This document shows, in pieces, positions 1 to 64,000 of a stretch of DNA of 64,000 nucleotides (position 1 is the stretch's first letter; each line of letters begins with the position of its first letter). Origin of the DNA: Lophium mytilinum (lineage: Eukaryota). The stretch covers positions 620,001 to 684,000 of the forward strand of contig MU004190.1 in assembly GCA_010093605.1 (NCBI GenBank). Reading direction: 5' to 3'. Made by a program: the position numbers and the translations under genes. The notes below the pieces were generated by a model, which did not search any database, was not told the origin of the DNA, and was given only the letters and a program-made list of their open reading frames with translations.

Positions 1-1667
1 GCCATCTCCCGATACTCCGCCGGAACCAGCTTAAGCAGTTCCGTCGCCCCCGTATCCCGAACCAACGCAGCACTGAAATCAACCCCCGGAACGCCAGCAA
101 GGCGCTCCACCAACTCCCTCCCCAGCACATTCCCCCCCACACTCAAAAACACCGCGCCCGCCAACTGCTGCCCAAAAAACATAACCCCCGCCCCCATCGC
201 CACCTCCTCCCTCGCTAGCACCGTCTGCGCCGCCATATTCGGCGCCTGCCCCGCGAACCCGAAGCCCAGGCCGTAGAGGAACTGATATCCCACCCACGCG
301 CCTGTGGAGGAGCGCGGCTCGAGGGTAGTTAGCAACCCGGCACCGACGGCGGTGAGGCAGACGCCGAGCAGCGCAAACGGGGTGTAGTAGCCGAGGCGGG
401 AGACGAGGAAGCCGGTGAGCAGGGAGGCGAGCACGACGGGGAGGAGGAGGGGGAGGAGGTGGATGCCGGAGGCGGCGGCGGAGAGGGAGAGGGTGGCTTG
501 GAAGTAGAGGGGGAGGTAGTAGACTATGGTTTCGTGTTAGAGGGGTGGTATAGGTGAAGGGGGCCCCACCCTGGGGAGGGACGTACTGAAGAGCATTTGG
601 TGCGCGCCGAGGCAGGAGCTGAGCCAGAACCCGGCGAGGATGCTGCGTTGCAGGAAGATCCGTGGGGGGAGGATGGCTTGGGTGGGTTGCCAGGCTTGGA
701 TGAAGGCGAAGGCGAGGAGGAGGAGGGAGGCGAGGATCAGGAGGGCGATGATGCGGCTGGAGTTCCAGGGGTGTGTGGTGCCGCCCCATTGTAGTGCGAG
801 GCATAGACATATGACGCCGGGGAGGAGGGCGAGTAGGCCCAGGGCGTTGAGTTGGTGTAGTTTGTCTTTGAGAGGGATGTTGGTGGTGGGACGGGAGGGG
901 ATGTGGAGGAGGAAGAAGACGAGTATCATGACTGCACCGCCTAGGGGGAGGTTCAGGTAGAAGCACCATCGCCAAGTAACGTCTGTGGTGAAAGCGCCAC
1001 CGATTAGGGGCCCGGCTACTGAGGAGATGCCGAAGACGGCGCCGAAGAAACCTTGGTATTTGGGGCGTTTGTGAAGGGGGACGGCGTATACGATTATGAC
1101 CATCTATGGCAGCATAGTGTAAGCGAACGGATAGTAAAGATGGGCCGGATGAGATGATGACGGGGAATGTTAAGCCGTGGTGCCCTAAGAAAAAGATAAA
1201 CGTACAACGCCCGAGAGAACACCTCCCGATCCCAGTCCAGCAATCGCTCTACCCAATATAAAAGCGATCGAGTTCGGGGCCGCGCCACAAAGAGCCGAGC
1301 CAACCTCAAACACCACAATAGACGCTAGAAACGTGGCTTTGATGTCGAAGACTTTGTACAGCTTCCCGAACACCAGCTGGAACGCACAGCTAGTGAGTAG
1401 GTACGCCGTGCCATACCAGCCAATATCGCCTGCCGAGTTGAATTCGTTGGTGATTTGGGGGATGGCGGTCGATATAATGAGGCGATCCAAAGACACTAAG
1501 AACATGCCGACGAATATGGATGCCATTATCAGTGCGAGCTTGAGACCAGACGGGTAGACGATGTCGGTGGGCATGCCCTTGGTTTCCTTGATCTTTGCGC
1601 CATCCAGGGGCGCGGATGGTGGCACATTGTTCCCCTTCGATTCGGATTCTTTCTCCTTCAACGACAT
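1..1667 (-). CDS. MFS drug:H+ antiporter (DHA2/14-TMS, AflT/ToxA-like efflux pump); multi-exon, 3' end runs off the window
   Basis: ATG at 1667 (MSLKEKE...). Motifs [34 protein letters not shown] and [23 protein letters not shown] are typical of fungal DHA2 transporters. Frame changes near 1200/1105 and 586/531 coincide with GT..AG intron signals. Confidence 0.9.
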
Positions 1668-3760
1668 ATTGAAGCTGCAATGTTTGGCAATCCTTTTACA
1701 AGAGATTGATAGCCTTGAAGCGGACGTTGGCACTTCTTCGGTCTATGCAGTCGTTCAAGAATATACGCCGGATTTATAAAACAAAGTAGGAAAAGCACAG
1801 CAGTCAGAAAGATGGCTATCAGAAACCAAGTGTCTTGCAATAGAAAGAAAAGAATGTGCTCAAGTACTACTAAAAAGGTGGGCAAAGGAAGATTTACATA
1901 GTCGAGGGCCAATTGACGTCCATCTCGCTTACTAGGGTCTTTACCCTAGTCCCTCGCGTTCAACGCGAACGCCACTAGTAGTCCCTACACTAGTCAAAGC
2001 TTGGGCCTGCTTAAGATATGCTCGGACATCATATACACGGCTTAACGTGCTTCGCGTTGCTTCGTGTGGCTGATTCAATGCTTGTAGCATTCCGTTTCAA
2101 GTTCGCGCTGACGCCGGAAAAGGCAAATACCTTGCTAGATCCAGTTATTCAGCTGATTCGGGCGTGTCAATTGGCGGAGCAGTCCAGGTGCGAAGTAGGA
2201 GACCCCGTCCTGGTCGCAATTCGGGTTTTGATCTCGTCCTCCCGGATCGTTGAGAACGCCGACCGCCGATGACTGTCATCAAATTCACGGCCTCAAGCTT
2301 TCACAGGGCCAATAATGTAGCGTCGACTCATTTTGGGGGCTGGCTAATTCACGAACTCGGTCCACTACACCCTGCCACACCCTACAACTCTTTGGATGCA
2401 GATGCTCAAGTCTCATGCGCAGTTTCCCTAGCGTAGGCACTCCCCACGAGCACAGCGTGTGCTTTCCCTGCACAAGATGGATGACTGTTGAAAGAGACGC
2501 TCAGATACCGTAGATCCTTTGGACTTTATGACTATTAGTACGGTATAACACTCATCCAATTCCCCCATGAGAGCCCCTCCACCCTCAGCTCTACGGTCAG
2601 CTGAGGGCTAGCGGTGAGTATAAGCTTCTTCGTATGACTATACCTGAACAATGTCGTAGGCCCAGTGGTCGTAATGTGCAGCTGATATCGCAATATCGCA
2701 GAATCAGGGTTATGCCAAGAAATACTGGTTCATGAGATGTCTTTCAAAGGGAGCGTGGCTGCTCTACATCTCGGGCGGCAACTGAAGAAAAGCTGAGAGT
2801 AACAGTGAGCTAGACTCGCGAGGGTAGCCATAGCCGCTGTTTTGGGCGATGGAATCCGAATAGAGCGTGGTGTGCCCCGCATCCCGCCGGCGGAGGTGCA
2901 AGACACCTTGAAGAAAGGTGAGAGAAAGGCTGTAAACACGCGAGCGTCCCATGGCGCCGGTGCATGGGTGCCACCTCACCAGCGTGTAGAAAGGCGATCA
3001 CGGGTTGAGGTATGGAAAAAGGCAAAGTTGTAGGAAAGTGCGATATGAAATAGTGAGATACTTATCGTGACAGAATACGAGGGACCTGAGAGACTTATCG
3101 CGAGAGTGAAAGAGTAGAGATGGGTGTGAAGTGGGAAATGCTGTATGACGAGGGAGATGGTGAGTACTAGAGAACGTACCTATGTACCTACCCTGCCCAG
3201 CAACGCTGTGACAAGAAGCAAGCATACAAGGCTACTAGAGGGCAGGTGGCACCGAGACGACGACGGTGTACGACAGAAAGGACGGGACAGATCGTGAATT
3301 ACGTACCTATTGTCCCAACCACACCAACGCAAATCTCAGGGGAACAGTCCAAACGGCGGCCGGGGAGCAGAAATCGACGAACGGAAACCAAAATGGAAAG
3401 TGTTTGCAACAGTCTCGGCAGGAACCAGGCAGCAAGAAGTAATGCAGGTATACACATCCAAGATCGGACAATATAATAATTATATTTGAGCGTGATGTTA
3501 CTGAGTCGTATACACATCCGAGAGACCGAAGGGGGATCTCTCATACCAAAAACGCCGATCCAATACGTATAACGCCGTATGTAGCCTTGAGGCGAGGCGT
3601 CTTGGGAAGGATATTAATCCCGGCAAAATGCAGCAGCGCTAAAGAACGCGATCCAAATAAACAGAAACGGGATGGTGGTATGCTGCCACCAGGGTGGGGC
3701 TAAAGGAAACCGAACGACAGTCGTGAAAATACATTGGTAAAAAGGGGACCGCTGCGGCCC

Positions 3761-5047
3761 TCATGCGGTCGCACGAGCACGAGCCGGCGAGGGCGCAAAC
3801 AGCATCCTCAAGCCGGACGGCTCCTTCTTCTTGGGCTTGCTCTTCTCCTTGCTCTTCTCCTTTCCGCTACGTGACGAGGAGCTGCGGTGTGACTTTGAGG
3901 AGTGCGTCGACTTCGGTGCATGGCTTCGAGTTCTCTCCTTGGTGCGCTCACTTCGTCTTGACTTGAGGTCATCGGCTTCCAACACGCCCGCCGCAATCAG
4001 CTGTCGCGAAGCGCCAGGTGTGATGAACTCGCCGTCGACAGTCGTGCCGACGCTCCCGGCCTCGATCTCTGCAATCCCACGTTGCCACATCTCGATGCGG
4101 GAGAGCTCTGCGGTTTCCAGCTGCTCCATCTCGAGGGGCTCCTCGAGCTCGGCTTCGGCTTCCTTCTTGGCGCGGATCTTCCTGATGACCTTGTAGCCGC
4201 CCAATGCAATGATGGTGACGCCGACACCGACACCGGCAGCGATCATGAACTGCGGCGAGGCGAGGAGAGCCACGACGGCTGGGAAAGACCCCTTGAGCGC
4301 AGTAAGCACACCGGGGCCCATCTTGGTGAGGAGAGTCGATATTTCCCCAAGAGTGAGGGCAACAGCAGCCAGGGCCTCGGGGTTCTTTTGCAGATTGTCA
4401 ATCATGGCCGTGACACTGTATTGCAAGCAATTGGCCTCGTCTAGCAGCATTGTGAGCTTATTCGCTTTCTCTCGCAGCTCTCCGTCGTTGTATCTGGGAG
4501 ATGGCAGCGGCGGCGGGAGCTCTCCGTATGCGAGATCCATGTCGATGTGAGACTCGGAGTTCGAGCGCGATGGTATGTGCCTTGCCATTTCCACTGGCCC
4601 ATCTGTGTTTCGTCGTAGTAGCTCCCGTCTATGCACATCTTCTACCGCGTTCTCCATACGGCGGTGAGTAGGTCGCCGTTGAAAAGGTCTGTCGTCGTTC
4701 TCATAAAAGCTATCGGTGTAACCACGCTCGAGAGGCGGCTTAGAGTGGTGGTGGGACTTTGAGCGTCGGGAGGAGGCTCGGGAGCGGACGTCGTCCTCAA
4801 TGCGCATCGTCTTGACGCCATGGAGGGCTTTCCGCTCGTCGAAGGCGGCATTGCGCTCGGCCTTGATCTCGGCTTTGCGCTCGCGGTAGGCGGACTTTGC
4901 TTCCTTGAAGACGTTCACGATGTGCTTGCTCTGTTGACGATTAGCATTCATGTGCAGTGATCAAAGTAGCGGTGGATAGGCACGCACGCTGCTCACGATC
5001 TTGCCAGACTTGTTGATCACGGTGATGGTCTCGCCGAGGTTCACCAT
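3761..5047 (-). CDS. Conserved-looking fungal hypothetical protein with one hydrophobic segment and basic Ser/Lys-rich termini; 2 exons
   Basis: Exon 1 MVNLGETITVINKSGKIVSS (ATG 5047), an intron of roughly 4930-4987 with a GCTAAT branch site, then the 396-codon ORF. TM-like segment PQFMIAAGVGVGVTIIALGGY. Biased, gene-like codon usage. Confidence 0.8.
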
Positions 5048-8000
5048 GGCGAGTAGGAGCGAGAAGAGAGGTCTGTAGGCGTAGTATAAGTGTGTGGTGT
5101 TGTGGAACGTGGGTGGCCTGGCCCAGTAGTACTTGGTCAACAATTGCGGTGAAGGGTGGCTGGCGAGGTTCAGCGCATGAGGCAGAAGAGAGAGTCAGTC
5201 GCAACAGGGTGTCCCAGCAACGCTGGCGACAGGACTCGTATATCAAGAGGGCACGAACGGAGGGTTTCGCGGAGGTCTGGCCGCCGTAGAGCAGGGCGCG
5301 AGATGAGGCAAATAGTGCTACTCGCTCAGGAAGCCCTCAGCCATAGTCGTTGCTAGCACTGGCGCATATCGGCGGCGGGGGGTGGCTCGGGGCGCCGTCG
5401 TCGACTACGCGATAGACACTGGGGAATCGGCAGCGCTGGAACCGGCCCAGTCACGGTGGTGCCCGCGGCGTGCTCTCGTGGGTTGGTGAGACGTTGAGGG
5501 GTGGGATTCGTGGGAGGGGCCTCAGACGTGGTCGCGGCTTGGGGTGACTTTGCAGGCCTGCTTCGTTGTTTCGTGGCCGCCTCCCACTGGGTCTCCTGCA
5601 TCAAACCCAATTAACCCCTACAGCGTATCGCCGCCTCACCGCGCTCATTGGCACCCATTACCGCAATCCTTTTCGCGACCTGCAGCCGCCGAGGACGTGT
5701 CGTCCACCACACTGGCTGCTCAAGGGTACAAAGAGGAGGCTGATGTCAGGACGCATGCAAATCTGAGATACAGCTGCAGCCGCCTGCAGTAGAAACTTCT
5801 GCCCAACGTGCTGGGCGAGCGAAGTCTGCAGCGAAGCATCACTGCCCGAACCAGCTCGAGCATCCCGCGTCGTCACCAGACCTTCGGCGTGATGTTTCCA
5901 AGGTTCCAATTCTCAGCTTGCATGGCACCGAAGTGCGCCACAGCTGCACCGCCACATAGCCACCTCATCGTGCTCTTCCTAGGTTCTACCTAGTGCTCTA
6001 GTGGGTGTTCTAGGCCCTGTTTGAAGCCTGGTGGCTGTGGCATTCTCAAGCATCACACGAATATCAGCAATCGCGCTGACGACTGCTGTGATCGGGGTTC
6101 AATAGTCCGACAATCGAGCCATCGTTCCGCATGTGAAGTGGGATAGAGAGCTTCCCACGCTTCCTTCCCCGGGGTACCCTGTACTCCAGGCGACAAACCA
6201 AATCGCGAGGCTGTCACGGCTGTCCGGCACTCCCGCGTTGACGGCGTTCCCATGTAAGCCACGACGGGGCTGCCTCTTCTAGGGTTTAGCTAGACAGAAG
6301 AATATTCAGAGGAGGCGCAAAACTTGAAACTACCTATAACGTATAGTTTCACTCGTCTTGGATATGTATAAGAGGGTCACTTGAAGTCTGCAGAGCTAGA
6401 TACTAAACCGCTGCAATGCTCTCAGGCCTGAGATTGAGCATATTAGATAATCCTACAGTGGTGACATATCTCGACTCCCAGAGCCTCTGCAGTAGTAGGC
6501 AAAGGTCTTCGCACTCCTGCTCACCGCTTTCTGGGGTCCGTTTTTGCGTAATTCAAAAGGTAGATAAGATGTAACAGTCAAGACAATGCAAATTAGAGTG
6601 GCCCCACACGCTCCTCTCCGACAGGTTCACCGCTGCGTTCGTGTGACCCAGCTTCTCATTGGGAAGGTCGCAACTAGTTGCGGGAGGGGCTGGCCTATTT
6701 ATGTCGGGGTATTGGTCCGGGTCTGAAAATAATCACTATAGTAGCTTAACTGCCAATATTTGAGTTGCGGCAGTATAGGCTAGGTAGAGATGGTCTTATT
6801 GCAAGAATGAATATGAGTACCTACAAATGGCTTGACACAAGCCCCAATGGTAGTAGACGAATTTTCTAGCCCATTAATGCACATGGATAAGAGGCACGTA
6901 AAGTGAAACAACAAGTTGCTTTGCGCTAGCTGAAAGCAGGACTGGCCCAGCCCGAATAGCCAACGTAGATCTTATATTCAAAATTATCAACGTCTTCACC
7001 CTTTAGGCTTCCACCGTTGATGTATCGTGACCTGATCAGTGGCTCCTACGTCTTTGGACATGGTACCACATAGAGTGGGCATTATTCTTGTGATGTGAAA
7101 CGTCTCTATCATGAAAGACCCATTCCACTTATGGCTTATGATATGGATGATCGCTTGCGATCCCGGTGTTAAAGTGGACATAGATGACGCAGATGGGGCG
7201 GATCTTGTCAGTATCGGAAGTGCAGTCATTGACGAGCGAGTGGATAGTTGCAATCTGACGACAAAGAGAAATTGTTAGTTATCTCTTAGCCCGAGGCCTT
7301 TAAGTCATTGGCAGCCTGGGATATCGTGTGCTGAATCGAAACCAAGAATGACAAGAAACGGCGAGGAACGCACATAAGAAGCATAGTATGTATAGACGTA
7401 TGCGAAGCTTGTATGACGAGTGATCTGCAGAAACGGATTTTTCCAATACCCTCGTACTACTAGGTTTCATAGACTTTCGGGGTTGTACGAAGGTTAAAGA
7501 ATGAACACGTACCTAGTACTCGATTGTGAGAGATGTGGCGGTGGCTGGAAATGTTGCCCCTCGTGCACAGCTTGCCACGACACCTCCCCCACGCCAAACC
7601 TCACAAGCTTCAAGGCCGGTCGGCCCGGCATTCCCTGTGCTCCCGCAATCAAGGTGTTCCTTTTGTGGGTCGTGATGGAGCTGCTAATTCTTGTGTGTGG
7701 CTGGAGAACGATAGCCTTTTCCCCGAGGGCCGCAACTGGAAATACTGTATTGTGGGGTCCTCGTGGAACTCCGTGAATCAGAGTGCCTCGTCCCTCATCT
7801 CATAGATCATCTGACAATTAATCATAATGAACTTCCAAGAATGATGAATCTCCTCGTCTACTTAACGAGTAGGTAGACAAATTGAACGCTATTCATGGTA
7901 AACTTGGAGAGGGTGTTCTCCAGAGCTAAAAACAAAAGACAACGCATGAATGCTTGAATGCAGTCTAACACACGATGTGGGTCGATCAGCTGGCGTGTGA

Positions 8001-9242
8001 ACTTGATAAACTGCAGCAAAAGCAATATAAACCGACACATGGTCTGGCATGCCAGCAATTACTTTCGCCTCACGCAGGCCGGTTGCCGAACTATGTAGAA
8101 ACTCGGAAAGTAGTAGTAGGTTAGCATCGTTCTGGTCCAGTTCAGACAGGTTAGACGGTTTGTCTGAACCACAAAGCATGACCACGAGTTCTCCTAGAAC
8201 GACGAGGCATGTACGGTGTTGAAGAAGTGTTATTTGTTGTACCAACCAGTTCCACACCAGAAGAAGCACACGACACGCACAGCGTACAGCGTATGCGTGA
8301 TCGGTGTCATGCACCGAGGGGAGCTGGTTGACGAATGCTATGCTTCCTCGCCCGGCATTGGCGTCGACATCGCCCAAAGATCGAACGCAAGCGCCGCAAT
8401 CTAATCGTGCGGTGAGCACACCACCAATAACCTCACAGCTGTCCATTTGACGATCGCCATCGGACGGACATGCTGGGTATTTCGTTGCGTCAACTCGGTA
8501 CCTGCATGATGGTGCATCTTTGGTGTGGTGGCTCAGGATTCCATAATGAAAAGGCGTCTGTCGCCGCTGAGTGCGTGCCTCTGTGCAATGGTCTCAGACA
8601 CGGATTCCTCTCCGACGAGTCATCCGGATTTCGCCATCCCGCACTGCTCGCTCGTCATCATATCTCCAGAATATCCCGCAAGCTGTAGGGGTGCGTGCTG
8701 AGCGGTGAGGTTGCGATGGCGAATCTGAGAGGGAGCTCGGAGTCCTGCTTCGGCGGTATCAGGAGTCAAAAACGACAAGTAGACTCTGCTGGTGACTCCT
8801 GCCTCGAAATAGCTACCTTCTCGCCTTTCCATCCCACTAAAGCGTTCGCGCCTCGTCTCTTTCATTGCCGCGAGTTTTCTGGATGTACTTCAGCTGGTCG
8901 TGCTATGTGTCAGTTCTCAGAAACGCCAGAGTCGAGAGGGGAGTCGTCGGCGGAGGAATCGTGGGAATTGCCAGGTGAGAGTCTTCTAGATCTATGAGTG
9001 GAAGCCATCGTTTCATGGGTGTAAGACTCGCAAACCAGGCCGGGTGCAGCATGGCAGTTCACGCCGACCCGGGAACACCAATTGGAAAACGGGCGACGTC
9101 TTAATTGCGATGAAGAAGCTCGGCGGACGAAGGTGGTGATGATATCCACGCCATGCGCCAGGTCGGGCCGAGCCGACACATTCGGCAAGCCGGCCGGGAT
9201 TTCTGACAGCAACCCACTCCGACGACCCTTGATGCCACCCTA

Positions 9243-12200
9243 ATGTCGACCGAGCGCACCCCTCGCCGTGTATTAACTGACGAACTTCGCGTAGACGCCT
9301 CCACGGATCAAGATGAGGCCGTTACAGATGTCGAGGTCAATGGACAGCAAGCCGTGCTGTCCAGACCAGCCAAAAACCCCACCATCTTTCACCGAATGAG
9401 GCATGACAAGTCTATACTAGCCGTCGTAGTATCAGCTTCGCATATCTTCGCAGGAACACAAGGAGGAGAGATCTTAGTGAGTCGAGCTGAGCTATGAAAG
9501 AACTTATCTGATTCACGAAAGGTCTACAGTCTGGACACGTATGGGTGCGTCAAAGTCATTGAAGGCCACAGAGGGAGTGTGCTGGGCCTCTGCCTGTCAC
9601 AAGATCAGGACCTTCTATTTTCTAGTGCAGGAGACAGGATCGTCAATGTAAGGCATACATCACTACACTCAAGGCATCTACTAACTATACTTAGGTCTGG
9701 AGTACCAAGAACTTTCTCCGCGTCTATACCATATACTCTCTCTACGATGTCGGCGACGTATTCTGTGTGTCATACTCCTCCTCCCTCAAAACAGTATACC
9801 TGGGTTGTCAGAACACAAGCATTCAGGTGACTTACAACAGTTCCATTACGCGCCACGCAGTGCTGACAAGCCGATAGTGGTACGATCTAAGAGAAAAGGA
9901 CGCTCGCCCTCCACCAGACCCTAAAGCGCACCCGACCGAGCGTGCAAGCCGTTTCTTCGACTCCTCCGGCCCTGGTGGTGTCCGTACCCCTCGACCGCGG
10001 TCTTCAGATGGTGGGCCTCGAAACGCGGTAGGTGGCCAGTTACTAGAGATTCATAACCAGTACATTCGCCAATTCGCCCATTTTGGCTACGTATATTGTA
10101 TGCTGATAGCTCGGGGAATAACATCGGACGATTCAAACGAGGAAATACTCATATCTGGAGGGGGAGACGGGGTGGTGCATCTGTGGGGTCTGAATGGGGA
10201 CAAAGGGGGTGCCATATACGAACTTCAGGCTCTCGGGGACGACCAGGAGGGGGGAGCGTCAGTCCTGTCTCTTGCATTGGATGGGAAATTCCTCTACAGC
10301 GGACGCCTGGATGGAGAGATCAACGTATGGGACCTGGAAACGTACCAACTCGTAAGAAGCCTGAAGACGGTCACTGGCGACATACTATCACTGAGCGTCG
10401 GAGGTGGGTTCTTGTTTAGCACTGGGGTGAATGGTCTCGTTCAGGTAAGCCGAGTTTCCAAGCACGTTTCAGCCATTCTGACTTTCATCCAGAAATTCAA
10501 CCGCCAATACGAGACTGTGGCCACCTTCAAAGCTCACGATGAACTCGTCTTGGCATCGACTTTTGCGTACAATAGCAAGCTCAGGCCTATCTTTGTCACC
10601 GGTGGCAACGACAGTACGGTTGCGATTTGGGACGTCCGCGACTGTATCTCCGCCCCAGCCAACAACAAGCGCACAAGCAACGGTAAGTTTTCCGAGTTCC
10701 ATTACACCTTGTATATTCCAGACACTAATCTAGCCAGAGCATCTTTTCGAATTCCTAAAAGAGTTTGTTTCTTACCGTACTGTATCTTCTGATGCGCGAT
10801 ATAAAGGCGACTGCCGAAGGGGCGCTTCGTACCTCCGATCTGTCTTCAAGAATTTTGGCGCTACCACAGAAATGCTGAACACCAAGGACTCCTATAATCC
10901 TATCATTCTCGCCACTTTCCGTGGTAATCGTCGGCAGCAACCCGCCCGTAAGCGCATTCTATTCTATGGCCATTACGATGTCATCCCAGCCGAGAATGAA
11001 CAAGGAAAGTGGATCTCAGACCCCTTTTCTCTCCAGGGAATCGATGGCTATCTCTATGGACGCGGAGCGTCTGACAACAAAGGCCCGATTATGGCCGCTA
11101 TCTTTGCCGTAGCCGACTTAATAGCAGAGCAAGCCTTGGATTCTGACGTTGTCTTCCTGATCGAAGGCGAGGAAGAGTGTGGTTCGCGAGGCTTTTCAGA
11201 CGCCATCCAAGCCAATAAAAAGCTCATCGGCGACATTGACTGGATTCTCCTAGCCAACAGCTATTGGCTGGATGACCAAAATCCTTGTCTCACATACGGC
11301 TTGCGAGGTGTGATTCACGCAACCGTGCAAGTCGAATCCCCACATCCCGATCTCCACAGCGGTGTCGACGGCAGCGCCAACCTTGACGAATCACTCAAGG
11401 ACCTTATCATGACACTCGCTCAACTCACCGGCAAACACGGCAAGGTGCGAATTCCAGGCTTCTATGACCCCATCCTACCCTTGTCTCAGGATGAGAAGAA
11501 GCTCTACAAAGACATCACCCAAACCCTCGTCCGAGGGAACCCAGACCTCGGCGACCCCGACGAACTCGCAACCTCCCTCATGCGACGATGGCGCGAGGCC
11601 TCCCTCACCATCCACCGCTTCCAAACCTCCGGCCCGGAAAACTCAACCATCATCCCCCGCCTTGCTCGCGCTTCACTCTCTCTTCGCCTAGTCCCCAACC
11701 AGGAGTCCGCCGTCATCGCCCAAATGCTCAAAGACTTTCTCCACCAAGTCTTCGACAGCCTCGACACGGAGAACAGCCTCACCGTCACCATCGACCACGT
11801 CGCCGAACCCTGGCTCGGCGACTTCAACAACCAGATCTTCCAAACCCTCGAGCGCGCCATCATCGACGTGTGGGGTCCCACACCCGCACCCAGCCCAAGC
11901 GTCGCGCACCGGCGTAAATCGTCCGCTGGGCACGCCGCCCGCGCTTTTGCCCAGCGCAACTCGATCACCTCGACTACGCTTGCTGCGGGGTCGGGCGAAA
12001 AGGAGGCAGAGGAACCGGCGGCTTCCGCGATTGCGAACGGGAAGACGGAGCAAGGCGTGTTTGTCACCAAGCCATTGTATATCCGAGAGGGCGGCAGCAT
12101 CCCTTCAATCCGCTTCTTGGAGAAGGAGTTTGGAGCGCCCGCGGCCCATTTGCCGTGTGGGCAGGCGAGCGATTCGGCGCATTTGGATAATGAGAGATTG

Positions 12201-12272
12201 AGGCTTGTGAATTTGTATAATAGTCGCAGGGTTTTTAAGAGGGTGTTTCGGGAGTTGCCGAAGAAGGAGTAG
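9243..12272 (+). CDS. DUG2: WD40 + M20 metallopeptidase domain protein, glutathione degradosome subunit Dug2
   Basis: N-terminal WD repeats (GH..SVLGLCLS...LFSSAGD; LYSGRLDGEINVWD; FVTGGNDSTVAIWD) spread over several exons. C-terminal M20 motifs: FYGHYDV, YGRGASDNKGP, EGEEECGS, DLHSGVDG, REGGSIP, SDSAHLDNE. A WD40+M20 fusion is the Dug2 architecture. Confidence 0.88.
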
Positions 12273-13749
12273 GACGGGAGTGGGGAGGGTTGGGGGTGAT
12301 GTAAAGTATGGTTTAGTGTTTTAGGTATTGGCATTGGTGTTGGTGGGCGTGTTTGGGCTTAGATTGGACGCGAGTGGCTGGGTTTGTGTACTTGAAAAGA
12401 TGGAGTTGAAAAGAATGGAGGTAGATTGAATTTTGTTAGCTTTGGTTTGGTTGATAGACCGAGTTGGATGTTGATGCTTTGTTGCGTCGCTCGAGCCAGC
12501 TATGTCCTCGGTTTGATGTCATGTTTCCACCCGTAAGTTCCGAGTAGAACGAGAATGAGCGGCTTTCGGGCTTGGTGCTCCAAATATCATTTCTGCTTCG
12601 TCGTACGTAGGAAACCGCCCTTCTTACCTTTGTGGCAGGTTGGTAGATCCCCTGAACCTGCATGCGTAATAGTGCGACAAGATTTAAACTGCCAGGCGCT
12701 GATGCACCCATAGTGATGACCTGATATGCTTGAACACGTAAAATTTAAATAGCGTGCCAAGGTGGTCGTAGATATAATTTCCTTCAATACAATATTGTAT
12801 GTACCGAGGTAGTATGGTGGCTTATGTCCAGGTGGGCACCGAGGATGCAACCAAGGCGCAACAGCCCTGAAAAGCTCAGTTGTCAAAACTCCATCCTCGC
12901 CACACCCGGCCACTATCGTCGTATCGAGCCATGACATTTTGCAAAGCACCCTTCATTCTCCATCGAATACATGGGTGCACAGGTTCTTGCACACCCATCT
13001 GCCAAGCTGCTGGTTCTAGCCTTGTGCAGGTGTCTCCTTTTGGATCGCTTTCTCAGCTCGGCTACACGCTTCAAATATCGATGTTAATCTTTAGAACCGC
13101 ATCGGTCCACTTACTTTAGGTTATCGGGGGGTGAACAAAAAGGAAGATCGAAAGGATTCATCCTTGGAATTCGTCCTGTATGCTTCTCCGTTGAGTAGGC
13201 TACTAGAAATCAACCACATACATGGACCAAAGACTCACGGCGTGTCGTTTAATAAGCTTGCTCACTCACGTGTTTGGGAGAAAATTCTCGATCTCAACGT
13301 AGAGAACCAGGACATACAGTTTCAAAGACACCACTTCAGGGAGAAGAAGTAGAGATTTGCTCGTAGAGTCAACTTTAGAATGCTATGCCATACAGAGAAA
13401 AAAGGATAAATCGGTGAACACGCAAGCATCATCTCTGAGCAAACAGACCTGAGAAAAATGCACCGTCCAAATGCCCATAAATCCCAGCTCCATTTCATGC
13501 CGCTAAACGTGCTCCATAGTTCGTCCGCAAAAGCAACAGCTCTCTGAACGCTTTCATGAACACCTCGTCCGCCGGCCCCAGCACCTCAACTATCTCTCTC
13601 TCTCTCTTGATTATTGCGGTTGAAACCAACTTTCTTCCATCGCCCATCCAAACATCGCTCGCCTCCATTCATTGATTTCTATCGGCGAGGAGGGACGAAA
13701 GGCTGTGCTTCTCGTCTATCACCCCATAATCATTCCGGCGTGACACTCC

Positions 13750-13998
13750 TCATTCGGCGGCGTTCGCTAAACTTCCGCGAGATCCAGATCCACCCACTTC
13801 ATTCGAGCGATCTTGCGCTCCAAACCCGGCCCAGGAACTGAAGTCGATTCCGTTTGGCTGTGCGAAGCTATAGCTCTGTGGTGGAGTGTCGGGGGTCTTT
13901 GCGGACTGCGCTCGCTGCGGGGAGTCGTGGTTCGGGTTGTAGTCGGATTTCAAGTGCACCTGGACGATGGGCGCTGAGATAGGTGTGAAGAAGAACAT
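13750..13998 (-). CDS. Possible small (82 aa) protein MFFFTPISAP...LANAAE
   Basis: ATG at 13998 is preceded on the minus strand by a pyrimidine-rich leader and a TATA-like TTATAT near 14120. No recognisable domain. Confidence 0.3.
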   Translation of the reverse strand: MFFFTPISAPIVQVHLKSDYNPNHDSPQRAQSAKTPDTPPQSYSFAQPNGIDFSSWAGFGAQDRSNEVGGSGSRGSLANAAE

Positions 13999-15017
13999 TG
14001 CCTCGTTTCTGATTTTGGGATAGATGGATGGAGAGGGTCTTGTGGGTGGCAAGGGGTATAGTAGGAGAAAGGAGAAGAGAGAAGGGATAGAAAGCATCTC
14101 GAGGGAGGAAGAAGAGGATATAAGACCCCACGCATGCTCTACCCAGCCCCACGTGGAGCGGTAATATCGGAGGATAAACCCACCATCAGCAGGTGGTAGA
14201 TTGCCCATCACGCGTCCCGCCACCGTGCGGCTGAGGGTCGTGCGCGCGGTTGTGGCGCGATGTCACGCGGGAGTGGCATGACGGCCCGCTGAGCTTATTT
14301 ATCTTGTGGGCACTACGCTTATGTTTCACCAAAACCGTGAACACGAGATGACAAAGTTGTGGGCATATTTGCCTTCATCTGGGAGCTGGTTCAATATCGT
14401 AGTCTGATTTCAGATTTTGTCCTCGTCACGTGCCCAGGACTTCCTTTTGGAGGACAACGGCAAACGGCTTCACCGACCGTGTTTCACCGTTCGTGTTCTG
14501 AAGAATTCGCACGGATCAACAGCTCCACTGAAATCTTCCGGTCATGGCCGCACGTTGCGCCTGACTCAGCTCTCACCGCATCGTCGCTCTGCAATGGCCA
14601 GTAAGCATAGCTGCACTGAGGCGACATGAATAACGGCAATTTACCGCGTAGCCCTAGACAAACTTTTTTTCGTTGCACATCGCTCGGGAAATGGCTCCTG
14701 CTTTCTTATACATCCAAGAAAAGGCTCATCCTCCGATCATCTGGATTTTGCTTAGCCATCGACAGTCTTTACACTGAATCGCCGGCATTTCGACGGCCTA
14801 GAATGATGCTGGGTCGATAGAAACTCAACCTTCAGCATACTCTTCTATTATGTGTCCATCTTTAAGTTCAAAGTCAGAAAGAGACTTTGGTGGGATTTGT
14901 CTTGAGAAACTCGGACCCGATTGACGCTGTTGAAGGTCCTATCCTTACGAGTCAGCATCGCCATCTTCGCGGAGGTCCGAACTTACCCCCCGCCTAGGAG
15001 GGTTTACCTACTTTGCC

Positions 15018-17358
15018 TCACGCAGTGCCCGCCCACTGCGCCCAATTCTCCTCCTCGACGGCATCTGGGATTGCCGTTCCGCGAAAGAGGCTGTCGAAGA
15101 GCGCCACGTCGACGCCCTGCAGGTCCCAGTCATCTTCAGCTCCGAAGAGGGGAAGCTGGTCTTCTTGGATGTTGCCGTTGCTGAAACTGGAGACACTATT
15201 TCCTGGCGGTGGAAGCTGTTCCGGCGGCGTCAGCTGGTCAATATTTATCTCCGTGGTCGGGTCACTGTTATAATCCAGGGGCCCATCAACTTGATTTGCG
15301 GGCAGATAGTCTGGGCTCGATAGCAATAGCTGGTTATGTTGGCCTTGTCGATTGGGGACTAGTGTGTCTGCGCCTAATGTGGCCAAGAGCCTTTGCTCGG
15401 GCGCCGTCGGCGCGGTTGAAACGGACTTCGAGATGGCGCCGCGCTCAAAATTGATGGTGCCAAAGTAGGGGATATGGACGTGCAGCCCCTTGCCGCCACT
15501 AGTCAACTTCCCATAACACTCGAGCTCCTCTTCGTCACCTCTGGAGGAGTTAGTGTTATAGCTGGTTCCGCTGGCGGCGTTAGCCTCGATAGCGAGCAGA
15601 TGGCGGAGGATGCGGGATATTTTCGAGGAGATAGCATCGGTGCCAGCGCGAGCCATAGATTCGAGGATCTCAAGGGTACGCTCCATGATGCCGCGGTCGC
15701 TAGGACGGCTATGGGCAAGGAAGCTGAAAACGGCGCCTGGGTTCGAGTTTTGGCCAAGACCCTGGGACCGGCTGCGGGAGTCAAGATGGGCAAGGCACAA
15801 GACGGTAGTGGAGATGAATGCCAGAAAGTCGGTGCCACGGCAGTAGAAGTGGGCAGGGTTTGAGGTGCGGAAGGCTACAAAGCGGACTAGAGTCTCGCGG
15901 CTGACGGTGACGGCAGTGATCTTGCTGTGATCGTACCTATGGTCGGGCGAGGAGCGTAGCATATAGGGCAAATGCAGCCGTATTAGTAGGTGATAGTGAC
16001 TGAATTGGTCCATGAGGCGAATTGTCTCGTGAAGGACCTCTGTGCCGCCCATATTGCTGGCTGAGAGATCGGGGATTAGCCACCACTGAGGGGGCATCTC
16101 GGCGGCGGCCTTCTGCAACAGCGTGTCGATATCATGGGTTTCGGAGAAGTTGTTTTCGTTGCGCTGTAGGATGCGGTCGGCTAGGGTGCAGTGGATGCGC
16201 TGCATGCGGTCAATGGGCTGGCATCCTTCCAACGACTCTGGAGTCGCGAATCGGACTTCGAGCGAAGTGCACGGTAGACCTAGCATGAGCGAGAGATAGC
16301 GGTCCATTTCAACAAGGCGAAAACAAATTTGGTCCGGATTGAAGATTGCTCGCATTTCTGGTGTGAGGAACTTCAACGACGGCGAATTGAGGCCGCGGTG
16401 GAGCGCCATCATCTGCGCAACAGTAGTCGCTCGGCGCATTGCCATCCAAGCCCTGTGGAGGTTGCCCGCATAGTTCTGGTACTCGGCCTCGATCATGATG
16501 CACTCAATGCCCTCGACGGAGCGAATGAGATCTTCATTGGTGGTTACCAGTCTAATGGCCGATTCGACGACACGAGACATAATATCGCAGGCGCCCAGGT
16601 CTGCCAATTCGTCAATAGCAGAAGGGAGAACGCCTTGAATAAAGGTGCCGAGCACTAGAAGCTTGCGCGCAATCAACACCGGGTGGGAGCCGGGCGGTGG
16701 TAATTTTAGCATTTCCTGGGGCGAGGGCGGGTCCCAGTCCATGGAGCTGGAATATGGTGCGCATATTCCGCCATGAAGATGGGCTGATAGCCCAACGGGG
16801 AGTTTGCAGATGAGGTCCATATCGTGCTGGCTTGGCCATACCGCGATGAGAGCGTGGGACAGTTCCTCATACTTGCCTGCGATATATCTGCCATGGACTG
16901 GTGAAATCGTGGTGGCAGCTGAGGGCCGCTTCAACGTAGGTCTTGGGAGGTTGGACTGGCCCGTATTCAGAACGTGCTTTGGAGGTATTAGAAGAAACAC
17001 GCACCCCTATTCTGCGGCTACTGCAACTTACTGAAGTACCAGTCTCGACTTCGGAAGAGGCCGGTGTTGGAATGCCCGCAGAATAGTCCGAATCAACCAA
17101 GTGCTCGATGAGTCGCTCGACCCTACCAAGGCGAGCCTCTATTGGATTGCTGCTAGTGGAGGGCATAGTAGGCTCCTCGGCGAGCTCTTGGCTGAGGCAT
17201 ACCGACCCGCGTCGCTTGCAATTCTCGCAGACAGCACTGGTAGTCGCAAAGATGCAACGAACCTTGCGCCGCCTACACTCCCAACAGTTTTGGGTACCCT
17301 TGCGAACCTTCCGTCGCTTGGACTCTGGTGCGTCCACCTGGGGGCTCGTTCCGGACAT
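15018..17358 (-). CDS. Zn(II)2Cys6 fungal transcription factor with fungal-specific TF middle domain; intron 16977-17031
   Basis: RKGTQNCWECRRRKVRCIF...CENCKRRGSVC binuclear cluster in exon 1. GTAAGT donor at 17031 and AAG acceptor at 16977 join it in frame to the 660-codon ORF (DRYLSLMLGLP, HYHLLIRLHLPY). Confidence 0.92.
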
Positions 17359-17978
17359 TGCTCACCGCAACCTGCACTTGAAGGACAAATTTCCAAGGAA
17401 TTTGGCGTGCTCGGGTTGGAAAACGATGTTCGCGCACCGAGGCGATGAGGGTTCGGTCGAAGTATACTTTCCTATCAGATTACTAATGCCTCTCGCCTGC
17501 TTCAGCCGAGCTCGGTGGACGAACAATCACGGCGTCCCAGGCTACTCCAAGCCGTCTCTTTGTCTGAGATATCCGCGGAATCATTGATCATCAGCATGCG
17601 TTTTGACAAGGACAATATAAAAGTCGTTCAGCACCCAGAGCATGTCGAGGGAGAGGTATGAGTGATGTGATGTAGTTCAGGGATCGTATGATGTGCAAGA
17701 GAGGATGTCGGGAAAATGTTCGGCCGGGAATCACGTGGCTTGAAATATAGAGCACGTGATGTTTTGTGATATATCGTAACCTTGGAGCATAAGACCTAGG
17801 AACAAGACGATAAAGCGATAGATATCTATCTGTCTGAGCGGCATAGAGACAATGACATTCTGACAATCTCTACATTCTAGCTACTTCGTACTACTTCGCG
17901 AATCTGGTACAGGCAAAGGAAGCCTCCCCGCCCCTTCGAAAATCTCTACTACCACCCAAGAGACATCAAGTTCCCAGC

Positions 17979-19205
17979 CTACTGCTTGCCACGCCAAACC
18001 TCAGACAAGAACTCTTCGGGATCAGCGAACTTGTAGTCCGGCAGCAACTTGTTCCACTCATCCGAGCAAGTATAAGCTTTGGCGGAGATAGCCAACAAGC
18101 AACCCGCGACGATGATTCTCGAGAACATGTCCACCTGCTCGACCGGAATAGACGGGTGGTCGAGTCTCGGAATCCAAGACGTCTTCCACTCCCCGCTTCC
18201 AAGCTCACTGATTTTCAATTTCTCAATCTCAAAGGGTGCGCCTGGTTCGTTAAATGTCAGCGAATATGTAAGACTCATTGAGGGAGCTGCACGAACCGCG
18301 GATCTTCTCTCCTAGAGCGATGACTTCCTTGACGGACAAGTCGGCGCCTCTGATGCCACTAACGACTGGCCACTCGCCTTCAAAATCGATCGCTCTAGCG
18401 ACCACGTTGGCGAGATCCTGCACTGAAGTGAGAGTCACACGGTCGTCATCCCCGCCGTCCACGACGAGAGCTCGGCGGTTCTTGAAGTCGAAGGGGATTT
18501 CCATTGCGTGGACGTGTTTGGACGACTTATATGGGCTTGTCAAATAGTTCAAGAACAAGCCTGGCTGAAAGAGGGTGTATTCGAGAACCTATTGGTGGGG
18601 CCTTGTGTCAGCATTTTGATGAGTCTCAGGGTTCCTTGCAATCTACCTTCTTATCCTTATTCAGCTCTTTCAGGTATTGGCGAGCTTCTGCCTTGTACGC
18701 GTACCAGCTCAGGTGCTCCAGGCCGGACCTGTCCGAGGTCAGTACTTGAAATAACATCAGGGGTGGCGATTACTCACGTGGCCCACTCGCTGGGTGCGAA
18801 CCGCTTCACACTCGCTTCAATTGAAGCATCAATGAGATTCTTCTGGATAGTTCCTGCTGATTCTCCCATAGGAGAGACGAACGAGAGTAAAGTGTGCACT
18901 CCCTGCAGGATTTCCGCCAACTGCTTCGTGTCATCGTAGTTTGCCGTGACCCATGTTACACCCGGGATGGACGAGCCAGCCGGAGCATCCTGTACAAACT
19001 ACTTAGCTGCAATGATCCAGCCATGCTAAGATAATACACGAACCTTCCTAGATAGAAGCAAAATCTCGTGCTTCTTAGATGCAACGAGGACATCGATGAT
19101 CTCCTGTGCAACGTCTGCCGAGCCATTATTATGACTGTAGATGAGAGATAAATGGCCGGTGAAGAACTCACTGCCGGAGCCGCCTGCAATAGCAATCTTG
19201 ACCAT
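17979..19205 (-). CDS. NmrA-like / isoflavone-reductase-like NAD(P)-binding oxidoreductase; multi-exon
   Basis: MVKIAIAGGSG Rossmann start, QKNLIDASIEASVKRFAPSEW, VTLTSVQDLANVVARAID and C-terminal EEFLSEVW. Several short GT-AG introns. Confidence 0.85.
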
Positions 19206-19946
19206 GTTTACTCGACGGAGATTGTAGGTCTTGCGTCTGCTACTTGGGACTTCTGAGATGGAGAGAGTGAAATTGAACGTTAACAAATGCGTCTATGATG
19301 CCTTTAAAGCTATGAGGAATGAGTACAGAGCTGCTGTGAGAGTTGTCGTTCTTTGTTGCTGCGTGCGAGCTGTTCTATATAGTGCTCTCAGCCGGGGTTT
19401 CGGCCGAATAGATGTACCACCAAAAAGGTACCAATGCTTTCGCTGAACTTGCGGACATACCACTCTGAGACCATTAATATTTGTAAGCTCTGCACCTGGA
19501 TACCTTTCCGCAAATCAGGTCGGGGTGAACTTCCAACACGATGCCTCCAATGCCCTTCATATTGAATATGGATTCCCACCGACTTTTCGGCCTTGGCGGG
19601 AAGTCATTTTATACGAATGATAGTCATGTATTGCGTCCCATCCTTTCATAATCGCGCAGTGAAGGCGGGCAGTTCCCCACATGCTTGTCAAATCCAGTAT
19701 CAGGCCGTTGCAGAATAGAGAATGAACGAGAACCCTCATTCAGGGAGGCTCTTCATTCAGCTGTGTAATCATAGATTCTTAGGCTACTAAAGTATCATTA
19801 ACGAAAACGTGTATTGATGGCGAGCTTCAAGACCAATGAATTATAACCGAGACGCACGCTGGAAAGAGTGCAAGCTGATGAAAAGTCACCAGGGAAAGGC
19901 GTTAGAAAGGTCCGAGTCGCCAAGACATGCGTTCGCCTGCAAGGTC

Positions 19947-21545
19947 TCAATCCCAGAATAAGTGGTCATAGCGACGCCAATCAACGCAGGACGAATCATT
20001 CCAGTCGAGTTCCAAGCCCATGTCTTTAAAGGAACGCGCGAGCTCCTGCTCTCTATCTGTCGGTTCAATCGGACACGGATCGTCGCCTACTGCCGCAACC
20101 TTCGTTAGGTTCGGCAGCTTGTCATGGGCGCACAACCGGAGGCGCTCGAAGCTCTCGGATACGGTGTCATATGTTCTGTCGTCAGAGTCCTTGGCATCTA
20201 GTTCCAGGATGGAGAGGGAAGTTGGAAGAATGTCTTCTATTGAAGCCGCACGAATCGGATACGGAGCCATTGAATCGATATCATCGTAGTATTCTTCGTC
20301 AAACTCTTCGTCATCTTCTGGTTCCTGTGCAAAGAGTGCTCTCAACGGAACTTTTAGGTGAGTTAAAGTGCTGAAGTGCGTAAACGATAAGACTGGCCAG
20401 ACGCGATATGCGATTTGTTCAACTTTTTCCTCGTCTTCGAGATCCTCAAAGCTCCATTCCAAACTAAGGTATTCTAGAGTATCCTTTGCCGGTTGCAGAA
20501 TGTTGATGATATCTCGCCATCGACGGGGAGGCTGTTGCTCCGCGCAGGTGTTAATACACAAAGTGAAGGACTTCAGTACTTTACAGGAACGGACCAAAGT
20601 GGATAGCTGATCAGAGTCCACCAAAGTCTGTTTCAATACTAGCTTGGTGATTGAAGCTGTCTGAGGCCTGAATATATCAACTGATAAAGACACTTCGCCG
20701 CATCCCTCTACGTGGAATATCCTCAACGAAGGCATGTTCCAGAAAAAGTCAAGGTCGTTAAGATCGTGATCGTACGGCGGGGCTGCGTAGTCGCAGTGGG
20801 ACCCGGTGATGCTTAGCGTTTCCAATGCCGGCAGGTTTGGGCGTATTGGGTACAGGCTCGCTTGCAATGGTAGCATTATGGAGCCGATGGGATCTTTGCT
20901 TTCCGATCCCCAGTCGTCTTCGTCACAGATAGCTACATTGAGGTGTCTAAGATTTGGGGTCAGGTTCGCAAACGTGAGAACTTGTGCAGGTGGACAGTAT
21001 TGACCGGCATATCTCGAATGGAGTTCTTGAAAGCTCACACAGGTTGAGTAACCGGCGGGATGGAACTTGAATGCAGGACGTTGGTGGTTGGAGCTTGTCA
21101 TGCTCAATATGAAGCCATCAGCAGGTGTGTACGCAGTCTCGCATCCTCCTACGCAGATTTGTTCGCCGCAATGGCCAATTGTAAACTCAAGCCTCTCGAC
21201 TTTAGCGGCCAGGTCTGGGCGGGAGGAAAACGTCCGCAAAAGTAGCGCCCAGCTGATGTCCTTGAGATCCACCATCGAAAGAGCTATACGTTTGTACATG
21301 TGACGTTCCATCTCCTCGTTGAAGATCCTGGCGACCTGGGAGAAGGCGGCGGCGTCTCGTGCATTCGGCAGCCAGGAAGCAATCTCCCCAATCATCTCTT
21401 TTGGAAGGTTTGCGAGGTAGACGTGGGTAGAGGTGGAAGCAGCTACGCTCTGTTGTAAAAGGTCATCCGGAGAGCATCGAGGAATCGGGGTGCCGTGCTC
21501 GTTGGCATTGCCGTCACTGTCCTGCCTTGTGCGTTTGAGCGACAT
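19947..21545 (-). CDS. F-box domain protein with LRR-like C-terminal region
   Basis: F-box-like LANLPKEMIGEIASWLP...AAFSQVARIF, LLLRTFSSRPDLAAKVERL, and repeated LxxLxL motifs (LRHLNV, LETLSI, ITKLVL, LKSFTL, LEYLSL, LTHLKV). 532-codon intact ORF. Confidence 0.75.
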   Translation of the reverse strand: MSLKRTRQDSDGNANEHGTPIPRCSPDDLLQQSVAASTSTHVYLANLPKEMIGEIASWLPNARDAAAFSQVARIFNEEMERHMYKRIALSMVDLKDISWALLLRTFSSRPDLAAKVERLEFTIGHCGEQICVGGCETAYTPADGFILSMTSSNHQRPAFKFHPAGYSTCVSFQELHSRYAGQYCPPAQVLTFANLTPNLRHLNVAICDEDDWGSESKDPIGSIMLPLQASLYPIRPNLPALETLSITGSHCDYAAPPYDHDLNDLDFFWNMPSLRIFHVEGCGEVSLSVDIFRPQTASITKLVLKQTLVDSDQLSTLVRSCKVLKSFTLCINTCAEQQPPRRWRDIINILQPAKDTLEYLSLEWSFEDLEDEEKVEQIAYRVWPVLSFTHFSTLTHLKVPLRALFAQEPEDDEEFDEEYYDDIDSMAPYPIRAASIEDILPTSLSILELDAKDSDDRTYDTVSESFERLRLCAHDKLPNLTKVAAVGDDPCPIEPTDREQELARSFKDMGLELDWNDSSCVDWRRYDHLFWD

Positions 21546-22160
21546 CTCGAACAGATACTACTGGAGTACGTTAGAATAATGCTTTACCCAAGAGTGAAGC
21601 GCATTGGAGAAACACAGGGATTCTACTTACCAGAAGAGTCTAACTAGACGCTGTGGTGTTAGCTGGGGTTGATCCGATGGTTGTTGAGAGCAGAGGAGAA
21701 TCAGGTAGACGATTGAATCGCGTCGCGTATTTTCAAGCTACCGACTCAAACGGAATGGCCTCATCGCCTGCGCACGTGACTTAAATATATCAACTCACCT
21801 CGTATGTTGTGTAAGGATTCAACTCAAAGAACGTTTAGTCAGTGTGCAAGTATTGAAAGCCTTGTAGTCTTCGAGGAATTCCCCCAAACTCATATTTCCT
21901 TTCCCTTCGACTCCCTATCCAAAACTCCCTTTGCTTCGAGACTTGGAAACCAAGGGATAAGATCGTTGATTTTTATGAACCTTATATGGTAGACACGAGA
22001 AAGATGAATATTCTTTCCATCCCTAGGACTAATCCCCAAAATCTATCATGACGCTAAATTGCAAACCGCACATCCACACAAATGTGTCATCTCTGAACCT
22101 CACCCGCAGCCATAGCACAACACTTCCCAGCACATCCATAGGTACCACCACCCTTCACCA

Positions 22161-23224
22161 CTACGGCGCCCTCTCCAACTCACCCACCCCCTCCGGCTTC
22201 GGCCACGGATACCCATCCGGAAACTTCTCACCTGGCCTCCTCTCCCGATCCCACCCCAACAGCCCCTCATAGCTCCTGCACTCATGCTTCGTATTGAAAT
22301 ACGGGTACGGCCCGCTGACCCCCTTGACCCATCGGAAAGTCACTAAAGAGGCGTCGGCGGTGCACATGAGCCGGTTGCGGAGCACGTCGACGCAGTGCTC
22401 GAAGTGGGCTTCGGTGATGTTGGGTTCGGTGGCGAGTTTGGTCGCGAGGACGGGAAAGAGGTGGCGGAGGTGGGGTTTGGTGTTCCAGTGGCTGTGTCGT
22501 GTTAGGGTTTTGTATACTGTGGGTTTGTTTTGAGGTAGGGGAGGGAGGCGACGCACTGGTCTTCCCATAGCGCTTGCAGGCAGTGGAGTTGGTGGGCGGA
22601 TTCAAGGTAGGCTACGTAACCCTGCGGCAGAGAAACAATTATTAGCGGAATCCAACATGGTCGTCAAGAGTAATAATATAACCAAACGATAAATAGGTTG
22701 AAGACTGAGTGGTGAACATAGAGAATGGGTTGGCAACTCACCCCGCCAAACTCCTCCGGATACTGCACCGCATCCGTCGAAAGCTCTAGCCCCTCAATTT
22801 CCTCCCTCGTGATATTCAGCGGCCCAGTATGGGTAATGCGATGCCATCTTGCGAGGATCTCTTCGGTTGGTGGGCCTTTGTATGGAGAGTCTTCCCAAAA
22901 TGAGTTCTGAAATATCTCCGTGTGCGAAGTGTCACCCAGCGCCTCGTCGGCTGGTGTCCATACACCCTGCGTTTTACTTTTGTGCTCTGGCTTTGTGTCT
23001 CCCTTCGTGATGTCTCGCAAGATGAGGTTGAGTATCAGACCGAAGATGATGAGGACGCTGATCACGTGAGTTGTCCAGTGGACGATGTTGGCGGAAATGG
23101 AGTGCTTCCGCCGATTGGAAAATTGCGGAGATTGGAGTTTCTCGAAATCTGAGGAGGAAGATATCATTGCGGCAGATTCGCTGTCGGACTCTTGGGAGTT
23201 GACGGGGAAGTATGTGGGCGCCAT
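22161..23224 (-). CDS. UstYa-family (DUF3328) oxidase, 292 aa; join(23224..22742, 22621..22557, 22491..22161)
   Basis: N-terminal TM helix (VISVLIIFGLILNLIL), SPYKGPPT...ARW, GYVAYLESAHQLHCL and AHFEHCVDVLRNRLMCTAD (two HxxHC motifs), then FNTKHECR. Introns 22622-22741 (GTGAGT..GCTAAT..CAG) and 22492-22556 (GTGCGT..CTAAC..CAG) give an 879-nt open frame. Confidence 0.95.
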
Positions 23225-24196
23225 GGCTGTGGAGGCGAAGATGGAAGGGAGAGGGAGGACAGTGAGGTCTCGGCTCTTAGAGCGGAAACGGGCGTGTATA
23301 TCTCTACCCGGGAAAATAATAATGGAGAGTAGTACAAACATGGAAGTAGAAAAAAGCTTTACGACCTCCGACTAAAGCTTAAGCCACGAATATCCCGCAT
23401 GCGGGGATAAGATATTGCAAAGCAAGACGAACCGGGTAATATTTCATGTGTCCAATGGAATTTTCTAGGGCGGAGGAATCTAACCGAAATGAATCTTGAG
23501 ATATGGTTGTTCCACAAGCCTAATTCGGAAGCTGCCTATAAAAGATCGACGGCTGACCATCGCCACTCGACCGAGGTCCGGACCGGGAAGGTGAATAGTC
23601 GTATAACGTTGCTCAAACTTCGGAGAGCCAACGACTGCGTTACTTCGAAGACGCCGTCAGCTTATCAATCTTCGGCTTTGAATAGTATACCGTGTATATT
23701 TCGAGAATACGATTGTAAATTGATCACGGGCCAATTGTTGATGCCGCAAAAGGAAGGCGTAAGATTACCGGACCTGCACAGCTATCTGAAGGTTTCTGAT
23801 GCCATATGTCGTATGTGGATACACGTTCCTTGTGGAGAAGACGATAGCAAGGGATGGGAGGTTTAAATAGCCAGTAGAGCTTGTTTCTCGTGTTGCATCC
23901 CGCTATGATTGGTGTGGTCAGGCGATCCTTGTGGACTTGCACGAGTGCACAATGTGGTACCTTCCACATCTGCACAAGAATGCGACGGAAAAGAAGATGC
24001 TAGATGCTCAAAGTCAAGACCCGCGAGCGGAGCAAACATGCGAACCTGGTAAATGGGTTTCTCGTGAGTAATACAATCCGTGCTCAGAAGGTAGGTAATC
24101 CTTCGGACCGGCATCGCGAACGAACCTCTAAAAGCAGAGATTCCCACCACTTCTCAATCACACATATTCAAAACAATTCGACGACGATAACTCAAG
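23225..24196. promoter_or_regulatory. Shared divergent promoter region of the DUF3328 oxidase and the repeat precursor
   Basis: About 970 bp between the two head-to-head ATGs (23224 minus, 24197 plus). Contains the near-perfect inverted repeat TATCCCGCATGCGGGGATA at 23391-23409. Confidence 0.6.
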
Positions 24197-24864
24197 ATGC
24201 TTTTCAAGTCTTCCGTTGCCGTGGCGGTTCTATGCAGCTCTGTCGCTATTTTGGCGGCACCTGTAGCCAGTACGTCATTCTTTGGTCACTGAGACTTGTG
24301 CAGGCATACTAGAAGGACTTAACATTAACCAGTTGTGTAGAAGATGCACTTGAGTTCGCCGGCGCTTCGTACAGCCACTTGTATAAGGAGGCCGAGGATG
24401 CCGAAGTAGCGAAGCGCGATGCCAAACCTGAAGACGCACTCGAGTTTGCGGGTGCTTCGTACAGTCGTCTGTACAAGGAAGCTAAGGATGCTGAAGCTGC
24501 CAAGCGTGACGCCAAACCTGAAGACGCGCTTGAATTCGCCGGTGCTTCCTACAGCCACCTCTACAAGGAAGCGAAGGACGCCGAAGTCGCGAAGCGTGAA
24601 GCCAAGCCTGAAGACGCTCTCGAGTTTGCTGGTGCCTCCTACAGTCATCTGTACAAGGAGGCAAAGGACGCTGAGGTTGCCAAGCGTGAAGCCAAACCCG
24701 AAGACGCTCTCGAGTTTGCCGGTGCTTCATACAGTCACCTATACAAAGAGGCCAAGGACGCCGAAGCCTCAAAGCGCGATGCCAAACCCAAAGACGCCCT
24801 TGAGTTCGCCGGCGCTTCATACAGCCACCTGTACAAGGAGGCCAAGGATGCCGGAGCAGCCTAA
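24197..24864 (+). CDS. Secreted Kex2-processed repeat protein (KEP), candidate RiPP precursor, 198 aa; join(24197..24269, 24341..24864)
   Basis: Signal-peptide-like MLFKSSVAVAVLCSSVAILAAPVA. Phase-1 intron 24270-24340 (GTACGT..TTAAC..TAG). Then six repeats of DALEFAGASYS[H/R]LYKEA[K/E]DA, separated by five KR sites. Confidence 0.95.
24343..24861 (+). repeat. Coding tandem repeat, 6 units with a 90-nt period
   Basis: DALEF codons start at 24343, 24433, 24523, 24613, 24703 and 24793. Confidence 0.95.
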
Positions 24865-26209
24865 ACCCTTCGGAGCTGTACCGGGAATGGGAATACGACG
24901 ATGTGAGGCTGGGAGAGAGTACTTGGTGGAACGGAGGACATGAAAATGTCGGGACAGGTGTCGTGAAGACCATATTGAAAAGCAAGGATGAAGCTACGAA
25001 GTGAGAGAAATAGCAAAGACAAATACGCTCGTTGACTAAACATCAATAATAATGTGAAATGATTGAATATCGCGACTCACAGGTGTCACAGGCTGCTGTA
25101 TGCCGTGTGATCGAGGCTCAAAACGAGTTGGAAGCATCCACTGGATGCTGTGGGTGCTGATGAGACGGAGTGCTCGGAGCTTCCGATATCAGCACCAGAA
25201 TCGGTATGTGATGCGGGTTGACGGTCCAACGATAGGAGACTAGCTGACAATAGCCGCACTGAAAGTTAGAAGACACAAGGGCCGCGGTATCCAGATCTGG
25301 CACCGTACTCCAAACTACGATTCACGCAATTCAAGAGAGAAGAGAGGATTAGTCAACGTATGTATCTGAGTCCAATGAGGAGTAGCAGCTCGCGGTCTGC
25401 AAAGCGGCACACGCGACTTGAAATGATTCCAATGGTGCACTGAGATGACATCAGTCATCATGGCCTCAGCTCTTGTGGTCCCAGCTCTTGTGGCCCCCGG
25501 CAACCGGCACACCGGTCTTAGCTCTAGGGCTGGGGCTGTAAGACGTTGATTAGCCCGGCTATTCCATGCTAGATCGCTTTCTTCACTAACTGAGAGCCCG
25601 TCACAGTGGGCGTGGCACCCTCGAGGTGTTTCAGCCTCTAGGGGCGTGTATGTATGCAGCCGACATGCTGGTCTAATATCGGAAGTCGGCTGTGGTGGCA
25701 ACGAAAGGACGACGCAGCCCTCTCCCTCAACACCAAGGACTCCAAGTTGGGGATGCATATCGGCAGGGTCGTCTCCCGTGAGCCGTGCCGAATTAGCCAG
25801 ATCTTGGCTCGTGGCGTGGCGCCTCCCGCAGCCACTCGCCCAAGATTTGATTCCCAAGCCTGCGGTCCCACAGAAAACATACGTCAACGAACCGCCGGCA
25901 TGGAGTCGCTTCTTTGATAGCGCCCTCCAGCGGAAGCACCGGAGGCAGAACACACTTTCTCGACGCAATCTTCTGCAAATATTGAGGCGTTGAAACGATG
26001 ACCTGCCGCGCTAAAAATAATTTCACTGGTAGTTGATCAGCGCCCAGGAACAATGCTCGCGCGCCAGTCCCACCGCGTCATGCCGAGCTCAGCCCAACAA
26101 CAGGGGGCGGAATGGGCACAGCCTCCAGCCCTGGGGAACTGCTTAATCTTATATACCCGCCCTCCTCCGCGGGTGGCATCAATTCACCTTGTCCCACATT
26201 CTTTGAGCC

Positions 26210-28297
26210 ATGAAGACTTTATCTATAGTGCTGCAGCTGGCTACGGCCCTGTCGTTTGCAGACAGCACGTCTGGTAAGCTTTGTTGACAGCTCCTTCTTA
26301 CCACGAGACACAGCGCTGACTTGCTTAGCAAACGCCATATACCAGGAACCCTCCCTCGAAGTTGCCCGCGCGATCAACGCATGGAAGCGTGCAGCTCCGG
26401 TTGCCCCAGACGGCTACACGCCGGCAGCAGTTGACTGTCCCTCGACGCGCCCTACCATCCGCCTTGCGAACGGCCTCTCGGACGAGGAAACAGCATGGCT
26501 GGAGAAGAGGAGGAGCAACACCGTGTCTCCTATGCGCGAGTTCCTCGTGCGGATGAACATCACCGGATTCGATGCCGGCGCATACGTTGACACCCACGCG
26601 AAGAACACGTCAGCGATGCCAAACGTTGCGATTGCGGTGTCTGGTGGTGGATGGCGAGCGCTTATGAACGGAGCTGGGGCTTTGGCCGCATACGACAACA
26701 GAACGCCTAACGCTACCAACACTGGCCAATTGGGGGGTCTGCTACAATCTGCGACGTATCTAGCGGGTCTATCGGGAGGTGGATGGCTGGTGGGCAGCTT
26801 GTTTGTCAACAACTATACTTCCGTGCAGGACCTCATCAACTCGACTCCAGATCAATCGGGGGATCTGTGGCAGTTCGGCAACTCTATTATCCAGGGTATG
26901 ATTACCTCGAGACCGTTTTCGCACTAGGTTGTGGTACATTGAGTTGCTAATGTTTCCTAGGACCGGAATCTGGCGGGATCCAAATTCTCTCTACCGTTCA
27001 ATACTATGACGATCTTTATGACACTGTCAATGCTAAATCAGAGGCTCGCAACTTCAACACCTCTTTGACCGATTACTGGGGCCGTGCGCTGTCTTTCCAA
27101 TTGGTCAATGCCACCGACGGAGGTCCAGCCTACACCTGGTCTTCAATTGCAAATGACACAGAGTTCGCCGCAGGCAATACTCCCCTACCTATCCTCGTCG
27201 CGGACGGTCGTGCTCCAGGTGAGGTCCTGATCTCTGGAAATGCGACCAACTACGAGTTCAACCCGTGGGAGATGGGTAGCTTCGACCCCACCGTATACGG
27301 CTTTGCCCCACTCAGATATGTCGGCTCAAACTTTACTGGTGGCAAAGTCGATTCCAACCAGCAATGTATCGAGGGCTTTGACAATGTTGGATATGTCATG
27401 GGGACTAGCTCTTCCCTCTTCAACCAACTGATTCTGAATCTCAACTCGACCGACGCTCCGCAACTCCTGAAGTCTGTTATTGGGGACATCCTTACGGATC
27501 TGGGTGAAGACCAGAACGACATCGCGGATTGGACACCCAACCCTTTCTACCACTTCAATAACAAGACAAACCCCAACGCTGCAAACAAGCGTCTTACTCT
27601 TGTCGACGGTGGCGAAGATCTTCAGAATATCCCGCTAAACCCGCTCATCCAGCCTGTCCGTCACGTCGACGTCATCTTTGCTGTCGACTCTTCCGCCGAT
27701 ACTACCACAGACAACGGCGCCGCCAATTGGCCTAATGGCACTTCTCTCGTCGCAACCTATCAACGCTCGCTGAACGAGACGATCGAAAACGGCACTGCCT
27801 TCCCTTCAATCCCAGACCAAAACACCTTCGTCAACTTAGGCCTGAACAAGCGCCCAACTTTCTTCGGCTGCGACAGCTCTAACTTCACCGGAGACGCGCC
27901 CCTCGTTGTCTACGTCCCCAATACACCCTACGTCTACAACTCTAATGTCTCCACCTTCACACTCTCGTACAACAACACCGAGCGCAACGCCATCATCGAG
28001 AACGGCTACGACGTCGCCACGATGGCCAACGGCACACTCGATGCGGACTTCCCCGCCTGCGTGGGCTGTGCGGTACTGAGTCGGTCTTTGGCCAGGACAG
28101 GCACGACGGTTCCAGATGTGTGCAAGACATGCTTCACAAAGTACTGCTGGGATGGCACGCTCAATAGCACGAATCCCGGGAAGACGTTCGCATCAAGTAA
28201 GCTAGTGCAGATTAAGGTGTCTGCAGCCGGTACATTCGTGCCGAACGCGGTGGGTCTGATTGCTGCAATGGCCGCAGCTGTTTTATTGATCTTGTAG
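26210..28297 (+). CDS. PLB1: Secreted, probably GPI-anchored lysophospholipase / phospholipase B; 3 exons
   Basis: Signal peptide [24 protein letters not shown], catalytic [30 protein letters not shown] and a hydrophobic C-terminal tail ([16 protein letters not shown]). Confidence 0.93.
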
Positions 28298-29094
28298 AGC
28301 TATTGAGAAGCTAGTTAAGCAGTCACGAAAAGGACAGGATGGTTATGATGGGATTTCGATAGGCGGGTGGTGTTTTGCATTGACGGCGTTGGATTGGGAT
28401 CTGGCGATTATTTTACGCATTTGGATTCGCTTCTAGTGTAGCATATCGAATGGAACCTGAGATTTCGAAGCAAGTTGCTCTATACAGACAGTGTGATGGG
28501 CGTTTGGGCGCTGAGCTGAGTTGAAGTAGGTTGTTAAAGGTCACATGATGAGACAACCTAGCCGGATTAGGCCGGACCCACTCAACCTCAATTCAACCTC
28601 TTCCCTTCTTTAACGCTGACCTCCTCTCAATGTGTAAAATACAAGTAGATTGCACCAAAAACTGCTGAGCTACTAGATTCCTCAATGATACCTCTTGTCA
28701 AGTAACGTTTGCGTTGCAAAGTCGCCTCGCCGGCAATGGACCGATGCATCATGGAGCTCCGTGTTGCTGTTCACAAAACTGCGATATCCGACATTGTACA
28801 GTTCTCGCAGACTTCCTCGAGGACGTAACTTTCTGGAATCAGCAATAGTTTACATCAAAGTGTGTAAAGAATGAAAACGAAGTCCGTGGTAGGCGCATGC
28901 CCCCGCAACCCCACATTTCGCTTGACCTTGTCCGAACATCTCCCTCCTTCCTTTAGCCTACTACCACGTCCCAGTAACTTGCACTCATGACCTTCAAAAG
29001 GGGAACACAAACAAATAACAAAGCAACACCAAGGCTTCTCATAGACGCAGCTTGAAGTGACGGATACCATTTTCCAACCCAGAAGCTCTGCTTT

Positions 29095-29607
29095 TCAGTT
29101 TCTATTCGCCATCATCTTCTCAAAAGAGCAACTACACGCCTCAATCGTATTCCCCCACGGATCCAGCACATACAAAGCCACCGTCCTGACCTCCTCCCCC
29201 TCCGTACTCGCCGGACTCACCGTCTCCCCAATCTTCCTCCCGCCCGCTGCCACCACCCGTGCACACAGCGCCTCGGGATCCGGGTCCGTGACCGCGAAGT
29301 GGAACACGCCGCCGCGGGTATAGTCAAACGATGCGGGCGCGCTCATCGGCGGGTCGATGAACTGGAATAGCTCGAAACCTACGCTGTTCCCTGTTGCGAG
29401 GAATGCGACTTTGACTTTGTGCAGGCGGGAGTCGTAGATGCGGAAGATGGGGGCCGAGGGGTCGGTGGAGCGGTCTGTGCAGCGGGGCAGGTTTTGGAGT
29501 TTGCGGAAGCCGAGGACGCGGGTGTAGAAGGTTATTGCGGCGTCGAGGTCGGGGACGTGGAGAGCGATGTGGTTGAGGACGCGGTTGAAGGGGGTGGCTT
29601 CTGCCAT
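29095..29607 (-). CDS. Glyoxalase/bleomycin-resistance (VOC) family protein
   Basis: NHIALHVPDLDAAITFYTRVLGF, GFELFQF, GVFHFAVT and YVLDPWGNTIE are VOC metal-binding motifs. Confidence 0.9.
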   Translation of the reverse strand: MAEATPFNRVLNHIALHVPDLDAAITFYTRVLGFRKLQNLPRCTDRSTDPSAPIFRIYDSRLHKVKVAFLATGNSVGFELFQFIDPPMSAPASFDYTRGGVFHFAVTDPDPEALCARVVAAGGRKIGETVSPASTEGEEVRTVALYVLDPWGNTIEACSCSFEKMMANRN

Positions 29608-30428
29608 TCTGGGGTGGTGGTGGTGCTGCTGAATGAGCTATGGTTTGTAGCTCGGTAGGTGGGCTGGGTTAGAAGGAATTTAGGAGTGTGGCTACTTACG
29701 TTTGATGAAGAATGAGTACTCGAATGAAATTTGAGGGTAAGAGTGTTTGTGAGGTAGGATAACGGTTTATGGACAAGTCAGTGGCCTGGCCTCTCATTGA
29801 AAGAGGGGCCAGCTCTCCTTTATTTAGGTCGCTATGCTACGCCCGCCAGTGCACCGCACCCCCCTCAATCTGCCTCAAATACATTCAATCCGGGGGAACA
29901 TAAGCACTAATCGGGTGACTACGCGCCTCTGACGACCTATAGACACGAGTATTAAGCGAATGGGCAATTGGATCATCAGAATCTGGATAACATGAACCGG
30001 CACCTCGTAGGACTGGCTAGTTTCCACGGAAGTCTAACCCCTCGTCTTAGAACCAAGGTACACCGTTTGAGCGCAGGAAAGCAGGATTTCACTAATATAG
30101 CATAGGGTAGAAACGTGCATGTGAGTAAAGCAATAATTGCCTAATTCTGTAAATTTTCAATGCTATGACGGAACTCTCGACCTGAGAAAATTTCAAAAGA
30201 ATGAACTCAAGTTAGGAAACAAAATTCTACTTGCTTCTGTTCACACTAATAGATGCTAAAACATCAACATACAAACTCAAAACTCCGAAACTTTGTAACT
30301 CCGTAAATGGATCTACGCAGAGAGATCAGCAAGGTCTGTCACAACAGCCACCTGCTTATTGCTCGGCAATGCCCGATGCTGTATGCATTGAAGTGGATCC
30401 TTCTCTTGGATCCCCATTCCCTGTAATG

Positions 30429-31190
30429 CTAAATGTCTTCCCAGTCGTCGGAATCGTCTGCGTGCTCATCGTACACGTCTTGAGTTGCTTGCGTTTTTTC
30501 GTTTGAGTTCTCCGAACCAATGCTCTCTTGCTGCGCAAAGGCAGAATCAGGAAACTCGTCCTTTTCGGTAGGCTGCTGCTGTTCGTCCAGCGCCGGAGTC
30601 GCTATATCGCTAGGAAGTTGATCCGCTCCCAAAGTCAGCCTAGCGAATATCTCCGTAAGGCCCGCATTGGCCTTCAGTTGAAATTCCTCCCACTGCGATC
30701 GAGCTAGTCGGATCTTCTCTCCCAGCTTGCAGTATTCTAGCTGAAGCTTCTGCTTTGATTGTTCTTGGCCTGCAACCTTGACATTGATAGCTTCCATCCT
30801 GTCAAGGAGCGCCGGGGGTACCCAGCCCATGCTGAGAGCATAGTCCAAGTCCTTACCGAGAGATTCCAACATTTTCTTGTTCAAGAACAGGGCCCATTTG
30901 TGGTGTTGGAGCTGCACATCAATAGCCGCTTGCTGCGTTTCTAAACGCGACTGCTCGCCCTCGTAGTCCGCCCGACTTTCCCAGGCAAATTGCATTGTGA
31001 GTACGAGGCCCATGGGACCTTCGACGGTTATAGAGGCCTTTTGGTTGCCTTGATGGTGGCCAGACTTGCTTGCGTGGTCATTGGGATGGGAGCTGCTCGA
31101 CATCTTGTTTGCGATATCCCGGTTTGCCACTATTGTATGGGATTGTATCCCTGAGTTCGGAGAGACTCGACGGTGGGTTCGGTCCGACAC
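30429..31190 (-). CDS. Coiled-coil hypothetical protein, family A copy 1 (C-terminally short)
   Basis: 253-codon ORF. SRADYEGEQSRLETQQA and KLGEKIRLARSQWEEFQLKANAGL align by eye with 32134..33384 (RSDMEREQSRLGMKQA; ALGRQIRRLRHSWEKCQLETNGAL). Confidence 0.65.
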   Translation of the reverse strand: MSDRTHRRVSPNSGIQSHTIVANRDIANKMSSSSHPNDHASKSGHHQGNQKASITVEGPMGLVLTMQFAWESRADYEGEQSRLETQQAAIDVQLQHHKWALFLNKKMLESLGKDLDYALSMGWVPPALLDRMEAINVKVAGQEQSKQKLQLEYCKLGEKIRLARSQWEEFQLKANAGLTEIFARLTLGADQLPSDIATPALDEQQQPTEKDEFPDSAFAQQESIGSENSNEKTQATQDVYDEHADDSDDWEDI

Positions 31191-32133
31191 AGTACTTTGG
31201 AGTTGGTGGGGACGGTGTGTTTGGTGTGTTTGGTGGTGGTGGTATGCGGTGTTTCCAGTAGGTGATTGGGGATGATTGCTAGAAAGAAAACGCTTATTTA
31301 TACGTGGATTTACAATGTATCAAACAATAAGTCACGTACGAAGGGAACAATGAATTCTATCATTGTGTAGCAATTCTGATCTCCGAAAGCATGCAAATGC
31401 AGCTGGCTTGTGGTGGCCTTGGCGCGGCCGCCGTCTAGTGAATTTTAGCACTGCTCTGAGCTATTTAGGACTGCGTGTTTGACGGTTTATACCTTTTACC
31501 AACATTCATGAGTATTGACCGAGGCGAGTCTTACCATGCGCCTTGGCGTGAACGGATTCACCTCCACAATTCTCTAGAGAGATGGCTCTGCTTGGCTTGA
31601 TCATATTGCACCACCATGTCACTGAGTGCAAGGAGAAGAGGATTGAGGAGGGCTAAAACTACTAACTTGAGACTACCAACCGTCCGAAACTAGCGAAGCG
31701 TCGATGTAGCAGTCTAGTAAGCAAGGTTTAAGTGCTAACGCCCTCTACATTGATGGGATGGTCACTAGCGGAGTTTTCACGCCTAGCAAGCAAAAAGTAA
31801 ACCGGCGTTGCATCAGCAATCACTGTTGCTTTTATTAACTTGCCGGCATTTCGCCCAGGTTCCATTTTCTCTTTGACCGCCTTATCCTTGCCTCTCACTC
31901 TCCCGGAGGACCCGCAAAACTTGTGATGAACTTTTCTCTCCTTGTAGACAGCTTCTCTGCACAACAGTAGAAACAAGAAGATAGATGTTTATTATGTTCT
32001 AAGAAATCCCCCAACACAAAATTTGCTACTTGCAAAATCAACCACATACCGCATGCCCAGCACGACCATGGCATCCTTCGAAGCACAATCCGCTCCCGGT
32101 CTCAAAGGTCTCCTCTACCTAGGATCAATTACC

Positions 32134-33384
32134 CTAGGAATTTCCACCACTACGGGCATGGCAATCAATCCTCCTTCGCTGATCGCCTGTTGCAACAACG
32201 CTTACACTATCCAAGCGTTTCTCTGAATCGAAACCCCATTCATCGAATTCGGGAGGTGACGGAGGACCTGTCGTATAAGGCATATCTTGGCCGTCCACCC
32301 ACGATTGAATGCTAGCCCGCTTATCTTCCTTCAAAGGGATGAAGTGGCATCCTTCATAGCCGTCGTCAGGGTGATCCCCGAATCCTGATTTCTGGTCGTA
32401 CATAACCCAAAGTAATCCGGCCGCTTTCGCCTTCTGCCTTGTAATCTTGAGAGCTTCCTCCGCCTCGATAAGCCGCCTCGTCGCTTTACGCCCCTGGTAG
32501 AGATGAAGAACATCAAACTCTTCCTTCACTTGTAGGGGCGGGCGGTGTGCCTCGGACCTATAATAGAGCTTTAGGTCACGCTCGTACCCGGTTTGATGGT
32601 TTTCAAATTCCTTTCGCGCCCGGGCGAGCGTGTTCTCCGCGTCGTGCAAGATTTTCTCTGCTTGGTCCTCTTCCTGAGCCTGCAAAATATCATCTTGATC
32701 CTGTTCGCGCTCACCGATCTGGATGTCTCCCCCCAACAGATCCTCTCCATCGGAAATATGAGTCGCTGAGACCCCAGAGATGGATTTTGATATCAGGTGG
32801 GGGGCTTCCACATCTGGCAGGTCGTATTTGCGTATTTCTTCTTCAAGCGCACCGTTCGTTTCCAGCTGACACTTCTCCCAACTATGGCGGAGGCGTCGGA
32901 TCTGCCTCCCCAGAGCTTTTTCCTCCTTCTCCAGAGACGCTTTAGAGACTTGCAGCTTCTTAATAGCCGTCCGAAGTCCCTCAATCTCCCCGATAAGCTT
33001 CTCGGAGTGTCTCCCTGGGCTGTGGAGCATCTCTAGCTCTTTCAACCGCTCGGCCTTGAAGAACAATGTGCCCCCGACAGCTTGTATCTTCTCGAACGCT
33101 AAAGCTTGCTTCATCCCTAAGCGGCTCTGCTCCCTCTCCATGTCGCTTCTTACTACCAGCACTAATTTGACCTTGAGTATGACATCCATGGGAATAGCGA
33201 TTGTAGCAATGCTCCTATAGGTACGGTCAGTAAGTCTCGTAATCGATACAAGGGACGAAGTGTTAATGCCTTTTAGATTGATAAGAACGTACCTATGATG
33301 GACCTCAAAATCCCTATCCGGCTCAATCTCGGGGCCTTTGGAGTCAGACGTCGTCTTCCAGCTGCTTGACGAAAATTGAGACAT
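32134..33384 (-). CDS. Coiled-coil hypothetical protein, family A copy 2
   Basis: 416-codon ORF. C-terminal TRRLIEAEE...DHPDDGY...DEW...DSVSVVATGDQRRRID is shared with 36784..38274. Confidence 0.8.
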   Translation of the reverse strand: MSQFSSSSWKTTSDSKGPEIEPDRDFEVHHRYVLINLKGINTSSLVSITRLTDRTYRSIATIAIPMDVILKVKLVLVVRSDMEREQSRLGMKQALAFEKIQAVGGTLFFKAERLKELEMLHSPGRHSEKLIGEIEGLRTAIKKLQVSKASLEKEEKALGRQIRRLRHSWEKCQLETNGALEEEIRKYDLPDVEAPHLISKSISGVSATHISDGEDLLGGDIQIGEREQDQDDILQAQEEDQAEKILHDAENTLARARKEFENHQTGYERDLKLYYRSEAHRPPLQVKEEFDVLHLYQGRKATRRLIEAEEALKITRQKAKAAGLLWVMYDQKSGFGDHPDDGYEGCHFIPLKEDKRASIQSWVDGQDMPYTTGPPSPPEFDEWGFDSEKRLDSVSVVATGDQRRRIDCHARSGGNS

Positions 33385-33827
33385 TGCTTTGGTCTCGATG
33401 CTATTGGACCTCCTGGTATAAAGATGCTAAACTCAAATACTTCTGCCCGAACGCGATGCAAGAAGATGAAACGGCTTGGCTCCGAATAATACCGATAAAA
33501 AGGGCCACAGCCTGGTTGATACGAGGTGCTGTTAAAGGAGGTGGTGGTTGTGGTGGTTTTGGTGGGTGAGTAGGATTCGCCTTACACGATTTCCCAAAGA
33601 GGCCCTAACTTATATACTCCGAATATCGAACAGTGATTCACTGAGGGACTGAGCAGCCAAGTGTTGGATCATAGTTACGTCTTCGAGGTCAGCTTCAAGT
33701 GAATCTCAGGACTGCAGAATCACTTTCCCCTTGGTCTATATATCTATCAACTTTCATGAGTATAATGTTTCAACAACACCACCAACTCTAGACTACCCAC
33801 CACCACCACCGCGATCACTAATGAGAA

Positions 33828-35087
33828 ATGGAAGAACGATTCCAAGGTCCCCGCGAGAGAGTTAGTTCATTGGAAAATGGCAAAGCCAAGGACCGATCCG
33901 GGGAGATGATGGTAAGCTCACCGTTCATATGTTATATTGCATAATACTAACCTAAACTTCTCAATAGCCTCCTCCCCCTTTGCCCACATCTGGTAGCCAT
34001 CCGAAACGTATACCGCATCAACTGGTCGCGTTTCGCCGACGTTCTCCTCAGAGCTCTGTGGGAACACACTCACGGCAGCTCCTGGAATCCTCTGATCAGG
34101 ACATCAATTTAGATGACGACCCTGAGGACGCAACTGTGAGTCACTAGCCCCTTTTTTGCGAATCAACCAAGGCTAATTATCTACTTGTAGAAGGACCTAA
34201 AGCTACCTGATGTGGGAGCACAATCAAACACTACTCAACGATATCGCCCGGGTGCATTTGGCCGCCCTCTTGGCCAGTGGGTGGAGAAGAAAGCGGTCAC
34301 GACTTCGGCTTCGTCACGTCGAGACAACTCCCACCAGTATCCCAGCCAGTTAAATACTTGGAGGTCACAAGCATCGAATCTGGGTCAACCCTCTAACACT
34401 CCTGCCGCCAACGCGAACGCGAACGGAACACCCCTCACCACCCCTTCAACCACCACGCAGGGGAAACGGAAATGGGATCAGCCTTCGTCGATTTTGGTAA
34501 ACTGGCTTAGGAAAGCAGTGGCGAGTGGCGATTGGGACGGTAATCTCGTCGACGAATTCCTCCACCAGAGGCCCAAGATTGCTCGTGTTCGCGGCTCTGG
34601 TCGGGGTGTGCCGCAGCCGATTTCTCTCGAAGCTCTCAAGGTTGCCAAAATCATCCTTCACGATGATGTGACAGCGCTTGTCGATCCAGACATCAAGTCT
34701 GGAGACCCAATCCGAGTGGATACGCCAAGCGGTCCCCGATCGGCCAAAAGGAGAAACTCGATCATTATGGAGTACAAGAGCGAGAAGGTGGCTGTGTGTG
34801 TCCGCATCACAACACACGGAGAGCGAGGGATCTCATTCATCAGGCCTCAATTTAGGAGCAACCACCTTGGCATCCGCCTGGCGAATGACGCTACTTACGT
34901 CAACCATGCCAACGGACCCGAGCTCCTCGCGAATGCAACCGCGGGTTTCAAGCTGTCGCCCAATTCCTACGTCATCTTGGAATGCTTTGATTACCATGTC
35001 AAAGGCAACGAATTCATCAATGGTGAACTGTGCCCTGACAGTTTTGCGGAGCTTACCAAAGAGCTCACCAAGAAAGGCCAACTGTAG
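33828..35087 (+). CDS. Hypothetical protein with C-terminal DUF6590-like domain, family B copy 1; 3 exons
   Basis: ATG at 33828, with introns starting GTAAGC (~33912) and GTGAGT (~34136) and ending TAG at 33968 and 34190, joins in frame to the 34212 ORF. Domain DPDIKSGDP...GPRSAKRRNSII...VRITTHGERGI. Confidence 0.7.
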
Positions 35088-36783
35088 GATGGGGAAAGAT
35101 TGCGAGTCGCAGAGTCAAGCCATTTTTTGGATTCTAGAGAGGTTTCACGAGTTGGAAACTTTGTGCTTATAGGACCCCTTCGAAGTATTTGTACAAGCTA
35201 AAATTCAATGTGAGACGCTGAGTACCAACTAGCCATGTATGTCAGGTGCCTACGCACTCTCAATGTGATAGGAAGGTTTACTGTCAAAGATACCGTCATC
35301 GTGCTAAGCACCACCCGCGGTGACCAAGTTCACACATCTCCTCCACATGAAGACTGCACTTCGACAACACGCCAGAGTGATGGTTCAAGAGTGACAGTAC
35401 TAATATGAGCAACGCGTACGGTCAAACGCTTCTAGGCGTCAGGCTGGAAAGCTTGAAACCCTCAAAGAACATATATCTCCACTTGACCAGAAGTTGCCCG
35501 CACTTGCGAAAGTGAAGCGAGACAATCGAGGGCTTTCTGACTACCGGCAGGCATAATGAACTTATGAGGCGCTGCTAAGAGTTCCTGTAACGAACCTCAA
35601 AGCGAATTACCACACGACACTACTAGTAATGGTAGAGACTCGTGAAATTGGTCTCGGAGCCCAAAGTCGTTCTGTCCGAAGCAAGGTTCTTTTGGCTAGA
35701 GCTCGGGGTTCTTGGGACCCTGTACGTATCATGATTAACGGCTTAGAAGACAGTGTCATCTAATTGGAAAACCTTGTGATCCTTCTAGTCGAGCATAGGA
35801 TGTAGAAACAACGCATTTAGCAAAAAGTCAATGTTAAACTAGTTAAGGTCTAGACTAACACTTCACACTTCAAATATGTTCCCTAACTATTCTGCACTCT
35901 TCTTGAATTGACGTTGCCCAGCAATCTCTCGATACCGGTGATTTCTTGAATGCTGAGTGTAAGACATTGGCCGCACAAAATTTCCGAATGTTTAACAGTG
36001 TCTAGTTCTGTGAGACCTTATCTTGATTTAATTTGATACTAACTACAACGGTCCTAGGGGGATCATATGACTACGATTCACTGGTAAGCAATTTTTTTGA
36101 AGTACCAGAATGGATTTACAGACTTTTTGATGTCAGGAGTCACATTACCGGACTACTAACTTTCAAGTTCGAATGCAATACCAATTACCTGAACTATGTG
36201 TCTCGGGTAGGAACTGGAGTTGAGGAAGGAAGATAGGGGCGCTTAATTCACGACCACTTTGAACTCGTTCGCGCGCATGAATAGATACACTATCGAGCTA
36301 AGGGATACTATGGAGATCTTTAATTCACTGACGCCGGCAAGCTGCCGATTGCCGCTCGATGAGTACATTGCACGGCTGCAAAAGCAAAACATCGGTATCA
36401 TAGCCCCTAGCATGGAGAGGTAATGGCGTCTCTTCACGACTAGATTTCCATCACTGGACTCGACGGGCGCTGAAAATCGAACGTATTACTTCTTGTTCAT
36501 CTTAGCTACCCACAGTGGCTAACAAAGAGGGATTTAGAGTTTCTGGATTGAGCGAGTCTATCTATGTCGGGCTTCCTTTGCATGTATTGTGTAATATAAG
36601 TGTGTTAATTTTAATCTTGCAAGCACATGATTATACAGAGACAGGGCTACTAATCCTCGGGTCTCGACAAAGCTTACATACGGTACCTAGATACAAGGAA
36701 GAAAAGGGTCTTGAAAAACCGTTCTACTTGTTTGTGGTACTATTGATGGTAAAACAATCCATCATCTATGTCAACACCAAAAG

Positions 36784-38274
36784 CTAATAATGACCTAAAG
36801 TGCGAGCCCGGCGATCGATGCGCCTCCGCTCCGCTCCCTCTGCTATCATACTGATACTATCCCATGGCTTTTTCAACTCGATCGGCCACTCATCTACGTG
36901 AGGAGTAGAGATCGAAGTGGCATCCTCAAATGGACCTTCTTGACCAAGTATCCATTGCTCAATGCGACCTCGATCTCGATCCGTCTCCGCTGCTATCTCT
37001 CTCTCCTCACTTTCCCGGTACCCGTCATCCGGATGATCAACACACTGCGAAGTTCCATCATAATCGTACCAGTAGCACCCAATTGCTCTTGCGTCTCGTA
37101 TTGCAGCCTCCAGCTCTTCCTCGGCTTCGATCAAGCGTCTAGTGAGCTTCGAACGCTCCAACAAATAGATGTGATCGTACTCCATTCTCAGGTCTGCATC
37201 GGGGCGATTGATCTGGCTTTTGGCATAGGACTCAAAGTCGAAGTCGTATCCATATGCGTGCCTATCGTAGTGCGATTCGAAGGCTCGATATGCATGCTCG
37301 TAGAGGAATCGCTTGTCCGCCACTTTCTGCTCCGCTAGTTCGATAGCTCCATTATGTTGCTGTGTATCCATACACGGTGGCTCCAGAGCTACCAGGTCTG
37401 TTGATTTTTCGTTCTGATGATTCATTGAGAGCTCTTCAGGTGGGAAAATACCACAACCAACAAAAACATCCTCTAAGACTAGGTCGACTGATTGTTGCAA
37501 GGCTTCCCAACGATCCTGCACGGCTTTGAGCTGGTCAGATAACTCTTCGTTTTGATCTTCGAAGCCTTCTCGAATACGTCTTCCAAGATTAGTGGCGTCT
37601 TGGAGCTCTCTGATGGTTTGTCTTTCGCTTTCAGAAAGGTCCCCGTTCCCATCTGCTTTCTTTTGCAGTCTCCTTAATTGCTTCTCTTTCCTTATGAGAT
37701 CTACTAAGGCATGTTGGTCCTTCCAATGTAAATCCTGTCGCTTCTCTTCAACTTCAGCTCTCGTTGCTCGCAATTCTCGTTTCGCCCATAGAGCATCCTG
37801 AAACTGTAGAGAAAGCTCACGGGATAGGAGAAGGGCAATCAGTCCTGGTGTCTCATCGCCAACGATGACCATCTTCGCGGGTCCGGAATAACACGTTCCA
37901 TCTGAAACATCTGATATGTTAAAGTTCCTTATGGCCGGTCTCCTTACTTTGACATCAACGCTGGTGGATCTTTTCGGCAGCCCCGTAGCGCTAACACCTT
38001 TCTTCAGAACTCTAGACGCATGATTCGGCGTCATGATTAGCTCGAGCTGGGTGCCTGAGACTCGCTGGCCGCTGAGGTTGAGGTATGTACCCGCTTTCCT
38101 CGCAGATTTTCGAGTCCCGCTATTTGAGGTCTTTCGCACGCGACTGTCTTTCAGAACTCGAAACAGACTCCACAAGCTAATGCCAGGCGGTGGAAAGATT
38201 GCGGTCATACGTTGTCTCCAGAGACGCCGTACCCACTCGTTCGCGGTCCCCATCATGTGAGTCAGATGGAGCAT
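36784..38274 (-). CDS. Coiled-coil hypothetical protein, family A copy 3
   Basis: 496-codon ORF. TRRLIEAEEELE...DHPDDGYRES...DEW...DSISMIAEGAERRRID. The true start may be internal (MTPNH, 38034). Confidence 0.8.
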   Translation of the reverse strand: MLHLTHMMGTANEWVRRLWRQRMTAIFPPPGISLWSLFRVLKDSRVRKTSNSGTRKSARKAGTYLNLSGQRVSGTQLELIMTPNHASRVLKKGVSATGLPKRSTSVDVKVRRPAIRNFNISDVSDGTCYSGPAKMVIVGDETPGLIALLLSRELSLQFQDALWAKRELRATRAEVEEKRQDLHWKDQHALVDLIRKEKQLRRLQKKADGNGDLSESERQTIRELQDATNLGRRIREGFEDQNEELSDQLKAVQDRWEALQQSVDLVLEDVFVGCGIFPPEELSMNHQNEKSTDLVALEPPCMDTQQHNGAIELAEQKVADKRFLYEHAYRAFESHYDRHAYGYDFDFESYAKSQINRPDADLRMEYDHIYLLERSKLTRRLIEAEEELEAAIRDARAIGCYWYDYDGTSQCVDHPDDGYRESEEREIAAETDRDRGRIEQWILGQEGPFEDATSISTPHVDEWPIELKKPWDSISMIAEGAERRRIDRRARTLGHY

Positions 38275-38739
38275 TTCAGCAGTTCGTACGTTAGTCTAGA
38301 ATGCAGCGTCAGTAAAGATTCTTGATTGAAGATGCTCTCATTTGGGGAGTAGGTAGATGCGTACTTCTTTGTAGTGTGTAAAGCCACGACAGAAGCTGTT
38401 ATGTTGGCCAAGTGAAGCTGTCCTTCACTCGTTTGCCAACACATACGCAAAGTATCAATCACGTGATGACCCCTGAACAACGCCAGATGTATCCCACGTA
38501 TGCGGTTTCGACGCAACATCGCACATTCTAGGGCGATAAGTCAAATCAACATAGTTGTCAGAAGCCACGTTTTAGGTCCGGGTTTCTGCCGCTGGGCTTG
38601 CATATTAATGAAGAAATTCGCAACAATCATTCTTAGTCACATACAGGAGCATTTTATTGCCCAGAAAAGAAAGAAAAGTAGCTTTGAACGGGTGTAGCTT
38701 CGTCTCCGATCAGTCTTACCACGATACTAAACTACTGTC

Positions 38740-39761
38740 ATGGATAACGCACCTCGAGACATCGCCCCGATGGGTAACCGGGACAACACTACGCAAAGCA
38801 TGAACCCGACTCGTAGATTTCAGGTAAACACTGGTTTCATGTCAAAGCGCTAAGTATACTATATCCCAGAGGAGAATGGTGTTAGCTAACAAGAACCACT
38901 CACGAGTAGCGCTGGCCCGCTAGAAACCCTGAACCAACTGTGCCATCACAGCCACACCCACGTCCGCACCCCGGACTCGCACAAAGTGGTAGTATTGGCC
39001 GTGATACTAGGACGCAAAGCGCCCTCGAAAGTGGCCGGAGACGCGATATTCTTCGACAAACTTCCTGGCGTTCGGGGCAAGGGTCAGCCGCGACAATTGC
39101 AGTAGCTCTAACGCAGTCGATTCCTGAAGGCCAGCCACTCAACACATTCTTACCTTCAAGTACACTTCATAGCGCTTCAAGCCTGACCAGGCCCAACTTA
39201 TCCACTCAATCTACCCATAGCTCGCATCCGCCTCGAAATCTTCGGTCTAGGATACCCCTAATTGACCCCGGCGCTATCATCCACCACGCAGACCCAGTTC
39301 GTTTGCTGGATCCTAGTATACCCCAAGGGGACCCTTCGCGAAGCGAAAGTCAGTATGGGCCTGTTCTTGATAAGAAGAGGTACTTTGTAGTTCTTTTCAC
39401 GAACCCTCCAATGTCCACCCTGGACGCGTTCCCAATTTTCTCTTATAATGATCGCGGCATCATGCATTTGCCAAGAGAAGTTAGAGAAAGGCATATGGGT
39501 ATCGTAATGGCAAGGGAAATGTACGCTGGTGATGTGCCAGGGCCGGCTCTGGAAGTCCAGCAGGATGTGGCAAAAAGCTTTACACTGCGGGAGACCGCCT
39601 ATGTGCTCCTGGATAGCGTCACGATCGAGCCGAATGTCCATACCACTGTCTGCGGTGGTCTGACGGATGAAAGTCACGAGCTCCTGTACAAGAGGGTTCT
39701 CCAGCTCTATCACGAGAAGTGGAAGAGGCTCAAGGGAGAGGATATTGATGAGTCTGGGTGA
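38740..39761 (+). CDS. Hypothetical protein with C-terminal DUF6590-like domain, family B copy 2; intron 38825-38909
   Basis: ATG 38740, GTAAAC donor, GCTAAC branch and TAG acceptor in frame with the 38940 ORF. DPSIPQGDP...YGPVLDKKRYFVV...PIFSYNDRGI is paralogous to 33828..35087. Confidence 0.7.
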
Positions 39762-40088
39762 GGTTTAGTTTTCTTGATATTTCGATTCGGCTTTATGACC
39801 TGCAGGCGGGAAGTGAGGTAAGTGTGAAAGATAGTGTTCGGTAGATAGAACTTAGTCTTGAAGTTTGCAATTACATTTGAGGACCTTGATGCATCCATAT
39901 GCCACTGCTTGAAGTCCTTCAACACATTCTGAGACATGAGCATGGACCATCCAGGAACAGGTTTGACCATGACAGAAACTCGCCCTGCCACCCCAGACGG
40001 CGTCAGGTAGCACTGGTCGTCAACGTCAGTCTACATGCAATGAGATCCTCCTGAAGTACTGTAGCAATCCTAATATACATACGTCGTT

Positions 40089-41084
40089 TCATGTAGCATA
40101 TATGCGTTGCCCAAACTCATCCATCTTCCTCTTCGAAGATCCCTTCAACGGATCATCGATAGCCTTCCTCTTCTTCGACTTCGGACTCAGAGGTTCTTCT
40201 TCTCTCAGGCCTCCCATTCGAGCGGCATCCCGCCAATTCCAATTCCTCAACTTGATCCACTGTTTCCGTGGGTGGTCCGTATCTCTCAGCTGTATAGGCT
40301 TTCCTTTCATGTTTTCGTAAGAAGAGAAAGGTCTGTTTCCCACAACCGACTCCAGCTCTCGAATAGGGTTATGGAACGATTTCGCCTGCTCCTCAACGGT
40401 CATCTCCTTCGCTTCCTCGACCACAGTTAGTCGTTTGGCTGCCTCAGCGGCCTTAGCAGCTTGCAATAACGTTCTATCATCCATCGCGCGATCCCCAGAG
40501 CTATCATCCAGGATCACACCGTAGTTCCGCTTTACCCAGTCTTTCGCTACTCGGTCTGGAACGCCGATTTTTGTGCCGGGTAGTATAGCACCGAATTGCA
40601 CGAACAGGTTCTCAACATCCGTCAGCACTTCGCTGCGGAGGCGATTGTATTCTCGATAGTAGAACTTGAAGCGATCAGCTGTTGTTTTGTCCGTGAACGG
40701 ATTAGACCCGTGCAGAGCGAGTGCGTTGATCCAGTCTAGATCCCGGCGGACTTTGATTAGCGACTGGATTTTGACTGTGAGATTAGGTTGGGTCGTGATG
40801 CTCGGTACGTAAATTGGATTCGGGAAAGGGACATGTCTAGTCGGCGTCTGGCGTAAGGATTGGAATGAAGGGTTCGGAGGAATTGGGAGTTGAATTTGAT
40901 ATTCCAAGGGCGCGTTCAGATACGGCTGGATGGTTTGCGGCTGTGGGTATCGACTGTCTCCTAGACTTATCGTGCTTCTTGCATGAGTGGAGGCTGATGT
41001 ACTCGAACCGGCGGCTGCTGAGTTCTGCGCTGTACTGCTTGGAAAGCCGCTGTCGTTGGCGAAGTTGTCTTGATTATTTGCCAT
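40089..41084 (-). CDS. Hypothetical protein (331 aa) with low-complexity N-terminus and NLS-like C-terminus (PKSKKRK)
   Basis: Single long ATG-initiated ORF; no recognisable domain. Confidence 0.6.
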   Translation of the reverse strand: MANNQDNFANDSGFPSSTAQNSAAAGSSTSASTHARSTISLGDSRYPQPQTIQPYLNAPLEYQIQLPIPPNPSFQSLRQTPTRHVPFPNPIYVPSITTQPNLTVKIQSLIKVRRDLDWINALALHGSNPFTDKTTADRFKFYYREYNRLRSEVLTDVENLFVQFGAILPGTKIGVPDRVAKDWVKRNYGVILDDSSGDRAMDDRTLLQAAKAAEAAKRLTVVEEAKEMTVEEQAKSFHNPIRELESVVGNRPFSSYENMKGKPIQLRDTDHPRKQWIKLRNWNWRDAARMGGLREEEPLSPKSKKRKAIDDPLKGSSKRKMDEFGQRIYAT

Positions 41085-42663
41085 TCTTGGTGTTCGCTCC
41101 CTACTCTAGTCGAGAGAGTATGTAATAGCTATTTTCCAAGAAGAGGCTCTTTACGAACGTCAAAACGGATAGACGTTACGTGAATGATCGCGAGGACAAT
41201 GACATTGTCCAAAATAACGGAAATCCGATCGCCGGAATAAAGAGATTTGCTGAAGACAGAGCTGGTACCTGGATATGAACTTTGACCCAACTCGCTCTGA
41301 TTTCATGGTCGGCTTTGTTTCTTTGATGTTCGAATCGCCCGTCCCTTGTGCTATTGTTCACTGACGTTCGGGCTTTGTGCTGTTGTCCGCAATTCTTTCA
41401 AGGAACAAAGACTCTGAAAACAATCCGATTGTGACAGTAGCGTGTACATGCCGGAGTCCGACTCTTATAAAGCCTCACAGTCTCCTACGACTGAAACCCA
41501 GTCTCTCAGCTCCACTGCGGCTGACTCAAGACTAGCTTGCTATTGGAGGCTTATCGACGTCTGCACTGCGTGTATTTCTGGCTTAGAAGAGTCGTAGCTA
41601 AGTTATCCCTTCCGCTGAAGCATCTCACTAACAAATTCGGCCAGAGTGATTATTCTCATTTGTGTCCGTATGTTCCTCTAGAAATAGGGGGTGGTCGTGC
41701 CGCTTGAGCTGGAGATAGATTCTGCCATTCATCCTGGTATATCAAGACTCAAGATCAAGCTAAATGTTGAGACTGCAAGTATCGAGCAGCTTCACGCATC
41801 TGGGATCTCGGGATGAAGGGAGCACATAACGGCTTGCCACAGTCCCCTTAACAAGATGAAAGTAGTAAGTCATCCACACCAACGTCTTTGCTAACGACCC
41901 ACAGGACAGACAAACTGCTATCCATTAGACCGCACCAACATGACCCCTGTAAGTCAACTCTTCCCCTTGCTACTAACGAAGCAACAGAGCATGGTGAGCC
42001 AATAGCGAAATATATACATATCTGAAACGATATACGGCAATCGGTCAGATCCTCAAGTATACAACAAACAAGTATATCCCCAACATATCACACAAAGAAG
42101 ACAGCTTTACGGAAAAGAAATTGCAATACAAGTGAGTAAGTGAGCTTGACATTTAATCTGAGGCTATCGTCTGGCGAGTCAGACCTGACCTGCTATGGGA
42201 TGCTGTACTCCACGTTTACTGTGTCTCAATAGTGGGCAGATTGCATTACTCGTCGTTTCTCGTTCCTGGTCTGCGCAATCCTTATCATCCTACTGGTGGG
42301 TAGTCCCAATTCCTGGCGAGGAAGTATTCGGGAACTTTGCTACCCATAGCGTGCTCCTATCAATGTTCTCGAAACCTTTGTTATACTGAAGGCGAGGTTA
42401 ACATCCTCTATTGACCTTTTCACGCCCCCACCGGGTGCGAGAGCTGTGCAGCGGCTGAATGAGCTGAAGGGTATGATCGCTTGTGGTGGCAGCACAGCAC
42501 CCGCACCCGCACCGGTGAGTTAATGCAGCGAGGGCATTCTGGATGCAGCATGATGTTATAGTTGATGGCTTTATCGGCGGGTATAGATTTGATTTGAGGG
42601 GTTGTAGTGGCATAGACCGGGAGGGTCTTCAGAGGACATGTCGGCAACTATCCCACGACCGTG

Positions 42664-45600
42664 TTATATAAGAGTAAACGTCTCCACCCGCAAGTTCTCG
42701 AAGTGTTCCAGCGTAAGGCACCTTGCAAAGCCGATCCTCGTATACGTAGCATTCAGTCCATCCACCGGCGCAAGAACCAGGCCCATCCCACACGTCCTAT
42801 CATATTTCTTCCCATGCCCAGAAGCAGGGCAATTCTGACGGAACAGATAAATGCAGTGCACCACCTTTCTCGACCCACGCTCGGACTTGACGTCAAAATG
42901 CATGTCTCCGACGATTCGACTTCCGGTAGAATCTCGCATCTGGATTATTTGCCCGAAGGCATTGGATGAAGCATCGTATCCAAGAACCGCCTTGAATATA
43001 GGGGCTACTATGCGCAAGTAGCCCGACTTGACTCTACCGAAGGGGTCCGCGCTCGCAAGCTCGTCGTGATGTTCAAGGATAACGGACATGCCCTTTTCCC
43101 ATGTGCGGTGCTTTCCTGTCGCGTCGAGAGTAGTGTCTTCGAAGCTGGCTTTGACAGAGGAGTATTGGACTGGCCCAGATAGAGATGCCCATGACCAGCT
43201 TGGAGCGACGTAGTTCGCGTGGCGTATGTGGTCTCTGTCTTTGGAAAAGTGCTTGTAAGAGCCCCATGCCAAGCTACGCAAGAGATCCTCTGACCAGAGA
43301 CCTGCGACGTATTCACTCAACGTGTAGTCACTAACAATCCTCGCGAGACCAGCGATAGCGGGCAGGGTATCCTCTTCCTTGGTGAGTAGCCGGTTCGAAT
43401 AGTCGGCAACGGTATGGTACCACAGGTCGTGAATGTTGCGATCGCCCAAGTCGTTAATGGAGTCAAGGAGCCTCTCGTTGAAGGAGCCGTTGTAGCGCTG
43501 TTGCTTCGCCATATTCTTTGTGGGCCACCCTTCGTACGTTTTCACGCAGCGACACTCCCAGAGCACTTGCTCATGGGTGAAATGAGCGATGCGCGGAGAC
43601 ATTTCGCATTCTTGGAGTGTCCATCCTCTGCTATGCAGGGGTCCCTCTTCGTGCAGTTTTTCCCACCACGATTGGGGTTTTATGGCCCTTATGGCTAGAG
43701 GCCTGCCGTCCTCGTCCTTGAGCTGAAATTCAACGTAGTTGTTGTCTGTTTCTCGTGAGCGGAAGATGCCCTCTGTGTCATCATCGGAAACATTGGCCGC
43801 TATGGTCAAGTACGAGTTGCTGTAAACCTGGCTCATCAGAGACGTCTCTCGATCCCAATCTTCGCGAGAGTCTTGTATGATGCATAATGCATCGATCCAC
43901 AGATGCTTGACTCCGAGCTGATGCGCAACTTCGCAAGCTTCCACGAACGTCAAGGGCAGGATGTCCACCTCGATAGACTTCATCCGGCTATCAATGTTCC
44001 TTGCAAGGGTCGAGCTCGAAGCTGTGGCTTCTGCGTGCCACCGATGGGTCATAGCCAGATATCGTGATTTCCTGGGCAGCGAGCATCCTTCCACCAGTTT
44101 CAACGTCTTGTTTCGGTCCCAATCGCTAAGATAGAGCAGTCTCGTCGGCAAAAATTCTTTCTGCGGCTGAATCCTACAGCCATCATGGCTTTGGTTACAT
44201 TGCTGCAGCCATGAACGCAGCTGTTCGAACGTCTCGAGGGACGAAGTACTTCCAGATAGTGGCTGTCGCTTGTCTGAAGAATGTCAGCAGTAAGCCTCGT
44301 GGGTCATACAAGGGGATCTACTTTCGAAAGGCTCGACAGTGAGCTGAAAAGCAGCCCGCAGGGTTTTTGGACATTCGACGTCTGCTGGAAACGGCTCATC
44401 AATCTGACTCCTCATAGAATCTACTGGCCCGCGGCGTGAGCTCCGATACAGTCTCACCTCACTAGGCTGAGGAAGCGTGATCGTCGTAATTCCGAGCTGT
44501 TTCCAGAAGAACATGCAGAAAGGACATCCGCTGCGGGAAGAATCTTGGAGAGAGTTCAATGATAGATGCCACTTCGGAGCATCCCAACTCTGCCATTCCT
44601 CGGTGAAGAATGCCGCTGGTAAGTTTTCGCATATCGCGCACAATTCCGCCTTGGTAACAGTTGATAAATCCAAAGATATACTGCGCTTTCGTGGTGCGGG
44701 CGTCTCGGCTTGCTTGCGTTTCAGCAATTCCATGATGGCTTGATTGCCGCCCTCCTCTGCAGCGTCAAGGGCCGTCCTGTCAGTGTACGAGACTGCATGT
44801 GCATCCGCACCTGCATCAAGCAATATTCTCACCATCTGTTCATTCCCTTTCATACACGCCAAATGCAAAGGCGGTTCCTTCCTCCCTGCAGCCGCGCTCG
44901 GATCAGCGCCATCAGAGAGAAGTACCTGCGCCGTTTCGAGGTGATCGCCTTCCACAGATGCTTGCAGCGCAGTACTCCAGCGTGCCTCCTTATCATCTAA
45001 ATGTACACCAGCTTCGAGAAGCACCCTCACGACTTCAGCATATCCTCTGGTGGCCGCAACCGTGAGCAAGCGAAAATGACTCCCGTGCTCTTGTTTGACC
45101 GACACTCCCACGCTTAGTAGGCAATTGAGGAACTCAACGTGCCCCGTCTCAACGCAGGCTTCGAGAGCTCGTCGCATCGCCTGTGTAGTCTCCACCTTCT
45201 CCTTTGTCACCTCTTGTACTAGTCTTTCAAACACCTCAACGTGATTGCCCTTGATCGTTAACATCAGCGACGGAGAGGCTGAATCCCAGGCGTCGGTCTC
45301 GAGCTTAGCACCGGCGTTCAGGAAGGTGTTGACGATGTCGATGCTGCCTGCTTCAGCTGCCGCTTGCAGCGCCGTGCGTCCCCACACCCCAGCTTTTGCA
45401 TTGACTTCAGCACCAGCATCCATCAATCTTTTGACCAATTCGACGTCACCCCTCCCAGCTGCGGCCTGGAGTGCGGTCCTGCCTTGTCTCACTGGAGGCG
45501 CATTGGTGTCCGCGCCTGCTTGCAGTAGTATCTCCACAACATCCAAATGTCCTCCACGCGCGGCTTCCTGTAGTGGCGAGGAGTAGTGCTCACGGTTCCA

Positions 45601-46482
45601 CTTGTTGGGGTCGTTTGCCAGGGAACCTGCCTTCAGCAACCGCTCAACAACTGCTAGGTGTCCACCTAGAGAGGCTGCGCGCAATGCTCTGTCGGCATTT
45701 GGATCTGCGCCGACTGTAAGCAACCTCTCAACGATGTCGAGATAACCACCACTGGCCGCGGCTCGTAGAGGTGTGCACCGTGAGGATCCGCGTGGGATAG
45801 TAGTGCCAGCTCCATGTTGAATAAGGTATTCGACCATTTCAAAATGACCGCTGCTCGCCGCAGAGGATAACGCGCTTTCGTGTGACACATCAGCCGCTGC
45901 ATCAGCATTCGCGCCGTATTTTACCAGCAACCTCGCAATCTCCATGTCGCCCAAGCCAGCAGCATCCTGCAAAGCAGTATCCTTGTTGGTTTGCGCCGCT
46001 TCGAGGAACTTCTGGGCCTTGATGAGTCGAGTAACCTCGTCATGTTGGGCGTCCTGAACGGCTTGCTCCAGCGCGGATGCGCTGTAGCCATCGTTCGCGA
46101 GTTGCCTCTCTTCGGTAGCCAATATGATTTTCAACACCTCGGTCCTTCTCTTGAGCGCCGCTTGTTCCAGAGCCGATCCCACCATGTCGATAGAAGCGCG
46201 GGCATGTATGTCGACTCCAGCCTCAATCAATCGCTGCACCGCTTCAATCTGGCCTCTCTTCGCAGCTTCGGTGAATGAACGAGTATATCCATAGTAATAT
46301 CCCTTTCCCAGTGTGACCGTTTCATGCTCCACGAGTCGCTTGACCTCTTCCAAAGGATCCCCATATCGGGCGGCATCCAAGGCACTTCGACCGGCGGCAT
46401 CTGTCGCCAATCGGTATTTCCAGTCACCGAATTCATCCTTCTCTGCGATTCTGAGGCTATCTTTCACTTTGAGCACGGCCAT
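42664..46482 (-). CDS. Ankyrin-repeat + HET domain protein, ~1256 aa; intron 44274-44321
   Basis: About 14-16 ankyrin repeats (TALQAAAGRG.., TPLRAAASGG..) followed by a CxxC...CPFC segment. A 48-nt intron (GT..GCTGAC..CAG) joins in frame to the HET domain: PTRLL, YLAMTHRW, LWIDALCIIQD, MSQVYSNSYLTIAA, SRGWTLQE, APSWSWAS. Confidence 0.9.
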
Positions 46483-46559
46483 GGATCGCTTTTGTTGATG
46501 GAAACTGAGTGGAAGTGCTGAACAGAGCTGTTACCTAGGTGCGGTAGTAATTCGGGGCC

Positions 46560-46740
46560 GGTTAATTTGCTTATTTGTCGTGTGCAAAACTACTATAAAT
46601 CCTTAGCATTTACTTCCCTACTACCTATATACTAAATTTATATAAGATAGCTAAGAATAAGATCCTATATAATTTAACCTATTTCTAATAGTATTATTTG
46701 ATATAAAGTTAGCTTAAATAAATAAAAATAAAGCTGCATC
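46560..46740. repeat. AT-rich, TpA-enriched tract, probable RIP-degraded repeat relic
   Basis: Abrupt very AT-rich stretch (tactataaat...ctaaatttatataagatagctaag...aaataaataaaaataaag) with few CpA/TpG dinucleotides. Confidence 0.55.
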
Positions 46741-47496
46741 GCAAGGGTCCACTCTCTCCAGTGCCCCACCCGGTCCGGTAACTTAGGGGATTTAGCCGAA
46801 GGCAGATTCCAGCCGACTGTAGAGGGCCCGAAGCACGCGCTCCGTCACGATATGTTGAAGAAGGCTGTTCTAAATACATGCACCGCTTCCTCTTATAAAA
46901 TCTACCATACTTAGGTCGAAAAGTGGTCTCTACAATAATGCAACAATTTTGTGCCATGGTAGAAGACGGCCGTAATGCTTTGGGGACAAGTTGTGACTGC
47001 AATCGGAGTCGCCGATGAAATGTTGCTATGCCACGAACTCAGCTTCGCTTCATAGCTCAGTTCAAAACCCTGTATGCTCAGGTTCAAAAGTGGAAGTAGG
47101 CTTTCCTTCCTAGTGTCATGAGTTATTCCCGCGCGACTCCGGAGGGTGGCCTTACTGTGATGCATCGGAGGGCAGGAGGGTTAGGGCTAAAACTAGACCC
47201 TGGCAGGCCTACTGGCCCTTAATTGGACCTTCCGATAGACCGCAGTCTAAACACCCCTGTCGAATACAGGCCCCAAAACTTGGGTTCCAACGAGCTGCTT
47301 AGTCTCCGCTCAGGATGCGCTGACCTAGCGCACCTACAGCTCAGTCCTTGGTTGGGAAAGGAAATTGCTTGTGTGCACATTGGGGTGTTGTACATGCTGT
47401 TAAAAAATGGCCTTATATTGAATTCGCGGCCAAAATGAGCTCTAGGAGGCTATTTTGGAAGTAAGGCCGTTTCGGGCCCATCCAGGAATCGGCCTG

Positions 47497-47604
47497 CTCA
47501 CTCACTGCTCACCCACTGTTCACCAGCGCTCAGCTACTCACCCCGCCCTCACCCACTACTCACCCACCACCGCTTTCACCTACCACCGCTCTTACCCACC
47601 ACCT
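47497..47604. repeat. Degenerate C/A-rich minisatellite (~11-nt CTCACCCACTG-like units)
   Basis: ctcactcactg ctcacccactg ttcaccagcg ... ctcacccacta ctcacccacc. Confidence 0.55.
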
Positions 47605-48162
47605 CTATTCGCCTCAATGCACTCCACCAGGATTGCTCGCAAGCCATCAAGTAGAGCCAATCGCTAGCGCATCCCATGACTATTCTACGCTTTGCCTACC
47701 CTCCATCGGTGACATCGATGGAAGCGAAATTAGCACAGTTTCAATTCAAGGATAGGTGGTTATATTAAGACAGAGAATAGGTAGGGGTAGGTTTTTGGAT
47801 AAATATGGAAAACGATGTATTAATACATTTCCACCTTTCAAACGTAAAGGGTGAAGTGTCCCGATCCAGCACGCTAAATGTGCAAAATCAAACACCTCAA
47901 ATTTCTGCAGCATTTGATTCAGGTTCGATATGAATAGATGCAAAGGGGATCAACCCAGAGCGTTCTTGGCTCATTTGTTGGACGGAGATGAGCCAAGGCT
48001 GTTCCGAGAACTCTCGTGATTTTGTAGTCGGTGTCGTTTACAGTGAGGTGGAAAAGATCAGAATTCGAGCCTACCTACCTAGGCAGCGAGTTTGACTCGA
48101 CTGAGGGCCATATGCAGCTCATAAGTTCGTGTACACACGTCAAGAGCATGCTTGATGCCCTA

Positions 48163-49377
48163 TCACCTGATTTTGCTTCTCCACTCGCGTATCTCTGCAA
48201 CAAAGAGGTTTGGTACCTCCCACGCCGCAAAGTGGCCCCCTCTGTCCATCTCCTTCCAATGCACAATGTTCTTGTAATACCTTTCGCACCATTCCCTCGG
48301 ACCATAAGTCGAGTCGCCCGGGAACCAACTCACGCCAACCGGGATATCAATCGACCACGCGGTTGAGTCGAACCACCCGCACTCCCAATAGTAACGAGCA
48401 GATGATGTTCCAGAATTAGAGAGCCAATACAGCATAATCGTATCGAGCATCTCATCTTTACTGAACACCGTCTCCACATTTCCATCGTGATAGGACCAGT
48501 CTCTTAGTTTTTCATAAATCCAAGCAGCCTGCGCGACTGGTGAGTCAGCAAGTCCGTAGCCAACGGTCTGCGGTCTCGTTGACATCTGGGTGTAGTACCC
48601 GTAATGTTCTTTGTCCCGATGGCGGTCTCTTTGCATGGCTCGTTCTTCACCTGTCTTATCTTGGCTTGATATTTGAATCTCTTTCTGAAAAGTAGATTAG
48701 CATATGTCTTGCCCAGGTATGTTAGAGCAGACTTTTACCTTCGGTTCAAGGAATATGGAGTTCATATGAACGCTCTTCAGTCCCTTTGGTGCTTGATGGC
48801 CCAGACTTGCGACCACGTGGGCCCCCCAGTCGCCGCCTTGAGCAACCCATCCGCTGTCTGCATAGCCCAATCGTTGCATTAACTCAGCCCATGCACGTGC
48901 GGTGCGACGGTAATCCCATCCTGTCTCCGTCGGCTTACTGGAGAAGGCGTAGCCCGGGAGTGCTGGGATGACAAGATGGAATGCGTCCTTAGGAGAGCCG
49001 CCGTGAGACTCGGGGTCGACGAGCTTGTCAATTACATGTCTGAATTCTAGAATTGAGCCAGGCCAGCCATGTGTAAGGATCATGGGAAGAGCGTTCTCGT
49101 GCTTTGACCGGATGTGTAACAAATAAATTTCTACATCGTCAATGGTCGTCGTGAATTGAGGGTACGAGTTGAGCAGTGCTTCACATCGCCGCCAATCGTA
49201 TTTTGTCTGCCAATACTCGCAAAGCTCTTTGATTGTTGCAAGGGGAACGCCCTGAGACCAGTCGGTGACTGTCTCCTTGTCCGGCCAGCGGGTTAACCGA
49301 AGACGCGTTTGCAAGTCATCGAGAGTGGATAAAGGGATTGAGAGCTTGAAAGGGTGGATAGATTTGGATGTCGGCAT
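48163..49377 (-). CDS. Microsomal-type epoxide hydrolase (EHN + alpha/beta hydrolase); 2 exons
   Basis: DLQTRLRLTRWP, YWQTKYDWR, THGWPGS, nucleophile motif QGGDWG, DSPVAQAAWIYEK and RGGHFAAWE. Intron ~48686-48737. Confidence 0.93.
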
Positions 49378-49907
49378 GATAACTATCTGTATTGGATGTT
49401 CTGAATCAAGAGTTATGTTTTATCAGATCTAGGCGACTTGTATTACTAATGCACGAGGAATACTGTCGATAATGACGTCACACTGCGCCCTTCCAACAAA
49501 ACTAGCGGTGGTGGTGACTAATCGCAGTGCTGATCGCCCGTTTTGTCTTATCACCAGAAGTGGGAGTTGAAGAGGTTTGATCGCTGCTGGCCATGAATAT
49601 AGGTCAAATTCACCTGCCAAAGCGGCTCGAAAGAGCGGGCGCTCTACGGCGCCAGTTGGCGCAGCCCGCTCAAAAGCGGCCCAAGTCGTCCTTACATCTT
49701 ACAGGCAATTTTATAATATCAAAGACCCTTATTACTCGTTATACTGTTTTAGCTAGATTGCAACACTCGCTCTAGCTAGCGCCTGAAACCCCCGAAGGAA
49801 ATCCGTCTTCACAAGTCTGATAGGTCCATGAAAAGATAAAGGAGGAACAACCGAGAAGTTAGTAGCAAGACAAGAGGACCTCAGGACTCCTCAGATCCAT
49901 GGCGGCG

Positions 49908-50733
49908 CTATCGGGTACGCTTTAGCAATCGTAGCCCAATCCGATTCGAAACCTCCGTATTATACTTTGTCCAATCTCCTTCCACTATCAGATTCTTCGG
50001 AAACGGATACAACATGATCGAGTCCGGATCAAATCCGGACAACAAGATCAGTTTCTGCATCCGCAGCTTGATGACCGATTCCACATTATCAATTGCTTCA
50101 TAATCAAGCTCGTACTCCGCAAGTATGTTGTGTTGAACTTCCTCCTTGCTCCAGCCGCAGCGGGCTTTATAAAACGCGTAGCATTAGTCATGGTCGAAGG
50201 ACAGCGAGCCGTGTATCTCGCGGAAGTAGTACTAGTGCATGTGCATAAGGCCGAGCGCATGCCCGAACTTGTGGAGGATGCCCCGACGCAGGTCAGAAGT
50301 TGGTCTTGGAGGAGATGTTGCACAGGTTCATTGAGGGTATCCCTGCATGTGCGTACTCGCGCGACATGTTCCCAATTTGCGAGTAATTACCCATCCGAGG
50401 ATCGAAGGCAATGAGAATGTCGTAGTCTGCAGTGCCTTCTCTACTGTTGCGGTCGAGGTTAAAGGGTATGTTGACTAGGCCGTGCGTATGCCATTCGACG
50501 GCGATAGCAGCGACTTTCTCGTGCTGCCATTTGGTTCCACCCTAGAAGCCGACATACAGTTCGTTAGTTGACTAAACGATGGGCCCAACTTTCAGGACGA
50601 GGACGTCGTAAGTCTTTTGGGTTTTTGGGTCTGTGACGCTTTTGATCTCTTTGGTGGTGCGAGGATCGTTGAAATAACGGTCTTCGGCTGTGCAGGGATC
50701 GTCAAAGGTGGAGTCGTCGGGGATGTCAGCCAT
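49908..50733 (-). pseudogene. Decayed metzincin (astacin/ZnMc-like) zinc metalloprotease
   Basis: Manual translation gives ...DILIAFD..GNYSQIG..PSMNL / ILHKFGHALGLMHMH* ... GWSKEEVQHNIL ... FDPDSIMLYPFP (zinc motif and Met-turn), with several in-frame stops and at least one frameshift. Confidence 0.75.
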
Positions 50734-52042
50734 GACGTTGAAGATATTATTGAAAGTACAGAGGAACTCGAGGAAAATGTAAATTCAGCGGATAGCTTAG
50801 CTTTCCGCAGGTTAGTGGTGAAGAGTTTTCCCGGGAATCAAAGTCGAAGAGCGATCTTATGTCTGCGATTTTGAGCCTCAGCCTTGTCGGTCGTCGAACC
50901 TCAGCCTTCCCAGTATGTGCGTCCTTCGACACGTCAACACGCATACGTCACTGCGCTTTGTTTGATCCAATCTGCGCAAAGGATACGCGGAAGGATCATG
51001 CAGGAGGATATTGTAACCAAAGCGGATGAGTTTCACACCCCCCTCTTTCTCAGATTGCATTTTCTCTCGTTCGAGGGTAAGTGGTCTCTTGCGCATCTGG
51101 CCTTCGGTTTATACCAGGCACTCTACGGCTATAAGGGCTCTTCCTGAATCGGCCTGAAGCTCTAGTGTAGGCTGGGATGAATCAAAAAGAATCAATGCTC
51201 GAAGAAGAAAGCGAAAAGCTGCCAAGCAAACGAGCAGAGCTGGCCGCAATGAACCGCTTGCTAGCTTGTGCATCGTGAGCACAAGAGAACAAAGCTTCAC
51301 CCTAAGGCAGCAACGACAGCTCGGTCACCTCCGGCGAGCAACCGCACCAAACGAGAAGTCCTCTCTCTATAAAGGCAGCTACAAAAAAGCTCAACCTGCC
51401 AGCAAGCACCCACACCAAACTGAAAGTCCCCTCTTAAGAGGCAGCCGGCCGAACTCTACACTACCAGAGGCCGAGGATGAGCAGGCTGGAGGTCAGACAG
51501 TCAGACTTTATGGAGTCGCCAAGGAGAGCAAACGGCGGCGCCCTTACCCTAGAGGAGCTGAGAGCTGGTGGAAGTGGGGTGCTGGCCAGTCACAGCTGGA
51601 AGAGTGGGACAGGGACTGGCGCCAGCGGGATCCAGATGGTGCGATAGCAGAGACTAGAGGATTCAGTGGACGAGCGGGCGCTATCGAAGAACCTCTTTAT
51701 AAGTACGCAACCAGTAAGACACTCACAACCGTGCTGATACACGAGTAGAATTTGATGCCCGAAGCGCAATCTTACACAGCTCTTATACATGAATGATACG
51801 TTGTTGGATGTTCTAGGCCACTTTAGCGTGCAACTTGTTTTAAACTAGATCTGTATGATGATGAAAAATGAATAAACCTTAGATACTTTAACGCGCTACA
51901 GAACAAAGTCCCAGCAGCACTGCCCAGACGTACGTCCCTCTTTGCACTGCCTATTACGTGGTTGGCACAATGAACACAGCACCGTCCTGTCTATCCACTA
52001 ATCCCAAAATACTGTCTTTGTCGGCCATTCCTTTGATCTTCA

Positions 52043-54310
52043 TCATAGCTTTGCGGCTCCGGTTCGAGGGATTTCCTGGGGGACATTTTTGATCGCCTTG
52101 ATGTGCTTCTCTTTCTCTACTGGCTCCAGGTACCAACTGTCCCATGATTAGCTACGAGAACCACTTTCCGCACGCCTATATTTTACTCACGTCAGATCCG
52201 CCGAAATCTCACTTTGACTCTCGTCGAAAATGAAGCCATTGCCGAGCCAAGCGAACGTTAAATCGGGATCAGGGCACAGACTCTTCCAGTCAAAATCTTC
52301 GAAGCGGGGATTATCTAGTAGGTAGAAGTAGTGAAGCCGAGAGCCAGGGTGAAGTGAAATCAGATCCCCGTCTTGCTTGCCATTTTTGTACGTGCTAACG
52401 CAATGACTGCTCCACGAGGTCTTTTCGAGCCATGCAAGCGCGTGCTTCTGGTATGCCTTTGGTATATGTGGTTTCGGCACCACAGAGCTGTAGTTCTCCA
52501 CCTGTAACTTGGTGATAAACTTCACGATGTACTGAGTTACTCTCTGGAGCGCCGTCACAACGCTCCCATGGCCAATCGGGCTACCTGGTCCGAGATAGAT
52601 GAAATAATTCGGCATATCAGCCGCAGTGACAGAGAGGTAGCACTCCGGGCTAACGTCCCACTTCTTCTGGAGATCGACTCCGTTCTGCCCGATGGTTGGG
52701 AATCTAGGAGAGAAGCTCATATTGAACCCGGTAGCGCAAATTATCGTATCAACTGCGTAGGAGACTCCAGATTTCGATGTGAGTCCGGTCTCTTCAAATG
52801 AACCAATCTCTCCCCATACGATTTCAACCTTATCGGAACACAACGCTTCTAGATAGCCATTACCGGGGGTCGCTCGGCGGCAGCTGCGCGAGTTAGCATC
52901 TTTCAGTATTTTCCAGTATGGTGCTACTGGCCAGGAATTCGGCTATGGGTGTCGCTGAGAGGAAGGGAAAACAGGGAAATGGTAGCACGAACCCTACTGC
53001 AAAGTCCGGCACTAGCTTGTCTATTATCTCAGGCTTTGGTGCAAGTTTCTCCGCCATTTGATTGATCGAGAAGTCTAGAGCTTCTTTTTGTTCCGGCGAG
53101 TCCTTGAGATATAATCTGAAGCGCGAATTAAGTTCCAGCTCTATCGACTTCCGGTACTCCAGGTACTCCTCCGGGTTTTCTTCCCATCTCTTTTTTTGCT
53201 CTTCTGAGAACACCACGTTCGTCCCATTCGGACCGGCATACTTCTGGGCAAACCCTGCAGTTATCCATGTCTTACTGCGGATGAAGACGTAGACTTTCTC
53301 TACCTGGTCTAGAATTGCAGGTAGGATTTGGACTCCGGTACTTCCGTTTCCGATTAACGCTACAGTCTTTCCAGCCAGATTTGTACTCTTTGGCCAAGAC
53401 GCCGAGTGAAGCAGCTCGCCTCGGTACTTCTCGCGGCCGGCGATATTGGGCCATTTCCAGTCGTTCTAAATTTCTCGTCAGCTCATGTAAAGGTCACTCC
53501 CAAAATCTCCTAACACTTACAAAGCAACCTGTTGCATTCAAGAAAACGTCACATTCTTCCACAAAGGGAGCACCTTTCTCCCCTTCTTTTGTCTCCCGGT
53601 TACTGACCATCAGATCCCTACCATCAGTTTGAACCACCTGCACCTGCCATTTCTGGCGCTCTTCAATCCATTTGGCTCCAACGACTTTGTGTGATGTCTT
53701 TATGTACTTTCGAAGATGGTGCTGATCCGCAACATCTTCCATGTACTGATGGATAGCTTCGCCTGCTGCGTAATAGCTAGGAAAATGTGGATACGGAGCC
53801 CAGGAGAACTACAGATAGGTTTCAGCTACAATGTCAAAATTTCTGCTGTATAATCTATATACCTGGTAGTTATGAATAGGGATGTCGCAGCTGCGAAATA
53901 TCAGTAAGTCATATGACCTCACCACAAAGTTCATCGAGAAAGACTTACGCGCATCTAATAGGCGTCAGTTCGAAGTCACTTGGTTTCTACATCAAGGGGT
54001 GCAAAGACACATACCCTGGATATCTGTTCTCATACCAAGTTCCACCCACGGAAGCATTTTTCTCGAACACGGTCAGAGACACATTCTGCAGGCTGCCTAC
54101 TTCCACTTCTCGAGCTATAGAGAGTCCACTGAACCCTGCTCCAACAGCAATAACCTTCAGCGCCCTTCGAGTGCCAAGCGGAATCTGCGAAAGTGCATAT
54201 GCCACGTGATCTCTATCCCTGTAGGCTTCCGTTGATTCGCCACGCTTTAGGTCCTTGGGAAGGGCTGGCTTGAGTTCCTCGAGTGCTTCTTCCGCCGCTG
54301 TTGAAGGCAT
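52043..54310 (-). CDS. Flavin-binding monooxygenase of Baeyer-Villiger type; multi-exon; C-terminal AKL (PTS1)
   Basis: VGAGFSG, GGTWYENRYPG, fingerprint-like YRGELLHSASWP, second Rossmann GNGSTG and DTIICATGF. The last exon after the intron at ~52190-52137 encodes WYLEPVEKEK...RTGAAKL*. Confidence 0.9.
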
Positions 54311-55049
54311 GGTCGGTAATTCCCGAGAGATCAGTAGGAGGTACTTTGAACTAGATTTCCAAGAGCTTTTGGTATGCAAGGCTCTAATGTAACGATGTTA
54401 TGTCTCGATTACGTCTGTACTTCAAAGCTCATTGTGAACGCAGATTCGGAGACGCAGCGCATCAGCCCATACCCCGCCGAAAAAGGCATGGAGAATGATC
54501 AATTCGGATCCGGAATAGCCCTTAACTTTTGAGCGACCGAAACTAAAATCAAGGTGCACGCGCTATCCCCCAAATTCGGGCTGCTAGACGCCTCCGACCC
54601 GTCCTCGGTGATTAAATCGCCGAGCTCAGACGTTCCGAGAAGTATATTCCGAACGCTGCATCACAGACAACTTTCTGGCACATTGGTTTCTCCAGATCTA
54701 GGCGCCTCGTCAAAGCGGGTCAACTGCATAATACTAAGACCTTAGGCTATACGCAATCGCTCGCCACTACGTAGGGTACCTTTACGCAATCCAAAATTGG
54801 GACAGCTCGGTCGACCTTGAGACGCCACCTACGGGGGTAATCTAGCCGTGCAACGAGCTGACGATGAGGTTTCGAAAGCCAATATAATTCGTACTAAGAA
54901 GTAACATCCTATCCTGTAATTTTTAAGAAACAATCTAAAGTAACCTAAGCAGGGCGGCGAATCATGCACATCTAGTATGCTAAGCACTGAAGTAGATTTC
55001 TCATTGCTCACATCTATCTTCTCACGGATAAGCCATAACGTTCCCGTCC

Positions 55050-56102
55050 TTAAAGGTGCTTCTTCCCAAATTGAAGATGCTTTTTCCCAAACCGGATAAG
55101 CTCCGCCAGACCTTCGTCCGTGACCTCCCCCGCCGGTATGAGGGTGAAGGCATGCCATGCACCAGGTATAAGACAAAGCTCGGTTTCATTTCCAGCTTCA
55201 TTCCACTTAGCCGCCATAAACACGCTATCGTCCACCAACGCGTCTTCCGTGCCAGAAAGAAACAGAGCTGGAGGCAAATTCTTCAGATCCGCGTAGAGGG
55301 AAGAGACCTTCGGATTCTTCCTTTGATTGAGCGGTATATGGGAGAACGCTGCTTCCACGAACCCTTTCATACCATCCTGGCTTAAAACAGCTTCTCTCGT
55401 GTGACTCAAAAGAGATGGCGTGTATGTGAGGTCAAAGATAGCATAGCTTGGCAGCAATGCCGAAATTCTAGACCGCACGTCTACACCATGCTCGTCACGG
55501 AGTGCAAGAGCCACGGCCACGGCCAGACTCCCTCCAGCAGACTCGCCTGCCAGGATCCGCAGCGGCCCCCCTAGCGTACTCTCTCCCGCTGGGGACAGGG
55601 CGTACAGTGCTGCATCTACGCAATCTTGATGGCTCGCAGGGTATGGATTTTCTGGCGCTAGCCGATATTCCACTGAGACCGCTGTAAGACCCAGCGATTT
55701 AGCCAGATGTAAGTTGTAACTATCATAGGACTTTGCTGAGCCGATTACAAAACCTCCTAGTAGTCTATTAACAAAGGGTTCAAAGAATCATGTGCGGACA
55801 TACTTGCCAGCATGGAAATGAAGCAGGACGCCGTTTGCTGCATTCTCAGGTCTGATTATTCGAAGGGTGATTGAACGTCCATCTCGTGCTGGAGCAGAAA
55901 CCTCCTTTGCCCCGTCGTAAAAGAGAGGCTTGACAAAGCCATCGAGCCCTTCTAGCCTACTTTTTCGATACTCGGCAGGGGTACTGTACTCTTGCCATCC
56001 TTTTTGCGAGCGGCACATATCCTCGACCTTCTTCATGGTTTGTGCTCTTGCCGCCAGAACTTCTGGCGACGCGGGATTGTTTTTGATCGTTAAGCTAGCC
56101 AT
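55050..56102 (-). CDS. HSL-family alpha/beta hydrolase (esterase/lipase), 333 aa; GC-AG intron 55757-55807
   Basis: LHFHAG|GFVIGS oxyanion motif, EYRLAPENPYPA, nucleophile GESAG, DALVDDS and GAWHAF. Confidence 0.9.
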
Positions 56103-56959
56103 TGGGAGAGACTAAGGTGCTGAGTATACTGATTGGGAAGATCTGCCTGAAAGTAGAGGAATATTCAATAGCTAGGTCATAAGCCACGATCGGGTCTACG
56201 GAGCTCTATGATAATGTTTCAACAACTCCGAACGAGGTTTATACAGTCTAGACTACAACCTCGAATGCTGAGCATTCTGCATCCTAGTACACTCGGAAAA
56301 TTTAGCATGTTATAGACCCTGATTCAAGATAAGTCTAGTGACTTTCGGACACCATAGCTTTCCGAAGACTCGGGAAGAAGAGAGAATGACGCCGCGATTC
56401 ATTGGCCCCGCTATTGTTTCAAATCCTATTCGGCTGTTGACTTCCGGTCCTTGCATCTTGGTCACCATCTTCGCTTGCAGGCCTGTTAGTCCTACCCCGC
56501 AAGATTCAACCCCATCCCCATGGGGTACCCAGCCAACTAGCGTACACTAGCGCCTTGTTGCTTACTATCGTTGGTGACTCGGTGAGGGTGTGGTGCGCAT
56601 TCAGGGGTTTAAATATCCTTCACAACTGATCTGAATGCAGTAATCATCGTCAGCTTCAGCAATACTCTGCAGTACCAAAAGCATAACTCTGCATACCAGG
56701 TACTCGGAACACCTTTCAAATTCTACTGGGAAAGCCCCTATTGTGATTGCTCTGCATCCTTCCCTGGTAGAAGTCAATTGGAAAACAAACCAATCCACGA
56801 ACACTTGAAAGCAAACGCCGTTCTTGTTTCGACCAAAGGCATCTCGTGCCCATTCAGAACAAGTATGGAAACTCCCGAAGAAGTGACAGATGAGTGTGCA
56901 GAGACTGACTTCCCGACAGCACATTGAAAACAAATCTGCGCTGCAGACCGCTCTTCGAA

Positions 56960-58728
56960 ATGTCTGAGATCGCCCGCACGCAGACAACTCAGACGACTTC
57001 GTCTCAAAAGTTCCTTCGCCAACAGCATGTCAATCCCTACAGCGTCGGTGTCATTCTTTTCATAGCTCTCAGCTCTGTTGCGTACGGGTATTCTGGCTCT
57101 GTCATCGCCACGACCCTGACCCAACCCTCGTTCAACGAGAAAATGGGTTTAGACACGGCTCCCAATGCCGCAGCCCTGATTGGGGCGATGAATGCTCTAT
57201 ACTACACCGGAGGCATCTTCGGGTCCTTTTTGGCCGGTTGGACCAGCGACAAGTATGGTCGAAAGTTCTCTATCGGGCTGGGTAACGCTTTGGTACTCCT
57301 CTCTGGGGCTTTGATGACAGCGTCTGTCAACCCTGCAATGTTCATTGTGTTCCGATTCTGCAGCGGCTTAGGGTCAGTACTCTCACCTTCATGCCACAGT
57401 ACTCAGATCCTTGCAGTCACTTATCGTGTGCTAGGTCATTCGTAATCCTGGCAAGTGCTCCTTTATGGATTGCGGAGCTTGCACCGCCCAAGTTGCGAGG
57501 TATTGCAGTCGACGTCCACGCCGTTGGCATGATGGTAGGTTACACAACCGCATGTTATGTTGGGCTGGGCTTCTACTTCGTGTCCGGTGGCAATCAGTGG
57601 CGTGGACCTATCGGTATCCAGATGTGCATGCCTGCGATTATCCTTTGTGGTTTGCATTGGATGCCTGAATCACCGCGATATCTCCTTTCCAAAGACCGAG
57701 CTGAGGAAGCCTGGGCGGTTATCTCTCGAATGCATTCCTCGAAAAGCGACACCACTCAGGAGTTTGCCAAGGTATGTAGTACAGTTTGCTCTGTGTGGTA
57801 CGCTTTCTTCAGTCGAAATAACACTCGTTCAGAGGGAGTTCTACCAAATGCGGAAACAAATCGAGCTGGACACGACGCTGGCAACATCTTACCTGGGCAT
57901 CTTCAGGAAGCCATCTCTACGGAAGCGAGCATTCATGACAATCTTCCTGGAATTCGTCTTGATGAGCTCAGGCGTCCTTGTCATCCTCAGTGAGTCACCC
58001 AACATTCACGCCTCAACTTCCAAGTCCACCGCTAACATATCTCAGACTACGGCTCCATCATCTGGCGCAGCCTAGGCTTCAACACCGTCCAAATCCTCAA
58101 CTTCCAAGGCGGCTTCCAACTCACCGGCTTCGTCTTCAACGTCGTCGCCATGGCCTTCGTCGACCGCGTGAAACGCCCCGTCCTCATCACCACCGGCATG
58201 ATCGGCTGCGCCACCATCATGGCCGTCGAAGCCGCCCTCCAAAAGTACTACCTCGGCACCACCGACCGCGCGGGCCTGATCGCCTGCGCCTTCATGATCA
58301 TCCTCTTCCAAACCTGGTTCTCCCTCTTCCTCGACGGGCCCACCTACTTCTACGTCGCCGAGATCTGGCCCAGCCACGTGCGGTCGCAGGGCTTTGCGAT
58401 CGCGATGGCGACGCTGAGCTTGACGAATTTGATGTGGTTGCAGAGCGCGCCGCATGCGTTTGAGTCTGCGGGGTGGAAGTTTTATCTGTGCTTTATCCTG
58501 ATTCCGGCGTTTGGCGGGACGGTCATCTTCTTTTTCTTTCCGGATACGCTGAGGGTGCCGTTGGAGGAGATTGCGGCGATGTTTGGGGATGAGGATGAAG
58601 TTGTGGTGTATCAGCAGCAGCTGGATATGGCGAAGATTCCGCTGGATGTGCTGGAGAGTGGGCTCACTGGGCGAGCGGGAAGTACGTCGAGCAAGAACGC
58701 TGCTGCTCAGGAGATCGAGAAGGTGTGA
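56960..58728 (+). CDS. Sugar-porter family MFS transporter; multi-exon
   Basis: SDKYGRK, FRFCSGLG, WIAELAPPKLRG, MPESPRYL, VDRVKRP, EIWPSHVRSQG and FPDT..PLEEI. Confidence 0.92.
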
Positions 58729-59108
58729 GAGTTCGCGAGCGATTGGGCGTTGAAGAGGCTTTGTATTGTGTCTTGGAGGAAACCAGTGTCTGCTCGATCC
58801 ACATAGAAAGATGGCCTCAATTGATATCTAACGACGTTTGTTCATGTTTAGTCGTTCACATGTACACTCCGTCTCTCTAGATGCCTATAAGCTCCTGGTT
58901 GCTCTTGATAGAGTGAAAGCTTCCAGTCATATTCCCAAGGGTCAAGTATCCCCTGACTGGCGAGAAGGCACCTACTGCTAGTACATCACAGCACTCACAA
59001 CATACACCACCTTATCCCATGACACTACAACACAAATCCAACAATTTACCATATGTTTACGCAACAATTCTCATTCATCACGCCTACCCACCACTCGCAA
59101 GAAACCCC

Positions 59109-60869
59109 CTACAAAAACTCCCCCCCATCCCTCACCTTCAACGTCACATCCAACCCATTCTGCAACACCAACCACCCGGGAAACAGCCTATACCGCCCCT
59201 CCTCCACCAAGCCAATCTCAAACCTCCTAAAAAACTCCGGCACAAACTTCGAAATCTCCAGCATCGCAATATTCTTCCCCAAACACACCCGACTGCCCCC
59301 TCCAAACGCAAAGCTCAAACTCTCCAAATACCGCACCTTGTCGACGTCGGGGTCCAGCCACCGCTCCGGCACAAACTCGTGCGCGTTCTCTCCGTACACG
59401 GATTTGTCGCGGTGCACGCTCCATGCGTTGCACCCGACTACCGTGCCTTCTGGGAGGTACTTGCCGCAGAGTGTGATGCCGCCCGCAGGCACGTCGCGGG
59501 GGATGATCTGGCCTAAGGCTGGGTGCACGCGGAGGCATTCCTTGATGACGGCTTGGAAGTACGGCATTTTCTGGCTTTCGGCCCAGGTGATGGGTGTACT
59601 GTACTCGAAATCATCAGGGCGCGCCTGGAGCGTGTGTTTAAGCTCGGCCATAAACTTCTCGTAGCAGCCCGGGTGGGTGAGGATGCGGAAGATAGCTTCG
59701 CGGAGGGCGATGGCGGTGGTGTCGGAGCCTGCGCTGATGTTGGTGTTGGTGTATGTTGCGAGGCGGCGGTCGGTCATTAGCTCAGGGTACTTCTCGCGCG
59801 CTTTTATAAAGCGGGAGAGGAAGTCTGGGCGGGTCTGCGACTCGGAGGAGGAGGTGGCGTGTTCTCGGATTTGGCGCGCGGTGAATTTCATTAGGGGGCC
59901 TGTTGGGCGGAATTTGCGGAGGATGTAGCCGAAGCCTTTGATTCGGAGCCATTCGTCGAGGGTTGGGACTTGGCCGACCTGGGTTTATAAGCTGTGGTTT
60001 TTGGGATTGGATGGAGTTTTGTCACTCACAAATCCGATGTAGTCCATAGCTTTTCCGGTGTGATACATCATGTCGCCGAGGTCTTTGCCAGATTCTAGGA
60101 ATCCGAATCGTTTACTGAAAGTGAGTTCTAGTTGGTTATTAGAATCGCTCTCAAGCTAACAGCCAGAGCTCGAAGCAAGCACGTTAACTTACCGCCACTA
60201 ATTGCGTTAGTGAAGTCAAGACTCCTAGAGATAAGACCACTTACATTATATCAAAGGCGTACATCTGTACCCATTTCGATAGCTCACATTCTTTCCCCGT
60301 CCGCGCAAAACGCTCCTCGACCTCTTTAAAGAATACCAAAGAAGTAGAATCCACCAGAGGCTCGAACTCTACTAGTGTCCCCAACGAATACGCATGTGCG
60401 ACCGGTCGGCGAAGAATACTGTGCCGGGCCTCATCCCTAGTAGAAGAAACGTTCTCTAGAACGTGGCCATCTTCAGTGGTGACATATTGCGAAATATACA
60501 ACCGACTCTGTGTGATAAGTCAGCTGTAGTACAGCGAAGACATAGAAGAAGAGTCTCGACCTTGCTAAAGATTGGCTTCCATCCATATATGAGTTTGACA
60601 GCCTCCGCATCCGCGACTGCAATAGTGTTTGGCCCAATGCGCAGTAATGGCGAATTGTATTCCTCATGCATCTTCCATTCTTGGTGCCCTTTCCTCCGAA
60701 GATAATGAGAAAACATCCACGCATCTGTTAAAGAAGCCAAGAAAGGCCCAGGTATGTCCGAAAGCCCATTTTTGTACCGATTATACACCAGCCGCGCGAG
60801 GAGGGCACCAACGCATACTGGGAGCCAGTAAGTTTTCGCATAGAGAATGGCATCTAGTAGGATAGTCAT
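59109..60869 (-). CDS. Cytochrome P450 monooxygenase; multi-exon
   Basis: N-terminal anchor with IPGPFLAS, LRIGPN, I-helix AGSDTT, ECLR (ExxR), PERW and heme motif FGGGSRVCLG. Confidence 0.95.
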
Positions 60870-61346
60870 TTTGAATCCAGAAGACAAACAATGCAAAGCG
60901 ATCTCAGTCTTTTCCTAGCCACAGAACTCAAGAACGCATTGCAGAGATGTCTTCCAACTAGCACCAGGCCGAGGTGAGATTGACATATCCAGTGACTCAG
61001 CAAAGCTGGAACAAGCACACATCTCGGCAGCCATCGACCGAGTACCCCAAATGCCGCACCCGTTGCCGTATCCAAGGAACAATTTCGTGGCTTCGTTCCT
61101 GCACTCGATTCGATTTCCACCATGACTCTGCTTTACCCGATGCGGCGCGCCGATCTTCGTGGGGTTCGGAACCCTCGGTCAGCTCTCCCAACCCCCGAAC
61201 TTCCGTCATAGTGCCTTCTCCTGATTGGCTGCTCTGGACCATGCTTCATGCTGCATGCTTCATGCTGAATCGCAGCCATCGTCAGTAATACCTTCAGTCG
61301 AATATGCCTTGAAGATTGCAGAAAGTTTGCAAACCGTGTATTCCCA

Positions 61347-63252
61347 ATGACTGTCCTCCGCTCGAAACAATGGGTCGACATCCCCAAAGACATCTCCATC
61401 TCCGAATTAATGCTCCAAAACATCTCCAACACACCCCCGAATAAAATCATCTACGAAGACGCCTTAACCGGGAAAACAACAACCTACAGCGCCTTCCAAG
61501 CCCACGTCCAACGCGCCGCCTACTGGCTCCGCCACACCATCGGCTTCCAGCCCGGCCAAACCCTCGCCATAAGCTCCCCCAGCTCCACAGAATACATCAT
61601 AGTTGTGCACGCAGTCTGGTGGCTCGGCGGCGTCGCAAGCCTCATAAACAACTCCCTGCATCAATCCGAAATCGCCCACGCGCTCGACCTCATAAACCCC
61701 GATTACCTCGTCGTCCACGACTCGGTGTTCGAAAAAGCGTCGGAAAGCCTCAAACTTTGCGAAAAACCCCACGATATCCGCGTCTTGACGCTCGGGAAGC
61801 GGAGCACCCAATGGACCGCTTTCCCCGCCGACACGCTCCCTATCGCGCACCCAAAAGTCTCGACGCCGTACTCGCTGAAGGGGCAAGATGCCAGCAAACG
61901 CCTCGCCGGCATCCTCCTTTCCAGCGGCACCACCGGGCGTCCAAAGGCTGTGATGCTATCGCACTACAACCTGGTCGCCGCTATCAGCCAACTCCGCGGC
62001 GACAATCCAGATAATTGGAGAGGTAGCCAACGAGAGATCTTCTTCCCGCCGTTATCCCACGTCTACGCGCTGTACGTGTGCATCACCGGGTGTTTTTGGC
62101 TCGGGGCGTACGTTTGTTTGATGCCGAGATTCGATTTGGAGCTGTACTGCCGCCTGATGCAGGATCGCAAGGCGACACTGGCGAGGCTCGTGCCGCCGAT
62201 TGCGAAGATGCTGGCGGAGCATCTGGTTGTGAGGAAGTATGAGTATCCGTGTTTGGAGTACTTTTCTTGCTCTGCGGCGCCGTTGACGGTGAGAACTACT
62301 TACCAACGGATGTTTAGACGAGAGGATGTCTAACTGTTGTTAGGCTGAGACAGCTGAAAAGCTTTCGCTGGCATTTCCACATGTAGCCCTTTGTCAAAGT
62401 TAGTCCGTCCCCAGTGTCTTGCGCTCCAGCTACTGACACAAGTTTGATCCGCAGCTTACGGATGTACCGAACTGTCCGGCCCATGTGTGCAGAGTGGCGT
62501 TCGCGACAATACCATGGCTTTAGGAGCAAGTGGAAAGTTAATCGCAAATACAGAGATGAGGTTTCTAGATCTCGATGGTAAGGATGTGGGCGCAAGTGGA
62601 CCCGGTGAGATAACTGTCCGAGGTCCAAACGTGTACATGTGAGTACCCATATCTCAATATGAGCCCTGATAGTTGAGATCCTTCCTATGCAGGCAAGGTG
62701 CTGACCGATATAGGGGCTACAAAGATGACGAAGCGACGACACAAGAATCGATGATCGACGGAGATTGGTTACGCACTGGCGATCTGGGGTATATCGACAA
62801 GAAGGGATTTCTTGTTCTTTACGATCGGCTCAAGGACATTATCAAGTACAAAGGGTGAGCCACTCTTGTTTCCTGCCCGTGTTGTTCAACACGTCGCTAA
62901 GACTCCAAGCAGGTTCCAAGTCTCGCCGCTAGAGCTGGAGGATATCGCTCATCGACACCCACTCGTCGATGAAGTTGCTGTGTGCGGAGTATGGAGTGAA
63001 GCTGAAGCCACCGAGCTACCTCGCGCATACGTCGTGCTTAAGCAGGGGGTCGAAACGTCACCGACGCAGCTGTCACGGCATGCAGAATCGATATCGGCCT
63101 TTGTCTCTGGGAAAGTGTCCACGTACAAGCAACTACGCGGTATCGTATTCGTAGATGGCTTACCAAAGAACCCAACTGGAAAGGTGTTGCGGCGAGTACT
63201 TCGAGCGGAGAGGGAAAAGTATGAAACGGGGCCAATTCGCGCGAAGCTTTAG
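61347..63252 (+). CDS. AMP-binding acyl/aryl-CoA ligase (4CL/phenylacetyl-CoA ligase-like), peroxisomal (AKL); multi-exon
   Basis: [58 protein letters not shown] and C-terminal RAKL. Confidence 0.93.
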
Positions 63253-63400
63253 ACTTAGCGATCATCACAATGGAAGGCATTTTCGCATGTGTAGCGTTTC
63301 TGTGATATATCCATTTGGTGATTTGGTTATTAAACATCCGGTCTCGTGGAAATATCATGATGATGAACTCAAGTCTTATTCATAGTCGATGTTCGTAATC

Positions 63401-64000
63401 TTACGTGTCCCAGTCGCCGTAAGTGTTTGCTAATCCTTGCATGAAGTCCAAGTTTTGACCTGATGTTTCGTGTGGAGAGTGCCGGAAGATGGTATGAGGG
63501 TCAGGCACCATCATTTGCGGTGCTTCCAGGACTGGATGTGACCCAGTCTGGTCCATCATGAGATCCGGCGTATGTATCGAAAAGTTGTTTAAGTTGAAGT
63601 CCATGACTGGTTGATCGTCTTGTTGTGAGAGTTCTTCAATCACTGTGTCGCGGTCTTGTCGCTGAATAGACTCATCTACGACGCGGTCGCGCTCTTGGTT
63701 CATCGAGGCTGTACCTGAGGAGCCAAACATCTCATAGTCGCTTGACGAGATGGCAATTTTGAGAGCCTCGAGAGCATGTTTTGCAGCCTCTATGGTTTCA
63801 GCGAGCTCAACTAACAGTTGGTATGCGCTATGGAAAGACTCCAGAGCTGCAGATCCATCTGTCTGTAACTCTGGATCTTTGAGAAGGTAGGCGAGGTGAT
63901 ATATACACTCAACCAACGCAGTGCTGATGAAGTAGCCGGAAGGTCGAATGCCGGGACAAACACTAGCAAACGCAGCAATGGCTTCGATACTGTCTCGTGC
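63401..64000 (-). CDS. 3' end of a gene, probably a fungal-specific transcription factor (partial)
   Basis: The frame is open to the window edge (..SGYFISTALVECIYHL..AYQLLVELA..AKHALEAL) and ends in an acidic tail (GDWDT), as is typical of Zn2Cys6 TF C-termini. The DNA-binding domain is not in the window. Confidence 0.55.
   Translation of the reverse strand, partial: ARDSIEAIAAFASVCPGIRPSGYFISTALVECIYHLAYLLKDPELQTDGSAALESFHSAYQLLVELAETIEAAKHALEALKIAISSSDYEMFGSSGTASMNQERDRVVDESIQRQDRDTVIEELSQQDDQPVMDFNLNNFSIHTPDLMMDQTGSHPVLEAPQMMVPDPHTIFRHSPHETSGQNLDFMQGLANTYGDWDT

What the first reader, a model, noticed from the sequence alone, without database searches (positions are those of the whole stretch)
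22161..24864. Candidate new fungal RiPP (dikaritin-type) system: DUF3328 oxidase head-to-head with a six-repeat FAGASYSHLY precursor
Seen: a three-exon membrane-anchored protein with two intact HxxHC motifs (HQLHC, HFEHC) is transcribed divergently, across about 970 bp, from a signal-peptide protein. That protein consists of six 30-aa units, [DE]AKPEDALEFAGASYS[H/R]LYKEAKDAEVAKR. Both genes are fragmented in the ORF track and appear only after splicing. Established: UstYa/DUF3328 oxidases next to Kex2-cleaved repeat precursors define the ustiloxin (YAIG), phomopsin (YVIPID), asperipin-2a (FYYTGY) and victorin (GLKLAF) pathways, where cores typically follow an acidic ED-like motif and are oxidatively macrocyclised, often via Tyr ether links. 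Inference: this core matches none of those, and its two tyrosines (YxxxY) plus His/Phe predict a different mono- or bicyclic peptide made by a minimal two-gene system.
Basis: partly seen in the sequence, partly recalled or inferred. Interest (0 to 1): 0.93.

Follow-up and report, generated by a model that had tools for sequence, protein, structure and literature searches.

The report
Uncharacterised fungal UstYa–repeat-peptide gene pair
A fungal copper-oxidase gene of the UstYa family sits head-to-head with a gene for a secreted six-repeat peptide precursor, a well-known layout for ribosomal cyclic peptides, but this peptide family has not been studied and its product is unknown.

Summary
A three-exon UstYa/DUF3328 gene (22161-23224, minus strand; PF11807 on all three exons; HQLHC and HFEHC) lies 972 bp from a divergent two-exon gene (24197-24864). 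That gene encodes a signal peptide followed by six 30-aa units, with five KR sites. RNA contigs from public runs splice both oxidase introns and the precursor intron exactly as modelled. The six repeats are saturated at synonymous sites yet almost identical in protein. Of 40 listed differences from a related species, 35 are synonymous.

The precursor belongs to a small unannotated family: 12 relatives, and the 4 that are named are all Dothideomycetes.

The best reading is an uncharacterised dikaritin-type (ust-RiPS) RiPP pair. Its chemistry is untested, and I could not check whether the pair is also adjacent in other genomes.

Pairs of this kind are common: 1758 Kex2-repeat precursors with a nearby DUF3328 gene are catalogued. 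This is therefore a new member of a known kind, a good natural-product lead, and not a 0.93 surprise.

A long spliced minus-strand leader that runs antisense over the precursor gene was noticed in passing.

The parts
22161..23224 (-). UstYa/DUF3328 oxidase gene, 292 aa. Exons are 23224-22742, 22621-22557 and 22491-22161. It has an N-terminal tail, one transmembrane helix (about residues 51-72), and a C-terminal domain carrying HQLHC and HFEHC plus two further Cys (226, 254).
   Evidence: PF11807 matches on all three exons. Splice sites read. Both introns are spliced in RNA contigs of X3 and X5. Motifs and Cys positions come and hydropathy. The exon junction sequence matches that of P0003, and exon 3 is 70% identical to it.
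23225..24196 (.). A 972-bp divergent intergenic region, presumably a shared promoter. In run X3 it is transcribed on the minus strand as a leader with two partly spliced GT..AG introns (23643-23768 and 24046-24125).
   Evidence: Joints and bubble depths: 8.5 spliced against 16.9 unspliced, and 20.9 spliced against 8.6 unspliced. Intron ends were checked.
24197..24269 (+). Precursor exon 1: a 24-aa hydrophobic N-terminus, predicted to be a signal peptide, plus the first base of the next codon.
   Evidence: Translation. 10-aa hydropathy windows reach 2.5. Relatives P0002, P0006, P0008, P0010, P0011, P0012 and P0014 begin with similar N-termini. SignalP was not available.
24270..24340 (+). Precursor intron, 71 nt, GTACGT..TAG.
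   Evidence: Sequence. It is removed in an X5 contig from a related organism. No contig with the spliced form was seen in X3.
24341..24864 (+). Precursor exon 2: six 30-aa units starting at 24343 and every 90 nt after, five KR sites, TAA at 24862-24864.
   Evidence: Synonymous against non-synonymous counts. Of 15 listed differences from organism C, 13 are synonymous.
15018..17361 (-). Zn2Cys6 (fungal binuclear cluster) transcription-factor ORFs about 5 kb beyond the oxidase's 3' end. A possible pathway regulator, but membership of the system is not shown.
   Evidence: PF00172, E 7.5e-05, on ORF 16867-17361. Proximity is the only link.

Best explanation
This is an uncharacterised dikaritin-type (ustiloxin-type, 'ust-RiPS') RiPP gene pair in a fungus, probably a Dothideomycete.

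Inferred pathway:
1. The precursor enters the ER through its signal peptide.
2. Kex2 cuts after each of the five KR sites in the Golgi.
3. Carboxypeptidase and Ste13-type dipeptidyl trimming of the [DE]A-KP spacer may follow.
4. The membrane-anchored, lumen-facing UstYa enzyme, a binuclear-copper, O2-dependent oxidase by family, modifies each unit. The most likely modification is a crosslink or oxidation among the invariant Phe(+2), Tyr(+7) and Tyr(+11).
5. The conserved Y-K-E-A-x-D-A-G-[LV] tail is either part of the product or a follower sequence that the enzyme recognises.

Shown here: both gene models, their transcription and splicing, PF11807 membership, the repeat architecture, strong purifying selection on the peptide, and a conserved precursor family.

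Inferred: processing, the enzyme-substrate link, the type of modification and the size of the product.
For: 1. PF11807 matches all three exons, with both HxxHC motifs and one transmembrane helix.

2. The family mechanism comes from PMC12435403 (passages read). CctR is a membrane-anchored homodimer. Its HxxHC(x)nHxxHC motif binds two Cu per monomer. It needs O2 and electrons, and His/Cys mutants are dead. The cyclase AprY is reported there as copper-dependent too.

3. The precursor has a hydrophobic N-terminus, six units and five KR sites.

4. Selection acts on the peptide. There are 169 synonymous against 25 non-synonymous differences among units. In E-F..K-E-A the counts are 108 against 6. 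Of 40 listed differences from organism C, 35 are synonymous.

5. Both genes appear as spliced transcripts in runs of organism C.

6. The family comprises 12 relatives. Nine of 10 hits in 1.84 billion representatives carry the unit, and two more came from the profile search. That gives 31 units in 13 proteins with Y+7 and Y+11 in all, F+2 in 29 of 30 distinct units, and A+14 and A+17 in 28 of 30.

7. Umemura 2020: 22% of 7878 KEPs have a DUF3328 gene within 15 genes. The count peaks at the adjacent position. Tyr-containing repeats are enriched among them (65.6% against 38.2%).

8. No NRPS or PKS domain, and hence no alternative substrate source, was found in the 45 ORFs scanned. There is only one UstYa gene and one precursor gene in the window.
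Against: No product is known and no enzyme-substrate evidence exists.

Adjacency of the two families in other genomes could not be tested.

L. palustris supplies the best oxidase relative, P0003, which is 49% identical over exon 1 and 70% over exon 3. No precursor from that species appeared.

The aromatic motif lies about 11 residues before the KR. In the known dikaritins, as I recall them, the core lies close to the KR. That placement is recalled and was not checked here.

In run X3 the RNA over the precursor gene retains the precursor intron, so no productive precursor mRNA was seen in the window's own organism.

The invariance of Y+7, Y+11 and [KR]+12 is partly built into the regular expression used to collect the units.

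DUF3328 enzymes also act in NRPS and PKS pathways (PMC12048977).
Confidence: 0.66

Rival explanations
1. The precursor is an ordinary Kex2-processed repeat protein that releases unmodified linear peptides of about 20-28 aa, perhaps helical signalling or antimicrobial peptides. The UstYa gene next door would then act on another substrate or be a chance neighbour.
For: 78% of the 7878 catalogued KEPs have no DUF3328 gene nearby. The conserved unit of about 19 aa is long compared with known dikaritin cores, and its K-E-A-x-D-A-G half looks helix-forming (my judgement). DUF3328 proteins also serve NRPS and PKS pathways. The [DE]A-KP spacer resembles alpha-factor-type processing, which yields linear peptides (established knowledge, recalled).
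Against: The two genes are immediate, divergent neighbours, the position where DUF3328 genes peak around KEP genes. A rough chance rate for an adjacent DUF3328 gene is about 0.1%. That figure uses 9399 DUF3328 genes in 1461 strains and assumes about 10,000 genes per genome. No other candidate substrate gene was found in the scanned ORFs. The aromatic triad F/Y/Y is the most conserved part of the unit. Both genes are expressed in the same runs of organism C.
Confidence: 0.22
2. The gene encodes a secreted repeat protein that stays intact, for example a cell-wall or hydrophilin-like protein, and is not a peptide precursor.
For: The sequence is repetitive, charged and Ala/Glu/Lys-rich. No processing has been shown.
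Against: A dibasic KR or a similar [KE]R site stands at nearly every unit boundary in the window and in its relatives. The spacer length varies from 2 to 8 residues while the unit stays fixed. Copy number ranges from 1 to 6 among relatives. Both features are typical of multi-core precursors. No Pfam family explains the protein: the hits have no individually significant stretch.
Confidence: 0.07
3. The gene is an alpha-factor-like mating pheromone precursor.
For: Signal peptide, KR sites and X-Ala/X-Pro spacers resemble pheromone precursors.
Against: There was no MF_alpha hit in Pfam. Pheromone KEPs almost never have a DUF3328 neighbour: 3 exceptions among 443. The unit lacks the Trp/Cys/Gly-Gln features of ascomycete alpha-pheromones, which is a recalled point and was not tested.
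Confidence: 0.03

Closest known systems
Asperipin-2a pathway of Aspergillus flavus (precursor AprA with a single DUF3328 cyclase, AprY)
   Same: A Kex2-repeat precursor with a signal peptide and only one DUF3328 gene in the pathway (PMC7329392). The core is rich in aromatic residues and is crosslinked through Tyr side chains into a bicycle (PMC9233826). AprY is reported as copper- and O2-dependent (cited in PMC12435403).
   Different: The asperipin core is a hexapeptide, whose string I recall but did not see in any call. Here the conserved unit is about 19 aa, with F and two Y spaced at +2, +7 and +11. No reductase or transporter gene was found beside the pair. The product is unknown. Sequence relatedness of this oxidase to AprY was not measured.
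Ustiloxin and phomopsin pathways (UstA with UstYa/UstYb; PhomA with five DUF3328 proteins)
   Same: The same enzyme family (PF11807), the same precursor logic and a Tyr-based ether macrocycle.
   Different: Those cores are Y-x-I-type tetra- to hexapeptides (YAIG, YVIG and YVIP, as given). They need a tyrosinase and several DUF3328 proteins, a methyltransferase and other genes. None of these was found in the scanned window ORFs.
Epichloecyclin cluster (gigA, gigB, gigC, kexB) of Epichloe festucae
   Same: A small cluster built around a multi-repeat precursor with longer repeat units (PMC10540207; abstract seen in the listings).
   Different: A different fungal class and an unrelated repeat sequence. 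That cluster has its own kexin gene. I did not read the body of the paper.
Catalogued but uncharacterised KEP + DUF3328 pairs (Umemura 2020; nine dikaritin clusters in Venturia inaequalis, PMC9632046)
   Same: Exactly this architecture. It is defined there as a DUF3328 gene close to a signal-peptide gene with tandem repeats separated by kexin sites.
   Different: This repeat family was not found in what I could search. Umemura's Table S2 lists accession numbers and no sequences, so its silence means nothing. The eight Venturia supplement files held none of four motif strings nor the cluster name 'dikaritin-2'.

Membership tests
UstYa / DUF3328 (PF11807) | A profile match above the curated cut-off | tested here: met
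   Exon 1 scores 44.8 bits and exon 3 scores 76.9 bits against a cut-off of 25. Exon 2 alone scores 19 bits. The three matches cover profile positions 10-114, 123-142 and 156-220 in colinear order.
UstYa / DUF3328 (PF11807) | The HxxHC(x)nHxxHC motif, which binds copper in CctR | tested here: met
   HQLHC at 171-175 and HFEHC at 212-216 of the spliced model. The definition of the motif comes from PMC12435403.
UstYa / DUF3328 (PF11807) | A single N-terminal transmembrane helix with a lumenal C-terminal domain | tested here: met
   The best 19-aa hydropathy window scores 2.34 at residues 54-72 of exon 1. Two N-x-T sequons lie C-terminal to it. Topology is inferred, since no predictor such as Phobius was available.
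UstYa / DUF3328 (PF11807) | C-terminal cysteines for the inter-monomer disulfide, and a homodimer | tested here: inconclusive
   Two extra Cys (226, 254) are present and invariant against P0003. Their correspondence to CctR C190/C213 was not aligned, and the dimer was not modelled.
UstYa / DUF3328 (PF11807) | Copper- and O2-dependent catalysis | not testable with these tools
   This needs biochemistry. No solved structure of a relative exists: phmmer of P0003 against the PDB gave 0 hits.
Dikaritin / ust-RiPS precursor (Kex2-processed repeat protein) | An N-terminal signal peptide | tested here: met
   A 24-aa hydrophobic exon 1 ending A-P-V-A. Relatives have similar N-termini. This is a heuristic only, as SignalP was not run.
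Dikaritin / ust-RiPS precursor (Kex2-processed repeat protein) | Tandem repeats separated by Kex2 (KR) sites | tested here: met
   Six units at 90-nt spacing with five KR sites.
Dikaritin / ust-RiPS precursor (Kex2-processed repeat protein) | A DUF3328 gene in the vicinity | tested here: met
   The two genes are adjacent and divergent, with 972 bp between their start codons.
Dikaritin / ust-RiPS precursor (Kex2-processed repeat protein) | A tyrosinase, a methyltransferase and several DUF3328 genes (the stricter definition of Ding et al., as quoted in PMC12048977) | tested here: not met
   None was found in the 45 window ORFs scanned with Pfam. There is only one PF11807 gene in the window. The same paper notes that functional clusters lacking these genes exist. 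Genes broken up by introns could have been missed.
Dikaritin / ust-RiPS precursor (Kex2-processed repeat protein) | The core is post-translationally cyclised or oxidised by the DUF3328 enzyme | not testable with these tools
   This needs expression and mass spectrometry.
Alpha-factor-type pheromone precursor | An MF_alpha or pheromone profile, or a pheromone-like core | tested here: not met
   There was no such Pfam hit at E up to 1.

The most novel reading that the evidence does not exclude
The pair may define a new Dothideomycete subclass of UstYa-dependent RiPPs. In this reading a single copper oxidase crosslinks an invariant Phe/Tyr/Tyr triad (spacing +2, +7, +11) inside a conserved unit of about 19 residues. 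The product would be a macrocyclic peptide clearly larger than the 4- to 6-residue dikaritins, with K-E-A-x-D-A-G-[LV] serving as a follower recognition sequence. A further twist is that the oxidase mRNA can start beyond the precursor gene and run antisense through it, so the two genes could be switched against each other by transcriptional interference.
Probability: 0.25. Interest if true: 0.65.

Novelty: new member of a known kind. Interest (0 to 1): 0.45.

Why it matters
Each new UstYa-precursor family is a route to a new peptide scaffold and a new substrate for a recently defined class of binuclear-copper C-H-activating enzymes. This family has three practical advantages. The gene models are transcript-verified. 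The system is very small, which suits heterologous expression. Thirteen natural precursor variants already show which residues the enzyme is likely to need.

Known members of this RiPP class include mycotoxins and a host-selective plant toxin. The ecological role of a family conserved across Dothideomycetes, several of which are plant pathogens, is therefore worth knowing. It does not change how these systems are understood.

Tried and rejected
- No whole genome is held for the window.
The organisms of P0001, P0002, P0004, P0009, P0010, P0012 and P0013 therefore stay unknown.
- Two metagenome-contig scans found no relative. The precursor alignment A1 gave 134 pattern matches and 0 confirmed. 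The oxidase alignment A3 gave 416 pattern matches and 0 confirmed. Adjacency in other genomes is untested.
- The ESM Atlas search with the precursor gave a best score of 0.76 to a bacterial hypothetical cluster, which is below any useful level.
- The PDB sequence search gave nothing for P0003 and only a chance hit (E 0.96) for the precursor.
- Pfam hits of the precursor (RIIa, DUF2508, Sin3_corepress) have no individually significant stretch, so I rejected them as repeat or composition artefacts. The UniRef label 'DUF4148' on P0006 was not reproduced at E of 0.001 or better.
- P0007 (754 aa, K-P-E-D-V-type repeats) was dropped from the family by eye, because it lacks the E-F..Y...Y-K-E-A unit.
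- Motif searches in Umemura's supplements gave 0 hits. Table S2 holds accession numbers and no sequences, so this says nothing.
- No listed holder of the stretch is on record as RNA. X3 was judged to be RNA only from its spliced contigs.
- In X3, no contig with the spliced precursor form was seen. Contigs cannot show absence.
- Complex prediction and structure prediction were not used. The window's oxidase can only be supplied exon by exon, and a stand-in from another species paired with this peptide would have been weak evidence.
Full report
**1. The observation**

On the minus strand, an ATG at 23224 opens a 161-codon exon. That exon ends at a GTGAGT donor. A 65-nt second exon (22621-22557) and a third exon (22491-22161, ending in TAG) follow, after introns of 120 and 65 nt with canonical ends. 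The spliced frame gives 292 aa, with HQLHC at 171-175, HFEHC at 212-216 and two more cysteines at 226 and 254.

Pfam's UstYa model PF11807 matches the three exons in colinear order:

| Exon | E-value | Bits | Profile positions |
|---|---|---|---|
| 1 | 1.8e-11 | 44.8 | 10-114 |
| 2 | 0.0014 | 19 | 123-142 |
| 3 | 2.7e-21 | 76.9 | 156-220 |

The curated cut-off is 25 bits.

A hydrophobic stretch at residues 51-72 is the only transmembrane candidate. The best 19-aa window has a Kyte-Doolittle mean of 2.34.

On the plus strand, an ATG at 24197 opens a 73-nt exon that encodes a 24-aa hydrophobic N-terminus. A 71-nt intron (GTACGT..TAG, 24270-24340) follows, and the second exon runs to TAA at 24862-24864.

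Exon 2 holds six units whose starts are exactly 90 nt apart. Tandem Repeats Finder gives period 90, 5.7 copies and 81% matches. Five units end in KR. The first unit lacks the [DE]AKPE spacer, and the last ends D-A-G-A-A-stop. The start codons of the two genes are 972 bp apart.

**2. Transcript evidence**

One search for public runs that hold the stretch listed six runs. I laid four of them on 21900-25100.

Run X3 is labelled 'RNA?' and its contigs show no differing letters from the window. It contains a 1560-nt contig that skips 22492-22556 and 22622-22741, which are exactly the two oxidase introns.

Run X5 comes from a related organism, with most of its laid pieces under 90% alike. It has an 899-nt contig with the same two joints. 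It also has a 327-nt contig that joins 24269 to 24343 with two letters between. That is the modelled precursor junction with one substitution.

Both gene models are therefore confirmed by spliced RNA. Both genes are expressed in organism C, where X4 also carries pieces of both.

One search listed 40 of 133 differences between the window and organism C. Of those 40, 36 fall at third codon positions and 35 are synonymous: 22 of 25 in the oxidase and 13 of 15 in the precursor.

**3. Selection on the repeats**

The six units are nearly identical in protein but differ at almost every synonymous site. All 22 codons compared across the six units carry synonymous variants except the first Tyr codon.

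Over the 15 unit pairs there are 169 synonymous and 25 non-synonymous differences, on about 14 synonymous and 52 non-synonymous sites per pair. dS is saturated while dN is 0 to 0.06. Within E-F-A-G-A-S-Y-S-H-L-Y-K-E-A the counts are 108 against 6.

The peptide, not the DNA repeat, is what is being conserved.

**4. A conserved precursor family**

- phmmer of exon 2 against 1.84 billion representative proteins gave 10 hits at E of 0.001 or better.
- Nine are small proteins of 60-251 aa with the same unit. The tenth, P0007, is a 754-aa protein with a different repeat, and I set it aside.
- A word-index search had already found P0001 and P0002. A profile search added P0013 and P0014.
- Only four relatives carry names: Zopfia rhizophila, Bimuria novae-zelandiae, Clathrospora elynae and Ascochyta rabiei. 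All four are 'hypothetical' or 'uncharacterized' proteins, and all four species are Dothideomycetes.
- The best relative of the oxidase is P0003, a PF11807 protein of Lepidopterella palustris, also a Dothideomycete. It is 49% identical over exon 1 and 70% over exon 3.

A regular expression collected 31 units (30 distinct) from the 13 proteins, and I tabulated each column. The expression itself fixed [EQIG][FLY] at +1 and +2, [YF] at +7 and +11, and [KR] at +12.

| Position | Residue | Distinct units (of 30) |
|---|---|---|
| +1 | E | 27 |
| +2 | F | 29 |
| +4 | G | 21 |
| +5 | A | 22 |
| +7 | Y | 30 |
| +10 | L | 24 |
| +11 | Y | 30 |
| +12 | K / R | 23 / 7 |
| +13 | E | 26 |
| +14 | A | 28 |
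| +16 | D | 26 |
| +17 | A | 28 |
| +18 | G | 24 |
| +19 | L / V | 15 / 10 |

Four points follow from the table and the flanks.

- The His is not conserved: H in 15 units and R in 9.
- The spacer between the preceding [KR]R and E-F varies from 2 to 8 residues. It is K-R-Q-T-E-F in several relatives, which puts the N-terminal edge of the functional peptide at most two residues before E-F.
- Copy number runs from 1 (A. rabiei) to 6 (the window).

**5. Neighbourhood**

I scanned 45 window ORFs with Pfam, chosen from the 109 ORFs of at least 110 aa. No NRPS, PKS, tyrosinase or methyltransferase domain turned up.

| Feature | Coordinates (strand) |
|---|---|
| MFS ORFs | 3-536 and 1185-1742 (-) |
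| M20 peptidase | 10734-12272 (+) |
| Zn2Cys6 factor | 15018-17361 (-) |
| 536-aa ORF with no family | 19947-21557 (-) |
| Phospholipase B | 26229-28297 (+) |
| Glyoxalase | 29095-29637 (-) |
| Cytochrome P450 | 59109-59984 (-) |
| AMP-binding enzyme | 61269-62333 (+) |

The P450 and the AMP-binding enzyme lie more than 34 kb away. tblastn with P0003, P0002 and P0010 finds only one oxidase gene and one precursor gene in the window. Genes broken up by introns could have escaped this scan.

**6. How it most likely works**

The family mechanism comes from PMC12435403, of which I read passages with 'find'. The DUF3328 protein CctR is a membrane-anchored, disulfide-linked homodimer. Its HxxHC(x)nHxxHC motif binds two copper ions per monomer. 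It needs O2 and an electron donor, and it loses activity when the His or Cys residues are mutated. That paper reports that the cyclase AprY and the halogenase ApnU behave likewise.

The precursor logic comes from PMC7329392 (passages):

- 7878 Kex2-processed repeat proteins were found in 1461 fungi.
- 1758 of them (22%) have a DUF3328 gene within 15 genes.
- The DUF3328 count peaks at the adjacent gene.
- Tyr is enriched in their repeats (65.6% against 38.2%).
- Pheromone precursors almost never have such a neighbour.

On this basis I infer the following steps:

1. ER entry through the signal peptide.
2. Kex2 cleavage at the five KR sites.
3. Possible Kex1 and Ste13-type trimming. The [DE]A-KP spacer is a run of X-Ala and X-Pro dipeptides. 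This point rests on established yeast alpha-factor knowledge, which I recall and did not test.
4. Oxidative modification by the lumenal copper domain, most likely on the invariant Phe/Tyr/Tyr triad.

None of these steps is shown. I put the probability that the oxidase modifies this precursor at about two in three.

**7. Rivals**

- Linear, unmodified Kex2-derived peptides with an unrelated neighbouring oxidase: about 0.2.
- An intact secreted repeat protein: below 0.1.
- A mating pheromone: a few per cent.

The main weaknesses of the favoured reading are these:

- Adjacency in other genomes is untested.
- The aromatic motif sits unusually far, about 11 residues, from the KR.
- In the window's own organism (X3), the RNA over the precursor gene retains its intron.

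**8. Comparison with what is known, and novelty**

The architecture meets the working definition of a dikaritin or ust-RiPS cluster used in PMC9632046 and PMC7329392. It does not meet the stricter five-gene definition of Ding et al. as quoted in PMC12048977. That same paper notes that functional clusters lacking those genes exist.

The closest characterised analogue is asperipin-2a, which has one DUF3328 gene and a bicycle formed through Tyr crosslinks.

No paper in the held library contains any of 11 motif strings from this family. The eight supplement files of the Venturia paper contain none of four motif strings nor the cluster name 'dikaritin-2'. Umemura's tables list accession numbers without sequences, so they cannot be checked here.

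I class the finding as a new member of a known kind. It is a sound natural-product lead, and the family-level conservation is a small bonus.

**9. Noticed in passing**

In X3 the 'intergenic' region is transcribed on the minus strand. It carries two further GT..AG introns (23643-23768 and 24046-24125), both seen in spliced and unspliced forms.

This RNA is contiguous on the left with oxidase exon 1. On the right it joins a 1328-nt contig that covers the whole precursor gene without removing the plus-strand intron. The simplest reading is a long oxidase leader that runs antisense through the precursor gene. If it reaches about 25448 it would contain 19 ATGs.

Contigs cannot prove strand or ends beyond the splice sites, so this remains a lead.

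Noticed in passing
window 23225-25448 (minus strand): In RNA run X3 the region between the two genes is transcribed on the minus strand. It has two extra GT..AG introns (23643-23768 and 24046-24125), each seen spliced and unspliced. The RNA continues into a contig covering the whole precursor gene with its plus-strand intron retained. This looks like a long oxidase leader or antisense RNA over the precursor gene, with 19 upstream ATGs if it reaches about 25448. In the related organism C the oxidase contig stops near 23330 and the precursor is spliced.
   Followed up: partly
window 24682-24853, as seen in run X5: One contig of organism C 'goes back 172' with 8 letters between. That equals 180 nt, or two extra 90-nt units. 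Another contig skips 521 nt. Either the repeat number differs in the relative or the repeats were mis-assembled.
   Followed up: no
proteins P0010 and P0012 (unnamed sources): These relatives carry a second, different KR-flanked repeat (N-Q-I-Y-x-K-x-T-L-type) in the same precursor as the E-F..Y...Y-K-E-A units. One precursor may therefore feed two peptide types.
   Followed up: no
protein P0014 (Ascochyta rabiei, EKO05_0005875): This family member has a signal peptide and only one unit, directly after K-R-Q-T. Repeat-based precursor screens would miss it.
   Followed up: no
window 42664-46530 (minus strand): A HET-domain ORF (PF06985) lies directly next to a large ankyrin-repeat ORF. This is a typical fungal heterokaryon-incompatibility or NLR-like arrangement.
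   Followed up: no
window 48697-62333: A loose group of enzyme genes: epoxide hydrolase, FMO-like, alpha/beta hydrolase, MFS sugar transporter, cytochrome P450 and AMP-binding enzyme. It could be part of a separate metabolic cluster and lies more than 20 kb from the RiPP pair.
   Followed up: no
window 19947-21557 (minus strand): A 536-aa uninterrupted ORF with no Pfam family lies between the Zn2Cys6 gene and the oxidase. Its N-terminal part looks F-box-like by eye only.
   Followed up: no
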